Positions 1 through 64,000 are shown, counted from the stretch's first letter. The stretch: 64,000 nt of DNA from an uncultured bacterium (GCA_963729625.1 CAVSOU010000008.1:480001-544000), one strand, 5' to 3'. A program made the numbers and translations. The notes: generated from the sequence alone by a model not told the origin.

Positions 1-1
1 G

Positions 2-574
2 GGTCTGCGTGGATACGAGCTGTTCGGCACCACGATCGGCATCGTTGGCCTGGGGCACATCGGCCGCCATATTGCCCATTTGGCTCGGGCCTTTGGCATG
101 CGTGTCGTTGGCGTGCGGCGTTCGGTTCATGCCGGAGAGACTGATACGGATGTCGATAGACTCTACCCGCCCGAGCAGCTCCGCGAAATGCTGAGCCAGT
201 GCGACCATGTGGTTATTGCCACACCCAGTACGCCCGAAACGCACCACCTGATCGGAGAAGGAGAACTTCGGGCTATGCGGCCAAATGCCTACGTCGTGAA
301 CATCGCTCGCGGCGATGTGATCGATGAAGACGCGCTTGTGCGTGCGCTGACGCAGCACTGGATCGGCGGGGCGGGGCTGGACGTCATGGAGCAGGAGCCG
401 CTGAGCCCGTCCTCGCCGCTGTGGTCGCTGCCCAATGTCTACCTTTCGCCCCATATCTCCGGCGCGACGCGGCGGTACGGTAGCCTGCTCATGGATCTGT
501 TCCTCGACAATCTTCGCCGCTATCAGGACGGTCAGCCGCTGCTCAACGTGCTGGACCCTCTGCGCGGATACTAA
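2..574 (+). CDS. D-2-hydroxyacid dehydrogenase (5' end outside window)
   Basis: Frame open from base 2: IGIVGLGHIG Rossmann motif, VNIARG, GAGLDV..EPL, SPHISG. Confidence 0.9.
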   Translation, partial: GLRGYELFGTTIGIVGLGHIGRHIAHLARAFGMRVVGVRRSVHAGETDTDVDRLYPPEQLREMLSQCDHVVIATPSTPETHHLIGEGELRAMRPNAYVVNIARGDVIDEDALVRALTQHWIGGAGLDVMEQEPLSPSSPLWSLPNVYLSPHISGATRRYGSLLMDLFLDNLRRYQDGQPLLNVLDPLRGY

Positions 575-795
575 TACTCTGGCTGAATGGCGTATACGCC
601 ACCTGGCGAGACTCCGGTCTTTAGGCCTGACAATTACCCGCATCTGTGGGCAGAGGCATGATGGTCTGTAGAGAAGAGCAGGCCATGGGTAAGGAGACAT
701 CGCTGAGCGCGCAGGCCCGGGCGCAGTAGGAATTCGGAATGATCGCGGTGGGCGACAAGCGGCGGCATTGGCGGCACGGCCGGATGAGAGTATCG

Positions 796-2016
796 ATGGT
801 ACAGACGGCAGGCCAGCGCTCGCATGCGGAAGACGCGCGACAGGTCCGCGCGCGGGCCGTCAAACAGATCGCGCGCGCCGCGGGTTTCGACGTAGTGGGG
901 ATCGCTGCCGCAACCCCCTTCGAGGATGCGCGCCGATTTCTACAGGACCGTATTGCAACCGGAGTCTTTTCCGGCCTGACCTGGTTCACGGCGGAGCGCG
1001 CAGGCGTGGCCGCGGATCCCAGCAACTTGCTTCCCGGCGTTCGATCGATCGTTGCCGTGGCGATATGCTACCGCACGATCGAGCCCGAAGCTGGCGGCGA
1101 CGACCAACCGCGTGGCCGGATCGCGCGCTATGCCTGGGCGCGGGACTACCACGCCCTGTTCACGAGTCGCATGGCCGAGGTAGTTGGCGCCATGCAGGAG
1201 CGTTACGGCGGCGGCGAATGCCGAACCCTGGTGGATACTGCCCGGATCGTGGATCGCGCGGCGGCACAACGCGCGGGGACGGGGTGGTATGGGAAAAACA
1301 CCAATATCATCAATCCCACCCTCGGCTCGTGGATCCTGCTGGGTGAGATCCTTACCTCGCTCGACCTGGAGCCCGACCAGCCGCTGCGCAAGCACTGTGG
1401 CACGTGCAGACGCTGCCTCGACGCCTGCCCAACGGGAGCCATCACTGGCCCCTACGAGCTGGACAACAACCGCTGTATCTCATACTTGACCATCGAGCAT
1501 CACGGGCCCATTCCGCGGGAGATGCGTCCACTGATCGGTGACTGGATATTCGGATGTGACATCTGCCAGGAAGTCTGCCCCCCGGCGATGAAGGGAGGGC
1601 TGGCAAATCACCCCAGCTTCCGAGCGCCGGATCTCGACGCGGCGCGGCCGCCGCTCATCCCGCTGCTGCGTATGAGTGCGGAAGAGTTCAGGACCCGGTT
1701 CGCCGGCAGCCCGATCAAGCGCGCAAAGCTCGAGGGACTGCAGCGGAACGTCGCGGTGGCCCTGGGCAACAGCGGCGACCGGCGGGCCGTGCCGGCGCTT
1801 GCCGAGGCGCTCGCCAGTGCAGCGACGCTCGTGCGCGGACACGCGGCCTGGGCCCTGGGCCGGCTGGGCGGGGATCAGGCGATGACCGCGCTACGGCACG
1901 CGCTCGACTCCGAAGGCGATACATGGGTGCGGGAGGAGATCGCGCTGGCACTGGAACGGCCTGTCTGCCCGGATCCGCATTCTATGCCAGCCAGCGGCGT
2001 GCGCTCGCCAGGTTGA
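796..2016 (+). CDS. queG: Epoxyqueuosine reductase
   Basis: IARYAWARDYH, GWYGKN, CGTCRRCLDACPT, CISYLTIE, FGCDICQEVCP, C-terminal HEAT repeats; start uncertain (784/796). Confidence 0.93.
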   Translation: MVQTAGQRSHAEDARQVRARAVKQIARAAGFDVVGIAAATPFEDARRFLQDRIATGVFSGLTWFTAERAGVAADPSNLLPGVRSIVAVAICYRTIEPEAGGDDQPRGRIARYAWARDYHALFTSRMAEVVGAMQERYGGGECRTLVDTARIVDRAAAQRAGTGWYGKNTNIINPTLGSWILLGEILTSLDLEPDQPLRKHCGTCRRCLDACPTGAITGPYELDNNRCISYLTIEHHGPIPREMRPLIGDWIFGCDICQEVCPPAMKGGLANHPSFRAPDLDAARPPLIPLLRMSAEEFRTRFAGSPIKRAKLEGLQRNVAVALGNSGDRRAVPALAEALASAATLVRGHAAWALGRLGGDQAMTALRHALDSEGDTWVREEIALALERPVCPDPHSMPASGVRSPG

Positions 2017-2144
2017 GCACCACAGCTTCGGCTGCGGCCTTGTCGGCGATGCGCGGGGGGCTGTCCTTCCTAGCCTGGATTATGCGGGAACGAGCAGCTG
2101 AGCCGCAGGGAGGCAGGTTTCAGGCTACGAACCGTTGAGCGTGG

Positions 2145-2173
2145 TTGATTGCTAGGGTTCGCTCCCTTATGGT
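2145..2173 (+). promoter_or_regulatory. Putative transposase promoter
   Basis: TTGATT-17 bp-TATGGT, 40 bp upstream of the ATG. Confidence 0.5.
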
Positions 2174-2212
2174 CAAGTTCTTAGACGACGACCAACGAGC
2201 GGAGCGAACCCT

Positions 2213-3565
2213 ATGGCTACTCAGTCTGCCACACAGCGCTATCACTTTGCCACCCAGACCGGGTTGGCGCTCGAGGCCCTCTTTGATGGTGGCCGCCTGA
2301 CCAGCGATGGCGGCCTGCCCTGGCTCGCCAAGGCCGACGCGGTGTTGGGACTGTGTGCCGGGCTGGCAGCGAGCCTGCCGGAGCGCCGCCAGCGGCACAT
2401 CCGCTACTCCCTGGAGGGTCTGGTCCGCCAGCGCGTGTTCCAGATTGCCTGCGGGTACGAGGACCAGAACGATGCCAACACCCTGCGCCACGACCCCCTG
2501 CTCAAGATGGTCTGCGGGCGTCTGCCGGAGAGTGGTCCTGCGCTGGCCGGCCAGTCCACCTTCAGCCGCCTGGAGAACAGCGTGGACCGGCAAGCCTGTC
2601 GCCACCTGGCCCACGCCCTCCTGGAGGTGTACCTGGTGGCGAGGGAACAGGACGGCGTGCCTCGGCACATTCTGCTGGACATCGACAGCACGGATGACCC
2701 CACGCACGGGCACCAGGAAGGGGCGGCGTACCACGGGTACTACCGCCAGCACCAGTACTACCCGCTGCTCGTCTTCGATGGCGAGACCGACCAGCTGATC
2801 ACCGCCATCCTGCGCCCGGGCACGGTGCACGGCAGCCGCGGGGTGATTACGGTGCTGCGCGTGCTAGTCCGGGCCTTTCGGCAGCGCTGGCCCGGCGTGC
2901 AGATCGAGATCCGCGCTGACGCAGCGGGCGCCACGCCCCGAATCTACCAGTTCTGCGAGCGCCACCATATCACCTACACCCTGGGTCTGGGCACCAATGC
3001 CCGCCTGGCAGCCCTGGCCGCGCCCCTGCTGGCGCAGGCCCAGGCCCAGCGCGAGGCCACCGCCGCGGAGAAGGTCCGCCTGTGCGGCGAGACCACCTAC
3101 CAGGCCGAGAGTTGGGACCGCGCACGGCGCGTGGTCTACAAGACCGAAGCCCTGGCCAAGGGGCCCAATGTCCGCTTCGTCGTCACCAGCCGCACCGACG
3201 CGCCGACAGACCTCTACGATTGGTATGTCGATCGGGGCACCCCGGAACTGTGGATCAAGGACATCAAGCTCGCCTGCTTCGCCGACCGCCTGAGCGACCA
3301 TCGCTTCTGGGCCAACCAGTGCCGCCTCATCCTGCACGCCACCGCCTATTGGCTCCTCGATACCCTCCGACGCTGGCTGACTGCCCGCGGCCTGCCCCGT
3401 CTGCAGCTCGATACCCTGCGGCTCCAGCTCATCAAGATCGGCGGCCGGGTGCGGGAAGGGCTGCACCGCATCCGCCTGCACCTGGCCAGCAGCCATCCTG
3501 GTCAGGCCCTCTGGAGCCTGCTCGGTGCGCAGCCGCCCGGCCACGCGCCGCCGTTCCTCCGCTAA
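2213..3565 (+). CDS. IS1380-family DDE transposase
   Basis: FDGGRLTSDGG, GYEDQND, LDIDSTDDPTHGHQ, YYPLLVF, IRADA, RGTPELWIKDIK motifs. Confidence 0.95.
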   Translation: MATQSATQRYHFATQTGLALEALFDGGRLTSDGGLPWLAKADAVLGLCAGLAASLPERRQRHIRYSLEGLVRQRVFQIACGYEDQNDANTLRHDPLLKMVCGRLPESGPALAGQSTFSRLENSVDRQACRHLAHALLEVYLVAREQDGVPRHILLDIDSTDDPTHGHQEGAAYHGYYRQHQYYPLLVFDGETDQLITAILRPGTVHGSRGVITVLRVLVRAFRQRWPGVQIEIRADAAGATPRIYQFCERHHITYTLGLGTNARLAALAAPLLAQAQAQREATAAEKVRLCGETTYQAESWDRARRVVYKTEALAKGPNVRFVVTSRTDAPTDLYDWYVDRGTPELWIKDIKLACFADRLSDHRFWANQCRLILHATAYWLLDTLRRWLTARGLPRLQLDTLRLQLIKIGGRVREGLHRIRLHLASSHPGQALWSLLGAQPPGHAPPFLR

Positions 3566-3821
3566 TCCGTCCCGCTGCTGCCGATCGCTGCCGACACCGC
3601 GACTGTCCCTGTCGCGGTACGACCCCTCACGCCGTCCTCCCCGCGCCAACTGCCCCACCAGCGAGCCCAGCCACGCACCGCTGGACGCACGCTGGATCCT
3701 GCCGCCGCACCAGGCCCCCTCTGCATGCCGGCGCACATTACCTCGACGCGATGCGGGCCGCGACGAGCCTCCCCTCAACCTTGCTTAGCTCGCTTCCTTC
3801 AGGGGTCCCGCATAATCCAGG

Positions 3822-4277
3822 CTAGCGCGGCTCCCATGGAGGAATGGGCTCGTGCGCGATGAAGGAGCGCTGCTCGAAGCGCTCCACCTGTTCGCGAAAC
3901 GTGTTGCCAATAGGAGCCACCCGCCCGGTCTGGTGATCGAACACCGTCTGCACGGTGCGCCCTTCGGCAATCAACCTGCCGCCGCTGCATATGCGGTACT
4001 CATAGGCAAAGCTGCTGCGGCGCATGTGGCTCACGCGCACCCCTACATGCAGGAGGTCGCCCAGCAGGGCGGGCGAGCGGTAGCGACAGATAGCCTCGAC
4101 GATGACCACCTTGATGTCGTCGATAGTCACCGGCTTGCCGGAGACGGTGTGCAAGTACTTGATGCGGGCGATCTCGAAGTAGGTGAAGTAGCTGACGTTG
4201 TTCACGTGACCGAAGGCGTCGAGATCGCTGAAACGCACCTCGATAGGAACGATCAGCTTGAACGGATCGTGTTCCAT
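3822..4277 (-). CDS. Acyl-CoA thioesterase (4HBT/YbgC hot-dog fold)
   Basis: VRFSDLDAFGHVNNVSYFTYFEIAR motif. Confidence 0.9.
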   Translation of the reverse strand: MEHDPFKLIVPIEVRFSDLDAFGHVNNVSYFTYFEIARIKYLHTVSGKPVTIDDIKVVIVEAICRYRSPALLGDLLHVGVRVSHMRRSSFAYEYRICSGGRLIAEGRTVQTVFDHQTGRVAPIGNTFREQVERFEQRSFIAHEPIPPWEPR

Positions 4278-4287
4278 GCTCGTCAGG

Positions 4288-6762
4288 TCATTTCAGGCGT
4301 AGCAAGAACACGCCGTCCGTCGAGGCAGCGTAGAGTATCTCTGCCGGACCCGGGCGTAGTACCAGGTTGAAAATCGTGCTGGGCATGTGCGTGCCCAGTG
4401 GCGCCCAGCTCGTTCCTCCGTCGACGGTGCCGTAGATACCGCCGCCGCCCGTGCCCAGATACATACGACCAAGCGCGCGATGCTCGGGAAGCAGCGCGTT
4501 AACGGCCACGGTTCCTGGAATGCCGACGGGCTGCGACCAGCGGCCCGTGGTCGAAGCTGCTATCCAGGCGCCGCTTCCCGCGCCGGCGACCAGCCGGGAG
4601 ACCGGCCCATCGAGCCAGGCGAGAGCCGCCACGCCGCCTCCTGCCGCCGGGGCTCCGCCTGCGGCATGCCACGTGCCGGCATCGGTGCCGCCGCTGTAGA
4701 TGCGCCAGGATCCGCGCTCCGTGCCTGCCAGAAACTGTCCATCGCGCGGCGACCAGTAGACGGTGGCAATTCCGTCGTTGCCGCCAGCCATCACCAGATG
4801 CCAGTGGCGGCCATCGTCGGTGCTGCGAAAGATGCCGTCGTCGCCGGCGGTGACCAGAACACGGCCGTGTTGCACCAGAGCCCGCAAGGGGTGGTGGCCG
4901 AATGGGCGAATGAGCGCACCCCAGTGACGGCCCGAGTCGGACGTGCGGTACAAATGCCCGTCTCCAGCAGCGGCAAGCAGGACGTGACCGGCATCCAGCG
5001 AGAGCAGGTTATAGATGGCCAGCTTGTTGAGAGTCGTGCCTGCGTGGAGCCATGTCTGCTGATCGTCCGTGCTCAGCCACACACCCGAACTGGTGCCCGC
5101 CCAGAGCGTATGGCGGTTTCCAGGCTGGAACAGCAGACGATACACCACGACGCCGCGCAGGCCGGCGGGCTCCCACGTGCCGCCAGGGACTGCCAGGGTC
5201 GACGCGGCCACCGGCGACAACGCGGCGGCGATCGGAGGAGCATCGGACCACAGTGCAGCAGTCGCACCGAGCACCAGCACCCCAATCATAGCGTTGGCGC
5301 GGAAAATACTGCCCAACCGATCGAGCGCGGCCAGCGATTCCACGCGCTGCCGCTGTGCCCAGACGCGCTCGACGTAGCCGCGCTGGATCACCAGGTTGTA
5401 GCTGCTCAGCGCGAGCGCGACGACAACGAGGAGTAGCTTGACGAGGAGTGTGTCGCCGTATGCATTGCCGGTGAGGTCGGTTCGCATGCCAACCTGTGCC
5501 TGCGCGGCGAATAGACCGGTGGCGGTCAGGGTGGCGATACCAGCGCCGGTAAGCACGGCATGGCGGCGCGTCAGGCCGAGAAGCAACGGTGCGCGGTGGT
5601 CGAGGTCGACGGTATCCAATACCGGCAGGGCCACGGCGGCGATGTAGAGCATCGACCCGATCCAGGCAGCCGCACCCGCGTTGTGGAGCCAGGACAGCAC
5701 GATCGCGGATAGCGTGATCGTGGGTACCGCCGCGGCATGGCTTCCGGCTGCCAGCAGAAACAGGAAGATCATGGAAAGTACGAGCTGTCCCCCCCGCGGC
5801 GATCCGTTTGCCTGCGGTTGCGCGACGCTGGCGCGAACAGAACGCACCACCGCGTCCGTGCTGACGGACGCCTGCCGTGCGGGTCGGGGAGCGCCCGAGG
5901 ATACTCGCCCGATCTGGATTGCGCCCAGCAGCACGAGCAACGCAGCCCCACGCGTGAGGCCGAGATGGCCGCTGAAGAGACCGGTCACGCTGCCGTTGAG
6001 CGATACTCTGCCTGCGGTCAACAGTTCCGCCGCAGCCAGCAGCCAGCTGAGCACGAGCAGCACAATCAGCAGGCGCGGAAGCAACGAACGGATGCCGTTC
6101 ACGCGCGGCCCGATGGCGGGCAGCCAGGCCTCTTCCCGCGAAATGGCGGCTTGCGCAGACGATCCGCCCAGAGAAGACTCCAGGAAGGCGCCTCCAGCCC
6201 AGGCCAGGGCTACGAGCAGCAGGAGCCAGCGGATAAGCGAGGAAAGGAATGTGACCAGGCGCAGTGTGGTGGCGTGGCGCGCATCCACGCGTGCGGTGAG
6301 GTCTCCCGGTGCGGAGGTGTAGCCGACGGCAAAGTCAAAGGCGCCCACGACCACGCGGCCGTCTGCAGCCGAAACCGAGCTCCAGTAGACTTTGTAGGTA
6401 CCGCCGACACGCGCGCTCAGCCGCACCGTCAGCGACTGTGCATTTGGCGTCTGCACGGGCGCTCCGGTGGTCGCGGCGCCGCCGTCGGGACCGCTGACCC
6501 GTACATCCGATTGGCTGGCGATCAGATCCGTGCTGAACGTCAGGCGGAGGGATGTGGGCATTGTGGGAAGCAAGCTGCCTGGAGCGATGCTGGAGCTTAC
6601 TGCAACGGCCTGCGCGTGCGCACTTTGAGGAGTACCGGCGACAAGCAGCGCGAGCAATGCCACCATCAGGACGATCACGGCGCGGGCGCGAGGGGTCGAC
6701 CCTCTACCGCGGCAGCGCGACGCCGCAACCTGCGCGAGTCGAGCCCTTCTCAGAGGCACCAT
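4288..6762 (-). CDS. CopC-like / CopD / Asp-box beta-propeller fusion membrane protein
   Basis: Signal peptide, CopC-like Ig domain (LRLTFS..GTYKVYWSSVSAADG), about 8 TM helices with GSHAAA and LH..AAAWIG, then repeated S.D.G..W Asp-boxes. Confidence 0.75.
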   Translation of the reverse strand: MVPLRRARLAQVAASRCRGRGSTPRARAVIVLMVALLALLVAGTPQSAHAQAVAVSSSIAPGSLLPTMPTSLRLTFSTDLIASQSDVRVSGPDGGAATTGAPVQTPNAQSLTVRLSARVGGTYKVYWSSVSAADGRVVVGAFDFAVGYTSAPGDLTARVDARHATTLRLVTFLSSLIRWLLLLVALAWAGGAFLESSLGGSSAQAAISREEAWLPAIGPRVNGIRSLLPRLLIVLLVLSWLLAAAELLTAGRVSLNGSVTGLFSGHLGLTRGAALLVLLGAIQIGRVSSGAPRPARQASVSTDAVVRSVRASVAQPQANGSPRGGQLVLSMIFLFLLAAGSHAAAVPTITLSAIVLSWLHNAGAAAWIGSMLYIAAVALPVLDTVDLDHRAPLLLGLTRRHAVLTGAGIATLTATGLFAAQAQVGMRTDLTGNAYGDTLLVKLLLVVVALALSSYNLVIQRGYVERVWAQRQRVESLAALDRLGSIFRANAMIGVLVLGATAALWSDAPPIAAALSPVAASTLAVPGGTWEPAGLRGVVVYRLLFQPGNRHTLWAGTSSGVWLSTDDQQTWLHAGTTLNKLAIYNLLSLDAGHVLLAAAGDGHLYRTSDSGRHWGALIRPFGHHPLRALVQHGRVLVTAGDDGIFRSTDDGRHWHLVMAGGNDGIATVYWSPRDGQFLAGTERGSWRIYSGGTDAGTWHAAGGAPAAGGGVAALAWLDGPVSRLVAGAGSGAWIAASTTGRWSQPVGIPGTVAVNALLPEHRALGRMYLGTGGGGIYGTVDGGTSWAPLGTHMPSTIFNLVLRPGPAEILYAASTDGVFLLRLK

Positions 6763-6799
6763 ATCCTCCCATGTTGGCGACCCGAGCCAGAGATGTCGT

Positions 6800-8701
6800 T
6801 CAGGATCCTGCACTGAGTGTGAAGCTTGCAGGCACCGTAGTCAACGGTGCCGCCGGCGAGACTGTCACCACTACGTTGCGAGCGCCGGCTGGGATGGTCA
6901 GACTACCGCGGCCGTCGCTCCCTACTTCCATGCGTGTGACGGTGTCCACGGCGGTCGTTCGGTAGACGATGGCTTGAACGATCCAGTGCTCTGCCTCGAT
7001 GTTACCCGTACGCAGCCAGCCCGCGGGCTGCCAGCCTGCGAGCGTGGAATCGCCGTCAAATCCGATTTCGGGCACCTGGATATGCGCGATGGCCATGCCT
7101 TGCGCATTGTACTCGTCGTCGGTCACCTGCTCGAAGCGCACCAAGATAGCTTTGCCGGCGTAAGGAGAGAGATCGACCTGCTCTTGCAACCAGCAATGCT
7201 GCGCGGGCAGCGCGCGTGAGCAACTTGATCCCGTATAGCCGCTGCCGAGGTTGGCGCCGTTGGGATTGGTATTTGTCGTGTACGGGGTGCTCTGCGCGTA
7301 CCACGTCGTGCCGCCGTCCACGGATACTTCGACATACCCATAGTCGTAATCAGGCTCAGTGTCGTACCACAGCCGGTAGTGGAGTGTCGCGTGCCTTACC
7401 GCTCGCAGGTCGAGCGGCGGCAGCGTCAGCGTCGTGTCCACGCTGTCGCCTCGATTGCTCCACCAGAACGCCTGTGGCGCCACGGTGTCGAGCAAGGAGA
7501 CAGTAGGTTGGCCGGCAAAGTGGAGGGTGAGGGAGGAGCCGGTTGTCGGTGCGACCGCTGTGTAAGAAACCGAATACTGGGGCAGCGCCACGGTACGCGA
7601 AAATGGCGCGGTCACGGAGGTATCGGTACTGGCCCGGACACTGGTATGTGTGTAGCCATATTTGCCTCCGGCGATCTTCGTGTCGTTGACGTAGTTGGCG
7701 ACCACCCAATCGGCGAATACGTCGTCCGCACTCTGCTTATACCCGAGCTTGGCCAGCACATCGTCAAACACCACCATGTTGCTGTAATTGTGGTCCGTCA
7801 ATTCTGCTCTGGTAAAGCGAGATCCGCCATAGTGCTCGTAGAGGTAGAGCATCCACAGGAAACCGCCGCCATAGTACTGGCTGTTGATGATCGGCGCCCA
7901 GCGATTGAGCTGCGCGTTAGGCGCGCCGGCCTTGGCGGCGGCAAATCCTTCATCGCCATAGCCGTTCAGCTCCTCCGCAAGCACCGAGTCGCCTTCGTTG
8001 ATCCAGGCTTCGTCGGCAGGATGCAGGTTGAAGTGGATCATGTGCTGCAATTCATGGGCGAGCACGCTATTGTAGCGAGAAGCCCCCGGTGTCACTGCCG
8101 AGAGATTCATGTAGATCATCTTCCGCTCGTTGCTGAACTGATTCACGACATGCGGGAAGAGGTCTTCGCCGGAGAAATAGCCTTCCAGTCTGGGCGACAG
8201 ATAACCATTGAAGATCGTGATGTGCCGATCGTCATCCACGCCGGGCGACCACTCAGGACCGAAGAGCGCGCGGTCCGTTGGATATGAACCGTGCTCGAAC
8301 ACAGCAGCCGACCGGGCAAGCGCCTGCATGTCGACCTTAAGCCCCTGCTGAACATAGAAGTACGCGTGCGCGGTCTTCAACGCCAGTGTGGCCGCCGCCG
8401 TGACGTAGCCATTCTCCGCATTGTTGAGGATGTAGAAGCTGGTCGTCGTGCCTGCCGGATAGTCGGTAGGCACGTGGTTCACATAGGGATCTATAGGAGT
8501 AGTCGTATGCAGCTTGAGGCGTTCGGTGAGTGCGTAGAGGTCGCGAGGCGGCCTGAGCGTGGTGGTGAGCAGGCTGTCGAGCGCTTGCGGGCTCGGCGCC
8601 GCGAAGATAGCTGGGCCGGCGTGCGCGTCCGCCCCCGGCAGGAAGCCCGCGACGAGCATAGAGACGGCAAGGGCAATTCGAATGGAAATGCGGCGGCCCA
8701 T
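6800..8701 (-). CDS. Secreted zinc metallopeptidase (M6/M30-like, immune inhibitor A-type C-terminal domain)
   Basis: Signal peptide from ATG 8701; HELQH...WINEG; WYDTEPDYDYGYVEVSVDGG. Confidence 0.8.
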   Translation of the reverse strand: MGRRISIRIALAVSMLVAGFLPGADAHAGPAIFAAPSPQALDSLLTTTLRPPRDLYALTERLKLHTTTPIDPYVNHVPTDYPAGTTTSFYILNNAENGYVTAAATLALKTAHAYFYVQQGLKVDMQALARSAAVFEHGSYPTDRALFGPEWSPGVDDDRHITIFNGYLSPRLEGYFSGEDLFPHVVNQFSNERKMIYMNLSAVTPGASRYNSVLAHELQHMIHFNLHPADEAWINEGDSVLAEELNGYGDEGFAAAKAGAPNAQLNRWAPIINSQYYGGGFLWMLYLYEHYGGSRFTRAELTDHNYSNMVVFDDVLAKLGYKQSADDVFADWVVANYVNDTKIAGGKYGYTHTSVRASTDTSVTAPFSRTVALPQYSVSYTAVAPTTGSSLTLHFAGQPTVSLLDTVAPQAFWWSNRGDSVDTTLTLPPLDLRAVRHATLHYRLWYDTEPDYDYGYVEVSVDGGTTWYAQSTPYTTNTNPNGANLGSGYTGSSCSRALPAQHCWLQEQVDLSPYAGKAILVRFEQVTDDEYNAQGMAIAHIQVPEIGFDGDSTLAGWQPAGWLRTGNIEAEHWIVQAIVYRTTAVDTVTRMEVGSDGRGSLTIPAGARNVVVTVSPAAPLTTVPASFTLSAGS

Positions 8702-8965
8702 GTGCGTGGAGAATGTTCCTTCAACGCTCGTATAGGGTACAGGCAAATCGACTGTCGCGCAGCATATCGTTGATGGGAAATGTACCAGGTTGCAGCCCCT
8801 GGGCCGCAGGGGCGAAGGTCCCTTGGCACAAGTCAGCACGGTTTCGTAGCTCGCCTCAGGCATACCGCAGGTATCATGATGAAGTGGCGACGGCTGGGCC
8901 GCGCTGGCCCTCATGAGGGACCGTCCGGCGACTGATAAGGCTCGCGCATCTAAGAGGGAGCGGAG

Positions 8966-10303
8966 ATGATTAACACATCGATATTTAAGGCGTACGACGT
9001 TCGAGGCGTCTATCCGGACGAGCTCAGCGGCGAGGACGCGCACGCCATCGGCAGTGCTACCGTCGCCCACCTTGGCGCGACGCGTGTCGCCGTCGCCCGT
9101 GACATGCGCCGGTCGGGCCCGGAGCTGGCGGCGGAGCTCATTCACGGCATGGTGGAGCAAGGCGCCGAGGTGATCGATCTTGGCCTGTGTAGCACCGATG
9201 AGCTGTATTTTGCCGTTGGGAAGTTCGGTTATCAGGCAGGTGTCATGGTCTCCGCCTCACACAACCCTGCCAAGTACAACGGATTCAAATTCTGCCGCGA
9301 AAACGCCATATCCATCAGCTCCGAGACAGGGCTGGACGCAATTCGCGACCTGGCATTGAAAGGCCCCCTGCCGCCGAAGCCCAACCAGGGATCTGTGCAC
9401 ACGCGTGACGTCCTGGCGGACTTCGCGCAGCATGTGCTGAGTTTCATCGACCGATCGGCTATCCGGCCGCTTCGCCTGTGTATTGACGCGGGCAACGGCA
9501 TGGGGGGGTTGATCGTGCCCGAGGTGTTCAAGTACCTGCCGTGCGAGGTCACGCCGCTCTTCTTCGACCTGGATGGAAGCTTCCCCAACCACCAGGCGAG
9601 CCCGATCGAGCCCGAGAACATGGTGGACGTGCAGCGCGCCGTGCGTGAGACGCATGCCGACCTGGGCGTGGCCTTCGACGGCGATGCCGACCGCATGTTC
9701 ATTACCGACGAGCAAGGCGAGCTTGTGGGCGGCGATATGGTAACGGCCCTGGTGGCCAAGGCCCTGCTGGCTCGAAACCCGGGGGCTACCATTCTGTATA
9801 ATCTCATCTGCTCGCGCAGCGTGCCAGAGGTCATTACCGCCGCCGGCGGCAAGGCCATCAGGACACGCGTCGGCCACTCGTTCATCAAGGCGCAGATGCG
9901 CGAGACCAACGCCATTTTCGGCGGCGAGCATTCCGGCCACTTCTATTTCCGCGATAACTGGTTTGCCGATTCCGGCATGATCGCCCTGCTCACCGTTCTG
10001 GAGCTGGTCTCCCGTGAGGCCAAGCCCGTGAGCGAGTTGATCCGCGCCATCAGCACCCGGGTGCGCAGTGGCGAAATCAATTCCCGTGTCGACGACGTGG
10101 AGGGCCGGCTGAAGCTCGTCGCCGAGCATTTCGCGAGCGGCGAGCGAGATTGGCTCGACGGGCTGACCGTGCAGCATAAGGATTGGTGGTTCAACGTGCG
10201 GCCGTCGAACACCGAGCCGCTGTTGCGTCTCAACGTCGAAGGCGACACGCGGGCGGCGATGGAGAAAGGCCGCGACGACGTGCTGGCGGTCATACGGGGA
10301 TGA
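8966..10303 (+). CDS. Phosphomannomutase/phosphoglucomutase
   Basis: IFKAYDVRG, SASHNP, FDGDADR, GGEHSGH, RPSNTEP. Confidence 0.95.
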   Translation: MINTSIFKAYDVRGVYPDELSGEDAHAIGSATVAHLGATRVAVARDMRRSGPELAAELIHGMVEQGAEVIDLGLCSTDELYFAVGKFGYQAGVMVSASHNPAKYNGFKFCRENAISISSETGLDAIRDLALKGPLPPKPNQGSVHTRDVLADFAQHVLSFIDRSAIRPLRLCIDAGNGMGGLIVPEVFKYLPCEVTPLFFDLDGSFPNHQASPIEPENMVDVQRAVRETHADLGVAFDGDADRMFITDEQGELVGGDMVTALVAKALLARNPGATILYNLICSRSVPEVITAAGGKAIRTRVGHSFIKAQMRETNAIFGGEHSGHFYFRDNWFADSGMIALLTVLELVSREAKPVSELIRAISTRVRSGEINSRVDDVEGRLKLVAEHFASGERDWLDGLTVQHKDWWFNVRPSNTEPLLRLNVEGDTRAAMEKGRDDVLAVIRG

Positions 10304-11481
10304 GCGGGCAGCCGGAAGCGTATCGCATCACCGTCATCGTGCTGGACGGCGTGGGCTGCGGCGAGGCGCCGGATGCCGCGGCCTACGGCGACGTAGGCGC
10401 GAACTCCATCGGTAATGCGGCGCGTGTTGCCGGAGGCATGCGACTGCCCAACCTCGGTCGCTTGGGCCTGGGGCATCTGACTGACATCCTCGGCGTGCCC
10501 GCCGACCCGTCGCCGGCCGGCGTGTATGGCCGGCTGCAGGAGGCCTCGGCCGGCAAAGACACGGTCACCGGTCACTGGGAATTGATGGGCGTAATCAGCG
10601 ACAAGCCGCAGCCGACGTATCTGCGCGGCTTCCCGCCGGATGTGATTGCGACGTTCGAACGCATCGCGGGCCGGGCCGCGCTGGGCAATAAGGCAGCCTC
10701 GGGCACGGAGATCATTCAGGAGCTGGGCGACGAGCATGTACGCACCGGAAAGCCCATTGTCTACACGTCTTCCGATAGCGTGTTTCAGATCGCTGCTCAC
10801 GAGGATGTCGTTCCTTTGCCGGAGCTGTATCGCATTTGCGCCGAGATGCGCGCGGCCCTTACCGGCCGCCATGCGATGGGCAGGGTGATCGCCCGGCCAT
10901 TTGTCGGCAGCAGCGGCGCCTACGCTCGAGACAACGAGGCGCGTCATGACTGGGCGCTGCGTGCGCCGCAAGACACCGCGCTTGACATCATAGTCGAGGC
11001 CGGCATGCCGGTGCGCGGCGTGGGCAAAATACAGGACATCTTCGCCGGGCGGGGTATCACCTCCAACCAGCACGCGCTGAACAATGCCGGAGCCACCGCG
11101 GAGACGCTGGCCCTGATGCGGCAACCGGAGCATGGCATGATCTTCACGAACCTGATCGAGTTCGACATGGTCTATGGCCATCGCAAGAACTCCCTGGGGT
11201 ACGCGGATGCCCTGGCCGCTTTCGACGCCGCGCTTCCCGAGATTCTGGCGCTGTTGGGACCGCGCGACGCCCTGTTCATCACGGGCGACCACGGCGTCGA
11301 TCCGACCACGCCGGGCACCGATCACACGCGCGAATTCGTGCCCCTGCTGGCCTGCGGCTACCGACTGCCGGCCGGTACGAACATCGGCACTCGCAAGACG
11401 TTCGCCGATCTGGGAGCGACGATCATCGATCTCTTCGGCCTGCCGCCGTTGCATACGGGCGCTAGCTTCGCCGCGCCGTAG
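10300..11481 (+). CDS. deoB: Phosphopentomutase
   Basis: VLDGVG, SAGKDTVTGHWE, YTSSDSVFQIAAHE, RVIARPF, GDHG.DPT, DHTRE; ATGA overlap with upstream gene. Confidence 0.95.
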   Translation: MSGQPEAYRITVIVLDGVGCGEAPDAAAYGDVGANSIGNAARVAGGMRLPNLGRLGLGHLTDILGVPADPSPAGVYGRLQEASAGKDTVTGHWELMGVISDKPQPTYLRGFPPDVIATFERIAGRAALGNKAASGTEIIQELGDEHVRTGKPIVYTSSDSVFQIAAHEDVVPLPELYRICAEMRAALTGRHAMGRVIARPFVGSSGAYARDNEARHDWALRAPQDTALDIIVEAGMPVRGVGKIQDIFAGRGITSNQHALNNAGATAETLALMRQPEHGMIFTNLIEFDMVYGHRKNSLGYADALAAFDAALPEILALLGPRDALFITGDHGVDPTTPGTDHTREFVPLLACGYRLPAGTNIGTRKTFADLGATIIDLFGLPPLHTGASFAAP

Positions 11482-11643
11482 TTGGTGCATCCGGCACGTT
11501 CGCGCCACATGCGCGACTCCGGCGTTGCTGAGAGTCAGGTAGCACCGCGACAAAACGGGCGATTCCCCCTTGCCACTCGCGCGATCCTGAGCCCGATCCT
11601 TTGCCCGTAGTCCCATTGTCATGCGCCGTGGCCTGAAGCTACA

Positions 11644-11701
11644 TACCGAGCGGCTACCGAACATCTACCGAAAGGGGTCCTGCGAGCGCCCACGGTACGA
11701 T
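11644..11701 (+). promoter_or_regulatory. Triple direct repeat TACCGA-N5 followed by -10-like TACGAT
   Basis: TACCGA at 11644, 11655, 11666 (11-bp period); TACGAT at 11696. Confidence 0.45.
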
Positions 11702-11891
11702 GGGAATATGGTTACACCGTGGCCCTCCTCGCCGATGCCCCGCACCTCAGCCCCGCCCAGCGCGCCGGAGCGCGTTTGCCTGCGCGCGGACCATCTCGAG
11801 TACCTGCTGCTTGCTAGCCGGTGACAGCATGTGTCGTCTCCCTTCAAGGCAACAAATAGGCGGAACGGCGAGCTTCCATGCCCGAGACGCG

Positions 11892-12545
11892 TCATGTGTT
11901 GAGCGTGACGAAATAGCGATGCGGCCAGAAGACGCCGGAAGGAAGCGACTGCACGGGAACGATGGCGCCGAAATCTGGGGAAGCCGGATCGAGATCGAGG
12001 CGTTCAATCAGCCGAACAAGGCCGGTAACAGGGAAGTCGGGCGCATGGTCGTCCAGCAGCGGAAAACTGCTCGTATCGCCGACTGCAAAGGCAGCTTCCT
12101 GCAGTTCCAGCACGCCGCTCAGCATGTCCTCCACATGCGGAGCGCGCGCTAGCCGCCACGCATCGACGCCAACCGGCGCAGTGGCCGGCGCCACGTCGAT
12201 GTGATCCCACCGCCTGACGGTCAGCACGAGGCAGATCGGCACACCGCACTCGAGCCGGATGACCGCTTGGTCTCGGCGTTCAGGGCCACTGCCGCGATGC
12301 ACACGCAACTCACCAATCGTGCCGCAAATGGCAGTGGAGAGAGCGGTAACGCGTCTTAACGCGGGAACCATTCCCGGCATGGCCAGGGCCAGGTCGGGGA
12401 GCAGTAAACGTCCACCATGCTGGGCAGGGCTGTGGTCCACGAATGCGTAGAGTTGCGCCCGCGCCGTCGCTCCGACCACCAGCGGCCAGGGACCAACTTC
12501 CTCCAGATAGCGGTCCGACAGTTCGAAGCAGACATCCACCGGCAT
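11892..12545 (-). CDS. Hypothetical protein
   Basis: About 217-codon ORF with AAGGA RBS and protein-like composition; no family recognised. Confidence 0.55.
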   Translation of the reverse strand: MPVDVCFELSDRYLEEVGPWPLVVGATARAQLYAFVDHSPAQHGGRLLLPDLALAMPGMVPALRRVTALSTAICGTIGELRVHRGSGPERRDQAVIRLECGVPICLVLTVRRWDHIDVAPATAPVGVDAWRLARAPHVEDMLSGVLELQEAAFAVGDTSSFPLLDDHAPDFPVTGLVRLIERLDLDPASPDFGAIVPVQSLPSGVFWPHRYFVTLNT

Positions 12546-12621
12546 GCACATCCTTACTGCTGCGCGGGCCGTGCATCGCGCACGGCGCAACGGTGTCAGC
12601 ATAGAGGTCGCCTCACGACGG

Positions 12622-12996
12622 CTAGTTCGAGCTGGGCTGCGTCGACGTCCCGTTTGCTTCGGGCTCGGCAGTGAGCGTGACCCCACGCTGCTTGCCGATC
12701 TTCAGCACGCTCGCGGCGCCGCCGATACTCAGGATGCTGCCCGAGCCTCCAATACTCAGGATGCTGCCGGCGCTGCCGATCGAGAGAACGCTGCCCGCGC
12801 TGCCGATACTGAGCAGGCTGCCTGCACTGGCAATACTGAGCATGCTCCCAACACTGAGAAGGCTGTCGACACTCAGGAAGCTGAGAAGGCTGCCGAAGCT
12901 GGCAATGCACAGAAGACTGCGGCGGGAGGCGATGCCGCGACGCCCGTGTCGTCGGCCCATGTCGCTCTGCGCGGTGGAAGGCTGCGCGTCGTCCAT
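12622..12996 (-). CDS. Small protein with 9-aa Ser-rich tandem repeats (SxLSIGSxG)
   Basis: AGAGGA RBS; repeat units differ by synonymous changes in this frame (AGT/TCG Ser, CTG/CTC Leu, ATC/ATT Ile). Confidence 0.7.
   Translation of the reverse strand: MDDAQPSTAQSDMGRRHGRRGIASRRSLLCIASFGSLLSFLSVDSLLSVGSMLSIASAGSLLSIGSAGSVLSIGSAGSILSIGGSGSILSIGGAASVLKIGKQRGVTLTAEPEANGTSTQPSSN
12694..12920. repeat. Degenerate 27-bp tandem repeat (coding)
   Basis: Units such as GCCGATACTCAGGATGCTGCCCGAGCC repeated about 5-8 times with divergence. Confidence 0.8.
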
Positions 12997-13132
12997 TACA
13001 GGTCCTCTCTGAACTGCTGAAGATCACAACGGTCCGGTTGAACACCAGTACCTATGAACATGACCACGTAGCCCGCGGATGATCCCGGTTCATACTCAGA
13101 GATTCAGCGACGTCGTGCGGGCGGGCGTTATC

Positions 13133-13783
13133 TCAGCCGCGGTAACGTATCTCGTAGGCGCACACATGCCCGGATGTGACCTGATGTGCCACGCGCACGA
13201 CGTCCGCTTCCGGCAAGGCCGCCTGGAGAAATCCCAGCTCGCTGGCGCACGCATAGCTATAACGATTCGCCACGCTCAGCACTGTGCAGTTGTGTTCGAT
13301 GATCATGAACACGTCGTCCGCGATTTGGCGAAATTCCGCCAAGCTGCCGTCGTCGTCGAGCTGTTGCGCAATCGCGCGTACCCGTGCGTCAAACGGCAGG
13401 CCCGCGGTACGTGCCTGGGCCTGCTGCAAGCGCCGCTGGCCTCGTCGCTCGAAGATCTTGCCCACAAGATCCGGATCCTCGTCGCCGACGTACTGGAGCA
13501 GCTCGTTGGTCAGCTCGGCGTAGGTGCGCGGAAAGAGCGCGTCACCGGCGGTCGTCAGGCTATAGAGATGCTTGGGACGCCCGGGGCCATCGCGCATCTC
13601 ACGATGGACGATCAGTCCATCGCGCTCCAGGGCCATCAGATGCTGGCGTGCGCCGCTCACGGTGATGTCCGCGGCCATGGCTATGGTCTCTGCCCGGGCT
13701 TCGCCCTGCCGTTTGAGATGGTTAAGAATAGCCCGTCGAGTTTCAGGAAGGCTTGAAAGACCAAAGCGAGCTAGCGCGTTCAT
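13133..13783 (-). CDS. SufR-like ArsR/HTH transcriptional regulator
   Basis: N-terminal wHTH (RQHL..LERDGL..GPGRP..YSLT..G..LFP..Y) and C-terminal HNC...C..E...C motif. Confidence 0.8.
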   Translation of the reverse strand: MNALARFGLSSLPETRRAILNHLKRQGEARAETIAMAADITVSGARQHLMALERDGLIVHREMRDGPGRPKHLYSLTTAGDALFPRTYAELTNELLQYVGDEDPDLVGKIFERRGQRRLQQAQARTAGLPFDARVRAIAQQLDDDGSLAEFRQIADDVFMIIEHNCTVLSVANRYSYACASELGFLQAALPEADVVRVAHQVTSGHVCAYEIRYRG

Positions 13784-14161
13784 ACGACACCCCATTTACA
13801 TCATATGGCCTTGTCGGCACGCACCGGAGCCCGCAAATGCGCCGGACCGGCCGGAGGTTCTGATTCTCCCTATTGTGCTGCTGGCAGCCTTGCGAATACA
13901 GAGTACACCATTGTTCGGCGGTTTGTTTGTAGAAATGTAGCAATATAGCCACATTGATGAGACCAAAATCGTACAACCTGGCTCATGTGCTGCTCTGCCC
14001 GGCGATCCTTGGTGCTCCCGCCAGTTTCGCGCCCACCGTTGGGACGTACACATACGGTGTTACTGGTCCGCAGGATCAACCGATCCACCCACGAAAGGCC
14101 AGCACGCGCCGTGGCCGGGTTGCGGCGCGACGAGCGGGCCACTCGGGTAGTATGGGCCGCG

Positions 14162-14992
14162 CTAAAGAGACGTGCTCAGCAGCATCGGCGCCGAAGGGGC
14201 GGTCAACGTGCGATCCATCGGCTCCAGCGTGATTTCCATCATCTTTGCATTATGTGGATCCATGCTCTTGTCCATGACAAACATGGCCAAGCCGCTCGCG
14301 TCCGGCTTCAGGGGCCCGTAGAATGTCCACAGGCCATCACGTTGAATCCAACAGGTGTAGCCCCTGTTGTCGGGCGGCTTACTCATGCCCGAAAGAATCA
14401 TCAACCCGCCACTGCCGTTCTTGGGCACGATCACTTCACCAATCATGCCCTGGCGTGTGGCGGGACCTTTCAACGGCATCGCCACGTGGGGCGAGACGAG
14501 CGCCTGTTCCAGCAAGTGTGATTGCTGGACGTTGTACCGATTCTTCATATCCGCGTACTGATGGTTCATGTTGATCCACGCGCCGGCAAAGAGTGCTGCG
14601 AGGAGCGTGGGGATAGCAACCGCCGCCGCCAGAATCCCGCGCATCATGGGCAAGCGACCAACCGTACCGCCCCGCGCAAAGCGCGATCGCGGCTCAAGCG
14701 GCCTCATGGCTGGTTCAATAGCCGGCGCCGCGCGTTCCGGTACGGCATCCCCGACAGAAGGCTGCATCTCCAGGGCAACACGGGCCAGAAACTGCGTGCG
14801 CAGGTCAGGCTTGGGCGCCACAGCAGCACAGTCCTGACCAAAGGTCGCGTGCAGACAGTCGGCCACGCTTGCTGCTTCCTGTCTGCAGCCGGCGCAGCGC
14901 GCCAAATGCGAGATGATCTCCACACGCTCAGACGGATCCAGCGCATCCATGCAATACGCGGCCAGCATTTCCACACAGTGTTTCTCGCTCAT
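14162..14992 (-). CDS. Zinc-finger anti-sigma factor (RskA-like)
   Basis: H..HLARCAGC ZAS motif, one TM helix, C-terminal ITLEP...PS.P RskA domain. Confidence 0.85.
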   Translation of the reverse strand: MSEKHCVEMLAAYCMDALDPSERVEIISHLARCAGCRQEAASVADCLHATFGQDCAAVAPKPDLRTQFLARVALEMQPSVGDAVPERAAPAIEPAMRPLEPRSRFARGGTVGRLPMMRGILAAAVAIPTLLAALFAGAWINMNHQYADMKNRYNVQQSHLLEQALVSPHVAMPLKGPATRQGMIGEVIVPKNGSGGLMILSGMSKPPDNRGYTCWIQRDGLWTFYGPLKPDASGLAMFVMDKSMDPHNAKMMEITLEPMDRTLTAPSAPMLLSTSL

Positions 14993-15570
14993 TCCGGCAC
15001 CTGGTCCAGATCGCGCAGGATCTCTCGTAGTTTCTGGGTGGCCAGTCGCATTCGCGTCTTCACGGTGCCGAGCGGGTCGCCAAGTTGCTCGGAAATCTCA
15101 GCCTGTGTCAACCCCGAATAGTACGCCAATTCCATAACACGACGTTGGGGTGGAGGCAACGCATCCAGCGCGTGGTGAATCTCAGCCCGTCGCACGCCCC
15201 TCACCACTTCCTCCTCAGGGCTGTCCGTATCCGTCGCCGCGACCTGGGCCAGTTGCTCCTCCGGATCCCCGGCTGTTCGTTGCGGCCTCACGCCACGGCG
15301 ACGCAGCTCGTCGACGGCAAGGTTCCGTGCAATGCCGAGTAACCAGCTCGATAGTCGGCCCAGTGAGGGCTGGTACGTTGCTGCCTGACGCCATGCGCGC
15401 AGAAACACCTCTTGAGCCAGTTCTTCCGTGCTCTCGCGATCGCCAAGCATACGCAGACCGAGTGAAAAGACGAGACTGCTGTAGCGATCGTAAAGCGCCG
15501 CGATTGCATGACCATCCCCGCGCCGGACTCCATCCATCAATGCCTCGTCCGGCGCCTCTTCATACTGCAC
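14989..15570 (-). CDS. ECF RNA polymerase sigma factor (SigK-like)
   Basis: LYDRYS..AQEVFLRAW..WLLGIARNLAVDELRR; YYSGLTQAEIS..PLGTVKTRMR. Confidence 0.92.
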   Translation of the reverse strand: MQYEEAPDEALMDGVRRGDGHAIAALYDRYSSLVFSLGLRMLGDRESTEELAQEVFLRAWRQAATYQPSLGRLSSWLLGIARNLAVDELRRRGVRPQRTAGDPEEQLAQVAATDTDSPEEEVVRGVRRAEIHHALDALPPPQRRVMELAYYSGLTQAEISEQLGDPLGTVKTRMRLATQKLREILRDLDQVPE

Positions 15571-15631
15571 GGATATCGACCTTACGGGCAGCGCCGGTTA
15601 GGCGGAGCCTGCCCACCCGCTACCTTAGTAC

Positions 15632-15657
15632 TACGAAAGAATGCCGATTGTGGATTC
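15632..15657 (-). promoter_or_regulatory. Putative ECF autoregulatory promoter
   Basis: GAATCC-N16-CGTA about 60 bp upstream of the ECF sigma start, resembling SigK-type ATCC/CGTA promoters. Confidence 0.5.
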
Positions 15658-15749
15658 AGCCGGACCGGTACCATAGTGGAGCTTGTACGCCGGCCTCTCC
15701 CGCTCATTATAGGCCGAAGCCGCTCAGTCGAGCGACCGCGATGTGGGTT

Positions 15750-16667
15750 ATGAATCACCCTGAATACACTGCACGCGACCCGTTAATCTGCCCATATTGC
15801 GCCGAACCGCTTGCCCGCGACGCGGGCGCTTTCCGTTGTGGACATGGCCACTCCTTCGACATTGCCCGCGACGGACACGCGCACCTGCGGAGAACTCGGA
15901 ACAGCGGGGACAGCGCGGAGATGCTGCGCGCGCGTCGAGCATTTCTCGATCGGGGCCACTATGCACCGCTGGCCACGACGGTATCGCGGGCAGTCGAGGG
16001 CTACCTCAGGAGTACGCCTGCGCCGGCAGCCGCTCCGCACCGGCACGCCGGCGGTGAATGGGAGACAGTCCATATCCTGGATTCCGGCTGTGGCGAGGGG
16101 TATTATCTGGAGCAGCTGCGGACGCATCTGGCGGATACCATGCCGGAGAAGCGATACCGCCTTTGGGGCGTCGACAGCTCGCCGGATGCAGCGCGCATGA
16201 CCGCCAGACGCTGCCGCGACGCCACCGTCGTGGTGGCAGACTGCAAAGATGCGCTTCCGTTCGCCACGGGCTCTCTCGACGTCCTTATCACCATCTTCGC
16301 GCCGCGAAATCCTGCCGAGTTCGCGCGCGTGCTCGTGCCGGGCGGCCTGCTGCTTATCGTGGTGCCCGATGACGATCACCTGGCCGAGGTGCGCGAGCGC
16401 GTACGCCTTATCGGCATCGAGGAGCAGAAGGTGCGGCACGTGCTCGGCAGTCTGACCGGCTTCTTCTCTACGCTCGAGGTGTCCGCGCTGAAGATCGCGC
16501 TCGAGCTCTCGCCAGAAGATCTGTCACACCTGGTCACGATGTCGCCCAGCCATCGTCACCAGCCCGAGCGCGGCCAGACGGCGCCGCGCCCGGAGGAGCG
16601 GTATCACGCCACCGGCTCGTTCAGGATTGTGAGCTGCCTGGCGAGCGTGGCGGTGGATTGCCGATAG
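15750..16667 (+). CDS. RlmA-like SAM-dependent rRNA methyltransferase
   Basis: CPYC..C..GHSFDIARDG zinc finger, GDS.EM..ARR.FL..GHY, LDSGCGEGYY, FAPRN..EF.RVL. Confidence 0.85.
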   Translation: MNHPEYTARDPLICPYCAEPLARDAGAFRCGHGHSFDIARDGHAHLRRTRNSGDSAEMLRARRAFLDRGHYAPLATTVSRAVEGYLRSTPAPAAAPHRHAGGEWETVHILDSGCGEGYYLEQLRTHLADTMPEKRYRLWGVDSSPDAARMTARRCRDATVVVADCKDALPFATGSLDVLITIFAPRNPAEFARVLVPGGLLLIVVPDDDHLAEVRERVRLIGIEEQKVRHVLGSLTGFFSTLEVSALKIALELSPEDLSHLVTMSPSHRHQPERGQTAPRPEERYHATGSFRIVSCLASVAVDCR

Positions 16668-17412
16668 TCACAGGAATACCTGCTTCCTGGAAGATGCCGG
16701 CGTTCGCATTGACCGCCCGCGCCTCGTCAAATGGCGGCTGGAACTCCAGGCCCAGCGGCGCATACTTCCCACCGGCAGCCCGGTTGTAGGACAAGAGATC
16801 GACGCGCTCCACGTTTGGCAGTATCCGCACGATAGCCGCGATTGCGCGCAGGTTCTCCTCCGAATCGGTCACGCCTGGCACTAACGGGACTCGGATCACG
16901 ACGGGAATTCCCAGCGTTGGCGTGAGGCGCAGGTTGCGCAGAATCCTCTCGTTGCTCACGCCCGTATAGCGGCGGTGCAACCCCGTATCGGCTAGCTTCA
17001 GGTCAAAGTAGATGAGGTTGCACCGCCGCGCCACCCGCGAGAAGCTCTGCGCCCCCGCGTATCCCGACGTGTCGAGCACGACGTGCATGCTCTGCAGCCG
17101 ATCGAGTACAGCTTCCAGAAAACGGGCCTGCGCAAGCGGTTCACCACCGGAGAACGTGACACCGCCCTCATTCCACGCCAGAATCTCGGCCTGACTATTC
17201 AGAAGCGCGGCGAGCTGCTCGTCGCTGTAGACGCGCCCGACCGTCCGCGTTCCCGTCGCCGTGCGCATCACCTGGGGCTTGTGGCTCATGCACTCGGGGT
17301 TATGGCACCACACGCACCGCAAGGGGCAGCCCTTCAGGAACACGGTGGTCCGGATACCCGGACCGTCGTGCACCGTGAACTCGCGAATGTCGGCGACCAT
17401 CCCGTGCGCCAT
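16621..17412 (-). CDS. Glycyl-radical enzyme activating protein (radical SAM)
   Basis: HDGPGIRTTVFLKGCPLRCVWCHNPE, GGVTFSGGEP; no ferredoxin insert. Confidence 0.93.
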   Translation of the reverse strand: MAHGMVADIREFTVHDGPGIRTTVFLKGCPLRCVWCHNPECMSHKPQVMRTATGTRTVGRVYSDEQLAALLNSQAEILAWNEGGVTFSGGEPLAQARFLEAVLDRLQSMHVVLDTSGYAGAQSFSRVARRCNLIYFDLKLADTGLHRRYTGVSNERILRNLRLTPTLGIPVVIRVPLVPGVTDSEENLRAIAAIVRILPNVERVDLLSYNRAAGGKYAPLGLEFQPPFDEARAVNANAGIFQEAGIPVTIGNPPPRSPGSSQS

Positions 17413-17418
17413 CAGAGA

Positions 17419-19587
17419 TCACACCTGGTACTGGTGGCGGGCGATCACGTGGTCCTGGTACTCGGGCGCCAGCTCACAGAAGTAGCCGCTCCAGCCCCAC
17501 ACCCGCACGATCAGGTTGCGGTGCCGCTCGGGATGCGCTTTGGCGTCGAGCAGCGTCTCCAGGTTGAGCGTGTTGAGCTGCAGCTGCTGGCAGCCCAACT
17601 TGGCAAACGTGCGCACCAGCATCGCGCACTTGCTGCGCGCGTCTGGGTCGCGGAACGAGAGGTCCGATAGCTCCATGGTGATCGGTCCCCCGTTCATGAT
17701 TCGCTGGTAGTCGATGCGGCTGAACGCCTGCAGCACGCTGATCGGCCCGCGCACCGTTACGTTGGGTGACGGGGCCAGGTTGGCGCTGAACAGATCGCCC
17801 GTTCTCCGCCCGTCCGCGGTGGCGCCGATCGGCGGTGTGGCATCGCCCGGCTTGCCACGCGCCAGCCACACGTAGTACATCGCCGAGCCCGTGCCGGGCC
17901 GGATCCGCCCGCCTCGCCCGTTGTCGGCAATGCCCTCGCAGGCCTCCGCCACGTACTCGAGCAGACGCACCATCAGGTCGTTCGCCCGCCCGTCGCTGCA
18001 GACCTTGGGCGCCTCCTCCACGAGCTGTGTGCGCAGGTCCTCGAATCCGGCGAAGTCCTGCTCGAGCGCCGCGAGCAGCTCGGTCGCCCCTACCGTGCCC
18101 GTGTCGAACACCACGTGCTGCACGGCGGCCAAAGCATCCGCCGCGTTGGCCGCAGCCGCCGCGTGCAGGCCGAAGTTGTTGTACTTCAAGCCGCGCGAGA
18201 GGTCCCGTCCGGTCGCCAGGCAGCCGTCCATCAAGACGGAATAGAAGGGTGCCGGCGGCAGATAGAGCCGTCGATACGCGTCGACCAGGTCATGCACCTG
18301 CGCGGCAATCTCCTCCTTCGTGCGCTCCAGGATCCACGCGAAGGTCTGTCCGCCGGCAAGCCCCTGCCGGATGGCCCGGTCGGCGGCGAGCGGCAGCGAG
18401 ACGGCGCCGATGTTCACCACCTCCATGCCCTGGCCCGGCATGATGAACTCCCAGCAGGCAGCCACCGTGTAGTCACGCGCGTCCTCCAGGTCGTAGCCGT
18501 GCTCGGCCAGGGCGGGAATCACCACTGCGTCGTTGGAGTACTGCGGAAAGCCCAAACCCTGGCGCGTCAGCTCGGTGGCCAGCACCAGCAGCTGCAGGTC
18601 GGTATCGGGCGCGATGCGCAGGTTGATCTTGGGGTCGATCATGCTCGTGTAGAGCGCCACGCGCAGCACCATGCGGGTCAGCTCGTTCACGCCCTCGCTC
18701 CCGTCGCGCCTGACCCCGCCCAACACCATGGTCTGGCCGTTGTCGCCCTGCTGCACGCCCGGGTAGAGGTCGCTGTCCTTGTTGAGCTGGATGAAGAACT
18801 CGGCGAGTAGCTCCTCCGCATCGGCGATGCTCAGCCGTCCGGTATCCAGGTCACGTGCCAGATAGGGCCACATGTACTGGTCGAAGCGGCCAAGTCCCAC
18901 GTGGTAATGGCCTTCGAGCCACACCGTGGCATGCAGAAACCGCAACGCCTGCAGCGCCTCGCGGAAGGACCGCGGCGCTCGGGCCGGCACCTGGTCCAGC
19001 ACAGCCGCCACGTCGTCGCGCCCCAGCGCGCGTGCCGCCGCCGCGTAGCGCGTCGCCAGGTCGAGCACGGCGTCGATAGTCTGCATCGCACACGTCAAGA
19101 ACTCGCGAGCCTCGGCATCCTCCGTTTGCGCGAGCGTCGCCTCCGCGCGCTGACGGCGGGCGAGCAGGCCCTCCGAGATCACAGCCGCCCAGCCGGCGCA
19201 GATGTTGCTGATCGGGCCAAGCTCGTGCAACGTGCGACCCGCGGTGAGCGCGCGCCATGCCGCGTCATCGTACACTGGCGGCAAGTGGGTCGTGGTGCGC
19301 GTGAAGACGATACGCTCGTCCGGCAGGATCACAGGCTGCTCAAGCTCGAGGACCCGGCAGAACGCAGTGGCGATGCGGCTCGGCCAGGGCAGCGCTGGGT
19401 CGAGGTCGCAGAGCAGCTCCGGCGTCTCCAGGCGTCGCCACCGCTTTTGTTCTCCAGCCCGGAGGAACGCCTTGAGGCGGTCCAGGCGCTCGGTGCGAAA
19501 ACAGACACGCATTTCCGGGAGATCAGTGCTGGACGGAGCAACGGCGGATGCCGTGCCCGCATCGTTAGTCGCGGTCGACGCCTGCAT
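17419..19587 (-). CDS. Glycyl-radical enzyme (PFL superfamily, not canonical PFL)
   Basis: GRFDQY, Cys loop VAACWE, ATADGR, QLQLN, Gly loop IVRVWGWSGYF; start 19587 or 19617. Confidence 0.9.
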   Translation of the reverse strand: MQASTATNDAGTASAVAPSSTDLPEMRVCFRTERLDRLKAFLRAGEQKRWRRLETPELLCDLDPALPWPSRIATAFCRVLELEQPVILPDERIVFTRTTTHLPPVYDDAAWRALTAGRTLHELGPISNICAGWAAVISEGLLARRQRAEATLAQTEDAEAREFLTCAMQTIDAVLDLATRYAAAARALGRDDVAAVLDQVPARAPRSFREALQALRFLHATVWLEGHYHVGLGRFDQYMWPYLARDLDTGRLSIADAEELLAEFFIQLNKDSDLYPGVQQGDNGQTMVLGGVRRDGSEGVNELTRMVLRVALYTSMIDPKINLRIAPDTDLQLLVLATELTRQGLGFPQYSNDAVVIPALAEHGYDLEDARDYTVAACWEFIMPGQGMEVVNIGAVSLPLAADRAIRQGLAGGQTFAWILERTKEEIAAQVHDLVDAYRRLYLPPAPFYSVLMDGCLATGRDLSRGLKYNNFGLHAAAAANAADALAAVQHVVFDTGTVGATELLAALEQDFAGFEDLRTQLVEEAPKVCSDGRANDLMVRLLEYVAEACEGIADNGRGGRIRPGTGSAMYYVWLARGKPGDATPPIGATADGRRTGDLFSANLAPSPNVTVRGPISVLQAFSRIDYQRIMNGGPITMELSDLSFRDPDARSKCAMLVRTFAKLGCQQLQLNTLNLETLLDAKAHPERHRNLIVRVWGWSGYFCELAPEYQDHVIARHQYQV

Positions 19588-19789
19588 GTCCCGACCAGCC
19601 TGCTGTAAGCCTTCCATCCTGCTTGCTCTCTTCTCTACTCTTACCTTACGGCAAGACCGGTGGTCATTATGGCGGCCGTGATACGTCGCTGGAGGATAAC
19701 GTAGAAGATCAGGGACGGAGCTGCAACAAGGGCCGCTGCAGCCATCAGCAGGCCGAGGGTCTGATTCGGCGCGAAGTTGAGGGAAGTAC

Positions 19790-20151
19790 TCTCGACCGGC
19801 GCCGTCGGAACGCTCCTCGCCAGTGTCGACGGCAGTTACGCCGACACCCGCAATCATGAGTTCGAATGCCTGGGGCTTGGAGGTAGAATTAGAGTAACGG
19901 ACGTGCTGCGGCAGTTCGAATGGTGCCCACGCGGCATGCGCGACGGCATCACTTGCTGGGAGCCGGGCTTCGTCGACGATCGCGAACGTGACTTCGGCGC
20001 CACGGCGGCCACCCATATCGATTGTTTCGTCAAAGCGCAGCAAGCCGGAGAACCGGTACCCGTCCCAGCCGAGGATGGGTATCAGGCGCTGAAACTCGGA
20101 CTGGCGGCGATAGAGTCGGCGGCGACCGGGCAGCGGGTACCGATTACGTGA
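19790..20151 (+). pseudogene. C-terminal remnant of Gfo/Idh/MocA oxidoreductase
   Basis: GAVGTL..S....Y....FE..G..GRI and PVPAEDGYQAL....AAIESA.TG.RV; no NAD-binding N-terminus upstream. Confidence 0.65.
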
Positions 20152-20173
20152 GATATGAGCGCAGGGAGTAACC

Positions 20174-22000
20174 ATGAGCACGCCGCGTCCGGAATATCCA
20201 CGTCCGCAGTTTGTCCGCTCCGATTGGCTGTGCCTCAACGGCGAGTGGCAGTTCGAGATCGATGCCGGCGATAGCGGGCTGGAGCGCGGCCTTCTGCATC
20301 GCGACCTGCAGGAGCGGATCGTCGTGCCGTTCTGTCCGGAGGCGCCGCTTTCAGGCATAGGAAACCCTGACTTCATGCACGCCGTGTGGTATCGCCGCAC
20401 CGTCCCGCTGCCCGCCGAATGGGCAGGCCGGCGCGTGCTGCTGCATCTGCAAGCTGTTGACTACGACGCCACGGTTTGGGTCAACGGCGTGGAAGTGGCC
20501 CGCCATCGCGGCGGCTTCACGCCCATCGCCGGCGACCTGCACGGCATCGCCGCGCCCGGAGAGACGATTACCATTGTGGCTCGCGCGCGCGACGATTACC
20601 GCGTTCCCCAGCCGCGGGGCAAGCAGGCGGAGCTGTACGACAACAATCGGTGCGATTACACCCGTACCACCGGGATCTGGCAGACTGTCTGGCTGGAGCC
20701 AGTTCCCGATTGCCACTTGCTGCGACCGCGACTAACTCCTGATGTTGCCAACAGCGTCATCCGCCTCGAGCAGCCGCTGACTGATAACCGCCATGGCTAT
20801 CGCGTGCGCGCCTCGTTGCGCGATTCCCAAGGCGTGGTCGCCACCGCCGAGTGTGCCGCCGACTTCGACCGTGCGCCGCGACTTGACCTGGCGATTCCGG
20901 CCGAGCGACGCCATCTCTGGGCGCCCGGCGATCCGCACCTGTACGACGTCGAAATCGAGCTTGTCGACGCCGAAGGTCGCACGATAGATCGCGCGGCCTC
21001 CTATACGGGCTTGCGCAGCGTGGCCATCGATGGGCCGGCGATCAAGATCAACGGGCAGACCATTTTCCAGCGGCTTGTACTCGACCAGGGATACTACCGC
21101 GACGGCATCCTCACCGCACCCAGCGATGAGGCTCTGCGCCGGGATATCGAGCTGAGCCTCGCTGCCGGCTTCAATGGGGCACGGCTCCACCAGAAAGTCT
21201 TCGAGGAGCGCTTCCTTTATCACGCCGACCGCCTGGGCTACCTGGTTTGGAGCGAATTCCCCGACTGGGGCTGCGCCGGCTTTGGACCGGCGGATAACCA
21301 TCAGCGGCCAGGCGCGACCTACGTCACGCAGTGGCTGGAGGCCATCCAACGCGACTACTCGCATCCCTGCATTGTCGGCTGGTGTCCGCTGAACGAGACC
21401 CACCAAGCGATTTCCGACCATATCACAGTGCTGGACGACGTGACCCGTGGCATGTTCCTTGCGGCAAAAGCGCTGGATACGACGCGCCCGGTGTTGGACA
21501 CATCGGGCTACGCTCACCGCGTTCCTGAGGCGGACGTCTACGACTGCCACGACTATGAACAGAATCCGGCTACGTTCAGGGAACACTACCGACGCGATAC
21601 CGCGGCCCGGGGACCGGCCTTTGTGTCCAGCGACGAGCATCTTCTCGGGTCCATCCCCTATCGGGGCCAGCCGTTCTTCGTCAGCGAGTTTGGCGGCATC
21701 TGGTGGAATTCTCAGGCCAAGCCGGACGACCATTCGTGGGGCTATGGCGAGCGCCCGACCAGTCTTGAGGCGTTTTATGAGCGCTTTGCCGGTCTGGTCG
21801 ACACGCTTCTCGACGACCCCGCCATGTTCGGCTACTGTTACACCCAGCTGACCGACGTCTTCCAAGAGCAGAACGGCATCTACACGTTCGATCGAGGTGA
21901 AAAGTTCGACATGGCGCGGATACGCCAGGTGCAGCAGCGGCGCGCCACGATTGAACGGGCAGCACCTGTAGACGACCGTCTTCGTCGGCTTGAACCGTGA
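20174..22000 (+). CDS. Glycoside hydrolase family 2 (beta-galactosidase/glucuronidase-like)
   Basis: PRPEYPRPQF, LNGEWQF, GIWQTVWLE, LDQGYY, acid/base PLNE, nucleophile SEFGG, YTQLTDV.QE.NG. Confidence 0.93.
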   Translation: MSTPRPEYPRPQFVRSDWLCLNGEWQFEIDAGDSGLERGLLHRDLQERIVVPFCPEAPLSGIGNPDFMHAVWYRRTVPLPAEWAGRRVLLHLQAVDYDATVWVNGVEVARHRGGFTPIAGDLHGIAAPGETITIVARARDDYRVPQPRGKQAELYDNNRCDYTRTTGIWQTVWLEPVPDCHLLRPRLTPDVANSVIRLEQPLTDNRHGYRVRASLRDSQGVVATAECAADFDRAPRLDLAIPAERRHLWAPGDPHLYDVEIELVDAEGRTIDRAASYTGLRSVAIDGPAIKINGQTIFQRLVLDQGYYRDGILTAPSDEALRRDIELSLAAGFNGARLHQKVFEERFLYHADRLGYLVWSEFPDWGCAGFGPADNHQRPGATYVTQWLEAIQRDYSHPCIVGWCPLNETHQAISDHITVLDDVTRGMFLAAKALDTTRPVLDTSGYAHRVPEADVYDCHDYEQNPATFREHYRRDTAARGPAFVSSDEHLLGSIPYRGQPFFVSEFGGIWWNSQAKPDDHSWGYGERPTSLEAFYERFAGLVDTLLDDPAMFGYCYTQLTDVFQEQNGIYTFDRGEKFDMARIRQVQQRRATIERAAPVDDRLRRLEP

Positions 22001-22139
22001 AGGCGTTCATCACGACGGTCTCCCATAGAGCTGTTGCTGTCTGGAACAGAACAACGCGGCGTGCGTTCGGTGCCAGCGGCGATCGGAAGTATGGGTGAGG
22101 AGAATTCTTTGAAGGTCAGCGACGACGTGGTGTTCTCTT

Positions 22140-23306
22140 CTACACGGACTGGGCCGCCGGATCGAACGGGAGGCGGACCGGCTTGCCGTTATCGAGCGAC
22201 GACTGATGAAGCGCGACGACGATCTCCTGATCCAGGCGAGCCTGCGCCGCTCCGTAACTGGGTTCGGACTTCTGTCGTACCGCCGTGATCAGGCTCATGA
22301 TGCAGCACGCAACGCCGATTTCGTCGTCATGCCATTGCGCGCCATGGGCCAGCATGGCTTCGAGCACCGGGTTGTCCCAACGCACTATTGGCGCCTCCGG
22401 GTCGCCGGTGTGCGCGACCATCGCCACCAGCGCCCCGCCGTCGATGCGTTCCCAACGGCGCTCGACGGTCAGGAACCGCGGGCCTTCGCCCCCGGCCGCC
22501 ACGAGCGAGAGCTGTTCCTGCACATCCAGTCCGACCCCGACGGTGATTCCCATGCCCTTCTCGGCCAGGAATCGACTGCTGCGCCACCAACGCAATGCCG
22601 AATCGTAGCCGACGTCGGTCCAGTGGAACAAGCCCAGCCTGCCGTCGGCGAATTCGACTATGCCATGCTCCTGCGTCTCCGTGCGCGCATCCCTGGTGTT
22701 CGCCAGCGGGCTCCAGTGCGGGGCAAGCTCGTACGACTGGACCGCGCCCGTCACCTGCACCGGCACGGCGTCGAAGCCGAGGTAGCTGCGCATCACGCTC
22801 ACGCCGTGGTAGCCATGCCCGGCGAAATCATTGAATGACGAATACACCTTGCCGAAAAGACCGGATGCGATGAGACGCAGCTTGAGTTGCTCGAGCGGTC
22901 GCCGATGGAACTGCTCAGCTACCTCGATCGTGACCGCCTGTCGAGCTGCCGCCGCGATAATGGCGTCGGCCTCGCTGAGTTTGTGCGCGATCGGAGTTTC
23001 CAGCAGCACATGCAGACCGTGTTCGACCGCCATCAATCCCACGGCGCCATTGGCGGCATAGGCGGTGGAGACAATGCCGATCTCGGGCGCGGCTTCCCGC
23101 AAGAGTTGCGCCATATCGGTGTACCAGGGAACGCCAAGGCGCTCGCCAAGGTTCCGCGCGGAGCCGGTACTGCGTCCCCAAACGCCCACGAGATCGGCCT
23201 CGGCACTCAACACGCGCAGGAGGGGGCCGTACAGATACGCGGATCGCGCTCCAGTGCCGATGATCGCGACGCGCAGCGGCCGCTTTGCCGTGGTGTCCTG
23301 GGCCAT
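22140..23306 (-). CDS. Gfo/Idh/MocA family oxidoreductase
   Basis: LRVAIIGTG, HVLLETP, GYHGVS; GGAGGGA RBS. Confidence 0.85.
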   Translation of the reverse strand: MAQDTTAKRPLRVAIIGTGARSAYLYGPLLRVLSAEADLVGVWGRSTGSARNLGERLGVPWYTDMAQLLREAAPEIGIVSTAYAANGAVGLMAVEHGLHVLLETPIAHKLSEADAIIAAAARQAVTIEVAEQFHRRPLEQLKLRLIASGLFGKVYSSFNDFAGHGYHGVSVMRSYLGFDAVPVQVTGAVQSYELAPHWSPLANTRDARTETQEHGIVEFADGRLGLFHWTDVGYDSALRWWRSSRFLAEKGMGITVGVGLDVQEQLSLVAAGGEGPRFLTVERRWERIDGGALVAMVAHTGDPEAPIVRWDNPVLEAMLAHGAQWHDDEIGVACCIMSLITAVRQKSEPSYGAAQARLDQEIVVALHQSSLDNGKPVRLPFDPAAQSV

Positions 23307-23320
23307 GTGTCCCTCCATGT

Positions 23321-23641
23321 CTACACGCCGCCGACGTACGACAACGCTGCCCTGGCGTAGTCCATCCAGGAATCCGCATGTTCAACAGGCACGACGACCC
23401 ATTCCTTCATTGCTCGCCCCATTTCACCTGGGTCGAAGAGATGAGCACCGGCTAAGGCAAGCGCCTGGGCGTGCGTTGCGCCGCTGAGCTTGAAGATCAT
23501 GGCGTCGCGGTAGAACCCGGCAAAGACTTTGCTGCCGATCTTGAGGCAGGGCATGCCGAACATCTTGCCCTGCGCGGCTTCCGTCATTGCCATGAGCGCG
23601 GAACACACCTCGTCGTAGGCGGTCTTCGCATCTTCTGGCAT
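23321..23641 (-). CDS. TfoX-N-like hypothetical protein
   Basis: GKMFGMPCLK..GR.MKEWV pattern; AGGAGG RBS. Confidence 0.7.
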   Translation of the reverse strand: MPEDAKTAYDEVCSALMAMTEAAQGKMFGMPCLKIGSKVFAGFYRDAMIFKLSGATHAQALALAGAHLFDPGEMGRAMKEWVVVPVEHADSWMDYARAALSYVGGV

Positions 23642-23896
23642 CGCACTGTTCCTCCTTGCCAATCGAGCGAGCTTCAGCGATCTTCGGAGGCCGGACTTCC
23701 CGGCGTGCCGTCTCACCCTCGATTATAGGGTCACAAGGCTGTCCCGGCGTACCATGAATTGAGGAAAGGAACACTGTGGAGCGCCGTCGCGCGCATGGTG
23801 CTGGTGATCTCGCCACGGAGCGACATAGACATTCGGGCTGAGTACCTCTCGCAAGGGTCCTATCGCTGCCGCCTCATGGCCTCACTGAACTGGCTC

Positions 23897-24568
23897 TCAA
23901 GGCAGCACCTCGAGCGTTGCAACTCTCGCGCTCGGTGAGAACAGCAACACGTTTTCGCGAATGTCCTCGAGATGCGAGGCGACCGCCACCCTGTCCACGC
24001 CGGGCGGCGCGTACACCACGTAGAGCGCGCCGGTCGTCTGAATGCCGATCTTGCTCCGCGCGTCCGGACCATGAAGCACGGCGGAGAGTATCCCTTCTCC
24101 GTCTTCGACGTACATGTCGCCCGCGGTCAAGACCTGGGTTCTGCCGCTGATCGTGACGCACTCCTCATCGCCGGCGGCCACGGTTGCGCGCAGCGGCGGT
24201 CTCAGCGTCGATCGGTCGTGGCCGGCCGTCAGAATCTGATTCTTGAGCTCGGCCATGAACATCGCCTCGACCAAGCAATTGGCGCGCGGAATGTCGCGTT
24301 CGCCGGACACGATCGATTCCAGCTGCAGCAGCACGTGATAGGTCTTGCGAAAGCGCTTGTAGTACGAGATATACGATCGAAGCGGCTCGGTTTGGAGCAG
24401 GTCCGTCCGCGCCAACCCTTTGAAGCGTTCCCGCAATCGTGTCTCGAGCGCCATCTTCTGGTCGTTCAGACGCGGATCGGCGTCGCTATTGGTCACGTTT
24501 TCCAGTGCCAGAATGCCCATAAACGCTTCGGGATAGGCTTCGCGAAATGCGGCGCTGACTTCCAACAT
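23897..24568 (-). CDS. Stand-alone B3/B4 (tRNA-editing) domain protein
   Basis: YYKRF.KTYHVLLQLESI, LVEAMFMAELKN.ILTAGHD. Confidence 0.75.
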   Translation of the reverse strand: MLEVSAAFREAYPEAFMGILALENVTNSDADPRLNDQKMALETRLRERFKGLARTDLLQTEPLRSYISYYKRFRKTYHVLLQLESIVSGERDIPRANCLVEAMFMAELKNQILTAGHDRSTLRPPLRATVAAGDEECVTISGRTQVLTAGDMYVEDGEGILSAVLHGPDARSKIGIQTTGALYVVYAPPGVDRVAVASHLEDIRENVLLFSPSARVATLEVLP

Positions 24569-24642
24569 CGTCGGTCACCAAGGCCCTTTTCTTTCTTCAC
24601 GGACTACGTCGTAGCGAGTCCAACCTGCAGAGCGAAATCCCG

Positions 24643-24939
24643 TCACTGATAGAACGGCGCGGCAGCCATTGTCACCGTTCTCACGGCTTGCATAATACCG
24701 GCAAACTGTCGCAGATCCACCGTCTGCGCCGCGTCGCTCAACACTCGGTCCGGCGCCGGATGCACCTCGATGACCAATCCTGCCGCTCCGGCGGCGATCG
24801 CCGCCGGCGACATCGGCTGGATCAGCGATCGCTTGCCTGTGGCGTGGCAGGGACCGACGATCACTGGCAGATGCGTGAGCTCGCGCAGCAGTGGCACCGC
24901 GCTGAGGTCGAGCTGATGGCGCAAGGTGGCATCAAAGCC
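24643..24939 (-). pseudogene. C-terminal remnant of DAHP synthase (class I beta)
   Basis: LDLSAVP..RELTHLPVIV, IEVHP.PD..LSD; DPSH motif reads GPCH; N-terminal two-thirds absent. Confidence 0.75.
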
Positions 24940-25557
24940 CTACTTCCAGATGGTTGCGATTGAAATTGCGAAGATACTGATCGGCCTGTAGTTCTTATCG
25001 ACCTTCACGACCGTGGCATACTGGACGGCGCCCTGCGGCTGCGGGCTGCCGATCGCCTCATTGCGATTCGTGCATCCATAGTTGATCCGCTGATTCGCGA
25101 CTTCCCCGGTTGCTCCGGTGAGAAAACCACATATCGTGCCGTCCCCGAGCTTGAACATCCAGGCTTGCGCGTTAAGCGCGGGCGCATGCGCGGGCAACGG
25201 GCCCGGCAGCACGACCACGATGCCGGTGGGGTGCGTCGGATCGGCGTCGCAGATAACCCTGCTGGCGTGCTGCGCCAGGCTGAAGCACGGGTCAAAGATC
25301 TCGTTGCCGACCATGCATCGCCAGGCATCGGAACGATCGAGTGCCAGAGATTCGCCCATGTCGCATGTTCCTTGGCGCGGCGATCCAACCGTGCCGGCGG
25401 GATGAAATACCACGACCTTGGTAGGTGGCACGGCGCCAAGCGCGCCGCCCGCGGCGTGTACCGAAGTTTCGTGGGGAGCGAAAGCAATGCCGCTGCACGC
25501 CACGAGCAGGGCAAGCAAGACAACACCGAACAGCCGCTGTCGCCGTGTTGGCGCCAT
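24940..25557 (-). CDS. Secreted Cys-containing hypothetical protein
   Basis: GAGGAG RBS, signal peptide, six Cys in the mature part (RSDAWRC...DPCF). Confidence 0.7.
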   Translation of the reverse strand: MAPTRRQRLFGVVLLALLVACSGIAFAPHETSVHAAGGALGAVPPTKVVVFHPAGTVGSPRQGTCDMGESLALDRSDAWRCMVGNEIFDPCFSLAQHASRVICDADPTHPTGIVVVLPGPLPAHAPALNAQAWMFKLGDGTICGFLTGATGEVANQRINYGCTNRNEAIGSPQPQGAVQYATVVKVDKNYRPISIFAISIATIWK

Positions 25558-25632
25558 GACACGTTCTCCTCTCAAAGCACTGCACGCACCATAGGAGCTC
25601 ATTGAGCCGTACCACCAGATATGCGTAGTTGC

Positions 25633-25651
25633 TATACTCCCGACAAGTATA
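25633..25651. promoter_or_regulatory. CsoR/RcnR-type operator
   Basis: TATACT-CCCGACA-AGTATA inverted repeat (TACT-N7-AGTA) 24 bp upstream of csoR. Confidence 0.7.
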
Positions 25652-25675
25652 CGGCATACAAGGGAGAATTGAGAC

Positions 25676-25966
25676 GTGCCCAAGCATGTTCCAGTTGAAT
25701 ATGCGCGCGACAAGCAGGACCTCCTGCGCCGCCTGCGCAAGGTCGAAGGCCAGGTGCGCGGCCTGCAGCAAATGATCGAGGACGACCGTTATTGCCTGGA
25801 TATCGTTCAGCAGGTCAGCGCCCTGTCTGCAGCCGCGCGCAAGGTCGCGCTGATCGTGCTTGAAGACCACCTGCGCGGCTGCCTCGTGACCGCCGTCAAG
25901 CGAGAGGGAGAGGACGCAGCGTTACAAGAGATGGTAACGGTGCTGGATAAGGCGCTACATCCCTAG
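25676..25966 (+). CDS. csoR: CsoR-family metal-sensing repressor
   Basis: RLRKVEGQVRGLQQMI..RYCLDI; HLRGC (C-H-C fingerprint). Confidence 0.88.
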   Translation: MPKHVPVEYARDKQDLLRRLRKVEGQVRGLQQMIEDDRYCLDIVQQVSALSAAARKVALIVLEDHLRGCLVTAVKREGEDAALQEMVTVLDKALHP

Positions 25967-26221
25967 CCCACCGATGTATGAGCCCGGTGTATGCCCCAGG
26001 GCCCAAAGAAATAGTCGAACCTCTGCTTAAGAGCTGATGGCAGGGTTCTCGCCGGATGAATCCGCCCGCCGTCACGTCCATCCGGATCTATCCGGAGGCG
26101 GCTTGGGGCTGCTTGAAGACCGTGGGCGTATGCCCGACCGGATACGTGGAAACGGCCTGTGGTGTGGTAGGATGAGTGCGGCACACCGACGTCCTCTCCT
26201 GCGAATAGGTTGAACCACACC

Positions 26222-28342
26222 ATGGCCACAACGCGATCCCGGCAGAAGGTAGTCGTCCTCAAGAAGACATCCCGTGCGCGAGAAGGGGGACCACCCTGGG
26301 CAGCCCTCCTCTTTTTGGGCTTGGTCGTCGTCGTTGCCGTCGTACTGCTTCGCTGGGAAACAGGCATGGACGGGACAATCTATCCCGGCGTAACGGTCGG
26401 CGGAGTCAACGTAGGCGGCGAGTCAACGACTGATGCTCGCCGGCAGCTTCAGCAAATGTCCGGGCGCATTGCTTCAAGAACAATCACGGTTTCTGCCGCT
26501 GGACAGAGCTGGACAATCACGCCGCGGCAGCTCGGTATGCAGTTCAATGTCGACGATCTTCTGCGCCAGGCATATGCGCTAGGCCGGGAAGAGAGCATTC
26601 TCAGTCGCCTGGGCACGCAGGCGCAGTTGGCGCTGCAGGGGCGGACAATCTCGTTGGCCGGTAGCTATGACAGTGGAAAGCTGGGCAACTTCGTCGCCCA
26701 GCTGGCAATCGATCTGTACCGGCCGGCACAGCCTGCAGTCGTGAGCTTGCGGAAGGCTCAGGCGGTAATCAGCGCGCACGCGACGCCTGGGCGGAAACTG
26801 GATCGGCAGTCCGCGACTGCTCTCCTGGCTGATGCGCTCTCCGGCACCGATCAGACGAGCGTTCAGGCGCCTGTCGAGACCATTCCTCCCCCTGTAACCG
26901 AAGCAGCGGCACAACACGAGATGGTCGTGTTGCGATCCATTCTTAGCGCCAAGATACGCCTGCACTTCAATAACAGGCAGTGGCTGCTCAGTGCATCCTC
27001 GATCGCACAGTCCATCTCCCTGACAACAATCGTCGCCTCAGGAGGCGCTGCCACCTATCAGCACGATGTGGATCAAGCAGGACTCACGCGTTTCGTGAAC
27101 GGATTGGCGGCAGAGATCGACCGGCCCATGCAGCCGGCGACGGTCACCATCCTCGATGCTCGTATCACGGTGATCCCGGCGCAGACGGGCTACCATATTG
27201 ACCGCTATGCTACCAAGCAGCTGCTGGCGCAGGCGATCCTGGCTGGCGGTACCCAGGACATTACGGTGCCAGGCGGGAGAACCGATCCAAGCACGCCCAC
27301 TTCGGCGGCCCAGACCGCGGCTCAGCGCGCGGCGGAGCTGATTCGCAGGCCGCTCGCGCTGACGTACCAGTCCTTTTCCTGGCTGCTCGGCCCCTCTCAG
27401 CTTGGGGATGTCTTGACGTTCGTGCCGCGCACCGATCCCTTGAATGGGCCGGTAATGGATGTACGTGTCGACCAAACGCGTTTGGCGCACGTGATTCAGC
27501 CTGCCGTTGCCAGCCTGGAGAAGCCGGCTGTCAACGCGCATTTTGTCGCAAAAGGGGATCGCGTTCTCCTGTCGCCTTCGCTTCCGGGGCGGCGAGTCGA
27601 CGTCGCGTCCCTGGCGGCGGCGATCGAGGGAAGAGGCCGCATCATGCAGTTGCCGCTCCCATTGCAGAGCTACGAGCCTGAGTTGACGACTGCCAAAGCC
27701 GATGCGATGGGCATCCACGACCTGATCATCTCGCACACAACGGAATTCCCGGGGTCGAGCACCGCCCGGCTCACCAATATACACGCTGCCGTGCGCCACC
27801 TGGACGGCCAACTCATTGCTCCAGGCGAGGTGTACTCGTTCAACCAGCGAATTGGCGACATAACACCCGAAGGCGGCTATGTCGAGGGGATAAATATCGT
27901 CGACAACCAGGATGTGCCGGGAATCGGCGGCGGCGTGTGCCAGGTGGCGGTCACGCTGTTTCAAGCGGCTATCTACGCGGGCATGCCGATTGTGGAACGC
28001 GTCAACCACGCGAACGTGGTGTCGTACTACAATCCGATCGGCATGGACGCCACGGTCTACGTGTCGGCGACCGGCCCCGATGTGAAGTTCCAGAACAACA
28101 CCGGTCACTGGGTGCTGGTCAGCTTCGTGGAGGATCTGGCGCACGCCAGGCTCACGGTGCGGTTCTTCGGCACCGATCCGCATTTCCGGGTCGTGGTGCG
28201 CGGTCCGGAAGTAACCAACGTGGCCAACGGCGATGTGAACGCAGTGTTCTATCGCACCGTGTACGATGCCAAAGGCAACGTGCTGCTGGATCACGCCTTC
28301 ACCAGCCACTACGTTCCCGTAGGTGCTTCGCCGAACACGTAG
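26222..28342 (+). CDS. VanW-family protein with peptidoglycan-binding (PG_binding_4-like) repeats
   Basis: N-terminal TM, IYPGVTVGGV, repeated P..A motifs, PGEVYSFN, GGGVCQV..TLF.A, ER.NH, G.DATV. Confidence 0.88.
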   Translation: MATTRSRQKVVVLKKTSRAREGGPPWAALLFLGLVVVVAVVLLRWETGMDGTIYPGVTVGGVNVGGESTTDARRQLQQMSGRIASRTITVSAAGQSWTITPRQLGMQFNVDDLLRQAYALGREESILSRLGTQAQLALQGRTISLAGSYDSGKLGNFVAQLAIDLYRPAQPAVVSLRKAQAVISAHATPGRKLDRQSATALLADALSGTDQTSVQAPVETIPPPVTEAAAQHEMVVLRSILSAKIRLHFNNRQWLLSASSIAQSISLTTIVASGGAATYQHDVDQAGLTRFVNGLAAEIDRPMQPATVTILDARITVIPAQTGYHIDRYATKQLLAQAILAGGTQDITVPGGRTDPSTPTSAAQTAAQRAAELIRRPLALTYQSFSWLLGPSQLGDVLTFVPRTDPLNGPVMDVRVDQTRLAHVIQPAVASLEKPAVNAHFVAKGDRVLLSPSLPGRRVDVASLAAAIEGRGRIMQLPLPLQSYEPELTTAKADAMGIHDLIISHTTEFPGSSTARLTNIHAAVRHLDGQLIAPGEVYSFNQRIGDITPEGGYVEGINIVDNQDVPGIGGGVCQVAVTLFQAAIYAGMPIVERVNHANVVSYYNPIGMDATVYVSATGPDVKFQNNTGHWVLVSFVEDLAHARLTVRFFGTDPHFRVVVRGPEVTNVANGDVNAVFYRTVYDAKGNVLLDHAFTSHYVPVGASPNT

Positions 28343-28429
28343 GGCTTCCCGCCCGTAGAAGCCCGGTGGAGCGCAGATACGCCGTATGTTCGCGCGTCCG
28401 TGTAGACTGAAGTCCGAGGAGTATCTAGG

Positions 28430-28678
28430 GTGGCGGTACCTGCCGACATCCACGACCAGATTTCGCGCATGGAAGCGCGCTTGCGCTTGGTGCCGCCTGA
28501 CGAGACACCACCACCGGATGAGGTGCGCGAGCGGGTTCGCACCTGGCAGAAGCATGTCCATGAAGCAGCGGTAATAATCCGCTGGGCCGATGAGGCGATC
28601 GGCGAGGTGGTCATTTCAGGCGAAGCCCATATTGTCTGGCGGCGAATAGGTACACACGCCATCTTCGAAGAGCCTTAG
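28430..28678 (+). CDS. Small hypothetical protein
   Basis: GAGGAG RBS, GTG start, 82 aa. Confidence 0.5.
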   Translation: MAVPADIHDQISRMEARLRLVPPDETPPPDEVRERVRTWQKHVHEAAVIIRWADEAIGEVVISGEAHIVWRRIGTHAIFEEP

Positions 28679-28754
28679 TAGTCGGGCTCTGCCTGCCGAC
28701 CGTTGGAGCCTACACCGCCAGGCACCACGGCCGGGTTACGCCATGGTCTCCCCG

Positions 28755-29270
28755 TCAGTACCTATCGCCGCTCCAGCCAAACTCCGGCGTCTGCTTGATC
28801 AGCGCTACCAGGTTGGGAGGAGTTGAGGTCGGACGGCTACTGCGCACGTCGATGAAGGCAAACACGTGCTCGCCCCGTGCGACGAGCTCGTTCGACTCGG
28901 CCAGCCGTACCTCATAGGCAAACGTGATCTTTGCCCGCGTGATCTCCGGCACGGTGACCGCGATGACCAGCAGAGCATCCATTCGGGCAGGCCGCTTGTA
29001 GTCGCAGGCGGCCCGCACGATCGTCATCAGCCGGCTCTCGCCCTCCGTGCAGCTCTCATAGTAGTAGCCGAGCGCGCGAAAGACCTCCGTGCGCGCCTCT
29101 TCGAACAGGTCGAAATACGTGCCGTGATAGACTGCGCCGAGAAGGTCCGTGTGGTGCATGCGCACGCGCACTAACCGTGCATTGCGAGGGAGAGCGGGAA
29201 GGCGATGCTCGACCTCATCGTTGGGCGGTGCGACGTGATCGACCGGTATTGATGACACGGGATTCTCCAC
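28755..29270 (-). CDS. Acyl-CoA thioesterase (YbgC/FadM-like)
   Basis: TDLLGAVYHGTYFDLFEEARTE, YKRPAR.D. Confidence 0.85.
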   Translation of the reverse strand: MENPVSSIPVDHVAPPNDEVEHRLPALPRNARLVRVRMHHTDLLGAVYHGTYFDLFEEARTEVFRALGYYYESCTEGESRLMTIVRAACDYKRPARMDALLVIAVTVPEITRAKITFAYEVRLAESNELVARGEHVFAFIDVRSSRPTSTPPNLVALIKQTPEFGWSGDRY

Positions 29271-29555
29271 AGTCTGCCGTCCTTTTCGGTTCGGATATTC
29301 GGCCGAGGGTGAGTATCACCCGCGTACGAGCGCTGAAACATGCGTCTTTGGCGGCTCCTGATGTTCACAGCGCGGGCGCTGGCCTCATCTCTTATCATAG
29401 GGCTCTGACTGGCGACCTTTGCCCAAAGCGGGGACGCCAAGGGCATGCCGGAGAGCGCGACGAGCAAGTCTCGCGGAGGTGCATGGGAGCGCCACGCATC
29501 ATGTATCTTAGGAGAGTGCCAAGATGATCGCCAGAGGCGGATGAGGAGAAAAGCG

Positions 29556-30086
29556 ATGGCCCTGGATGCAGTGGCGAAGCTGAGAGCCCAGATACGAGAT
29601 GTGCCCGACTTCCCGATTCCAGGCGTTCTCTTCAGGGATATTACGCCGGTGCTACAGGACGCTGCCTCCTTTCACGATTCCATCGACTTGCTTGGCGATC
29701 TCTTCGATCCGGCTACCTACGACGTGATCGTGGGAATGGAGTCGCGTGGATTTGTCTTCGGCGCCACAATCGCCTACAAATTCCGGCGCGGCTTTGTGCC
29801 GATCCGCAAGCTGGGCAAGCTGCCCGCGAACAAGATCTCCGTGGAATATGCGCTTGAGTATGGATCGAACACTCTGGAGATACACCGAGACAGCATCCAG
29901 ATAGGTCAGCGCGCCCTGATTATTGACGACTTGCTCGCCACAGGAGGCACCTGCAGCGCCTCGGTCGACCTCGTACGGCGCCTGGGCGGCACTGTAGTGG
30001 GCGCGGCGTTTCTCGTTGAGCTCGATTTCCTCAAGGGACGGGAACGGCTCGCCGGCATTGCGGTCCGGAGCATTCTGCAGTTTTGA
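29556..30086 (+). CDS. apt: Adenine phosphoribosyltransferase
   Basis: PDFPIPGVLFRDITP, ESRGF, RKLGKLP, YALEYG, IDDLLATGGT. Confidence 0.96.
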   Translation: MALDAVAKLRAQIRDVPDFPIPGVLFRDITPVLQDAASFHDSIDLLGDLFDPATYDVIVGMESRGFVFGATIAYKFRRGFVPIRKLGKLPANKISVEYALEYGSNTLEIHRDSIQIGQRALIIDDLLATGGTCSASVDLVRRLGGTVVGAAFLVELDFLKGRERLAGIAVRSILQF

Positions 30087-45193: not shown

Positions 45194-45742
45194 CTAAGCG
45201 CGCGTCGCTTCGGAACTTCTTCGCGTGCAGTCTTCCATTGCCACGCCGAGCAGCCTCTCCACCAGAATGCAGTCTTTCCAAACCCCGTCCAGCCGGCTGT
45301 GACGCCGGTGTACGCCGACCTGCGAGAATCCCAGCTTCTCGAGCAGCGTGAGGCTCGCGCTATTCTCGGGAAACACCCTGGAGACGAGTTTCCAGAAGCC
45401 ACATGCCTCGGCGGCCCCAAGCAGCCCTTCCATCGCTGCACGCCCGGCGCCGCAGCCGCGAGCGTTGCGCTCGACATAGACCGAGAACTCGGCAATGCCG
45501 GCGTAGCACGGCCGGCTGCTATAGGCGCTCACCGCTGCCCACCCGATGACGTGCCCGTCACGCACGACGACGATGGTAGGATACTGTGCGCCTTTTTCCC
45601 GCAGCAGTGCCACGATGTCCGAGGCAGTGCGTCTCTCGGTCTCGAACGTGGCGCAGCGATCCTCGATACCCTGGTTGTAGATCGCGGCAATCGCCGATGC
45701 GTCGTCCACTGTAGCATCGCGGACGTGCAGATCGTTATGCAT
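45194..45742 (-). CDS. GNAT N-acetyltransferase (phosphinothricin/ArsN1-like)
   Basis: IYNQGIEDR.ATFET, EFSVYV....RG.G.G, GFWKLVSRVFPEN.AS, LDGVW.D. Confidence 0.85.
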   Translation of the reverse strand: MHNDLHVRDATVDDASAIAAIYNQGIEDRCATFETERRTASDIVALLREKGAQYPTIVVVRDGHVIGWAAVSAYSSRPCYAGIAEFSVYVERNARGCGAGRAAMEGLLGAAEACGFWKLVSRVFPENSASLTLLEKLGFSQVGVHRRHSRLDGVWKDCILVERLLGVAMEDCTRRSSEATRA

Positions 45743-45751
45743 CGTTTTCCC

Positions 45752-46693
45752 TCAGCCCAACAATGGCTCGGCGGCGACTGTTGAGGTTATTTCGGCATGG
45801 GAAGCGCCGCGGCCAGCGATGGCAACGCCGAGGATGATACAGCAGCCACCGACCAAGGTGGCCAGGTCCGGTCGCTCGCTCAGGAGCACTCTGGCCAGTA
45901 CAATGCCGAGCAGTGGCTGCAGGTACAGCGTGGGCGCCGCGCTGGCCGCTTCGACATGCTTGAGCGCAACCATCCAGATCACGTAGGCAACCGCCGTCGA
46001 CGGGATACCCAGATAGAGGATCCCGGCCCAGGCTCCCGGCGTCATCCGCGGCACGCCGGCTACGGCGACGTTGACGATGGAGGCGGGGATCCAGAACAAC
46101 ATGCTGGCGACGACACCCGACGCGATAATCAGGAGACCGGGATAGCGCGCCAGCGCGGCCTTGCCAAAGGTCGAATACGATGCCTCACACACCAGGGCGA
46201 GGACTACGAGAAGGTCACCGATCAGGCGCGTTCCGCCGCCCATGTGCGGCAGGCCAAGGCCGTCCACGATCACGATGTAGATCCCCAGGGATCCGATGAT
46301 CAGTCCCCATACGGCTCCCCTGCGCACCGATTCGCGCAGTACGAGCCAGGCCATGATCGAGGTGAACATACTCTCAGCGCCAATCAGCAAGGCGGTGTCG
46401 GAGGCCGTGGTCAGGTTGAGTCCGCCGAACTCGATCAACTTGTTGAGCACGAAGCCAATCAGGCTGAGCCCGCCGAGAGGAATCAGATCGCGCCGTGTGA
46501 TCGGCATGGCGCGCCGTCCAAACCACAGAACGGGACCGAGCGCGAGCGAGGCGACGGCAAAGCGGAGGGTATTCATCTCTATCGGAGAAAGGATGCGCAT
46601 GGCCTCTTTGCCGGCCGTGTACGACCCCGACCACATGACGTTGGCAAAGATAAGCACGAGCATGGCGCGGCTTCGCGTCCAGCGCATCGGCAC
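45752..46693 (-). CDS. DMT/EamA family transporter
   Basis: About 10 TM helices, two EamA repeats, GDLL.., YLQP. Confidence 0.88.
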   Translation of the reverse strand: MPMRWTRSRAMLVLIFANVMWSGSYTAGKEAMRILSPIEMNTLRFAVASLALGPVLWFGRRAMPITRRDLIPLGGLSLIGFVLNKLIEFGGLNLTTASDTALLIGAESMFTSIMAWLVLRESVRRGAVWGLIIGSLGIYIVIVDGLGLPHMGGGTRLIGDLLVVLALVCEASYSTFGKAALARYPGLLIIASGVVASMLFWIPASIVNVAVAGVPRMTPGAWAGILYLGIPSTAVAYVIWMVALKHVEAASAAPTLYLQPLLGIVLARVLLSERPDLATLVGGCCIILGVAIAGRGASHAEITSTVAAEPLLG

Positions 46694-46862
46694 GGTCTAC
46701 TTTCTGCATGACGAGCGGAGCGCAGTCCTCCAGCAGACGTCAAGCAAGTGGAAGGTATCAGAGCTTGTCTAGCCGTTGGGGACCGGGAGCAGGCCCTGCC
46801 GTGCAGCGGCCAAGGCGCCCTGCCAAAGCCGATATCCTCGGGTAGGCGGGCGCCGTCCGATC

Positions 46863-47078
46863 CTAGCTCTTGGCTTGCTTGTGCTGCGTGCGCAGGCAGC
46901 GGGCGCAGATGCGCATCTTGGTCGCCTTGCCGTTCAGCACCAGAGTGACGTTCTGCAGGTTCGGCTTGAACGTGCGGCTCGTCACTGGGGCGCGTCGAAA
47001 CCAGCCGCCGCCTGCTTTGTGGCGAATACTGCGACCGAAGGTCGTCTTCTTGGCACAGATCTCACACTGAAAAGCCAC
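46863..47078 (-). CDS. rpmB: 50S ribosomal protein L28 (zinc-ribbon form)
   Basis: CEIC.K...G...R.FKPNLQ...ICARCLRT; GTG start with GGAG RBS. Confidence 0.9.
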   Translation of the reverse strand: MAFQCEICAKKTTFGRSIRHKAGGGWFRRAPVTSRTFKPNLQNVTLVLNGKATKMRICARCLRTQHKQAKS

Positions 47079-47398
47079 GGGCGTGTTCTCCAATCTGCCG
47101 GATGCCGGTCAGGGTTCTCTCACTATGTGGGCTGCGCGGCAGACCGGAAAGCCCGCGTCGGGGTCCAAACCGCACCGGACAAGGGTAGCATATTGCTGAT
47201 TCGCACGGCAACTCCTGCATTCTACTACGTACTAGCCAGGGGCGGACTGGCGCCTGCGGCTACCTACTCGCTTGAGACCTGACCGACACTCGGAAACACG
47301 GACCTTCACCATGGTGGCAGCCGCGCAGCGAACCGCGCTATGCTGGGGAAGTTGAGGCTCATGCGGTCCTCTCCAGCAACCCGTAGAAAGCAGGTCCG

Positions 47399-47809
47399 AT
47401 GACTGAGCAGGAGCTGGCATCGTTCTGGCGCGAGCCAAACCTGGCCAAACTGGCCACGATCAATACAGACGGCACGCCGCACCTCGTGCCGATCTGGTAT
47501 CTGCACGATGGACGGGACCTGCTGGTGGTCACCCGTCCTACATCGCGCAAGGTACGCAACCTTCGGCGCGACAACCGGGTGACCGTCTGCATCGATCGGC
47601 CCACGCCACCGTACGCCGGAGTGGTCGCGCAGGGTACGGCGGCACTGGAGGAGGTAGCGTATCAGCAACTGGCCGTACCGATGGCCGTGCGATACCTGGG
47701 CGTGGACGCCGGCACACTGGTTGGGGCGCAGTACGCACACGTTGACCTGATGACCATCCGCATTCGCATCGAGCACCAGTTCAGCTGGGACTATAGCAAG
47801 TCGGAATGA
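47399..47809 (+). CDS. Pyridoxamine 5'-phosphate oxidase-like (PPOX-class) oxidoreductase
   Basis: LATINTDGTPHLVPIWY, KVRNLRRDNRV. Confidence 0.85.
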   Translation: MTEQELASFWREPNLAKLATINTDGTPHLVPIWYLHDGRDLLVVTRPTSRKVRNLRRDNRVTVCIDRPTPPYAGVVAQGTAALEEVAYQQLAVPMAVRYLGVDAGTLVGAQYAHVDLMTIRIRIEHQFSWDYSKSE

Positions 47810-47886
47810 GCGCCTTGACCTGTGTGCGCCGCCGTGCGCGGCCGGCATGGCATACCCGCTAGCGCTATCGATAGCCGGGAGGAGAA

Positions 47887-48297
47887 ATGGACGCCGAGAC
47901 TCAACAGGCGTTGATCGCGGCCGCCACCGCCGCGCACGCACACGCCTACGCGCCGTATTCGCGTTTTCATGTTGGCGCTGCCGTGCTCGCCAGTGACGGC
48001 TCCATCTTTGCCGGCTGCAACGTGGAGAACGTATCGTACGGGCTCACAAGCTGCGCCGAGCGCAACGCGGTCTTCCGGGCGGTGGGGGAAGGAGAGCGGT
48101 CCATCCGGGCCGTGGCGGTCGTGACCGCGGCTGAAACGCCGACCGCGCCGTGCGGCGCTTGCCGGCAAGTGCTCAACGAATTCGCCGTCGAGGGCGACAT
48201 GCACGTGATCCTGGCCGGAACCACCGGGCAGGTGCGCGTGACGCGTCTCTCGGTCCTGCTGCCGGAAAGCTTTTCCAGCTTCATTCCTACGAGCTGA
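47887..48297 (+). CDS. cdd: Cytidine deaminase (homotetrameric type)
   Basis: AYAPYS.F.VGAA, GCNVEN.SYGLT.CAER, PCGACRQ. Confidence 0.95.
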   Translation: MDAETQQALIAAATAAHAHAYAPYSRFHVGAAVLASDGSIFAGCNVENVSYGLTSCAERNAVFRAVGEGERSIRAVAVVTAAETPTAPCGACRQVLNEFAVEGDMHVILAGTTGQVRVTRLSVLLPESFSSFIPTS

Positions 48298-48509
48298 AAG
48301 CCGCGCGGCGACGTCGATGCTCGGAGCACTGAAGCTGTTGCATGACAGATACCTCCATAAAGAACGCGTGACCAACGCCGCGCCACACCCCGAGTAACAT
48401 CGCTCGGCATAGATGAGTACGGCGAGGGGTACATCCGGCGTTCATCGCGCCTGTACAGGCAGTAGGTCATGCTGCCGCGTGCGAAACATGTTCGCGACAA
48501 CTGCCCGTG

Positions 48510-48734
48510 CTACGTTTCGCGCGCTGCGTCGAGCTCGTCGCTGCCTTTTGGCGGACGGCCACGGCGAGGCATGCGACCCGCACCATCCGGCCACCGCCCG
48601 GCCTCGGCCAAAACTCGGCGCAGCAGAAACTCGATCTGGGCGTTTGTGCTTCGCAGATCGTCTCCTGCCCAGCGCGCGAGCGCATCGTGAACTGCAGGAT
48701 CCAATCTGAGAAGGATGGTCTTGCGCTCAGCCAC
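48510..48734 (-). CDS. Arc-like ribbon-helix-helix protein
   Basis: RK..LLRLDP..HDAL.RWA.DDLRS.NAQIEFLLR. Confidence 0.85.
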   Translation of the reverse strand: MAERKTILLRLDPAVHDALARWAGDDLRSTNAQIEFLLRRVLAEAGRWPDGAGRMPRRGRPPKGSDELDAARET

Positions 48735-48758
48735 GGTGCCGCACCTTCAGCAAGCGGT

Positions 48759-49703
48759 CTATTGATACAGCGTGCCGGTGTTGACCACCGGATGCGTCGC
48801 CTGATCGCTGCACAGGACGACGAGCAGATTGGACACCATGGCCGCCTTTCGCTCCTCGTCCAGCTCGACGACGCCTTGCTCGGCCAGTTTGTCGAGCGCC
48901 ATGTGCACCATGCCGACGGCGCCCTCGACGATACGTTGGCGCGCGGCCACCACCGCCTCCGCTTGTTGCCGGCGCAGCATGACTTGAGCGACTTCCGGTG
49001 CGTAGGCAAGGTGTGTAAACCGCGATTCAATGATCTTCACCCCGGCGGCGCCGACCCGAACCGCGATTTCCTGCGACAGCTTCTCGGTGATCTCCTTGGC
49101 ATTGTCGCGCAGTGACAACTGACCCTCTCGACGAGCATCGTAAGGATACGTGTTGGCGATATGACGAACCGCGGTCTCCGTTTGTATGGCCACGAATTCC
49201 GTGAAATCGTCCACTTCAAACACCGCGCGCGCCGTATCGCTGACGTACCAGACAACCACAGCCGCCATCTCGATCGGATTGCCGTCGGCATCGTTGACCT
49301 TCAGGACCGGCGTCTCGTGGTTGCGAATGCGGACAGAGACCCTTCGCCGCGTGGTGAAGGGATTGACCCAGCGTAGGCCCGTCCTGCGGACGGTACCCGT
49401 GTAATGTCCGAATATCTGAATGACCCGTGCCTCTCCGGGTATGACAGCGATCAGACCACGCAGGATGAAGGGGCTCGCGATGGTCAGCAACACCGCCACG
49501 GTTATAGCCGTGACCGATGTCGCCGTGGCGCCGCCGTGCTGTCCTGAATCCACGCCACCCAGGACGTAAAGGCCCACTGCCGCAAGGGTGCACACGATAC
49601 CCAGTATGAGCAGGTACAGGCCATTGCTGCTTGGGGCAGGCCGCTCTCGCTCGCCGGATGATGCCTTGTCGAGTGTCAGCGTGCTCAGTGTGTCGATAGC
49701 CAT
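48759..49703 (-). CDS. SPFH/band 7 domain membrane protein
   Basis: Two TM helices, [36 protein letters not shown]. Confidence 0.9.
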
Positions 49704-49833
49704 CGTAGAACCTCCTCAGAATGTCGTCATCTTGCTATCCATTACCTATCATAGTGATATCAGTTTTACTCGTCAAGCACGTGGCTGACTGCTTCGCGCG
49801 CTTCAGTTACGCTCAAGAGAAAGGTCGTGAGAC

Positions 49834-50922
49834 ATGAGCGTGGTACCTGAAGCCGGTGGCCGCCTCAACAAATGCTGGTTCGACAACTCGTGGTGGGACG
49901 AGCGGATTGGCCGCGCAATCTCGACCGCCGATCCGGTGCTGGCAAACCTGCGTATCACTGTGGCGCACTATCAGCTCTCGCTGGCCATGCGGGAAGTCCT
50001 CGGTTACAAGACTGGGTCCAACTTCCATACATGGGCCACATGGGGGTCCAAGAAAGCTGGCGCGACGATCCGGCAGGAAGATGTGCCTCATGTCCGCGCG
50101 CTGGCTCTGCTGACCGGCGGTGGGCTCGGTCTGCTCGGCACCGCCGAGGTCCGGCACCGGCTGGCGCGCGCGCGCCTACTCTCCTCCGTCACGGGCGCCA
50201 TCGTCGGCGGCTGGGGCATGCGGATGCTGACGCAGCAGCTTCTCGACCATGCCAGCCGGATGATCTTGAGCGGCAATTTCACTGTGCTGGACGACATTGG
50301 TCGCCAGACCGCTCGCTTCGTCAGCGTCTTCCATGGGCATCTCGATCCGGATCCGCGGTGCCTCGAGGACTTTCTCGGGCAGCTGCGTCCCGGGCCCACC
50401 ACCGCGGGCGGACAGGATCTTCTCGCGAAAGCTTTCACCCATTACTACCAGGCTTGGCACGCCAAGGACCTCAACGACAAGCACGAGCAGATGCTGCTGG
50501 CTAATCTGTACACCATTCTGCACGAGCACATCCGCCTGCAGCCGTACATCGCGAGCGCGATGCCGCTGTTGTCGCGGCGGCTTATTACCCATCGGCTGCT
50601 CAGCTTTCACGCCGGCATGCGGAAGATGAGCGTGGGCAGAGACATAGAGCCCCTTGAGGATCCGGGCTGCCCATGCACGCTGCGGCATATCGAGAACGTC
50701 GAGCTGCTGGGTTTTCTGGGCGGGCCGGGCGGCTGGGACAGGACGCCCGACAGCGTGCTTGGCAGCCATGCGAACAATTGGGCCGACATCCACGATCGCA
50801 TGAACTTCATTTGCGATCTCTTCCGCGCGCACCACTTCGATCCGGGCCTGTTCACTGCCCCGTATACCGACGCGCAATGTGCGGATATCGAATCCGGACG
50901 TGTTCCTGGGGGAGAACTCTGA
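49834..50922 (+). CDS. Hypothetical protein
   Basis: 362-aa ORF with conserved-looking motifs (NLRIT..HY.LS, ATWGSKKAG.TIR, HEHIRLQP, W....DRM.FI). Confidence 0.7.
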   Translation: MSVVPEAGGRLNKCWFDNSWWDERIGRAISTADPVLANLRITVAHYQLSLAMREVLGYKTGSNFHTWATWGSKKAGATIRQEDVPHVRALALLTGGGLGLLGTAEVRHRLARARLLSSVTGAIVGGWGMRMLTQQLLDHASRMILSGNFTVLDDIGRQTARFVSVFHGHLDPDPRCLEDFLGQLRPGPTTAGGQDLLAKAFTHYYQAWHAKDLNDKHEQMLLANLYTILHEHIRLQPYIASAMPLLSRRLITHRLLSFHAGMRKMSVGRDIEPLEDPGCPCTLRHIENVELLGFLGGPGGWDRTPDSVLGSHANNWADIHDRMNFICDLFRAHHFDPGLFTAPYTDAQCADIESGRVPGGEL

Positions 50923-51029
50923 CGCGCACTCTCGCTCCCCACCACCACACCGCGATGCTCGTGCTCAGCACCTCTGGCAGATGAACGGACTATACCAAAT
51001 CCGATATATTGTTTGTCTGGGAGAATAGT

Positions 51030-51155
51030 ATGCGACCAGTGCAATTTGTCGGCCAGTCTCGGGAGGATCTTCGGTCGTTTCCGGAGGACGTCCGGCAGGA
51101 TGTAGGCCACGCGCTCTATCTGGTGCAGATCGGTCAGACGCCTGATAACGTCAAG
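51030..51155 (+). pseudogene. Truncated RelE/ParE (Gp49-like) toxin
   Basis: MRPVQFVGQSREDLRSFPEDVRQDVGHALYLVQIG, similarity lost after about 42 codons; no antitoxin; TATACC..GATATA quasi-palindrome at 50991-51008. Confidence 0.65.
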
Positions 51156-51258
51156 GAAGAGCGCAGGCTCGACTTGCGCGTGAGCCAGCGTAGGGACTTG
51201 CACGTGGAGCGGCTGGTAGTGGCGGTGACGGCGGCGGTGAAGAAGCCGCGCGCGGCGG

Positions 51259-51483
51259 TCAGTTCGCGATCGAGAAGCGTGCCGGCACGACAAGGCAGTA
51301 GCGCTCCCGCACCACCGCTGAATAGAGTTGCATGGCACGAGAAAGCCGCTCCTGTGCCTCGCGGACGGCTTCTGGAATGCCTGCGTTCTCGGTCTGCGCG
51401 AGCAGCCTGCGGCAGCGGCTGACGTCGGCCTGAGCCTGTTGCAGTAGATCTACCATGGGGAGCACCCTCGCATTTCGTCCCAT
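51259..51483 (-). CDS. Small helical hypothetical protein
   Basis: GAGGA RBS; amphipathic helical sequence; start 51483 or 51456. Confidence 0.4.
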   Translation of the reverse strand: MGRNARVLPMVDLLQQAQADVSRCRRLLAQTENAGIPEAVREAQERLSRAMQLYSAVVRERYCLVVPARFSIAN

Positions 51484-51539
51484 CAAATCCTCGTATGGAC
51501 CTACTCTACGGTTCACATATTGGCGCGCTGTCAGCGTCC

Positions 51540-51566
51540 TGTAAAAACGTGTAAACACTGTGTAAA
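51540..51566. promoter_or_regulatory. Triple TGTAAA direct repeat (OmpR/PhoB-family-like site)
   Basis: TGTAAA-N4-TGTAAA-N5-TGTAAA. Confidence 0.5.
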
Positions 51567-51615
51567 GCTCCTCGCAACAAGCGTGGCCCCTCGCACCGTG
51601 GCTGGAGTGGCGTTC

Positions 51616-51822
51616 ATGCTGCCGCTGTGCCCGTCGCGCGCGCTCAGACGGTCTGTGTCTCGGCCTCATCCAGCTCCAACTCGCGCAGCGCCCGTCGCGC
51701 CGGTCCAACACGCGGCTAGCCAGACGGCCGACGGCGAGCTCCTGCGAACGCTGCAAGAGGCAGAAGAGGAAGTCCAGCGATTGAGTCGAGAACTGGATCG
51801 GCTCGAGCGCGAGCGCGCCTGA
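51616..51822 (+). CDS. Small coiled-coil hypothetical protein
   Basis: GGAG RBS; C-terminal heptads LQEAEEEVQRLSRELDRLERE. Confidence 0.45.
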   Translation: MLPLCPSRALRRSVSRPHPAPTRAAPVAPVQHAASQTADGELLRTLQEAEEEVQRLSRELDRLERERA

Positions 51823-51839
51823 CTCGCGGAGGCAGCAGG

Positions 51840-52493
51840 TTACGCATACGGCTTTCGGGCGATTATGCCCAGATCTTCCAGCGTGGTCATCACCTCGGTG
51901 AATCCATGGGTTCGCCGCGCTTGCAGCCCGGCGGAGAGCGCGCCGTCGACGTTCAACTGATTGTCGTCGAGGAACAGAATGCGCTCGGGCGCCAATCCCA
52001 GCGCATCCACGACGAACTCAAACGCTTCCTTGTCCGGCTTCAGACGGCCGATCATGTGCGAGAGGAAGCAGGACTCGAAGTACTGGCCCAGGCCCATCCT
52101 CTCGCCTATGCGCTCCCAATGCAGCTCGTTGGTGTTGGAAAAGCACGCGAGGCGATACGAATCGCGCAAGGACGTCAGCAGCGGTACAACACCGGGGTAC
52201 GGTCTGCGCGGCCAGGAGATAAACGCCTCGATAAACTCCTTGGCGCCGATAGAAAGCCCAAATTCACGCACGACTGCCTCGCCAAATTCCTCGACAGTCG
52301 CTTGCCCTATCTCAAACCGGCGGACGGCCGGCGACTGCAGCCAGCGCCGCCACATCTCGTCCACGCTCATCGAGTGATCGAGCCATTCCAGGAACTTTGG
52401 CACGCCGCCAAGCTCGACGAGTACCCCGCCAAGGTCAAACAGCAGGACTTCGATTGAGTCGGAGGCAACCGGCATGAACGTGTGCTTGTCCAT
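51840..52493 (-). CDS. HAD-superfamily phosphatase (YihX-like)
   Basis: LFDLGGVL, SNTN..H, KPD, FLDD...NV. Confidence 0.9.
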   Translation of the reverse strand: MDKHTFMPVASDSIEVLLFDLGGVLVELGGVPKFLEWLDHSMSVDEMWRRWLQSPAVRRFEIGQATVEEFGEAVVREFGLSIGAKEFIEAFISWPRRPYPGVVPLLTSLRDSYRLACFSNTNELHWERIGERMGLGQYFESCFLSHMIGRLKPDKEAFEFVVDALGLAPERILFLDDNQLNVDGALSAGLQARRTHGFTEVMTTLEDLGIIARKPYA

Positions 52494-53017
52494 GTGCATG
52501 GAATTGATCATACGGGAAGGTCGTTGGCAAAGACACGGCAGGCCCGAACAGCTCTCGCAGAAGCCTGCGACACGGTACGCCGTGTCGGGGGATATGGAAT
52601 GGTCGCGTTACCTGCAACCAGCGGCCACCGGAAACAGCCGTGCTCTACAGCAGTGGAAACGCGCTGTCAAGTGGCGTAATGCGCGAAAACCGCAGTCTGG
52701 CACCGTGAAATTGCTCGGCCCAACGCCGTCGATCATACTAGCCAGACGGCACTTGCACGGCTCCTTCCATATGGCGTATGACTGAGGACATAGCACACGG
52801 CAGCAGTGTTGCCGGAACCCAGAGGTTGAGGAGGCCGATCGCTGCGGCGAAGCGCGTGGCGCTTACGCCGGTCTTTTCGTGTCGGGTTCCCGCGATGCGT
52901 GCATGGGCGGAGGATACGGCCTTCCAACTATGACGGGGGCAGACAGTATCGCTCCGATACGACACCACGTGCGCCGGCTCGCGGCACACGTGGGGCATTG
53001 CCGGCGTGGGCTAGCCA

Positions 53018-54802
53018 ATGCAGACAGGTATTCCACGGGCGAAAGCGAGGCGCACATTGGATGGTCAGCTCACCACCGACGCGACAGATAGGCCGCGCGC
53101 GTTGCGCAGCCGTCTCACCGATCCAGCAGAGTTTGTTCGCGTCGTCGAGCTCGTGAGCACACGGGGCTCGTTAGCAGACTCCAGTCCATCACGCATCGTC
53201 ACCGAGGCGACCGAGCTGGCGCGACTCGGCGTGGCACATGCGCTCAGCATCACCGACAGCGCGGGCGGCCACCCCAGCCTGATTCCCGAGGCGCTGGGGG
53301 CGCGGCTGCGTGACATGGATCAGGACGTGATTATTCACCTGTCCTGCAAGGATCTGAATCGCAACGGTCTGGAGAGCAGGGCGTGGTCGCTGGCCACCGC
53401 CGGATTTGATAATGTGCTATGCATCTCCGGCGACTATCCGGTCGAGGGCTACCATGGCCGGGCCGCGCCTGTGTTCGACATCGATTCGGTGGCGCTACTG
53501 GAGATGCTGCGTGAGATGAATCACGGCTTCCCTGCCACCGCACCCAAGAAGGGTGAGTCGGCGACGCTACCGCCCACGCAATTCTTTACTGGTGCGGCGG
53601 TCTCCCCGTTCAAGCTCCGCGAGAGCGAGCTGATGCCACAGTACTTCAAGCTGGCCCGTAAGGTCGCCGCGGGCGCCCAGTTCTTCATTACCCAGCTCGG
53701 CTACGACTCGCGCAAGTTCGACGACCTGCTCAAGTTCATGGCCCTGCGGAAGCTGGACGTCCCGGTGATGGCCAACATCTTCGTCCTGACAGCCCCGACG
53801 GCGCGCTACTACCACCGCGGCGCGGTGCCGGGCGTCATCGTCTCCGATGCCCTCCTGGAACTGGCGGAGACGCAAGCAGCGTCAAAAGACAAAGGGAAGA
53901 AGTTCTTCCACGAATTCGCCGCCAAGCAAGTTGCCATTGCCCGCGGGTTGGGCTATCGCGGCGCCTACCTGGGCGGCCACGTGAAGCCCGCAGACTTCAA
54001 GGCCATCTTCGCGCTGGCCGATTCGTTTGGCGCCGACGACTGGCGGATCTTCGCGCGGGAGATCCAGTTTGGCCAGCCCGGAGAATTCTATCTGTTCGAG
54101 CAGGATCTGACGACACAGCTCAGCTCGACAGAGGTCAATCGCGCCTATCGTCAGTCAGTCACTCCGGCAGGACGGCGCCAGCTGCTCGACGGCGTGCCGG
54201 TCGCCTACAAGCTCAATCGCTCGGTGCACACGCACGTATTTGACCAGAACTCCTTCGGTTTCCGCATGGGAAAGCGCTTCTACGCGCGCGTCGATCGCTC
54301 CCCCGGAGCCCAGAAATGGATGCATGTCGCCGAGCAGGCAATCAAGATTCCCATGTTCGGGTGCCGCGACTGCGGCGACTGCTCGCTGCCGGACATCGCC
54401 TATCTGTGCCCGGAATCACAGTGCGCCAAGAACCAGCGGAACGGACCGTGCGGTGGGAGCCACGAAGGCATCTGCGAGGCCACGCAGAAGAAGTGCATGT
54501 GGACCCGAGCCTACGAGCGACTGAAACCCTATGGAGAAGAAGGACACATGCTCGATCGTCCGGCGGTCACCAAGGACAGCAGCCTCAAGGGTACTTCATC
54601 GTGGGCAAACACATTCCTGGGACGCGACCATTTTGGCATCGATCGGGGCATGGCTCAGAAACTCAGTGATACTGTGGGGCCGGCAGGTGTTGCCTTGACT
54701 GCTGAAAAGGGGCCAACTTCGGCAATCCGCCCCGCGCAAACTCTAGCCCCGGATCCCGCCCCAATCGAACCATCCCTCGATCGGCAGCAGAACAAGGAGT
54801 GA
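53018..54802 (+). CDS. metF: Methylene-THF reductase fused to Cys-rich MetV-like C-terminal domain
   Basis: ITD, IHLSCKDLNR, GD, K..AGAQFFITQ; C-terminal CRDCGDC...CP..CAK..RNGPCGG...CE....C.W; start 53018 or 53057. Confidence 0.85.
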   Translation: MQTGIPRAKARRTLDGQLTTDATDRPRALRSRLTDPAEFVRVVELVSTRGSLADSSPSRIVTEATELARLGVAHALSITDSAGGHPSLIPEALGARLRDMDQDVIIHLSCKDLNRNGLESRAWSLATAGFDNVLCISGDYPVEGYHGRAAPVFDIDSVALLEMLREMNHGFPATAPKKGESATLPPTQFFTGAAVSPFKLRESELMPQYFKLARKVAAGAQFFITQLGYDSRKFDDLLKFMALRKLDVPVMANIFVLTAPTARYYHRGAVPGVIVSDALLELAETQAASKDKGKKFFHEFAAKQVAIARGLGYRGAYLGGHVKPADFKAIFALADSFGADDWRIFAREIQFGQPGEFYLFEQDLTTQLSSTEVNRAYRQSVTPAGRRQLLDGVPVAYKLNRSVHTHVFDQNSFGFRMGKRFYARVDRSPGAQKWMHVAEQAIKIPMFGCRDCGDCSLPDIAYLCPESQCAKNQRNGPCGGSHEGICEATQKKCMWTRAYERLKPYGEEGHMLDRPAVTKDSSLKGTSSWANTFLGRDHFGIDRGMAQKLSDTVGPAGVALTAEKGPTSAIRPAQTLAPDPAPIEPSLDRQQNKE

Positions 54803-54808
54803 CGGTAA

Positions 54809-55846
54809 ATGGCAGTGCAGGACGAGCTGGCTAGGTTCACGATTGTCGGTGAGAATATCCACACTACGCGCTCGGTGTCGCGCAAGAGCAACCGCGTCAC
54901 AGTGCTCGAGGACGGCACGGAAGGCATTCGGTTCCGCGACGCGGCGGGACACACGCGCTACCTCACAGTGCCTGAGAGCTATCGTGAAGCGCAGGCCTAT
55001 CAGCGAGGCCAGATAAAACACATCATGATCGCAGTGCAGAAGGGACTGTCGAGTGACTCGGCCGCGCAAGAAGAGGGCACCGCATATCTGCACAGCGAGG
55101 CGCGACGCCAGATCGACGCGGGCGCGCGTTTTCTCGATATCAATGTCGACGAGATCTCAACGTCGTTGGACGAGCAGATGGCGGCTATGCGTTGGTTGGT
55201 GCAGACTGTGCAGGAGTTCTCGCCTATTTCCTTGAGCATCGACTCGTCCAAGACGGTCATCCTGCGGGAAGGCCTGCGCACCTACGATCGGCGGGCGGGC
55301 CGGCCCATGCTCAACTCCGCGGCGCTCGAGCGGCTTGATACGCTCGACCTGGCACGCGAGTTTGATGCAGATGTCATCGCTTCTGCGGCGGGGGTCGGCA
55401 CGATGCCCAAAGACGCGGACGAGCGCGTGGCCAACGTCAAGGAACTGCTGCAGCACGCTGACGATATTCCGCAAGAGCGCATCCACGTGGATCCCCTCGT
55501 CATGCCAATTTCCGTCGACAGCAGCTACGGCCGCCACTATCTCGATGCGGTGCGAGCCGTTCGGGCGCTCTATGGATCGGCCATCCACATCACCGGCGGC
55601 TTGAGCAACGTCTCGTTCGGGATGCCCAACCGCAAACTGGTCAACGAGGCGTTCATCGTGCTGGCCGTCGAGGCCGGCATCGACGGCGCGATTACCGATC
55701 CCGTGCAGAGCAATCTTGCCGATGTGCTGGCGCAGGACCGTACCGCCGAGCCTTTCGTGTTGGCACGGGCCATGCTCGAAGGAGAAGACGACTACTGCGC
55801 CAACTACCTGAAGGCCTTTCGCGCCGGCCGGCTCAGCGCTAAGTAG
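54809..55846 (+). CDS. Pterin-binding methyl-THF:corrinoid methyltransferase-like protein (AcsE/MetH folate domain)
   Basis: VGENIH, GA.FLDIN, LSIDS, LNS, VDPLV.P, GGLSNVSFG.P.RKL.N, AITDP. Confidence 0.8.
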   Translation: MAVQDELARFTIVGENIHTTRSVSRKSNRVTVLEDGTEGIRFRDAAGHTRYLTVPESYREAQAYQRGQIKHIMIAVQKGLSSDSAAQEEGTAYLHSEARRQIDAGARFLDINVDEISTSLDEQMAAMRWLVQTVQEFSPISLSIDSSKTVILREGLRTYDRRAGRPMLNSAALERLDTLDLAREFDADVIASAAGVGTMPKDADERVANVKELLQHADDIPQERIHVDPLVMPISVDSSYGRHYLDAVRAVRALYGSAIHITGGLSNVSFGMPNRKLVNEAFIVLAVEAGIDGAITDPVQSNLADVLAQDRTAEPFVLARAMLEGEDDYCANYLKAFRAGRLSAK

Positions 55847-55881
55847 GATGAGCACTGCATAGTGCCTAGAATAGGATCCAG

Positions 55882-57555
55882 ATGAAATCAGACATTGAGA
55901 TTGCGCAGGAAACTCTCCCAAGGCCGATAGCCGACATCGCGGACGCCGCCGGCCTGTTGGCTGATGAGCTGGATCTCTACGGTCCCTATAAGGCCAAGGT
56001 GCGCCAGGCGGCGCTGGACAGGCTGGCCGATCGTCCGGATGGCCGGCTGGTGATCGTCACCGCGATCACGCCGACAGTGGCCGGCGAGGGAAAGACCACG
56101 GTGACGGTCGGCCTCGGCCAGGCGCTTTGCGCGATCGGAAAGCAGGCCGTCGTGACACTGCGCGAGCCGGCTATGGGTCCCGTGTTCGGCGTCAAAGGCG
56201 GCGCCGCGGGCGGCGGCTACTCGCAGGTGATCCCGATGGAGGATATCAACCTGCACTTCACCGGCGATTTTCATGCGATCACCGCGGCGAACAACCTGCT
56301 GGCAGCACTGATCGATAATCACCTGCAGCAGGGCAACAGCCTGGGCATCGACTCGCGCCGCCTCACCTGGCGCCGCTGTCTCGACGTGAACGATCGCTCC
56401 CTGCGCGCCATCATCACCGGTCTGGGCGGTTCCACTGAAGGGGTGCCGCGAGAAACAGGCTTCGATATCACGCCCGCCTCAGAAATCATGGCCATTTTCT
56501 GCCTGGCTGAGAACCTGGTGGACCTTACCGAACGGCTTGGCCGCGTTGTGGTCGGCTTTACGCGCGCCGGTGTTCCGATTCGCGCGGCGGACCTCAATGC
56601 CCAGGGCGCGCTCACTGTGCTGTTGAAAGACGCGCTCAACCCGAATCTCGTGCAGACGCTCGAAGGCGGCCCGGCGCTGATCCATGGCGGGCCGTTTGCG
56701 AACATCGCGCACGGCACCAACACTATCCGGGCGACTCGACTTGCGCGTAAGCTCGGCGAGTATGCGCTGGTCGAGACCGGCTTCGGCGCCGATCTGGGGT
56801 TCGAGAAATTCTGTGACATCGTGGCCCGCCAGACAGGGGTACGGCCCGACGCGGCGCTGGTCATCGCTTCGACCAGGGCCCTCAAGCTGCACGGCGGCGT
56901 GGACAAGAATGATTTGAAGACGGAGAATGTTGAAGCCGTGCGCCGCGGCATGCCGAATCTGTTCCGCCACGTGGAGAATGTCGGCCGGTTCGGCCTCCCC
57001 GCGCTCGTGGCGATCAATATGTTCGACAACGACACCGAACCTGAGCTGCAGGCGATCGAGGAGATGCTGGCTTCGACTGGGATTGCCGCGGCGCGCTGCG
57101 ACATCCATGCCCGGGGCGGCGCGGGCGGCAAAGTGCTCGCCGAGCGCCTCGTGGAGTTGTTGGACCGCGCACCCGCCGGCGAATTTCACGTGCTCTATCC
57201 GGATGAGATGCCGCTCAAACAGAAGATCGAGACGGTGGCCACTCAGATATATCGCGCTTCCGGCGTCGACTTCGTCGGCACGGCGCCACGCGACCTGGCG
57301 CTGTTTGAAAAGCTGGGCTACGGCCACCTGCCGGTGTGTATTGCCAAAACGCAGTACTCCTTCTCGGACAACGCGGCGCTGCTCAACGCACCAGACAACT
57401 TCCGCGTCGCCGTGCGGTCCGCGCGGCTTTCTGCCGGGGCCGGCTTTGTGGTGGCACTCACCGGAGAGATCATGACCATGCCGGGGCTCGGGAAGGTACC
57501 CGCGGCTGAACGCATCAGCGTCGCCGCCGACGGGCGCGTCGCGGGCCTGAGTTGA
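55882..57555 (+). CDS. fhs: Formate--tetrahydrofolate ligase
   Basis: SDIEIAQ, TPT.AGEGKTT, KGGAAGGGYSQ, HGGPFANIAHG, CIAKTQYSFSD, MTMPGL. Confidence 0.97.
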   Translation: MKSDIEIAQETLPRPIADIADAAGLLADELDLYGPYKAKVRQAALDRLADRPDGRLVIVTAITPTVAGEGKTTVTVGLGQALCAIGKQAVVTLREPAMGPVFGVKGGAAGGGYSQVIPMEDINLHFTGDFHAITAANNLLAALIDNHLQQGNSLGIDSRRLTWRRCLDVNDRSLRAIITGLGGSTEGVPRETGFDITPASEIMAIFCLAENLVDLTERLGRVVVGFTRAGVPIRAADLNAQGALTVLLKDALNPNLVQTLEGGPALIHGGPFANIAHGTNTIRATRLARKLGEYALVETGFGADLGFEKFCDIVARQTGVRPDAALVIASTRALKLHGGVDKNDLKTENVEAVRRGMPNLFRHVENVGRFGLPALVAINMFDNDTEPELQAIEEMLASTGIAAARCDIHARGGAGGKVLAERLVELLDRAPAGEFHVLYPDEMPLKQKIETVATQIYRASGVDFVGTAPRDLALFEKLGYGHLPVCIAKTQYSFSDNAALLNAPDNFRVAVRSARLSAGAGFVVALTGEIMTMPGLGKVPAAERISVAADGRVAGLS

Positions 57556-58298
57556 GAGATCGTTACCTGGCCTGGGAATCCTGCTGCAATGTCCGCGACC
57601 TGGGAGGGCTGACCACGGTAGACGGCGCCAGGATACGGTGGGGCGCCCTCGTCCGAGCGGATAGCCTTTGCAGATTGACCCCGAGTGGTCAGGCCGCGCT
57701 GATGGCTCATGGCATTCGCACGGTAATCGACTTGCGCGCGACCGAAGAACTGGCGCGCGCGGCCCACCCGTTCGCGGCGGAAGAGGGTGAGCAGGGCTGG
57801 CCGGGCTACATCCACGTGCCGATATTCGAGATGACCGATACGGCGACCGTCGCGGCGTTGGCCGGCGATCGGGACGTGTACGGCCCCAACAAAGTGCTGC
57901 TCGACCACTGCGGCTCCGGGTTTGCCGCGGCCCTCCGCGCTATTGCGACCGCACCGGACGGCGGCGTGCTGGTGCACTGCTTCGTGGGAAAGGATCGCAC
58001 CGGCTTGGTTGTGGCCTTGACGCTGGCCGTGGCCGGTGTTCCGGCCGAGGCGATCATTGCCGATTACGCGTTGAGTGATCACTACTTGCAGCCCATCTAC
58101 GCGGAGATGCTGTCCGAGTGCAACGGCGATGAGGCCGCTATCGCGGCCCTCAAGCCGCGGCTGACGTCCCATCCGGAGACAATGACGCGGACACTGTCCT
58201 ACCTGGACTGGAAATGCGGCGGGCCGGAGGGCTACCTGCGCGGTATCGGGCTCACGTCGGATGATCTGGCCGCGTTGCGGCGGCGTGTGCTGGAATAG
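57552..58298 (+). CDS. Tyrosine/lipid phosphatase (IphP/MptpB-like)
   Basis: NVRDLGG, IDLR...E, HCFVGKDRTG P-loop, DY.LS. Confidence 0.88.
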   Translation: MRDRYLAWESCCNVRDLGGLTTVDGARIRWGALVRADSLCRLTPSGQAALMAHGIRTVIDLRATEELARAAHPFAAEEGEQGWPGYIHVPIFEMTDTATVAALAGDRDVYGPNKVLLDHCGSGFAAALRAIATAPDGGVLVHCFVGKDRTGLVVALTLAVAGVPAEAIIADYALSDHYLQPIYAEMLSECNGDEAAIAALKPRLTSHPETMTRTLSYLDWKCGGPEGYLRGIGLTSDDLAALRRRVLE

Positions 58299-59847
58299 AA
58301 GCGGCGAGCTCGGGCGTTCCACCACCGGTCATGAGGATGCCCAGCCGCTCTTCCGTCGCTTCCTCGGCAGTGAACTCGCCCATGATACGGCCCTCATAGA
58401 TCACGACGATACGATCTGAAAGCGCGAAAATCTCATCGAGCTCGGCTGAGACCAGAAGCACGCCTACGTCGCGGTCGCGTTCGGCCAGGATACGCTCGTG
58501 CACGAACTGTATGGCTCCGATATCCAGTCCGCGCGTGGGTTGGGCGGCGATGAGTAATCTCGGCGCACCATCGATCTCGCGAGCGAGCACCACTTTCTGC
58601 TGATTGCCGCCGGAGAGCGAGCGGGCGAGCGTCTCGGGGGCAGCGCCTCGGATGTCGAACTGCTCCACCAGACGGCGCGCGCGCGCGACAATCTGCCCGG
58701 GACGCAGCACGCGGCCACCGGTGACGGAGGGTTTGTCCTGCACGCCAAGTACCAGGTTGTTGGCCACCGAGTAGTCCAGGATCAAGCCGCGCGCGTGGCG
58801 ATCCTCGGGGATCGCGGCAAGACCGAGATCGCGGCAGAGTCGAGGGCTCTTGTTGGTAATGTCGTGGCCAAGCAGGGTGACGCGTCCGCCCGTGGCATGC
58901 CGCAAGCCGGTGATCACATCCACCAGCTCGCTCTGACCGTTTCCCTCAACACCGGCGATGCCCAGCACTTCGCCCGCACGGACGGTGAATGTAAGACCCT
59001 TGAGCGCGCTGAGGCCGCGATCAGATGAGCAGTGCAAGTCGCTCACCTCGAGCACGGGTTCCGAGGGGTGGCCGCTGCCGCGCACGACCTGCGGCAGCAC
59101 CTCGCGCCCTACCATCAGTTTGGAGATCTCTTCCCGTGAGGTCTTCGGCTTCTCGAGCGTGGCAACTTTCTTGCCGCGGCGCAGCACGGAAATCTGGTCG
59201 GCAACGGCCATCACCTCGCGCAGCTTGTGGCTGATGAACAGAATCGTCTTGTCTTTCTTAACCAGGTCACGCAGCACCACGAAGAGCTCATCGGTCTCCT
59301 GGGGGGTCAGCACGGCGGTTGGCTCGTCCAGGATGAGGATCTCCGCGCCCCGGTACAGCGTCTTGAGAATCTCCACGCGCTGCTGAAGGCCGACCGGCAG
59401 GCTGCCAACCCTTGCCGTCGGGTCAACGTTGAGGCCAAAGCGATCGGATAACCCCACCACGCGCTTGATGGCCTCTTGCTTCGGGAACACAGCCACGCCC
59501 GGCGGCTCCGCGCCAAGCACCACGTTCTCGGCAACCGTCAGCGGTGGCACCAGCATGAAGTGCTGGTGCACCATGCCGATACCGTGCTTGATCGCATCGC
59601 CCGGGCTGTGCAGTGAGGCTTTCTGGCCGTTGATCAGGATCTCGCCGCTGTCTGCTGCGTACATGCCATAGAGCATATTCATCAGCGTGCTCTTACCGGC
59701 ACCATTCTCGCCGACCAGGGCGTGAATACTCCCCCGGTGTACGACGAGATCGATAGCGTCGTCGGCTACCAACGTGCCGAACGTCTTGGTTATGCCGCGC
59801 ATCTCCACGGCCGGCGGCAAGCCTGCTATGTTAACCGGCTGGGTCAT
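58252..59847 (-). CDS. Nucleoside/sugar ABC transporter ATP-binding protein (CUT2)
   Basis: GENGAGKST, HQHFML, LDEPTAVL, LSGGNQQK, QPTRGLD. Confidence 0.95.
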   Translation of the reverse strand: MTQPVNIAGLPPAVEMRGITKTFGTLVADDAIDLVVHRGSIHALVGENGAGKSTLMNMLYGMYAADSGEILINGQKASLHSPGDAIKHGIGMVHQHFMLVPPLTVAENVVLGAEPPGVAVFPKQEAIKRVVGLSDRFGLNVDPTARVGSLPVGLQQRVEILKTLYRGAEILILDEPTAVLTPQETDELFVVLRDLVKKDKTILFISHKLREVMAVADQISVLRRGKKVATLEKPKTSREEISKLMVGREVLPQVVRGSGHPSEPVLEVSDLHCSSDRGLSALKGLTFTVRAGEVLGIAGVEGNGQSELVDVITGLRHATGGRVTLLGHDITNKSPRLCRDLGLAAIPEDRHARGLILDYSVANNLVLGVQDKPSVTGGRVLRPGQIVARARRLVEQFDIRGAAPETLARSLSGGNQQKVVLAREIDGAPRLLIAAQPTRGLDIGAIQFVHERILAERDRDVGVLLVSAELDEIFALSDRIVVIYEGRIMGEFTAEEATEERLGILMTGGGTPELAASIPAHAAATRPDHPT

Positions 59848-60757
59848 ACGGCACTCCATCGGCGGCGGGCGGAATGGCACGGCCGACGAACCCGGCCACG
59901 GCGACCAACGTGATGACGTAGGGGGCGATCTGGACGAGATTGCCCGCGAAGCTCGGCTGCAGCACAAGGCCGGACGTCTGGATCTGTTGGCCAAAGCCGA
60001 ACAGGAGGCACGCGGCAAAGGCGCCGAAGGGCGTCCATTTTCCCACGATCATTGCCGCGAGCGCGATGAAGCCCTGTCCAGCGGTCATGTCAAAATTGAA
60101 GTCCTGGACCAGGCCCAGTGACAAATAGGCGCCACCCAGGCCCGCGAGCGCGCCGCTCAACGTGACGCAGAGATAGCGGATCGCAAATACATTGATGCCC
60201 ACGGTCTCCGCGGCGCGCGGGTGCTCGCCCACGGCGCGAATGCGCAGGCCCAGCGTGGTGGTGAACAGCAAGACGTGTGCCGCGACTACCAGGAACAGCA
60301 TGATATAGACGATGCTGTTCTGCGACCCGATCACCGGCCCCACGCCTGGGATAGCTGAAATACCAGGGATTTTGACGTCAGGTGTGCCCGGCATGTTCGA
60401 GAAGCCATTTGCCGCGTAGGTCGCGTAGAGAAAACTCGTAAGGCCCGTGCCGATGAGATTGATTGCCACGCCGCTGATAATCTGATCGGCGCGAAAGGTG
60501 ATCGAGACGACGCCGTGTACAAAGGCGATGAGGGCGCCGAAGACGATAGCGGCCAGCAGGCCAAGCCAGGGACTGCCGGTGCTGTATGAGAACCAGGCGC
60601 CGAAGAAGGCGCCGATCAGCATGATCCCTTCGAGCCCGATATTGACGACACCTGAGCGCTCCGTGATAACCCCGCCAAGCGCGGCCAGCGCCAGCGGCGT
60701 CGCGGTGCGGAGTATGCCTGCATAGAAGTCGCTGTGCTGCAGAACTGTCCAGTCCAT
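59831..60757 (-). CDS. Nucleoside ABC transporter permease
   Basis: ERSGVVNIGLEG, RAVGEHP.AA, GFIALAA. Confidence 0.93.
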   Translation of the reverse strand: MDWTVLQHSDFYAGILRTATPLALAALGGVITERSGVVNIGLEGIMLIGAFFGAWFSYSTGSPWLGLLAAIVFGALIAFVHGVVSITFRADQIISGVAINLIGTGLTSFLYATYAANGFSNMPGTPDVKIPGISAIPGVGPVIGSQNSIVYIMLFLVVAAHVLLFTTTLGLRIRAVGEHPRAAETVGINVFAIRYLCVTLSGALAGLGGAYLSLGLVQDFNFDMTAGQGFIALAAMIVGKWTPFGAFAACLLFGFGQQIQTSGLVLQPSFAGNLVQIAPYVITLVAVAGFVGRAIPPAADGVPYDPAG

Positions 60758-60814
60758 AGTCTTCTTGCCCAGACTCCTTCGTCGACTCGCTAGAGCAATA
60801 GCCGGGGCTGTCGC

Positions 60815-62317
60815 CTAGCCAGAGCTTGCCGGCAGAGGAACGAGATACTGATTAACAGCCAATCCGAGGGCCAGGCATACCGCGCAATACGCAATCACCA
60901 GAACCGCACCCCTGGTTGGCCCGCGCTGGCTGACGATATAGAGCAGTGCAAGTACCAGGGCCAGTGCGAAGAAGAAGTAGTGACTGAAAACGACCGAACA
61001 CGTAGCCAGAACCGTCGAAAGTACGACAAGGCCCCGCCAGGCCTGCGCTGCGGCGGCGGTTTGGGAGACCGGCAGACCGGCGCCCGTTGCGCCCATATCC
61101 GCAGTGTCGCGAGCGGTCGCGGAAAGGCGCCGCCGGCGCGCCAGCACTTTGCGGACGACGACGTCGAGGGCAACGAACAACACGATAATCCCTTGAAGAA
61201 GCTGGGTCATATAGGCACTGACATGCCCTGAGCTCTGCATCAGGTTGCTCCCGGTGTGCAGGCTGGCGATGAGCAGCGCGGAGAAGACGATGCCGATTGG
61301 ATTCCCCTTGCCCAGCAGGGCGATCGTGATGCCATCGAACCCCCAGCCGGGCGTCGAGGCGCTCTCGAACTGGAAGGCTCCGCTGCCGGTGGGATCGGCC
61401 ACGGCGATACCGCCTGCCAGCCCGGCCAGGGCGCCCGCCACGGCCATGGCCAGCACGATGCGGCGCTTGACCGGAATGCCGCCATAGGCCGCCGCGCCGG
61501 CATTGAGGCCAACGGCGCGAATCTCGTAGCCAACACTGGTACGCGCGATGATAAACCAGTAGAGGGCTACGGCCGCCAGGGCAAGATAGACGCCGGCGTG
61601 GATAGTGCTGCCGCTGCCAAGCCAACTCAGCATCGGCAATCTGCCACCGCTGCCAATCTGATCGCTCACCGCCTGGCCTTGCGCTTTGGCGGAATTCATG
61701 GGGCCGCCAATGGTGACGAGCGAGGTCGTGCCGTAGATTGCGATCCAGTTGAGCATGATCGTGCTGATTACTTCGTGGGCGCCGCGATAGGCCTTGAGGA
61801 ATCCGGCAATGCCGCCCCACAGCATACCGGCAAGAATCGCCGAGATCAGGACCAGGGGCAGCAAGATCACGGCCGGCGCATGGGCGAAGGCTATGCCGAT
61901 CCACGCCGCCGCGATGGCGCCCATAAACACCTGGCCTTCGCCGCCGATGTTGAACAGGCCGCCGCGGAAGGCAAACGCTACAGCCAGACCGGTGAAGATA
62001 AGCGGAATAGTCTGGTCGATCGTGCCCGAGACGGTGCTGAGGTCGGGCGCGCCAAGAGCACCCGTGAAGAGGCTTGCGAACGCATTGAACGGGTAGTTCA
62101 GGATCTGCCCGAGGCTATAGAGTGTAGGCCCGTGCTTGCCGATGACCCCGAAGAGGTCGATGCTCGTGCCGATAATCAGCAGTGACCCGGCAAGCACGGC
62201 CCCGCCAAGCGTGATGCTTGCCACCGCGCTTTCCGCAACGAGGCGCTGTAGCAGTCGCGCGAGCCAAACGCCTGCGCGGCTCCCGGATTGTTCCTGCGAG
62301 CCAGCTCCTACGGACAA
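60815..62317 (-). CDS. Nucleoside ABC transporter permease (C-terminal extension)
   Basis: GLFNIGGEGQ, HEVISTIMLN, GYEIRAVG.N, GFDGI..ALLG. Confidence 0.93.
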   Translation of the reverse strand: MSVGAGSQEQSGSRAGVWLARLLQRLVAESAVASITLGGAVLAGSLLIIGTSIDLFGVIGKHGPTLYSLGQILNYPFNAFASLFTGALGAPDLSTVSGTIDQTIPLIFTGLAVAFAFRGGLFNIGGEGQVFMGAIAAAWIGIAFAHAPAVILLPLVLISAILAGMLWGGIAGFLKAYRGAHEVISTIMLNWIAIYGTTSLVTIGGPMNSAKAQGQAVSDQIGSGGRLPMLSWLGSGSTIHAGVYLALAAVALYWFIIARTSVGYEIRAVGLNAGAAAYGGIPVKRRIVLAMAVAGALAGLAGGIAVADPTGSGAFQFESASTPGWGFDGITIALLGKGNPIGIVFSALLIASLHTGSNLMQSSGHVSAYMTQLLQGIIVLFVALDVVVRKVLARRRRLSATARDTADMGATGAGLPVSQTAAAAQAWRGLVVLSTVLATCSVVFSHYFFFALALVLALLYIVSQRGPTRGAVLVIAYCAVCLALGLAVNQYLVPLPASSG

Positions 62318-62519
62318 CCCATGTCCCCAATCGGCGTCACTGTCGCCTCACGCCTACCGCCCGCCGGTCCTGAGTCCGCCGGTACAGGTGCGCGCAACCC
62401 GGCATACTGGCTCAGATTACCACGAGACCAGATGATCCGAAAGATCGGGATAGTCGCCTCCCGTCTCGAGATCGGCGCGAATGCGCTCATCGCGGGGCGG
62501 GAGGCGTCACGATTGCGAG

Positions 62520-63593
62520 CTAGCCGAGGTTCTTTGGGATTACCGTAGTGGGTACGAGCTTTCCGGAGGCGATCAAGGCCGCCTGGGCCTTTACCTGAGC
62601 GATGATGTCGGCAGGTACCATCTTGCCGACGCTGCCGTAGCCGGTTGCATCGTTCTTGAGGCTGAACAGGTTGTCGCCGCCCTTGAACGTGCCATTCTTG
62701 ACGTTCGTAATGGTCAGCAATACGGCCTTGTCGACTTTCTTGACCGCGCTGGTCATCATGTAGGGCCCCAGGAATAGCTGATCGGCGTCCACGCCAATGC
62801 CGTAGACACCCTTCTTCTCGGCCGCCTTGAGATAGCCGTTGCCGGCCCCGCCTGCGACGGCAAAGAGGATATCCGCGCCTTCGGCCACCTGACCGAGGCC
62901 GATATTCTCAGCCTTGCCCACATTATTGAAGTCGCCGTTGTATCCCAGCTTGATTTTGATGCCCGGGTCGGCTGCACGGGCTCCCTGAACGTAGCCGGCG
63001 ATGTAGCGATTGACAGGAGGAATCGGAATGCCGCCCATCGTGCCGATCACGCCATGCGTGGCGGCGCCGACCTTGCCCTTTTCCATCAGTCCGGCCATGT
63101 AGCCGACGAGATAGCCAGACTCCTGCTCGCGGAAGAAGAGATTCGCCACGTTGGGCTGGTTCGCGGTATTGCCCTTTGGATCGGTAGGAGCGCCGTCGAT
63201 CAGGGCGAACTTCTCATTGGGGAATGCCTTCGCCACCTTGTACATGGCGTTCTGCATCAGGAAGCCCACGCCGATGACGAGGTCATATTTCTGGCGCGCG
63301 AACGAGGCGAGATTCTGATAGTACAGCGCGTCAGAGATAGTGGTCGTCGTCACGTAGCTGAACTGAACGCCGTACATCTTCTGGGCATTCAGGGCGCCCT
63401 GATAGGCGAGCTGGTTAAAACTCTTGTCGTTGCGACCGCCTGTATCGAGGACAAGGCCAACCTTCAGGGCAGTGGCACGCGCCGTCGAAGCGGCAAGATG
63501 CGCCGATGCGCCTTGTGCCGGCAGCATCATCGCCGCCAGCGGGATCAACGTCAGGGCCGCTACGGCCACGCGACGCGTTACAAACCGATGCAT
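62520..63593 (-). CDS. BMP/PnrA-family nucleoside-binding protein
   Basis: DKSFNQ, GVGF, F.EQE.GYL.G, GADI.F..AG, IGVD.DQ, TSAVK. Confidence 0.93.
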   Translation of the reverse strand: MHRFVTRRVAVAALTLIPLAAMMLPAQGASAHLAASTARATALKVGLVLDTGGRNDKSFNQLAYQGALNAQKMYGVQFSYVTTTTISDALYYQNLASFARQKYDLVIGVGFLMQNAMYKVAKAFPNEKFALIDGAPTDPKGNTANQPNVANLFFREQESGYLVGYMAGLMEKGKVGAATHGVIGTMGGIPIPPVNRYIAGYVQGARAADPGIKIKLGYNGDFNNVGKAENIGLGQVAEGADILFAVAGGAGNGYLKAAEKKGVYGIGVDADQLFLGPYMMTSAVKKVDKAVLLTITNVKNGTFKGGDNLFSLKNDATGYGSVGKMVPADIIAQVKAQAALIASGKLVPTTVIPKNLG

Positions 63594-63738
63594 GATTTCA
63601 TGACCTCCAAAAAGCCATACTTCATAAGTTCAGTCAGAACCAATCTCCTCCGCGATCGGCAGTGCAGCTCGTGCCGGCGACCGAATCGTCTACCACCTCC
63701 CCCATGACGAACTTCAAACACACAGAACGTCGCCGTAG

Positions 63739-63999
63739 CTACTCCTCCTCGTGCTCCGGCGCCAAGGGATCCCGGAACAGCTCGGCCACCGGGAAGGAGA
63801 AGCCAGGCATCGCGTCCTCGCCATCCAGGCTGTCATTCAGCGTCAGCGCGCGCACGGGCCCCGTCAGCGTATACAACACCCTTTCCACAACCTCGTAGCT
63901 GTACCCGTCATCGGGCAGCGTCAGCAGCTCGTCGACGGTCGCGGGGCCGCGGCCGGGCACCGCCTCCGCCCAGGGAGCGGGGGAACGAGGCGGGTATGC
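63739..63999 (-). pseudogene. Uma2-family endonuclease with internal deletion (5' end outside window)
   Basis: N-terminal TVDELLTLPDDG..YEVV...L joined directly to C-terminal LDGEDAMPGF..PVAELF; PD-(D/E)xK core absent. Confidence 0.75.
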
Positions 64000-64000
64000 T

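What the first reader, a model, noticed from the sequence alone, without database searches (positions are those of the whole stretch)
16621..19617. Glycyl-radical enzyme with non-canonical catalytic loops plus a dedicated activase
Seen: a GRE of about 720 aa with Cys loop VAACWE (Cys codon 18454-18456) and Gly loop RVWGWSGYF (Gly codon 17494-17496), followed by a short activase with no ferredoxin insert. Known: PFL has a Cys-Cys pair and RVSGY; characterised eliminases such as CutC, HypD and propanediol/glycerol dehydratase mostly have GCVE and RVAGY/F. Inference: the CxE motif suggests eliminase/dehydratase chemistry, and the Trp residues next to both radical residues imply a different pocket and an uncharacterised substrate. 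The adjacent GH2 glycosidase and Gfo/Idh/MocA genes hint at a sugar or polyol. No microcompartment genes are nearby.
Basis: partly seen in the sequence, partly recalled or inferred. Interest (0 to 1): 0.75.

Follow-up and report, generated by a model that had tools for sequence, protein, structure and literature searches.

The report
Uncharacterised sugar-locus glycyl radical enzyme
This is a real glycyl radical enzyme with its own small activating enzyme, from a large untested family that anaerobic bacteria keep beside genes for plant arabinose sugars, so it probably does an unknown radical step in sugar breakdown.

Summary
Window 17419-19617 (-) encodes a 732-aa PFL-like glycyl radical enzyme (GRE). 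Its Cys loop is VAAC388-W-E390 and its Gly loop is RVW-G708-W. A 263-aa radical-SAM activase without a ferredoxin insert lies 6 nt downstream (16621-17412).

No NCBIfam equivalog cut-off is reached. All solved GREs are distant; glycerol dehydratase, PflD and CutC score best. It is not a pyruvate formate-lyase, because it has no Cys-Cys pair.

It belongs to a large, highly conserved family, 57-78% identical across Chloroflexota, Acidobacteriota, Planctomycetota, Verrucomicrobiota and Spirochaetota. A scan of species genomes found 494 stretches encoding a relative. AACWE and RVWG[WF] mark a wider clade of short GREs.

In 60-61 of 81 loci the pair lies near sugar genes. These include CUT2 ABC, MFS or RhaT importers, LacI or XylR regulators, secreted GH127 and GH51-like arabinofuranosidases, araA/araD and galK. 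In 25 loci URO-D and corrinoid methyltransferase genes are also near.

Best reading (0.55): a CXE-type radical C-O lyase or isomerase acting on an imported neutral sugar or sugar derivative of the L-arabinose/D-galactose world. The substrate is unknown.

In the window itself the two genes form a relocated cassette beside a truncated Gfo/Idh/MocA remnant and a GH2 gene. The scan held no earlier finding with a similar sequence, and my searches found no paper on the family.

The parts
17419..19617 (-). Glycyl radical enzyme, 732 aa (alternative inner start at 19512 gives 697 aa)
   Evidence: Pfam PFL-like 286.9 bits and Gly_radical 57.6 bits. The same sequence is on record as a 732-aa protein, and homologues of 730-735 aa cover 98-100%.
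18448..18456 (-). Cys loop core C388-W389-E390 (CXE motif)
   Evidence: Aligned with Cys433-Val434-Glu435 of glycerol dehydratase 1r8w. Invariant in 15 of 15 family members.
17494..17496 (-). Gly708, predicted radical-bearing glycine in RVW-G-WSGYF
   Evidence: Aligned with the RVAGYS glycine loop of 1r8w. R705-V706-W707-G708-W709 is invariant in alignment A1.
16621..17412 (-). Cognate activating enzyme, 263 aa: radical SAM domain only, no ferredoxin-like insert. It starts 6 nt after the GRE stop.
   Evidence: Radical_SAM and Fer4_12. TIGR02494 207.1 bits against cut-off 174.35. Sequence.
17305..17328 (-). C29-x3-C33-x2-C36 cluster-binding motif of the activase
   Evidence: Read from the translation. 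The review numbers the Cys ligands of E. coli PFL-AE the same way.
19777..20151 (+). 124-aa remnant of a Gfo/Idh/MocA gene (C-terminal half only) between the GRE start and GH2. It marks a rearrangement at the cassette's edge.
   Evidence: PF02894 30.8 bits, profile positions 93-218 of 218. 38.7% identical to residues 211-328 of a Gfo/Idh/MocA protein next to the GRE in L062.
20174..22000 (+). Cytoplasmic GH2 glycosidase, divergent from the GRE. This is context only, not a conserved partner.
   Evidence: GH2 domains. PDB 7xyr 'beta-glucuronidase' 465 bits and GH2 beta-D-galactofuranosidase 9j6n 255 bits. No signal peptide. Homologous GH2 genes lie near the GRE in 2 other loci, L014 and L043.
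22140..23318 (-). Gfo/Idh/MocA oxidoreductase (context only)
   Evidence: PF01408 62.5 bits.

Best explanation
The two genes encode an active glycyl radical enzyme and its dedicated minimal activase. They belong to a large uncharacterised family that works in the cytoplasm of anaerobic glycan degraders.

Proposed mechanism. The activase uses SAM and its single [4Fe-4S] cluster to put a radical on Gly708. The radical passes to Cys388. The thiyl radical abstracts a hydrogen from a carbinol carbon of the substrate, and Glu390 deprotonates that hydroxyl. The resulting ketyl radical expels the oxygen substituent on the neighbouring carbon, which could be a hydroxyl, an ether or a ring oxygen. Cys388 then returns the hydrogen.

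Proposed substrate class. It is a neutral monosaccharide-type compound, or a small conjugate of one, brought in by the sugar importer encoded next to the enzyme in most relatives. It arises when arabinose- and galactose-rich plant or algal glycans are degraded, and in some lineages when O-methylated forms are degraded. The product, or the released sugar, then enters the AraA/AraB/AraD or GalK routes or is taken by neighbouring reductases.

Shown here: the fold family, the motifs, the activase type, the conservation and the gene neighbourhoods. Inferred: activity, the chemistry and the substrate class. The exact substrate is not known.
For: Family and motifs:
- GRE domains and the CXE and glycine motifs align with solved eliminases and isomerases.
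- The motifs are invariant in 15 of 15 members that are 63-78% identical.
- Strong conservation across phyla implies selection for function.
- An activase is adjacent on the same strand in 63 of 81 loci. It was not found in 12 loci, and 8 of those have a short flank.

Neighbourhoods, from my ORF clustering of 80 related loci plus the window:
- Sugar-type transporter component in 50 of 81 loci.
- LacI or XylR regulator in 29 of 81.
- Arabinofuranosidase-type glycosidase in 19 of 81, across 5-6 phylum labels: true GH127 in 10 loci and GH51-like in 16. Where I checked N-termini they carry signal or TAT peptides.
- GH36-like glycosidase in 9 of 81.
- araA in 9 of 81. The representative scores 829 bits against a cut-off of 622.
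- galK in 6 of 81, scoring 372 bits against 227.
- URO-D or corrinoid protein in 25 of 81, in Chloroflexota, Spirochaetota and Planctomycetota.
- In the PVC-type operons the GRE and activase are the only cytoplasmic enzymes, sitting between the importer and secreted glycosidases.

Control: type-B genomes hold only 2-4 CUT2 permeases each, and one lies beside the GRE in 3 of 3 genomes checked.

In the same-genus genome G011 the cassette is followed by a LacI gene.

No aldehyde dehydrogenase and no BMC shell gene was seen in any Pfam scan of the neighbours or in the window's genome.
Against: - The window's own locus has no importer, regulator or arabinofuranosidase. Its flanks are unrelated to those in the same genus.
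- 13 of 81 loci show none of the counted gene kinds, although 5 of these lie on very short contigs.
- The canonical araA, araB and araD genes are complete elsewhere in most type-B and type-C genomes. Plain L-arabinose therefore needs no radical enzyme, and the need for the GRE is unexplained.
- The general acid His164 of glycerol dehydratase aligns with an invariant Asn138, so a proton donor for the leaving group is not identified.
- Neighbourhoods are partly inherited by descent, so locus counts overstate independent support.
- My ORF calling was crude. One cluster label ('GH127') proved mixed and had to be corrected.
- There is no structure model, no expression data and no biochemistry.
Confidence: 0.55

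Rival explanations
1. A dehydratase for a small fermentation intermediate, such as ethylene glycol, glycolaldehyde, 1,2-propanediol or lactaldehyde. It would work without a microcompartment, downstream of pentose or deoxyhexose catabolism. The bulky Trp residues would shrink the pocket for a C2-C3 substrate.
For: Glycerol dehydratase is one of the two top-scoring solved relatives (1r8w 218.7 bits; 294.3 bits with the family profile). Trp flanks both radical residues. Zn-dependent alcohol dehydrogenases lie in 10 of 81 loci, aldo-keto reductases in 2 and SDRs in 3. RhaT-like and RhaS-like transport proteins are weak hints of deoxyhexoses.
Against: No aldehyde dehydrogenase, phosphotransacylase or shell gene appeared in any neighbourhood scan. 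The enzyme sits directly beside importers and sugar-sensing regulators, not beside aldehyde-handling genes. Rhamnose or fucose isomerase-kinase-aldolase sets are not the conserved partners. The class II aldolase-fold neighbour scores as L-ribulose-5-phosphate 4-epimerase (335 bits against a cut-off of 251).
Confidence: 0.15
2. A radical lyase that frees L-arabinose or D-galactose from a conjugate that glycosidases cannot cleave. Candidates are hydroxyproline-O-glycosides from extensins and arabinogalactan-proteins, or an ether revealed by corrinoid-dependent O-demethylation. The sugar would be the leaving group.
For: In the Chloroflexota clade the gene order on one strand is URO-D x3, corrinoid protein, activase, GRE, araA, M24 peptidase, FGGY kinase, araD-like. 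A 1,2-elimination product must carry a deoxy carbon. Arabinose can therefore only be the leaving group if araA takes the GRE's product; this is chemical inference. A prolidase-like M24 gene lies in 5 loci and transglutaminase-like genes in 13 loci plus G011. An abstract reports that beta-L-arabinofuranosides occur in extensin and arabinogalactan-proteins (PMC10850190, seen in the listing).
Against: CUT2 binding proteins and sugar-porter MFS carriers usually take monosaccharides. No proline or P5C genes are nearby. HypD is a weaker match than glycerol dehydratase or PflD (156.7 against 218.7 bits). The araA, M24 and URO-D order comes from one clade and may be a single evolutionary event.
Confidence: 0.12
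3. A radical decarboxylase, for example converting a uronic acid to a pentose (D-galacturonate to L-arabinose, or glucuronate to xylose).
For: GRE decarboxylases exist as a class (review section list). araA directly follows the GRE in 8 loci. The window's GH2 resembles an entry named beta-glucuronidase (465 bits). GH4 genes lie in 2 loci. The 4-O-methyl-glucuronate idea rests on recall.
Against: The importers are of neutral-sugar types. No pectin or uronate genes (GH28, lyases, UxaC and the like) appeared in any scan. Known GRE decarboxylases are far weaker matches (HPAD 2y8n 96.4 bits).
Confidence: 0.05
4. A pyruvate formate-lyase, as source databases label it ('formate C-acetyltransferase', 'pyruvate-formate lyase').
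For: Only the names given by sources and the shared fold.
Against: There is no Cys-Cys pair (Ala387-Cys388). TIGR01255 scores 45 bits against a cut-off of 994, and only over the C-terminal glycine domain. PFL 1h16 scores 45.7 bits.
Confidence: 0.02
5. An inactive relic: the relocated cassette in this genome is no longer functional.
For: The cassette sits beside a truncated gene and lacks the usual partners. The GRE was found in only 2 of 31 related genomes.
Against: Both frames are intact and all family-invariant residues are kept. The cassette is 74.5% identical at DNA level to the same-genus copy over 2.8 kb, without frame disruption.
Confidence: 0.04

Closest known systems
B12-independent glycerol dehydratase (PDB 1r8w/1r9d), GRE 1,2-eliminase
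   Same: Best or second-best solved relative (218.7 bits with the single sequence; 294.3 bits with the family profile). Same barrel, with Cys433/Glu435 aligned to Cys388/Glu390 and an aligned glycine loop.
   Different: It is about 55-90 residues longer (787 aa against 697-732). His164, the proposed acid, aligns with Asn138 here. Its motifs are GCVE and RVAGY rather than ACWE and RVWGW. Per the review, most GRE activases outside PFL-AE and RNR-AE carry the ferredoxin-like domain, and this one does not.
PflD / YbiW, 1,5-anhydrohexitol-6-phosphate C-O lyases (GRE isomerases; PDB 8id0, 8yjo, 8id7)
   Same: The only characterised GREs that act on sugar-type substrates. They keep CXE and score about as well as glycerol dehydratase (214 and 209 bits). 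A ring or ether C-O cleavage is a plausible model for this family.
   Different: The equivalog NF007437 scores 236.9 bits against a cut-off of 1109. No sugar kinase or PTS gene sits in most operons of this family, so there is no sign of a phosphorylated substrate. Motifs and activase type differ.
Choline trimethylamine-lyase CutC
   Same: Top hit with the family profile (9f3w 305.2 bits). CXE eliminase.
   Different: TIGR04394 scores 216.6 bits against 1050. There are no microcompartment or aldehyde-handling genes.
trans-4-hydroxy-L-proline dehydratase HypD
   Same: CXE eliminase. Its substrate comes from the same plant glycoproteins that carry beta-L-arabinofuranosides (recalled).
   Different: NF043068 scores 219.8 bits against 1100, and 6vxc 156.7 bits. 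No P5C reductase gene is nearby.
Pyruvate formate-lyase PflB with PFL-AE
   Same: The activase resembles PFL-AE in having the radical SAM domain alone, with the same Cys29/33/36 spacing. This is also the database label for the GRE.
   Different: The GRE has no Cys-Cys pair and matches PFL only over the glycine domain (45 bits).

Membership tests
Glycyl radical enzyme superfamily (PFL-like) | PFL-like barrel domain plus a C-terminal glycine radical domain | tested here: met
   PF02901 286.9 bits (cut-off 24.3) and PF01228 57.6 bits (cut-off 22.2)
Glycyl radical enzyme superfamily (PFL-like) | Conserved glycine in an RVxG loop and a catalytic cysteine on the Cys loop | tested here: met
   G708 and C388 align with the corresponding residues of 1r8w and are invariant in alignment A1
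Glycyl radical enzyme superfamily (PFL-like) | Adjacent radical SAM activase with CX3CX2C | tested here: met
   TIGR02494 207.1 bits against cut-off 174.35. Motif seen. Adjacent on the same strand in 63 of 81 loci.
Glycyl radical enzyme superfamily (PFL-like) | Formation of a stable glycyl radical (EPR doublet) | not testable with these tools
   Needs anaerobic reconstitution
Glycyl radical enzyme superfamily (PFL-like) | Ten-stranded barrel with the Gly and Cys loops meeting at the centre | not tested
Only sequence alignment to solved structures is available.
GRE 1,2-eliminases / isomerases | [quoted passage not shown] | tested here: met
   C388-W-E390. The review states that all eliminases and isomerases keep CXE.
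GRE 1,2-eliminases / isomerases | Score above the NCBIfam PFL2/glycerol dehydratase subfamily cut-off (TIGR01774) | tested here: not met
   277 bits against cut-off 678.2
GRE 1,2-eliminases / isomerases | Activase with an auxiliary ferredoxin-like domain (usual for GREs other than PFL and RNR) | tested here: not met
   No Fer4 domain and 5 Cys. Family-wide, 66 of 69 activases have CX3CX2C, their trimmed length is 226-278 aa and they hold 3-8 Cys. Review statement.
GRE 1,2-eliminases / isomerases | Proton donor at the position of glycerol dehydratase His164 | tested here: not met
   It aligns with the invariant Asn138 (role of His164)
Any characterised GRE equivalog (HypD, CutC, HpfG/HpsG, indoleacetate and 4-HPA decarboxylases, PflD-type) | Score above the equivalog's curated cut-off | tested here: not met
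   Best is 236.9 bits against 1109; the others are 139-220 bits against 1000-1150
Pyruvate formate-lyase (database label) | Adjacent Cys-Cys pair and a full-length match to TIGR01255 | tested here: not met
   Ala387-Cys388. 45 bits against cut-off 994.2, over residues 598-728 only.
GRE-associated microcompartment loci | BMC shell genes near the GRE | tested here: not met
   0 PF00936 matches in the genome, which is 87.5% complete

The most novel reading that the evidence does not exclude
The family is the first glycyl radical enzyme of plant or algal cell-wall sugar catabolism that acts on an unphosphorylated sugar. One version is a radical ether or glycoside lyase that releases L-arabinose or D-galactose from conjugates no hydrolase can open, such as hydroxyproline-O-glycosides, ether-linked sugars or O-methylated sugars. 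In Chloroflexota and Spirochaetota it would work in one operon with a corrinoid O-demethylase. That would add a new reaction class, with a sugar as the leaving group, and a new enzyme partnership to anaerobic carbon turnover in peat, soil and sediments.
Probability: 0.2. Interest if true: 0.85.

Novelty: new variant of a known kind. Interest (0 to 1): 0.62.

Why it matters
1. Sources label this protein 'pyruvate formate-lyase' or 'formate C-acetyltransferase'. The family is common in genomes assembled from peat, soil, groundwater, sediment and digesters. Metabolic reconstructions of Acidobacteriota, Anaerolineae and PVC bacteria may therefore wrongly infer formate production.

2. The conserved pairing with arabinofuranosidases, sugar importers and corrinoid methyltransferases points to an unrecognised radical step in the anaerobic breakdown of arabinose- and galactose-rich, possibly methylated, plant and algal glycans.

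3. A CXE-type GRE served by a minimal, ferredoxin-less activase runs against the usual pattern described in the 2026 review. Such an activase could also be easier to reconstitute, and the review names activation as the field's bottleneck.

4. The family gives a concrete, tractable target, with co-encoded binding proteins as a direct route to the substrate.

Tried and rejected
There is therefore no model, no fold search and no pocket analysis.
- Riboswitch or RNA clues: Rfam found nothing in window 12000-26000 at E <= 0.1. It found nothing at gathering scores in six related loci.
- Promoter and terminator scan of 16300-20400: not above the shuffled expectation.
- Expression: no RNA holder was listed for the cassette, and no reads were laid.
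- ESM Atlas returned only generic GRE clusters.
- Earlier findings of this scan: none by sequence. The two notes on other parts of the genome are unrelated.
- Literature: six searches found no paper on this family. One search showed that the primary PflD/YbiW paper is not in the library, so I could not map its sugar-binding residues.
- Hypothesis that the GRE replaces L-arabinose isomerase: rejected. araA is over the cut-off elsewhere in 4 of 5 type-B and 2 of 5 type-C genomes. araB is over the cut-off in 4 of 5 genomes, with an araD-like gene beside it.
- My first label 'GH127' for cluster 7 was wrong for many members. Pfam on 36 of its 39 members showed a mix of GH127, GH51-like arabinofuranosidases, aldose 1-epimerase and lectin-domain proteins. 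The counts were corrected.
- The IQ-TREE run did not finish, so the tree is FastTree only.
- PMC9888536 was opened to document URO-D-type O-demethylases but did not do so. That role is recalled. NCBIfam names the neighbours only as MtaA/CmuA-like, below its cut-offs.

Full report
**1. The observation**

On the minus strand an ORF is open from 20400 to 17419. The ATG at 19617 gives a 732-aa protein. That exact sequence is on record as a 732-aa protein, and the closest homologues (73-78% identical, 730-735 aa) cover 98-100% of it. An inner ATG at 19512 would give 697 aa, the length of most family members.

Pfam finds PFL-like (4.9e-85, profile positions 153-645 of 647) and Gly_radical (2.1e-15). 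Cys388 is codon 18454-18456 in TVAACWEF. Gly708 is codon 17494-17496 in IVRVWGWSGYF. In HMMER alignments to glycerol dehydratase 1r8w, C388 and E390 fall on Cys433 and Glu435, and the glycine loop falls on RVAGYS.

Six nucleotides downstream lies a 263-aa radical SAM protein (16621-17412). It has C29-x3-C33-x2-C36 and only five cysteines, and it has no Fer4 domain. It passes the NCBIfam glycyl-radical activase subfamily cut-off (207.1 against 174.35 bits), in two stretches that skip the ferredoxin-insert part of the profile. The activase of a second GRE in the same genome does carry Fer4 domains.

GH2 and Gfo/Idh/MocA genes lie upstream. No BMC shell gene exists anywhere in the genome, which is 87.5% complete.

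**2. What it is not**

No NCBIfam equivalog comes near its cut-off. The best is 236.9 against 1109 bits. HypD scores 219.8 against 1100, CutC 216.6 against 1050, and the PFL2/glycerol dehydratase subfamily 277 against 678.

All solved GREs are distant and roughly equidistant: glycerol dehydratase 218.7 bits, PflD 214 and 209, CutC 206, diol dehydratase 188.6, HypD 156.7 and PFL 45.7.

The source labels 'formate C-acetyltransferase' and 'pyruvate-formate lyase' are not supported. There is no Cys-Cys pair, and PFL matches only over the glycine domain.

**3. A large, conserved, untested family**

The word-indexed search listed 120 clusters at 62-100% identity and 646-735 aa. A pattern scan of one genome per species found 494 stretches encoding a relative. 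The best 80 (48-71% identical) are all metagenome-assembled genomes. They are labelled Chloroflexota (36), Planctomycetota (14), Verrucomicrobiota (11, plus 2 labelled Bifidobacteriaceae that group with them), Acidobacteriota (7), Spirochaetota (4), Lentisphaerota (2) and Hydrogenedentota (1), with 3 unnamed.

In an alignment of 15 members, VAACWEF and IVRVWGWSGYFCEL are invariant, along with many polar barrel residues such as VQQGDNGQ, GFPQYSND and GATADGR.

Among representatives clustered at 50% identity, a wider clade of short GREs (about 650-745 aa, 30-49% identical) keeps AACWE and RVWG[WF]. Canonical 770-800-aa GREs read GCVE-like and RV[AST]GY. The Trp residues are therefore a clade signature.

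The activases of the family are uniformly short. Of 69, 66 have CX3CX2C, their trimmed length is 226-278 aa, and they hold 3-8 Cys.

The June 2026 review (PMC13450708; I read sections 2.1, 3, 4.3, 5.6, 5.7 and 7) makes four relevant points:
- It lists the characterised eliminases (GD, PD, HpfG, HypD, HpyG, HpzG, CutC, IslA/IseG, HpsG) and isomerases (HplG, YbiW, PflD).
- It says all of them keep CXE.
- It says only PFL-AE and RNR-AE lack the ferredoxin-like domain.
- It says that entire clades lack experimental validation.

None of my six literature searches found this family.

**4. Gene neighbourhoods**

I called ORFs in the 80 loci and the window, clustered them by all-against-all BLASTP, and named the clusters with Pfam, NCBIfam and PDB searches of representatives. 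This is crude, and one cluster label had to be corrected.

Results across the 81 loci:

| Neighbour | Loci of 81 |
|---|---|
| Activase adjacent, same strand | 63 (54 upstream; 9 downstream, as in the window) |
| Sugar-type transporter component | 50 |
| CUT2 ATPase / permease / binding protein | 33 / 30 / 24 |
| Sugar-porter MFS | 8 |
| RhaT-like transporter | 4 |
| LacI or XylR-type regulator | 29 |
| Arabinofuranosidase-type enzyme | 19 (GH127 in 10, GH51-like in 16) |
| GH36-like | 9 |
| araA | 9 |
| araD-like | 8 |
| FGGY kinase | 8 |
| galK | 6 |
| URO-D and/or corrinoid protein | 25 |
| Gfo/Idh/MocA | 13 |
| Zn-dependent alcohol dehydrogenase | 10 |
| At least one sugar gene | 60-61 |
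| None of the counted kinds | 13 (5 on very short contigs) |

The activase was not found in 12 loci, 8 of which have a short flank. The arabinofuranosidase-type enzymes span five to six phylum labels, and the N-termini I read carry signal or TAT peptides. The araA representative scores 829 bits against a cut-off of 622, and galK scores 372 against 227. The URO-D and corrinoid genes occur in Chloroflexota, Spirochaetota and one Planctomycetota locus.

Recurrent operon layouts:
- Chloroflexota: LacI, binding protein, ABC, permease; then URO-D x3, corrinoid protein, activase, GRE, araA, M24, FGGY, araD-like.
- Planctomycetota and Verrucomicrobiota: LacI, GH127, binding protein, ABC, activase, GRE, GH51-like, GH51-like.
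- Also PVC: XylR, activase, GRE, MFS, GH36-like, GH123-like.
- Terriglobia: GRE, activase, RhaT-like, galK.

As a control, three type-B genomes hold only 2-4 CUT2 permeases each. In each of them one lies directly beside the GRE.

**5. The window's own locus**

Here the cassette stands without those partners. It diverges from a cytoplasmic GH2 gene whose closest solved relatives are 7xyr 'beta-glucuronidase' (465 bits) and a GH2 beta-D-galactofuranosidase (255 bits).

Between the GRE start and GH2 lies a 124-aa fragment. It is the C-terminal half of a Gfo/Idh/MocA protein (PF02894 positions 93-218 of 218). Its missing N-terminal part would overlap the GRE.

The GRE was found in 2 of 31 related genomes: the window's own, and 1 of 4 others of the same genus. 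It was found in 0 of 16 of the same class and 0 of 10 of the same phylum. In that congener only the two genes are shared (74.5% DNA identity over window 16712-19500), and the flanks are unrelated. There the cassette is followed by a LacI gene.

In a FastTree the window's GRE is sister to Bryobacteraceae sequences (local support 99). The cassette therefore looks relocated or acquired as a two-gene unit.

The genome also holds two canonical GREs with ferredoxin-type activases, 27 URO-D tblastn hits, three corrinoid proteins, one GH127 and galK. It has no araA.

**6. Mechanism**

The CXE motif, the aligned catalytic residues and the eliminase/isomerase neighbours support the standard scheme:
- The activase installs a radical on Gly708.
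- The radical passes to Cys388 as a thiyl radical.
- The thiyl radical abstracts a hydrogen from a carbinol carbon.
- Glu390 deprotonates the hydroxyl.
- The vicinal oxygen substituent is expelled.
- Cys388 returns the hydrogen.

The steps are inferred; the residues are shown.

The neighbourhoods say the substrate belongs to the catabolism of arabinose- and galactose-rich glycans. In the PVC operons the GRE and its activase are the only cytoplasmic enzymes between an importer and secreted arabinofuranosidases. Plain L-arabinose does not need such an enzyme, because araA, araB and araD-like genes are present elsewhere in most of those genomes.

The substrate is therefore more likely one of two things:
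- a modified or conjugated sugar that travels with arabinose or galactose, such as an O-methylated, ether-linked or glycosyl-amino-acid form; or
- the sugar itself, entering a parallel branch.

The repeated adjacency to URO-D and corrinoid genes suggests a link to methyl-group removal. NCBIfam names these neighbours MtaA/CmuA-like and MtgC/MtbC-like, below its cut-offs. The O-demethylase role of URO-D-type proteins is recalled.

Three points count against a simple analogy with glycerol dehydratase. His164 aligns with the invariant Asn138, Trp flanks both radical residues, and the activase is minimal.

**7. Rivals**

These are a small-diol or hydroxyaldehyde dehydratase (0.15), a lyase releasing the sugar from a non-hydrolysable conjugate (0.12), a uronate decarboxylase (0.05), a relic (0.04) and PFL (0.02). 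The evidence for and against each is in the Rival explanations section.

**8. Verdict**

This is a real, intact GRE and activase pair, and a new variant of a known kind. It is a member of a widespread, mislabelled and uncharacterised clade with its own motif signature and a minimal activase. It is tied by gene context to anaerobic arabinose, galactose and possibly methyl-sugar metabolism.

Open points: the exact substrate is not resolved; structure prediction could not be run; and the supplements of the papers were not consulted.

Noticed in passing
window 19777-20151 (+): A 124-aa ORF that is only the C-terminal half of a Gfo/Idh/MocA oxidoreductase. It lies between the GRE start and the GH2 gene and looks like a gene truncated when the cassette arrived or moved.
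   Followed up: yes
window 20174-22000 (+): A cytoplasmic GH2 whose closest solved relatives are 7xyr 'beta-glucuronidase' (465 bits) and GH2 beta-D-galactofuranosidases (255 bits). Homologous GH2 genes lie near the GRE in L014 and L043.
   Followed up: partly
window 15150-16667 (+) versus 16621-17412 (-): An RlmA-like 23S rRNA methyltransferase ORF. Its Pfam match starts only at residue 213, so the true start is probably later. Its 3' end overlaps the activase's 3' end convergently by 47 nt.
   Followed up: no
window 14162-15570 (-): An ECF sigma factor (14989-15570) with an RskA/zf-HC2 anti-sigma factor (14162-14992).
   Followed up: no
window 8966-11481 (+): A phosphoglucomutase/phosphomannomutase gene followed by a metalloenzyme-superfamily (phosphopentomutase or iPGM-like) gene. 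The longer antisense ORF 9943-11664 has no family match and is probably spurious.
   Followed up: no
G000:C10:1164643-1167953 (locus L081), outside the window: A second, canonical GRE (787 aa, PFL-like 745 bits over the full length) with a ferredoxin-type activase (321 aa). A URO-D gene, a PfkB kinase and an aldo-keto reductase are nearby.
   Followed up: partly
G000:C8:760317-762814 (locus L082), outside the window: A third GRE whose glycine-radical domain lies in a separate overlapping ORF. This is a frameshift, an assembly error or a pseudogene. It is preceded by a Gfo/Idh/MocA gene and an activase.
   Followed up: no
whole genome G000: 27 tblastn hits to a URO-D-type methyltransferase and three corrinoid proteins, which is an unusually large set.
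   Followed up: no
L086 (G009:C3:241000-260900) and L087 (G011:C12:1069500-1089400): Further short GREs (733 and 727 aa, about 25% identical to this family, with Gly loops RVTGF and RVTGY). Each has an adjacent activase and lies in a sugar locus with Gfo/Idh/MocA, xylose-isomerase-like TIM barrel, CUT1 ABC and LacI genes. Other untested sugar-locus GRE families therefore exist.
   Followed up: partly
P0173 and P0219 (representatives): Two clade members lack the catalytic Cys and the radical Gly (AAGSCF.../VCVRDW and SSRGE/RLWSSG). They may be pseudo-enzymes or broken genes.
   Followed up: no
L045:1248-4478 (-) and L068:11973-16559 (+): Possible fusion proteins: GH127 joined to aldose 1-epimerase, and GH127 joined to a DUF1080/GH51-like arabinofuranosidase. 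They could instead be read-through artefacts of my ORF calling.
   Followed up: no
L005, L008, L011, L014, L030, L033, L045, L055, L062, L063, L065, L068, L073: GH51-like arabinofuranosidases of about 820 aa that carry an N-terminal 3-keto-disaccharide-hydrolase (DUF1080) domain. They usually sit directly after the GRE.
   Followed up: partly
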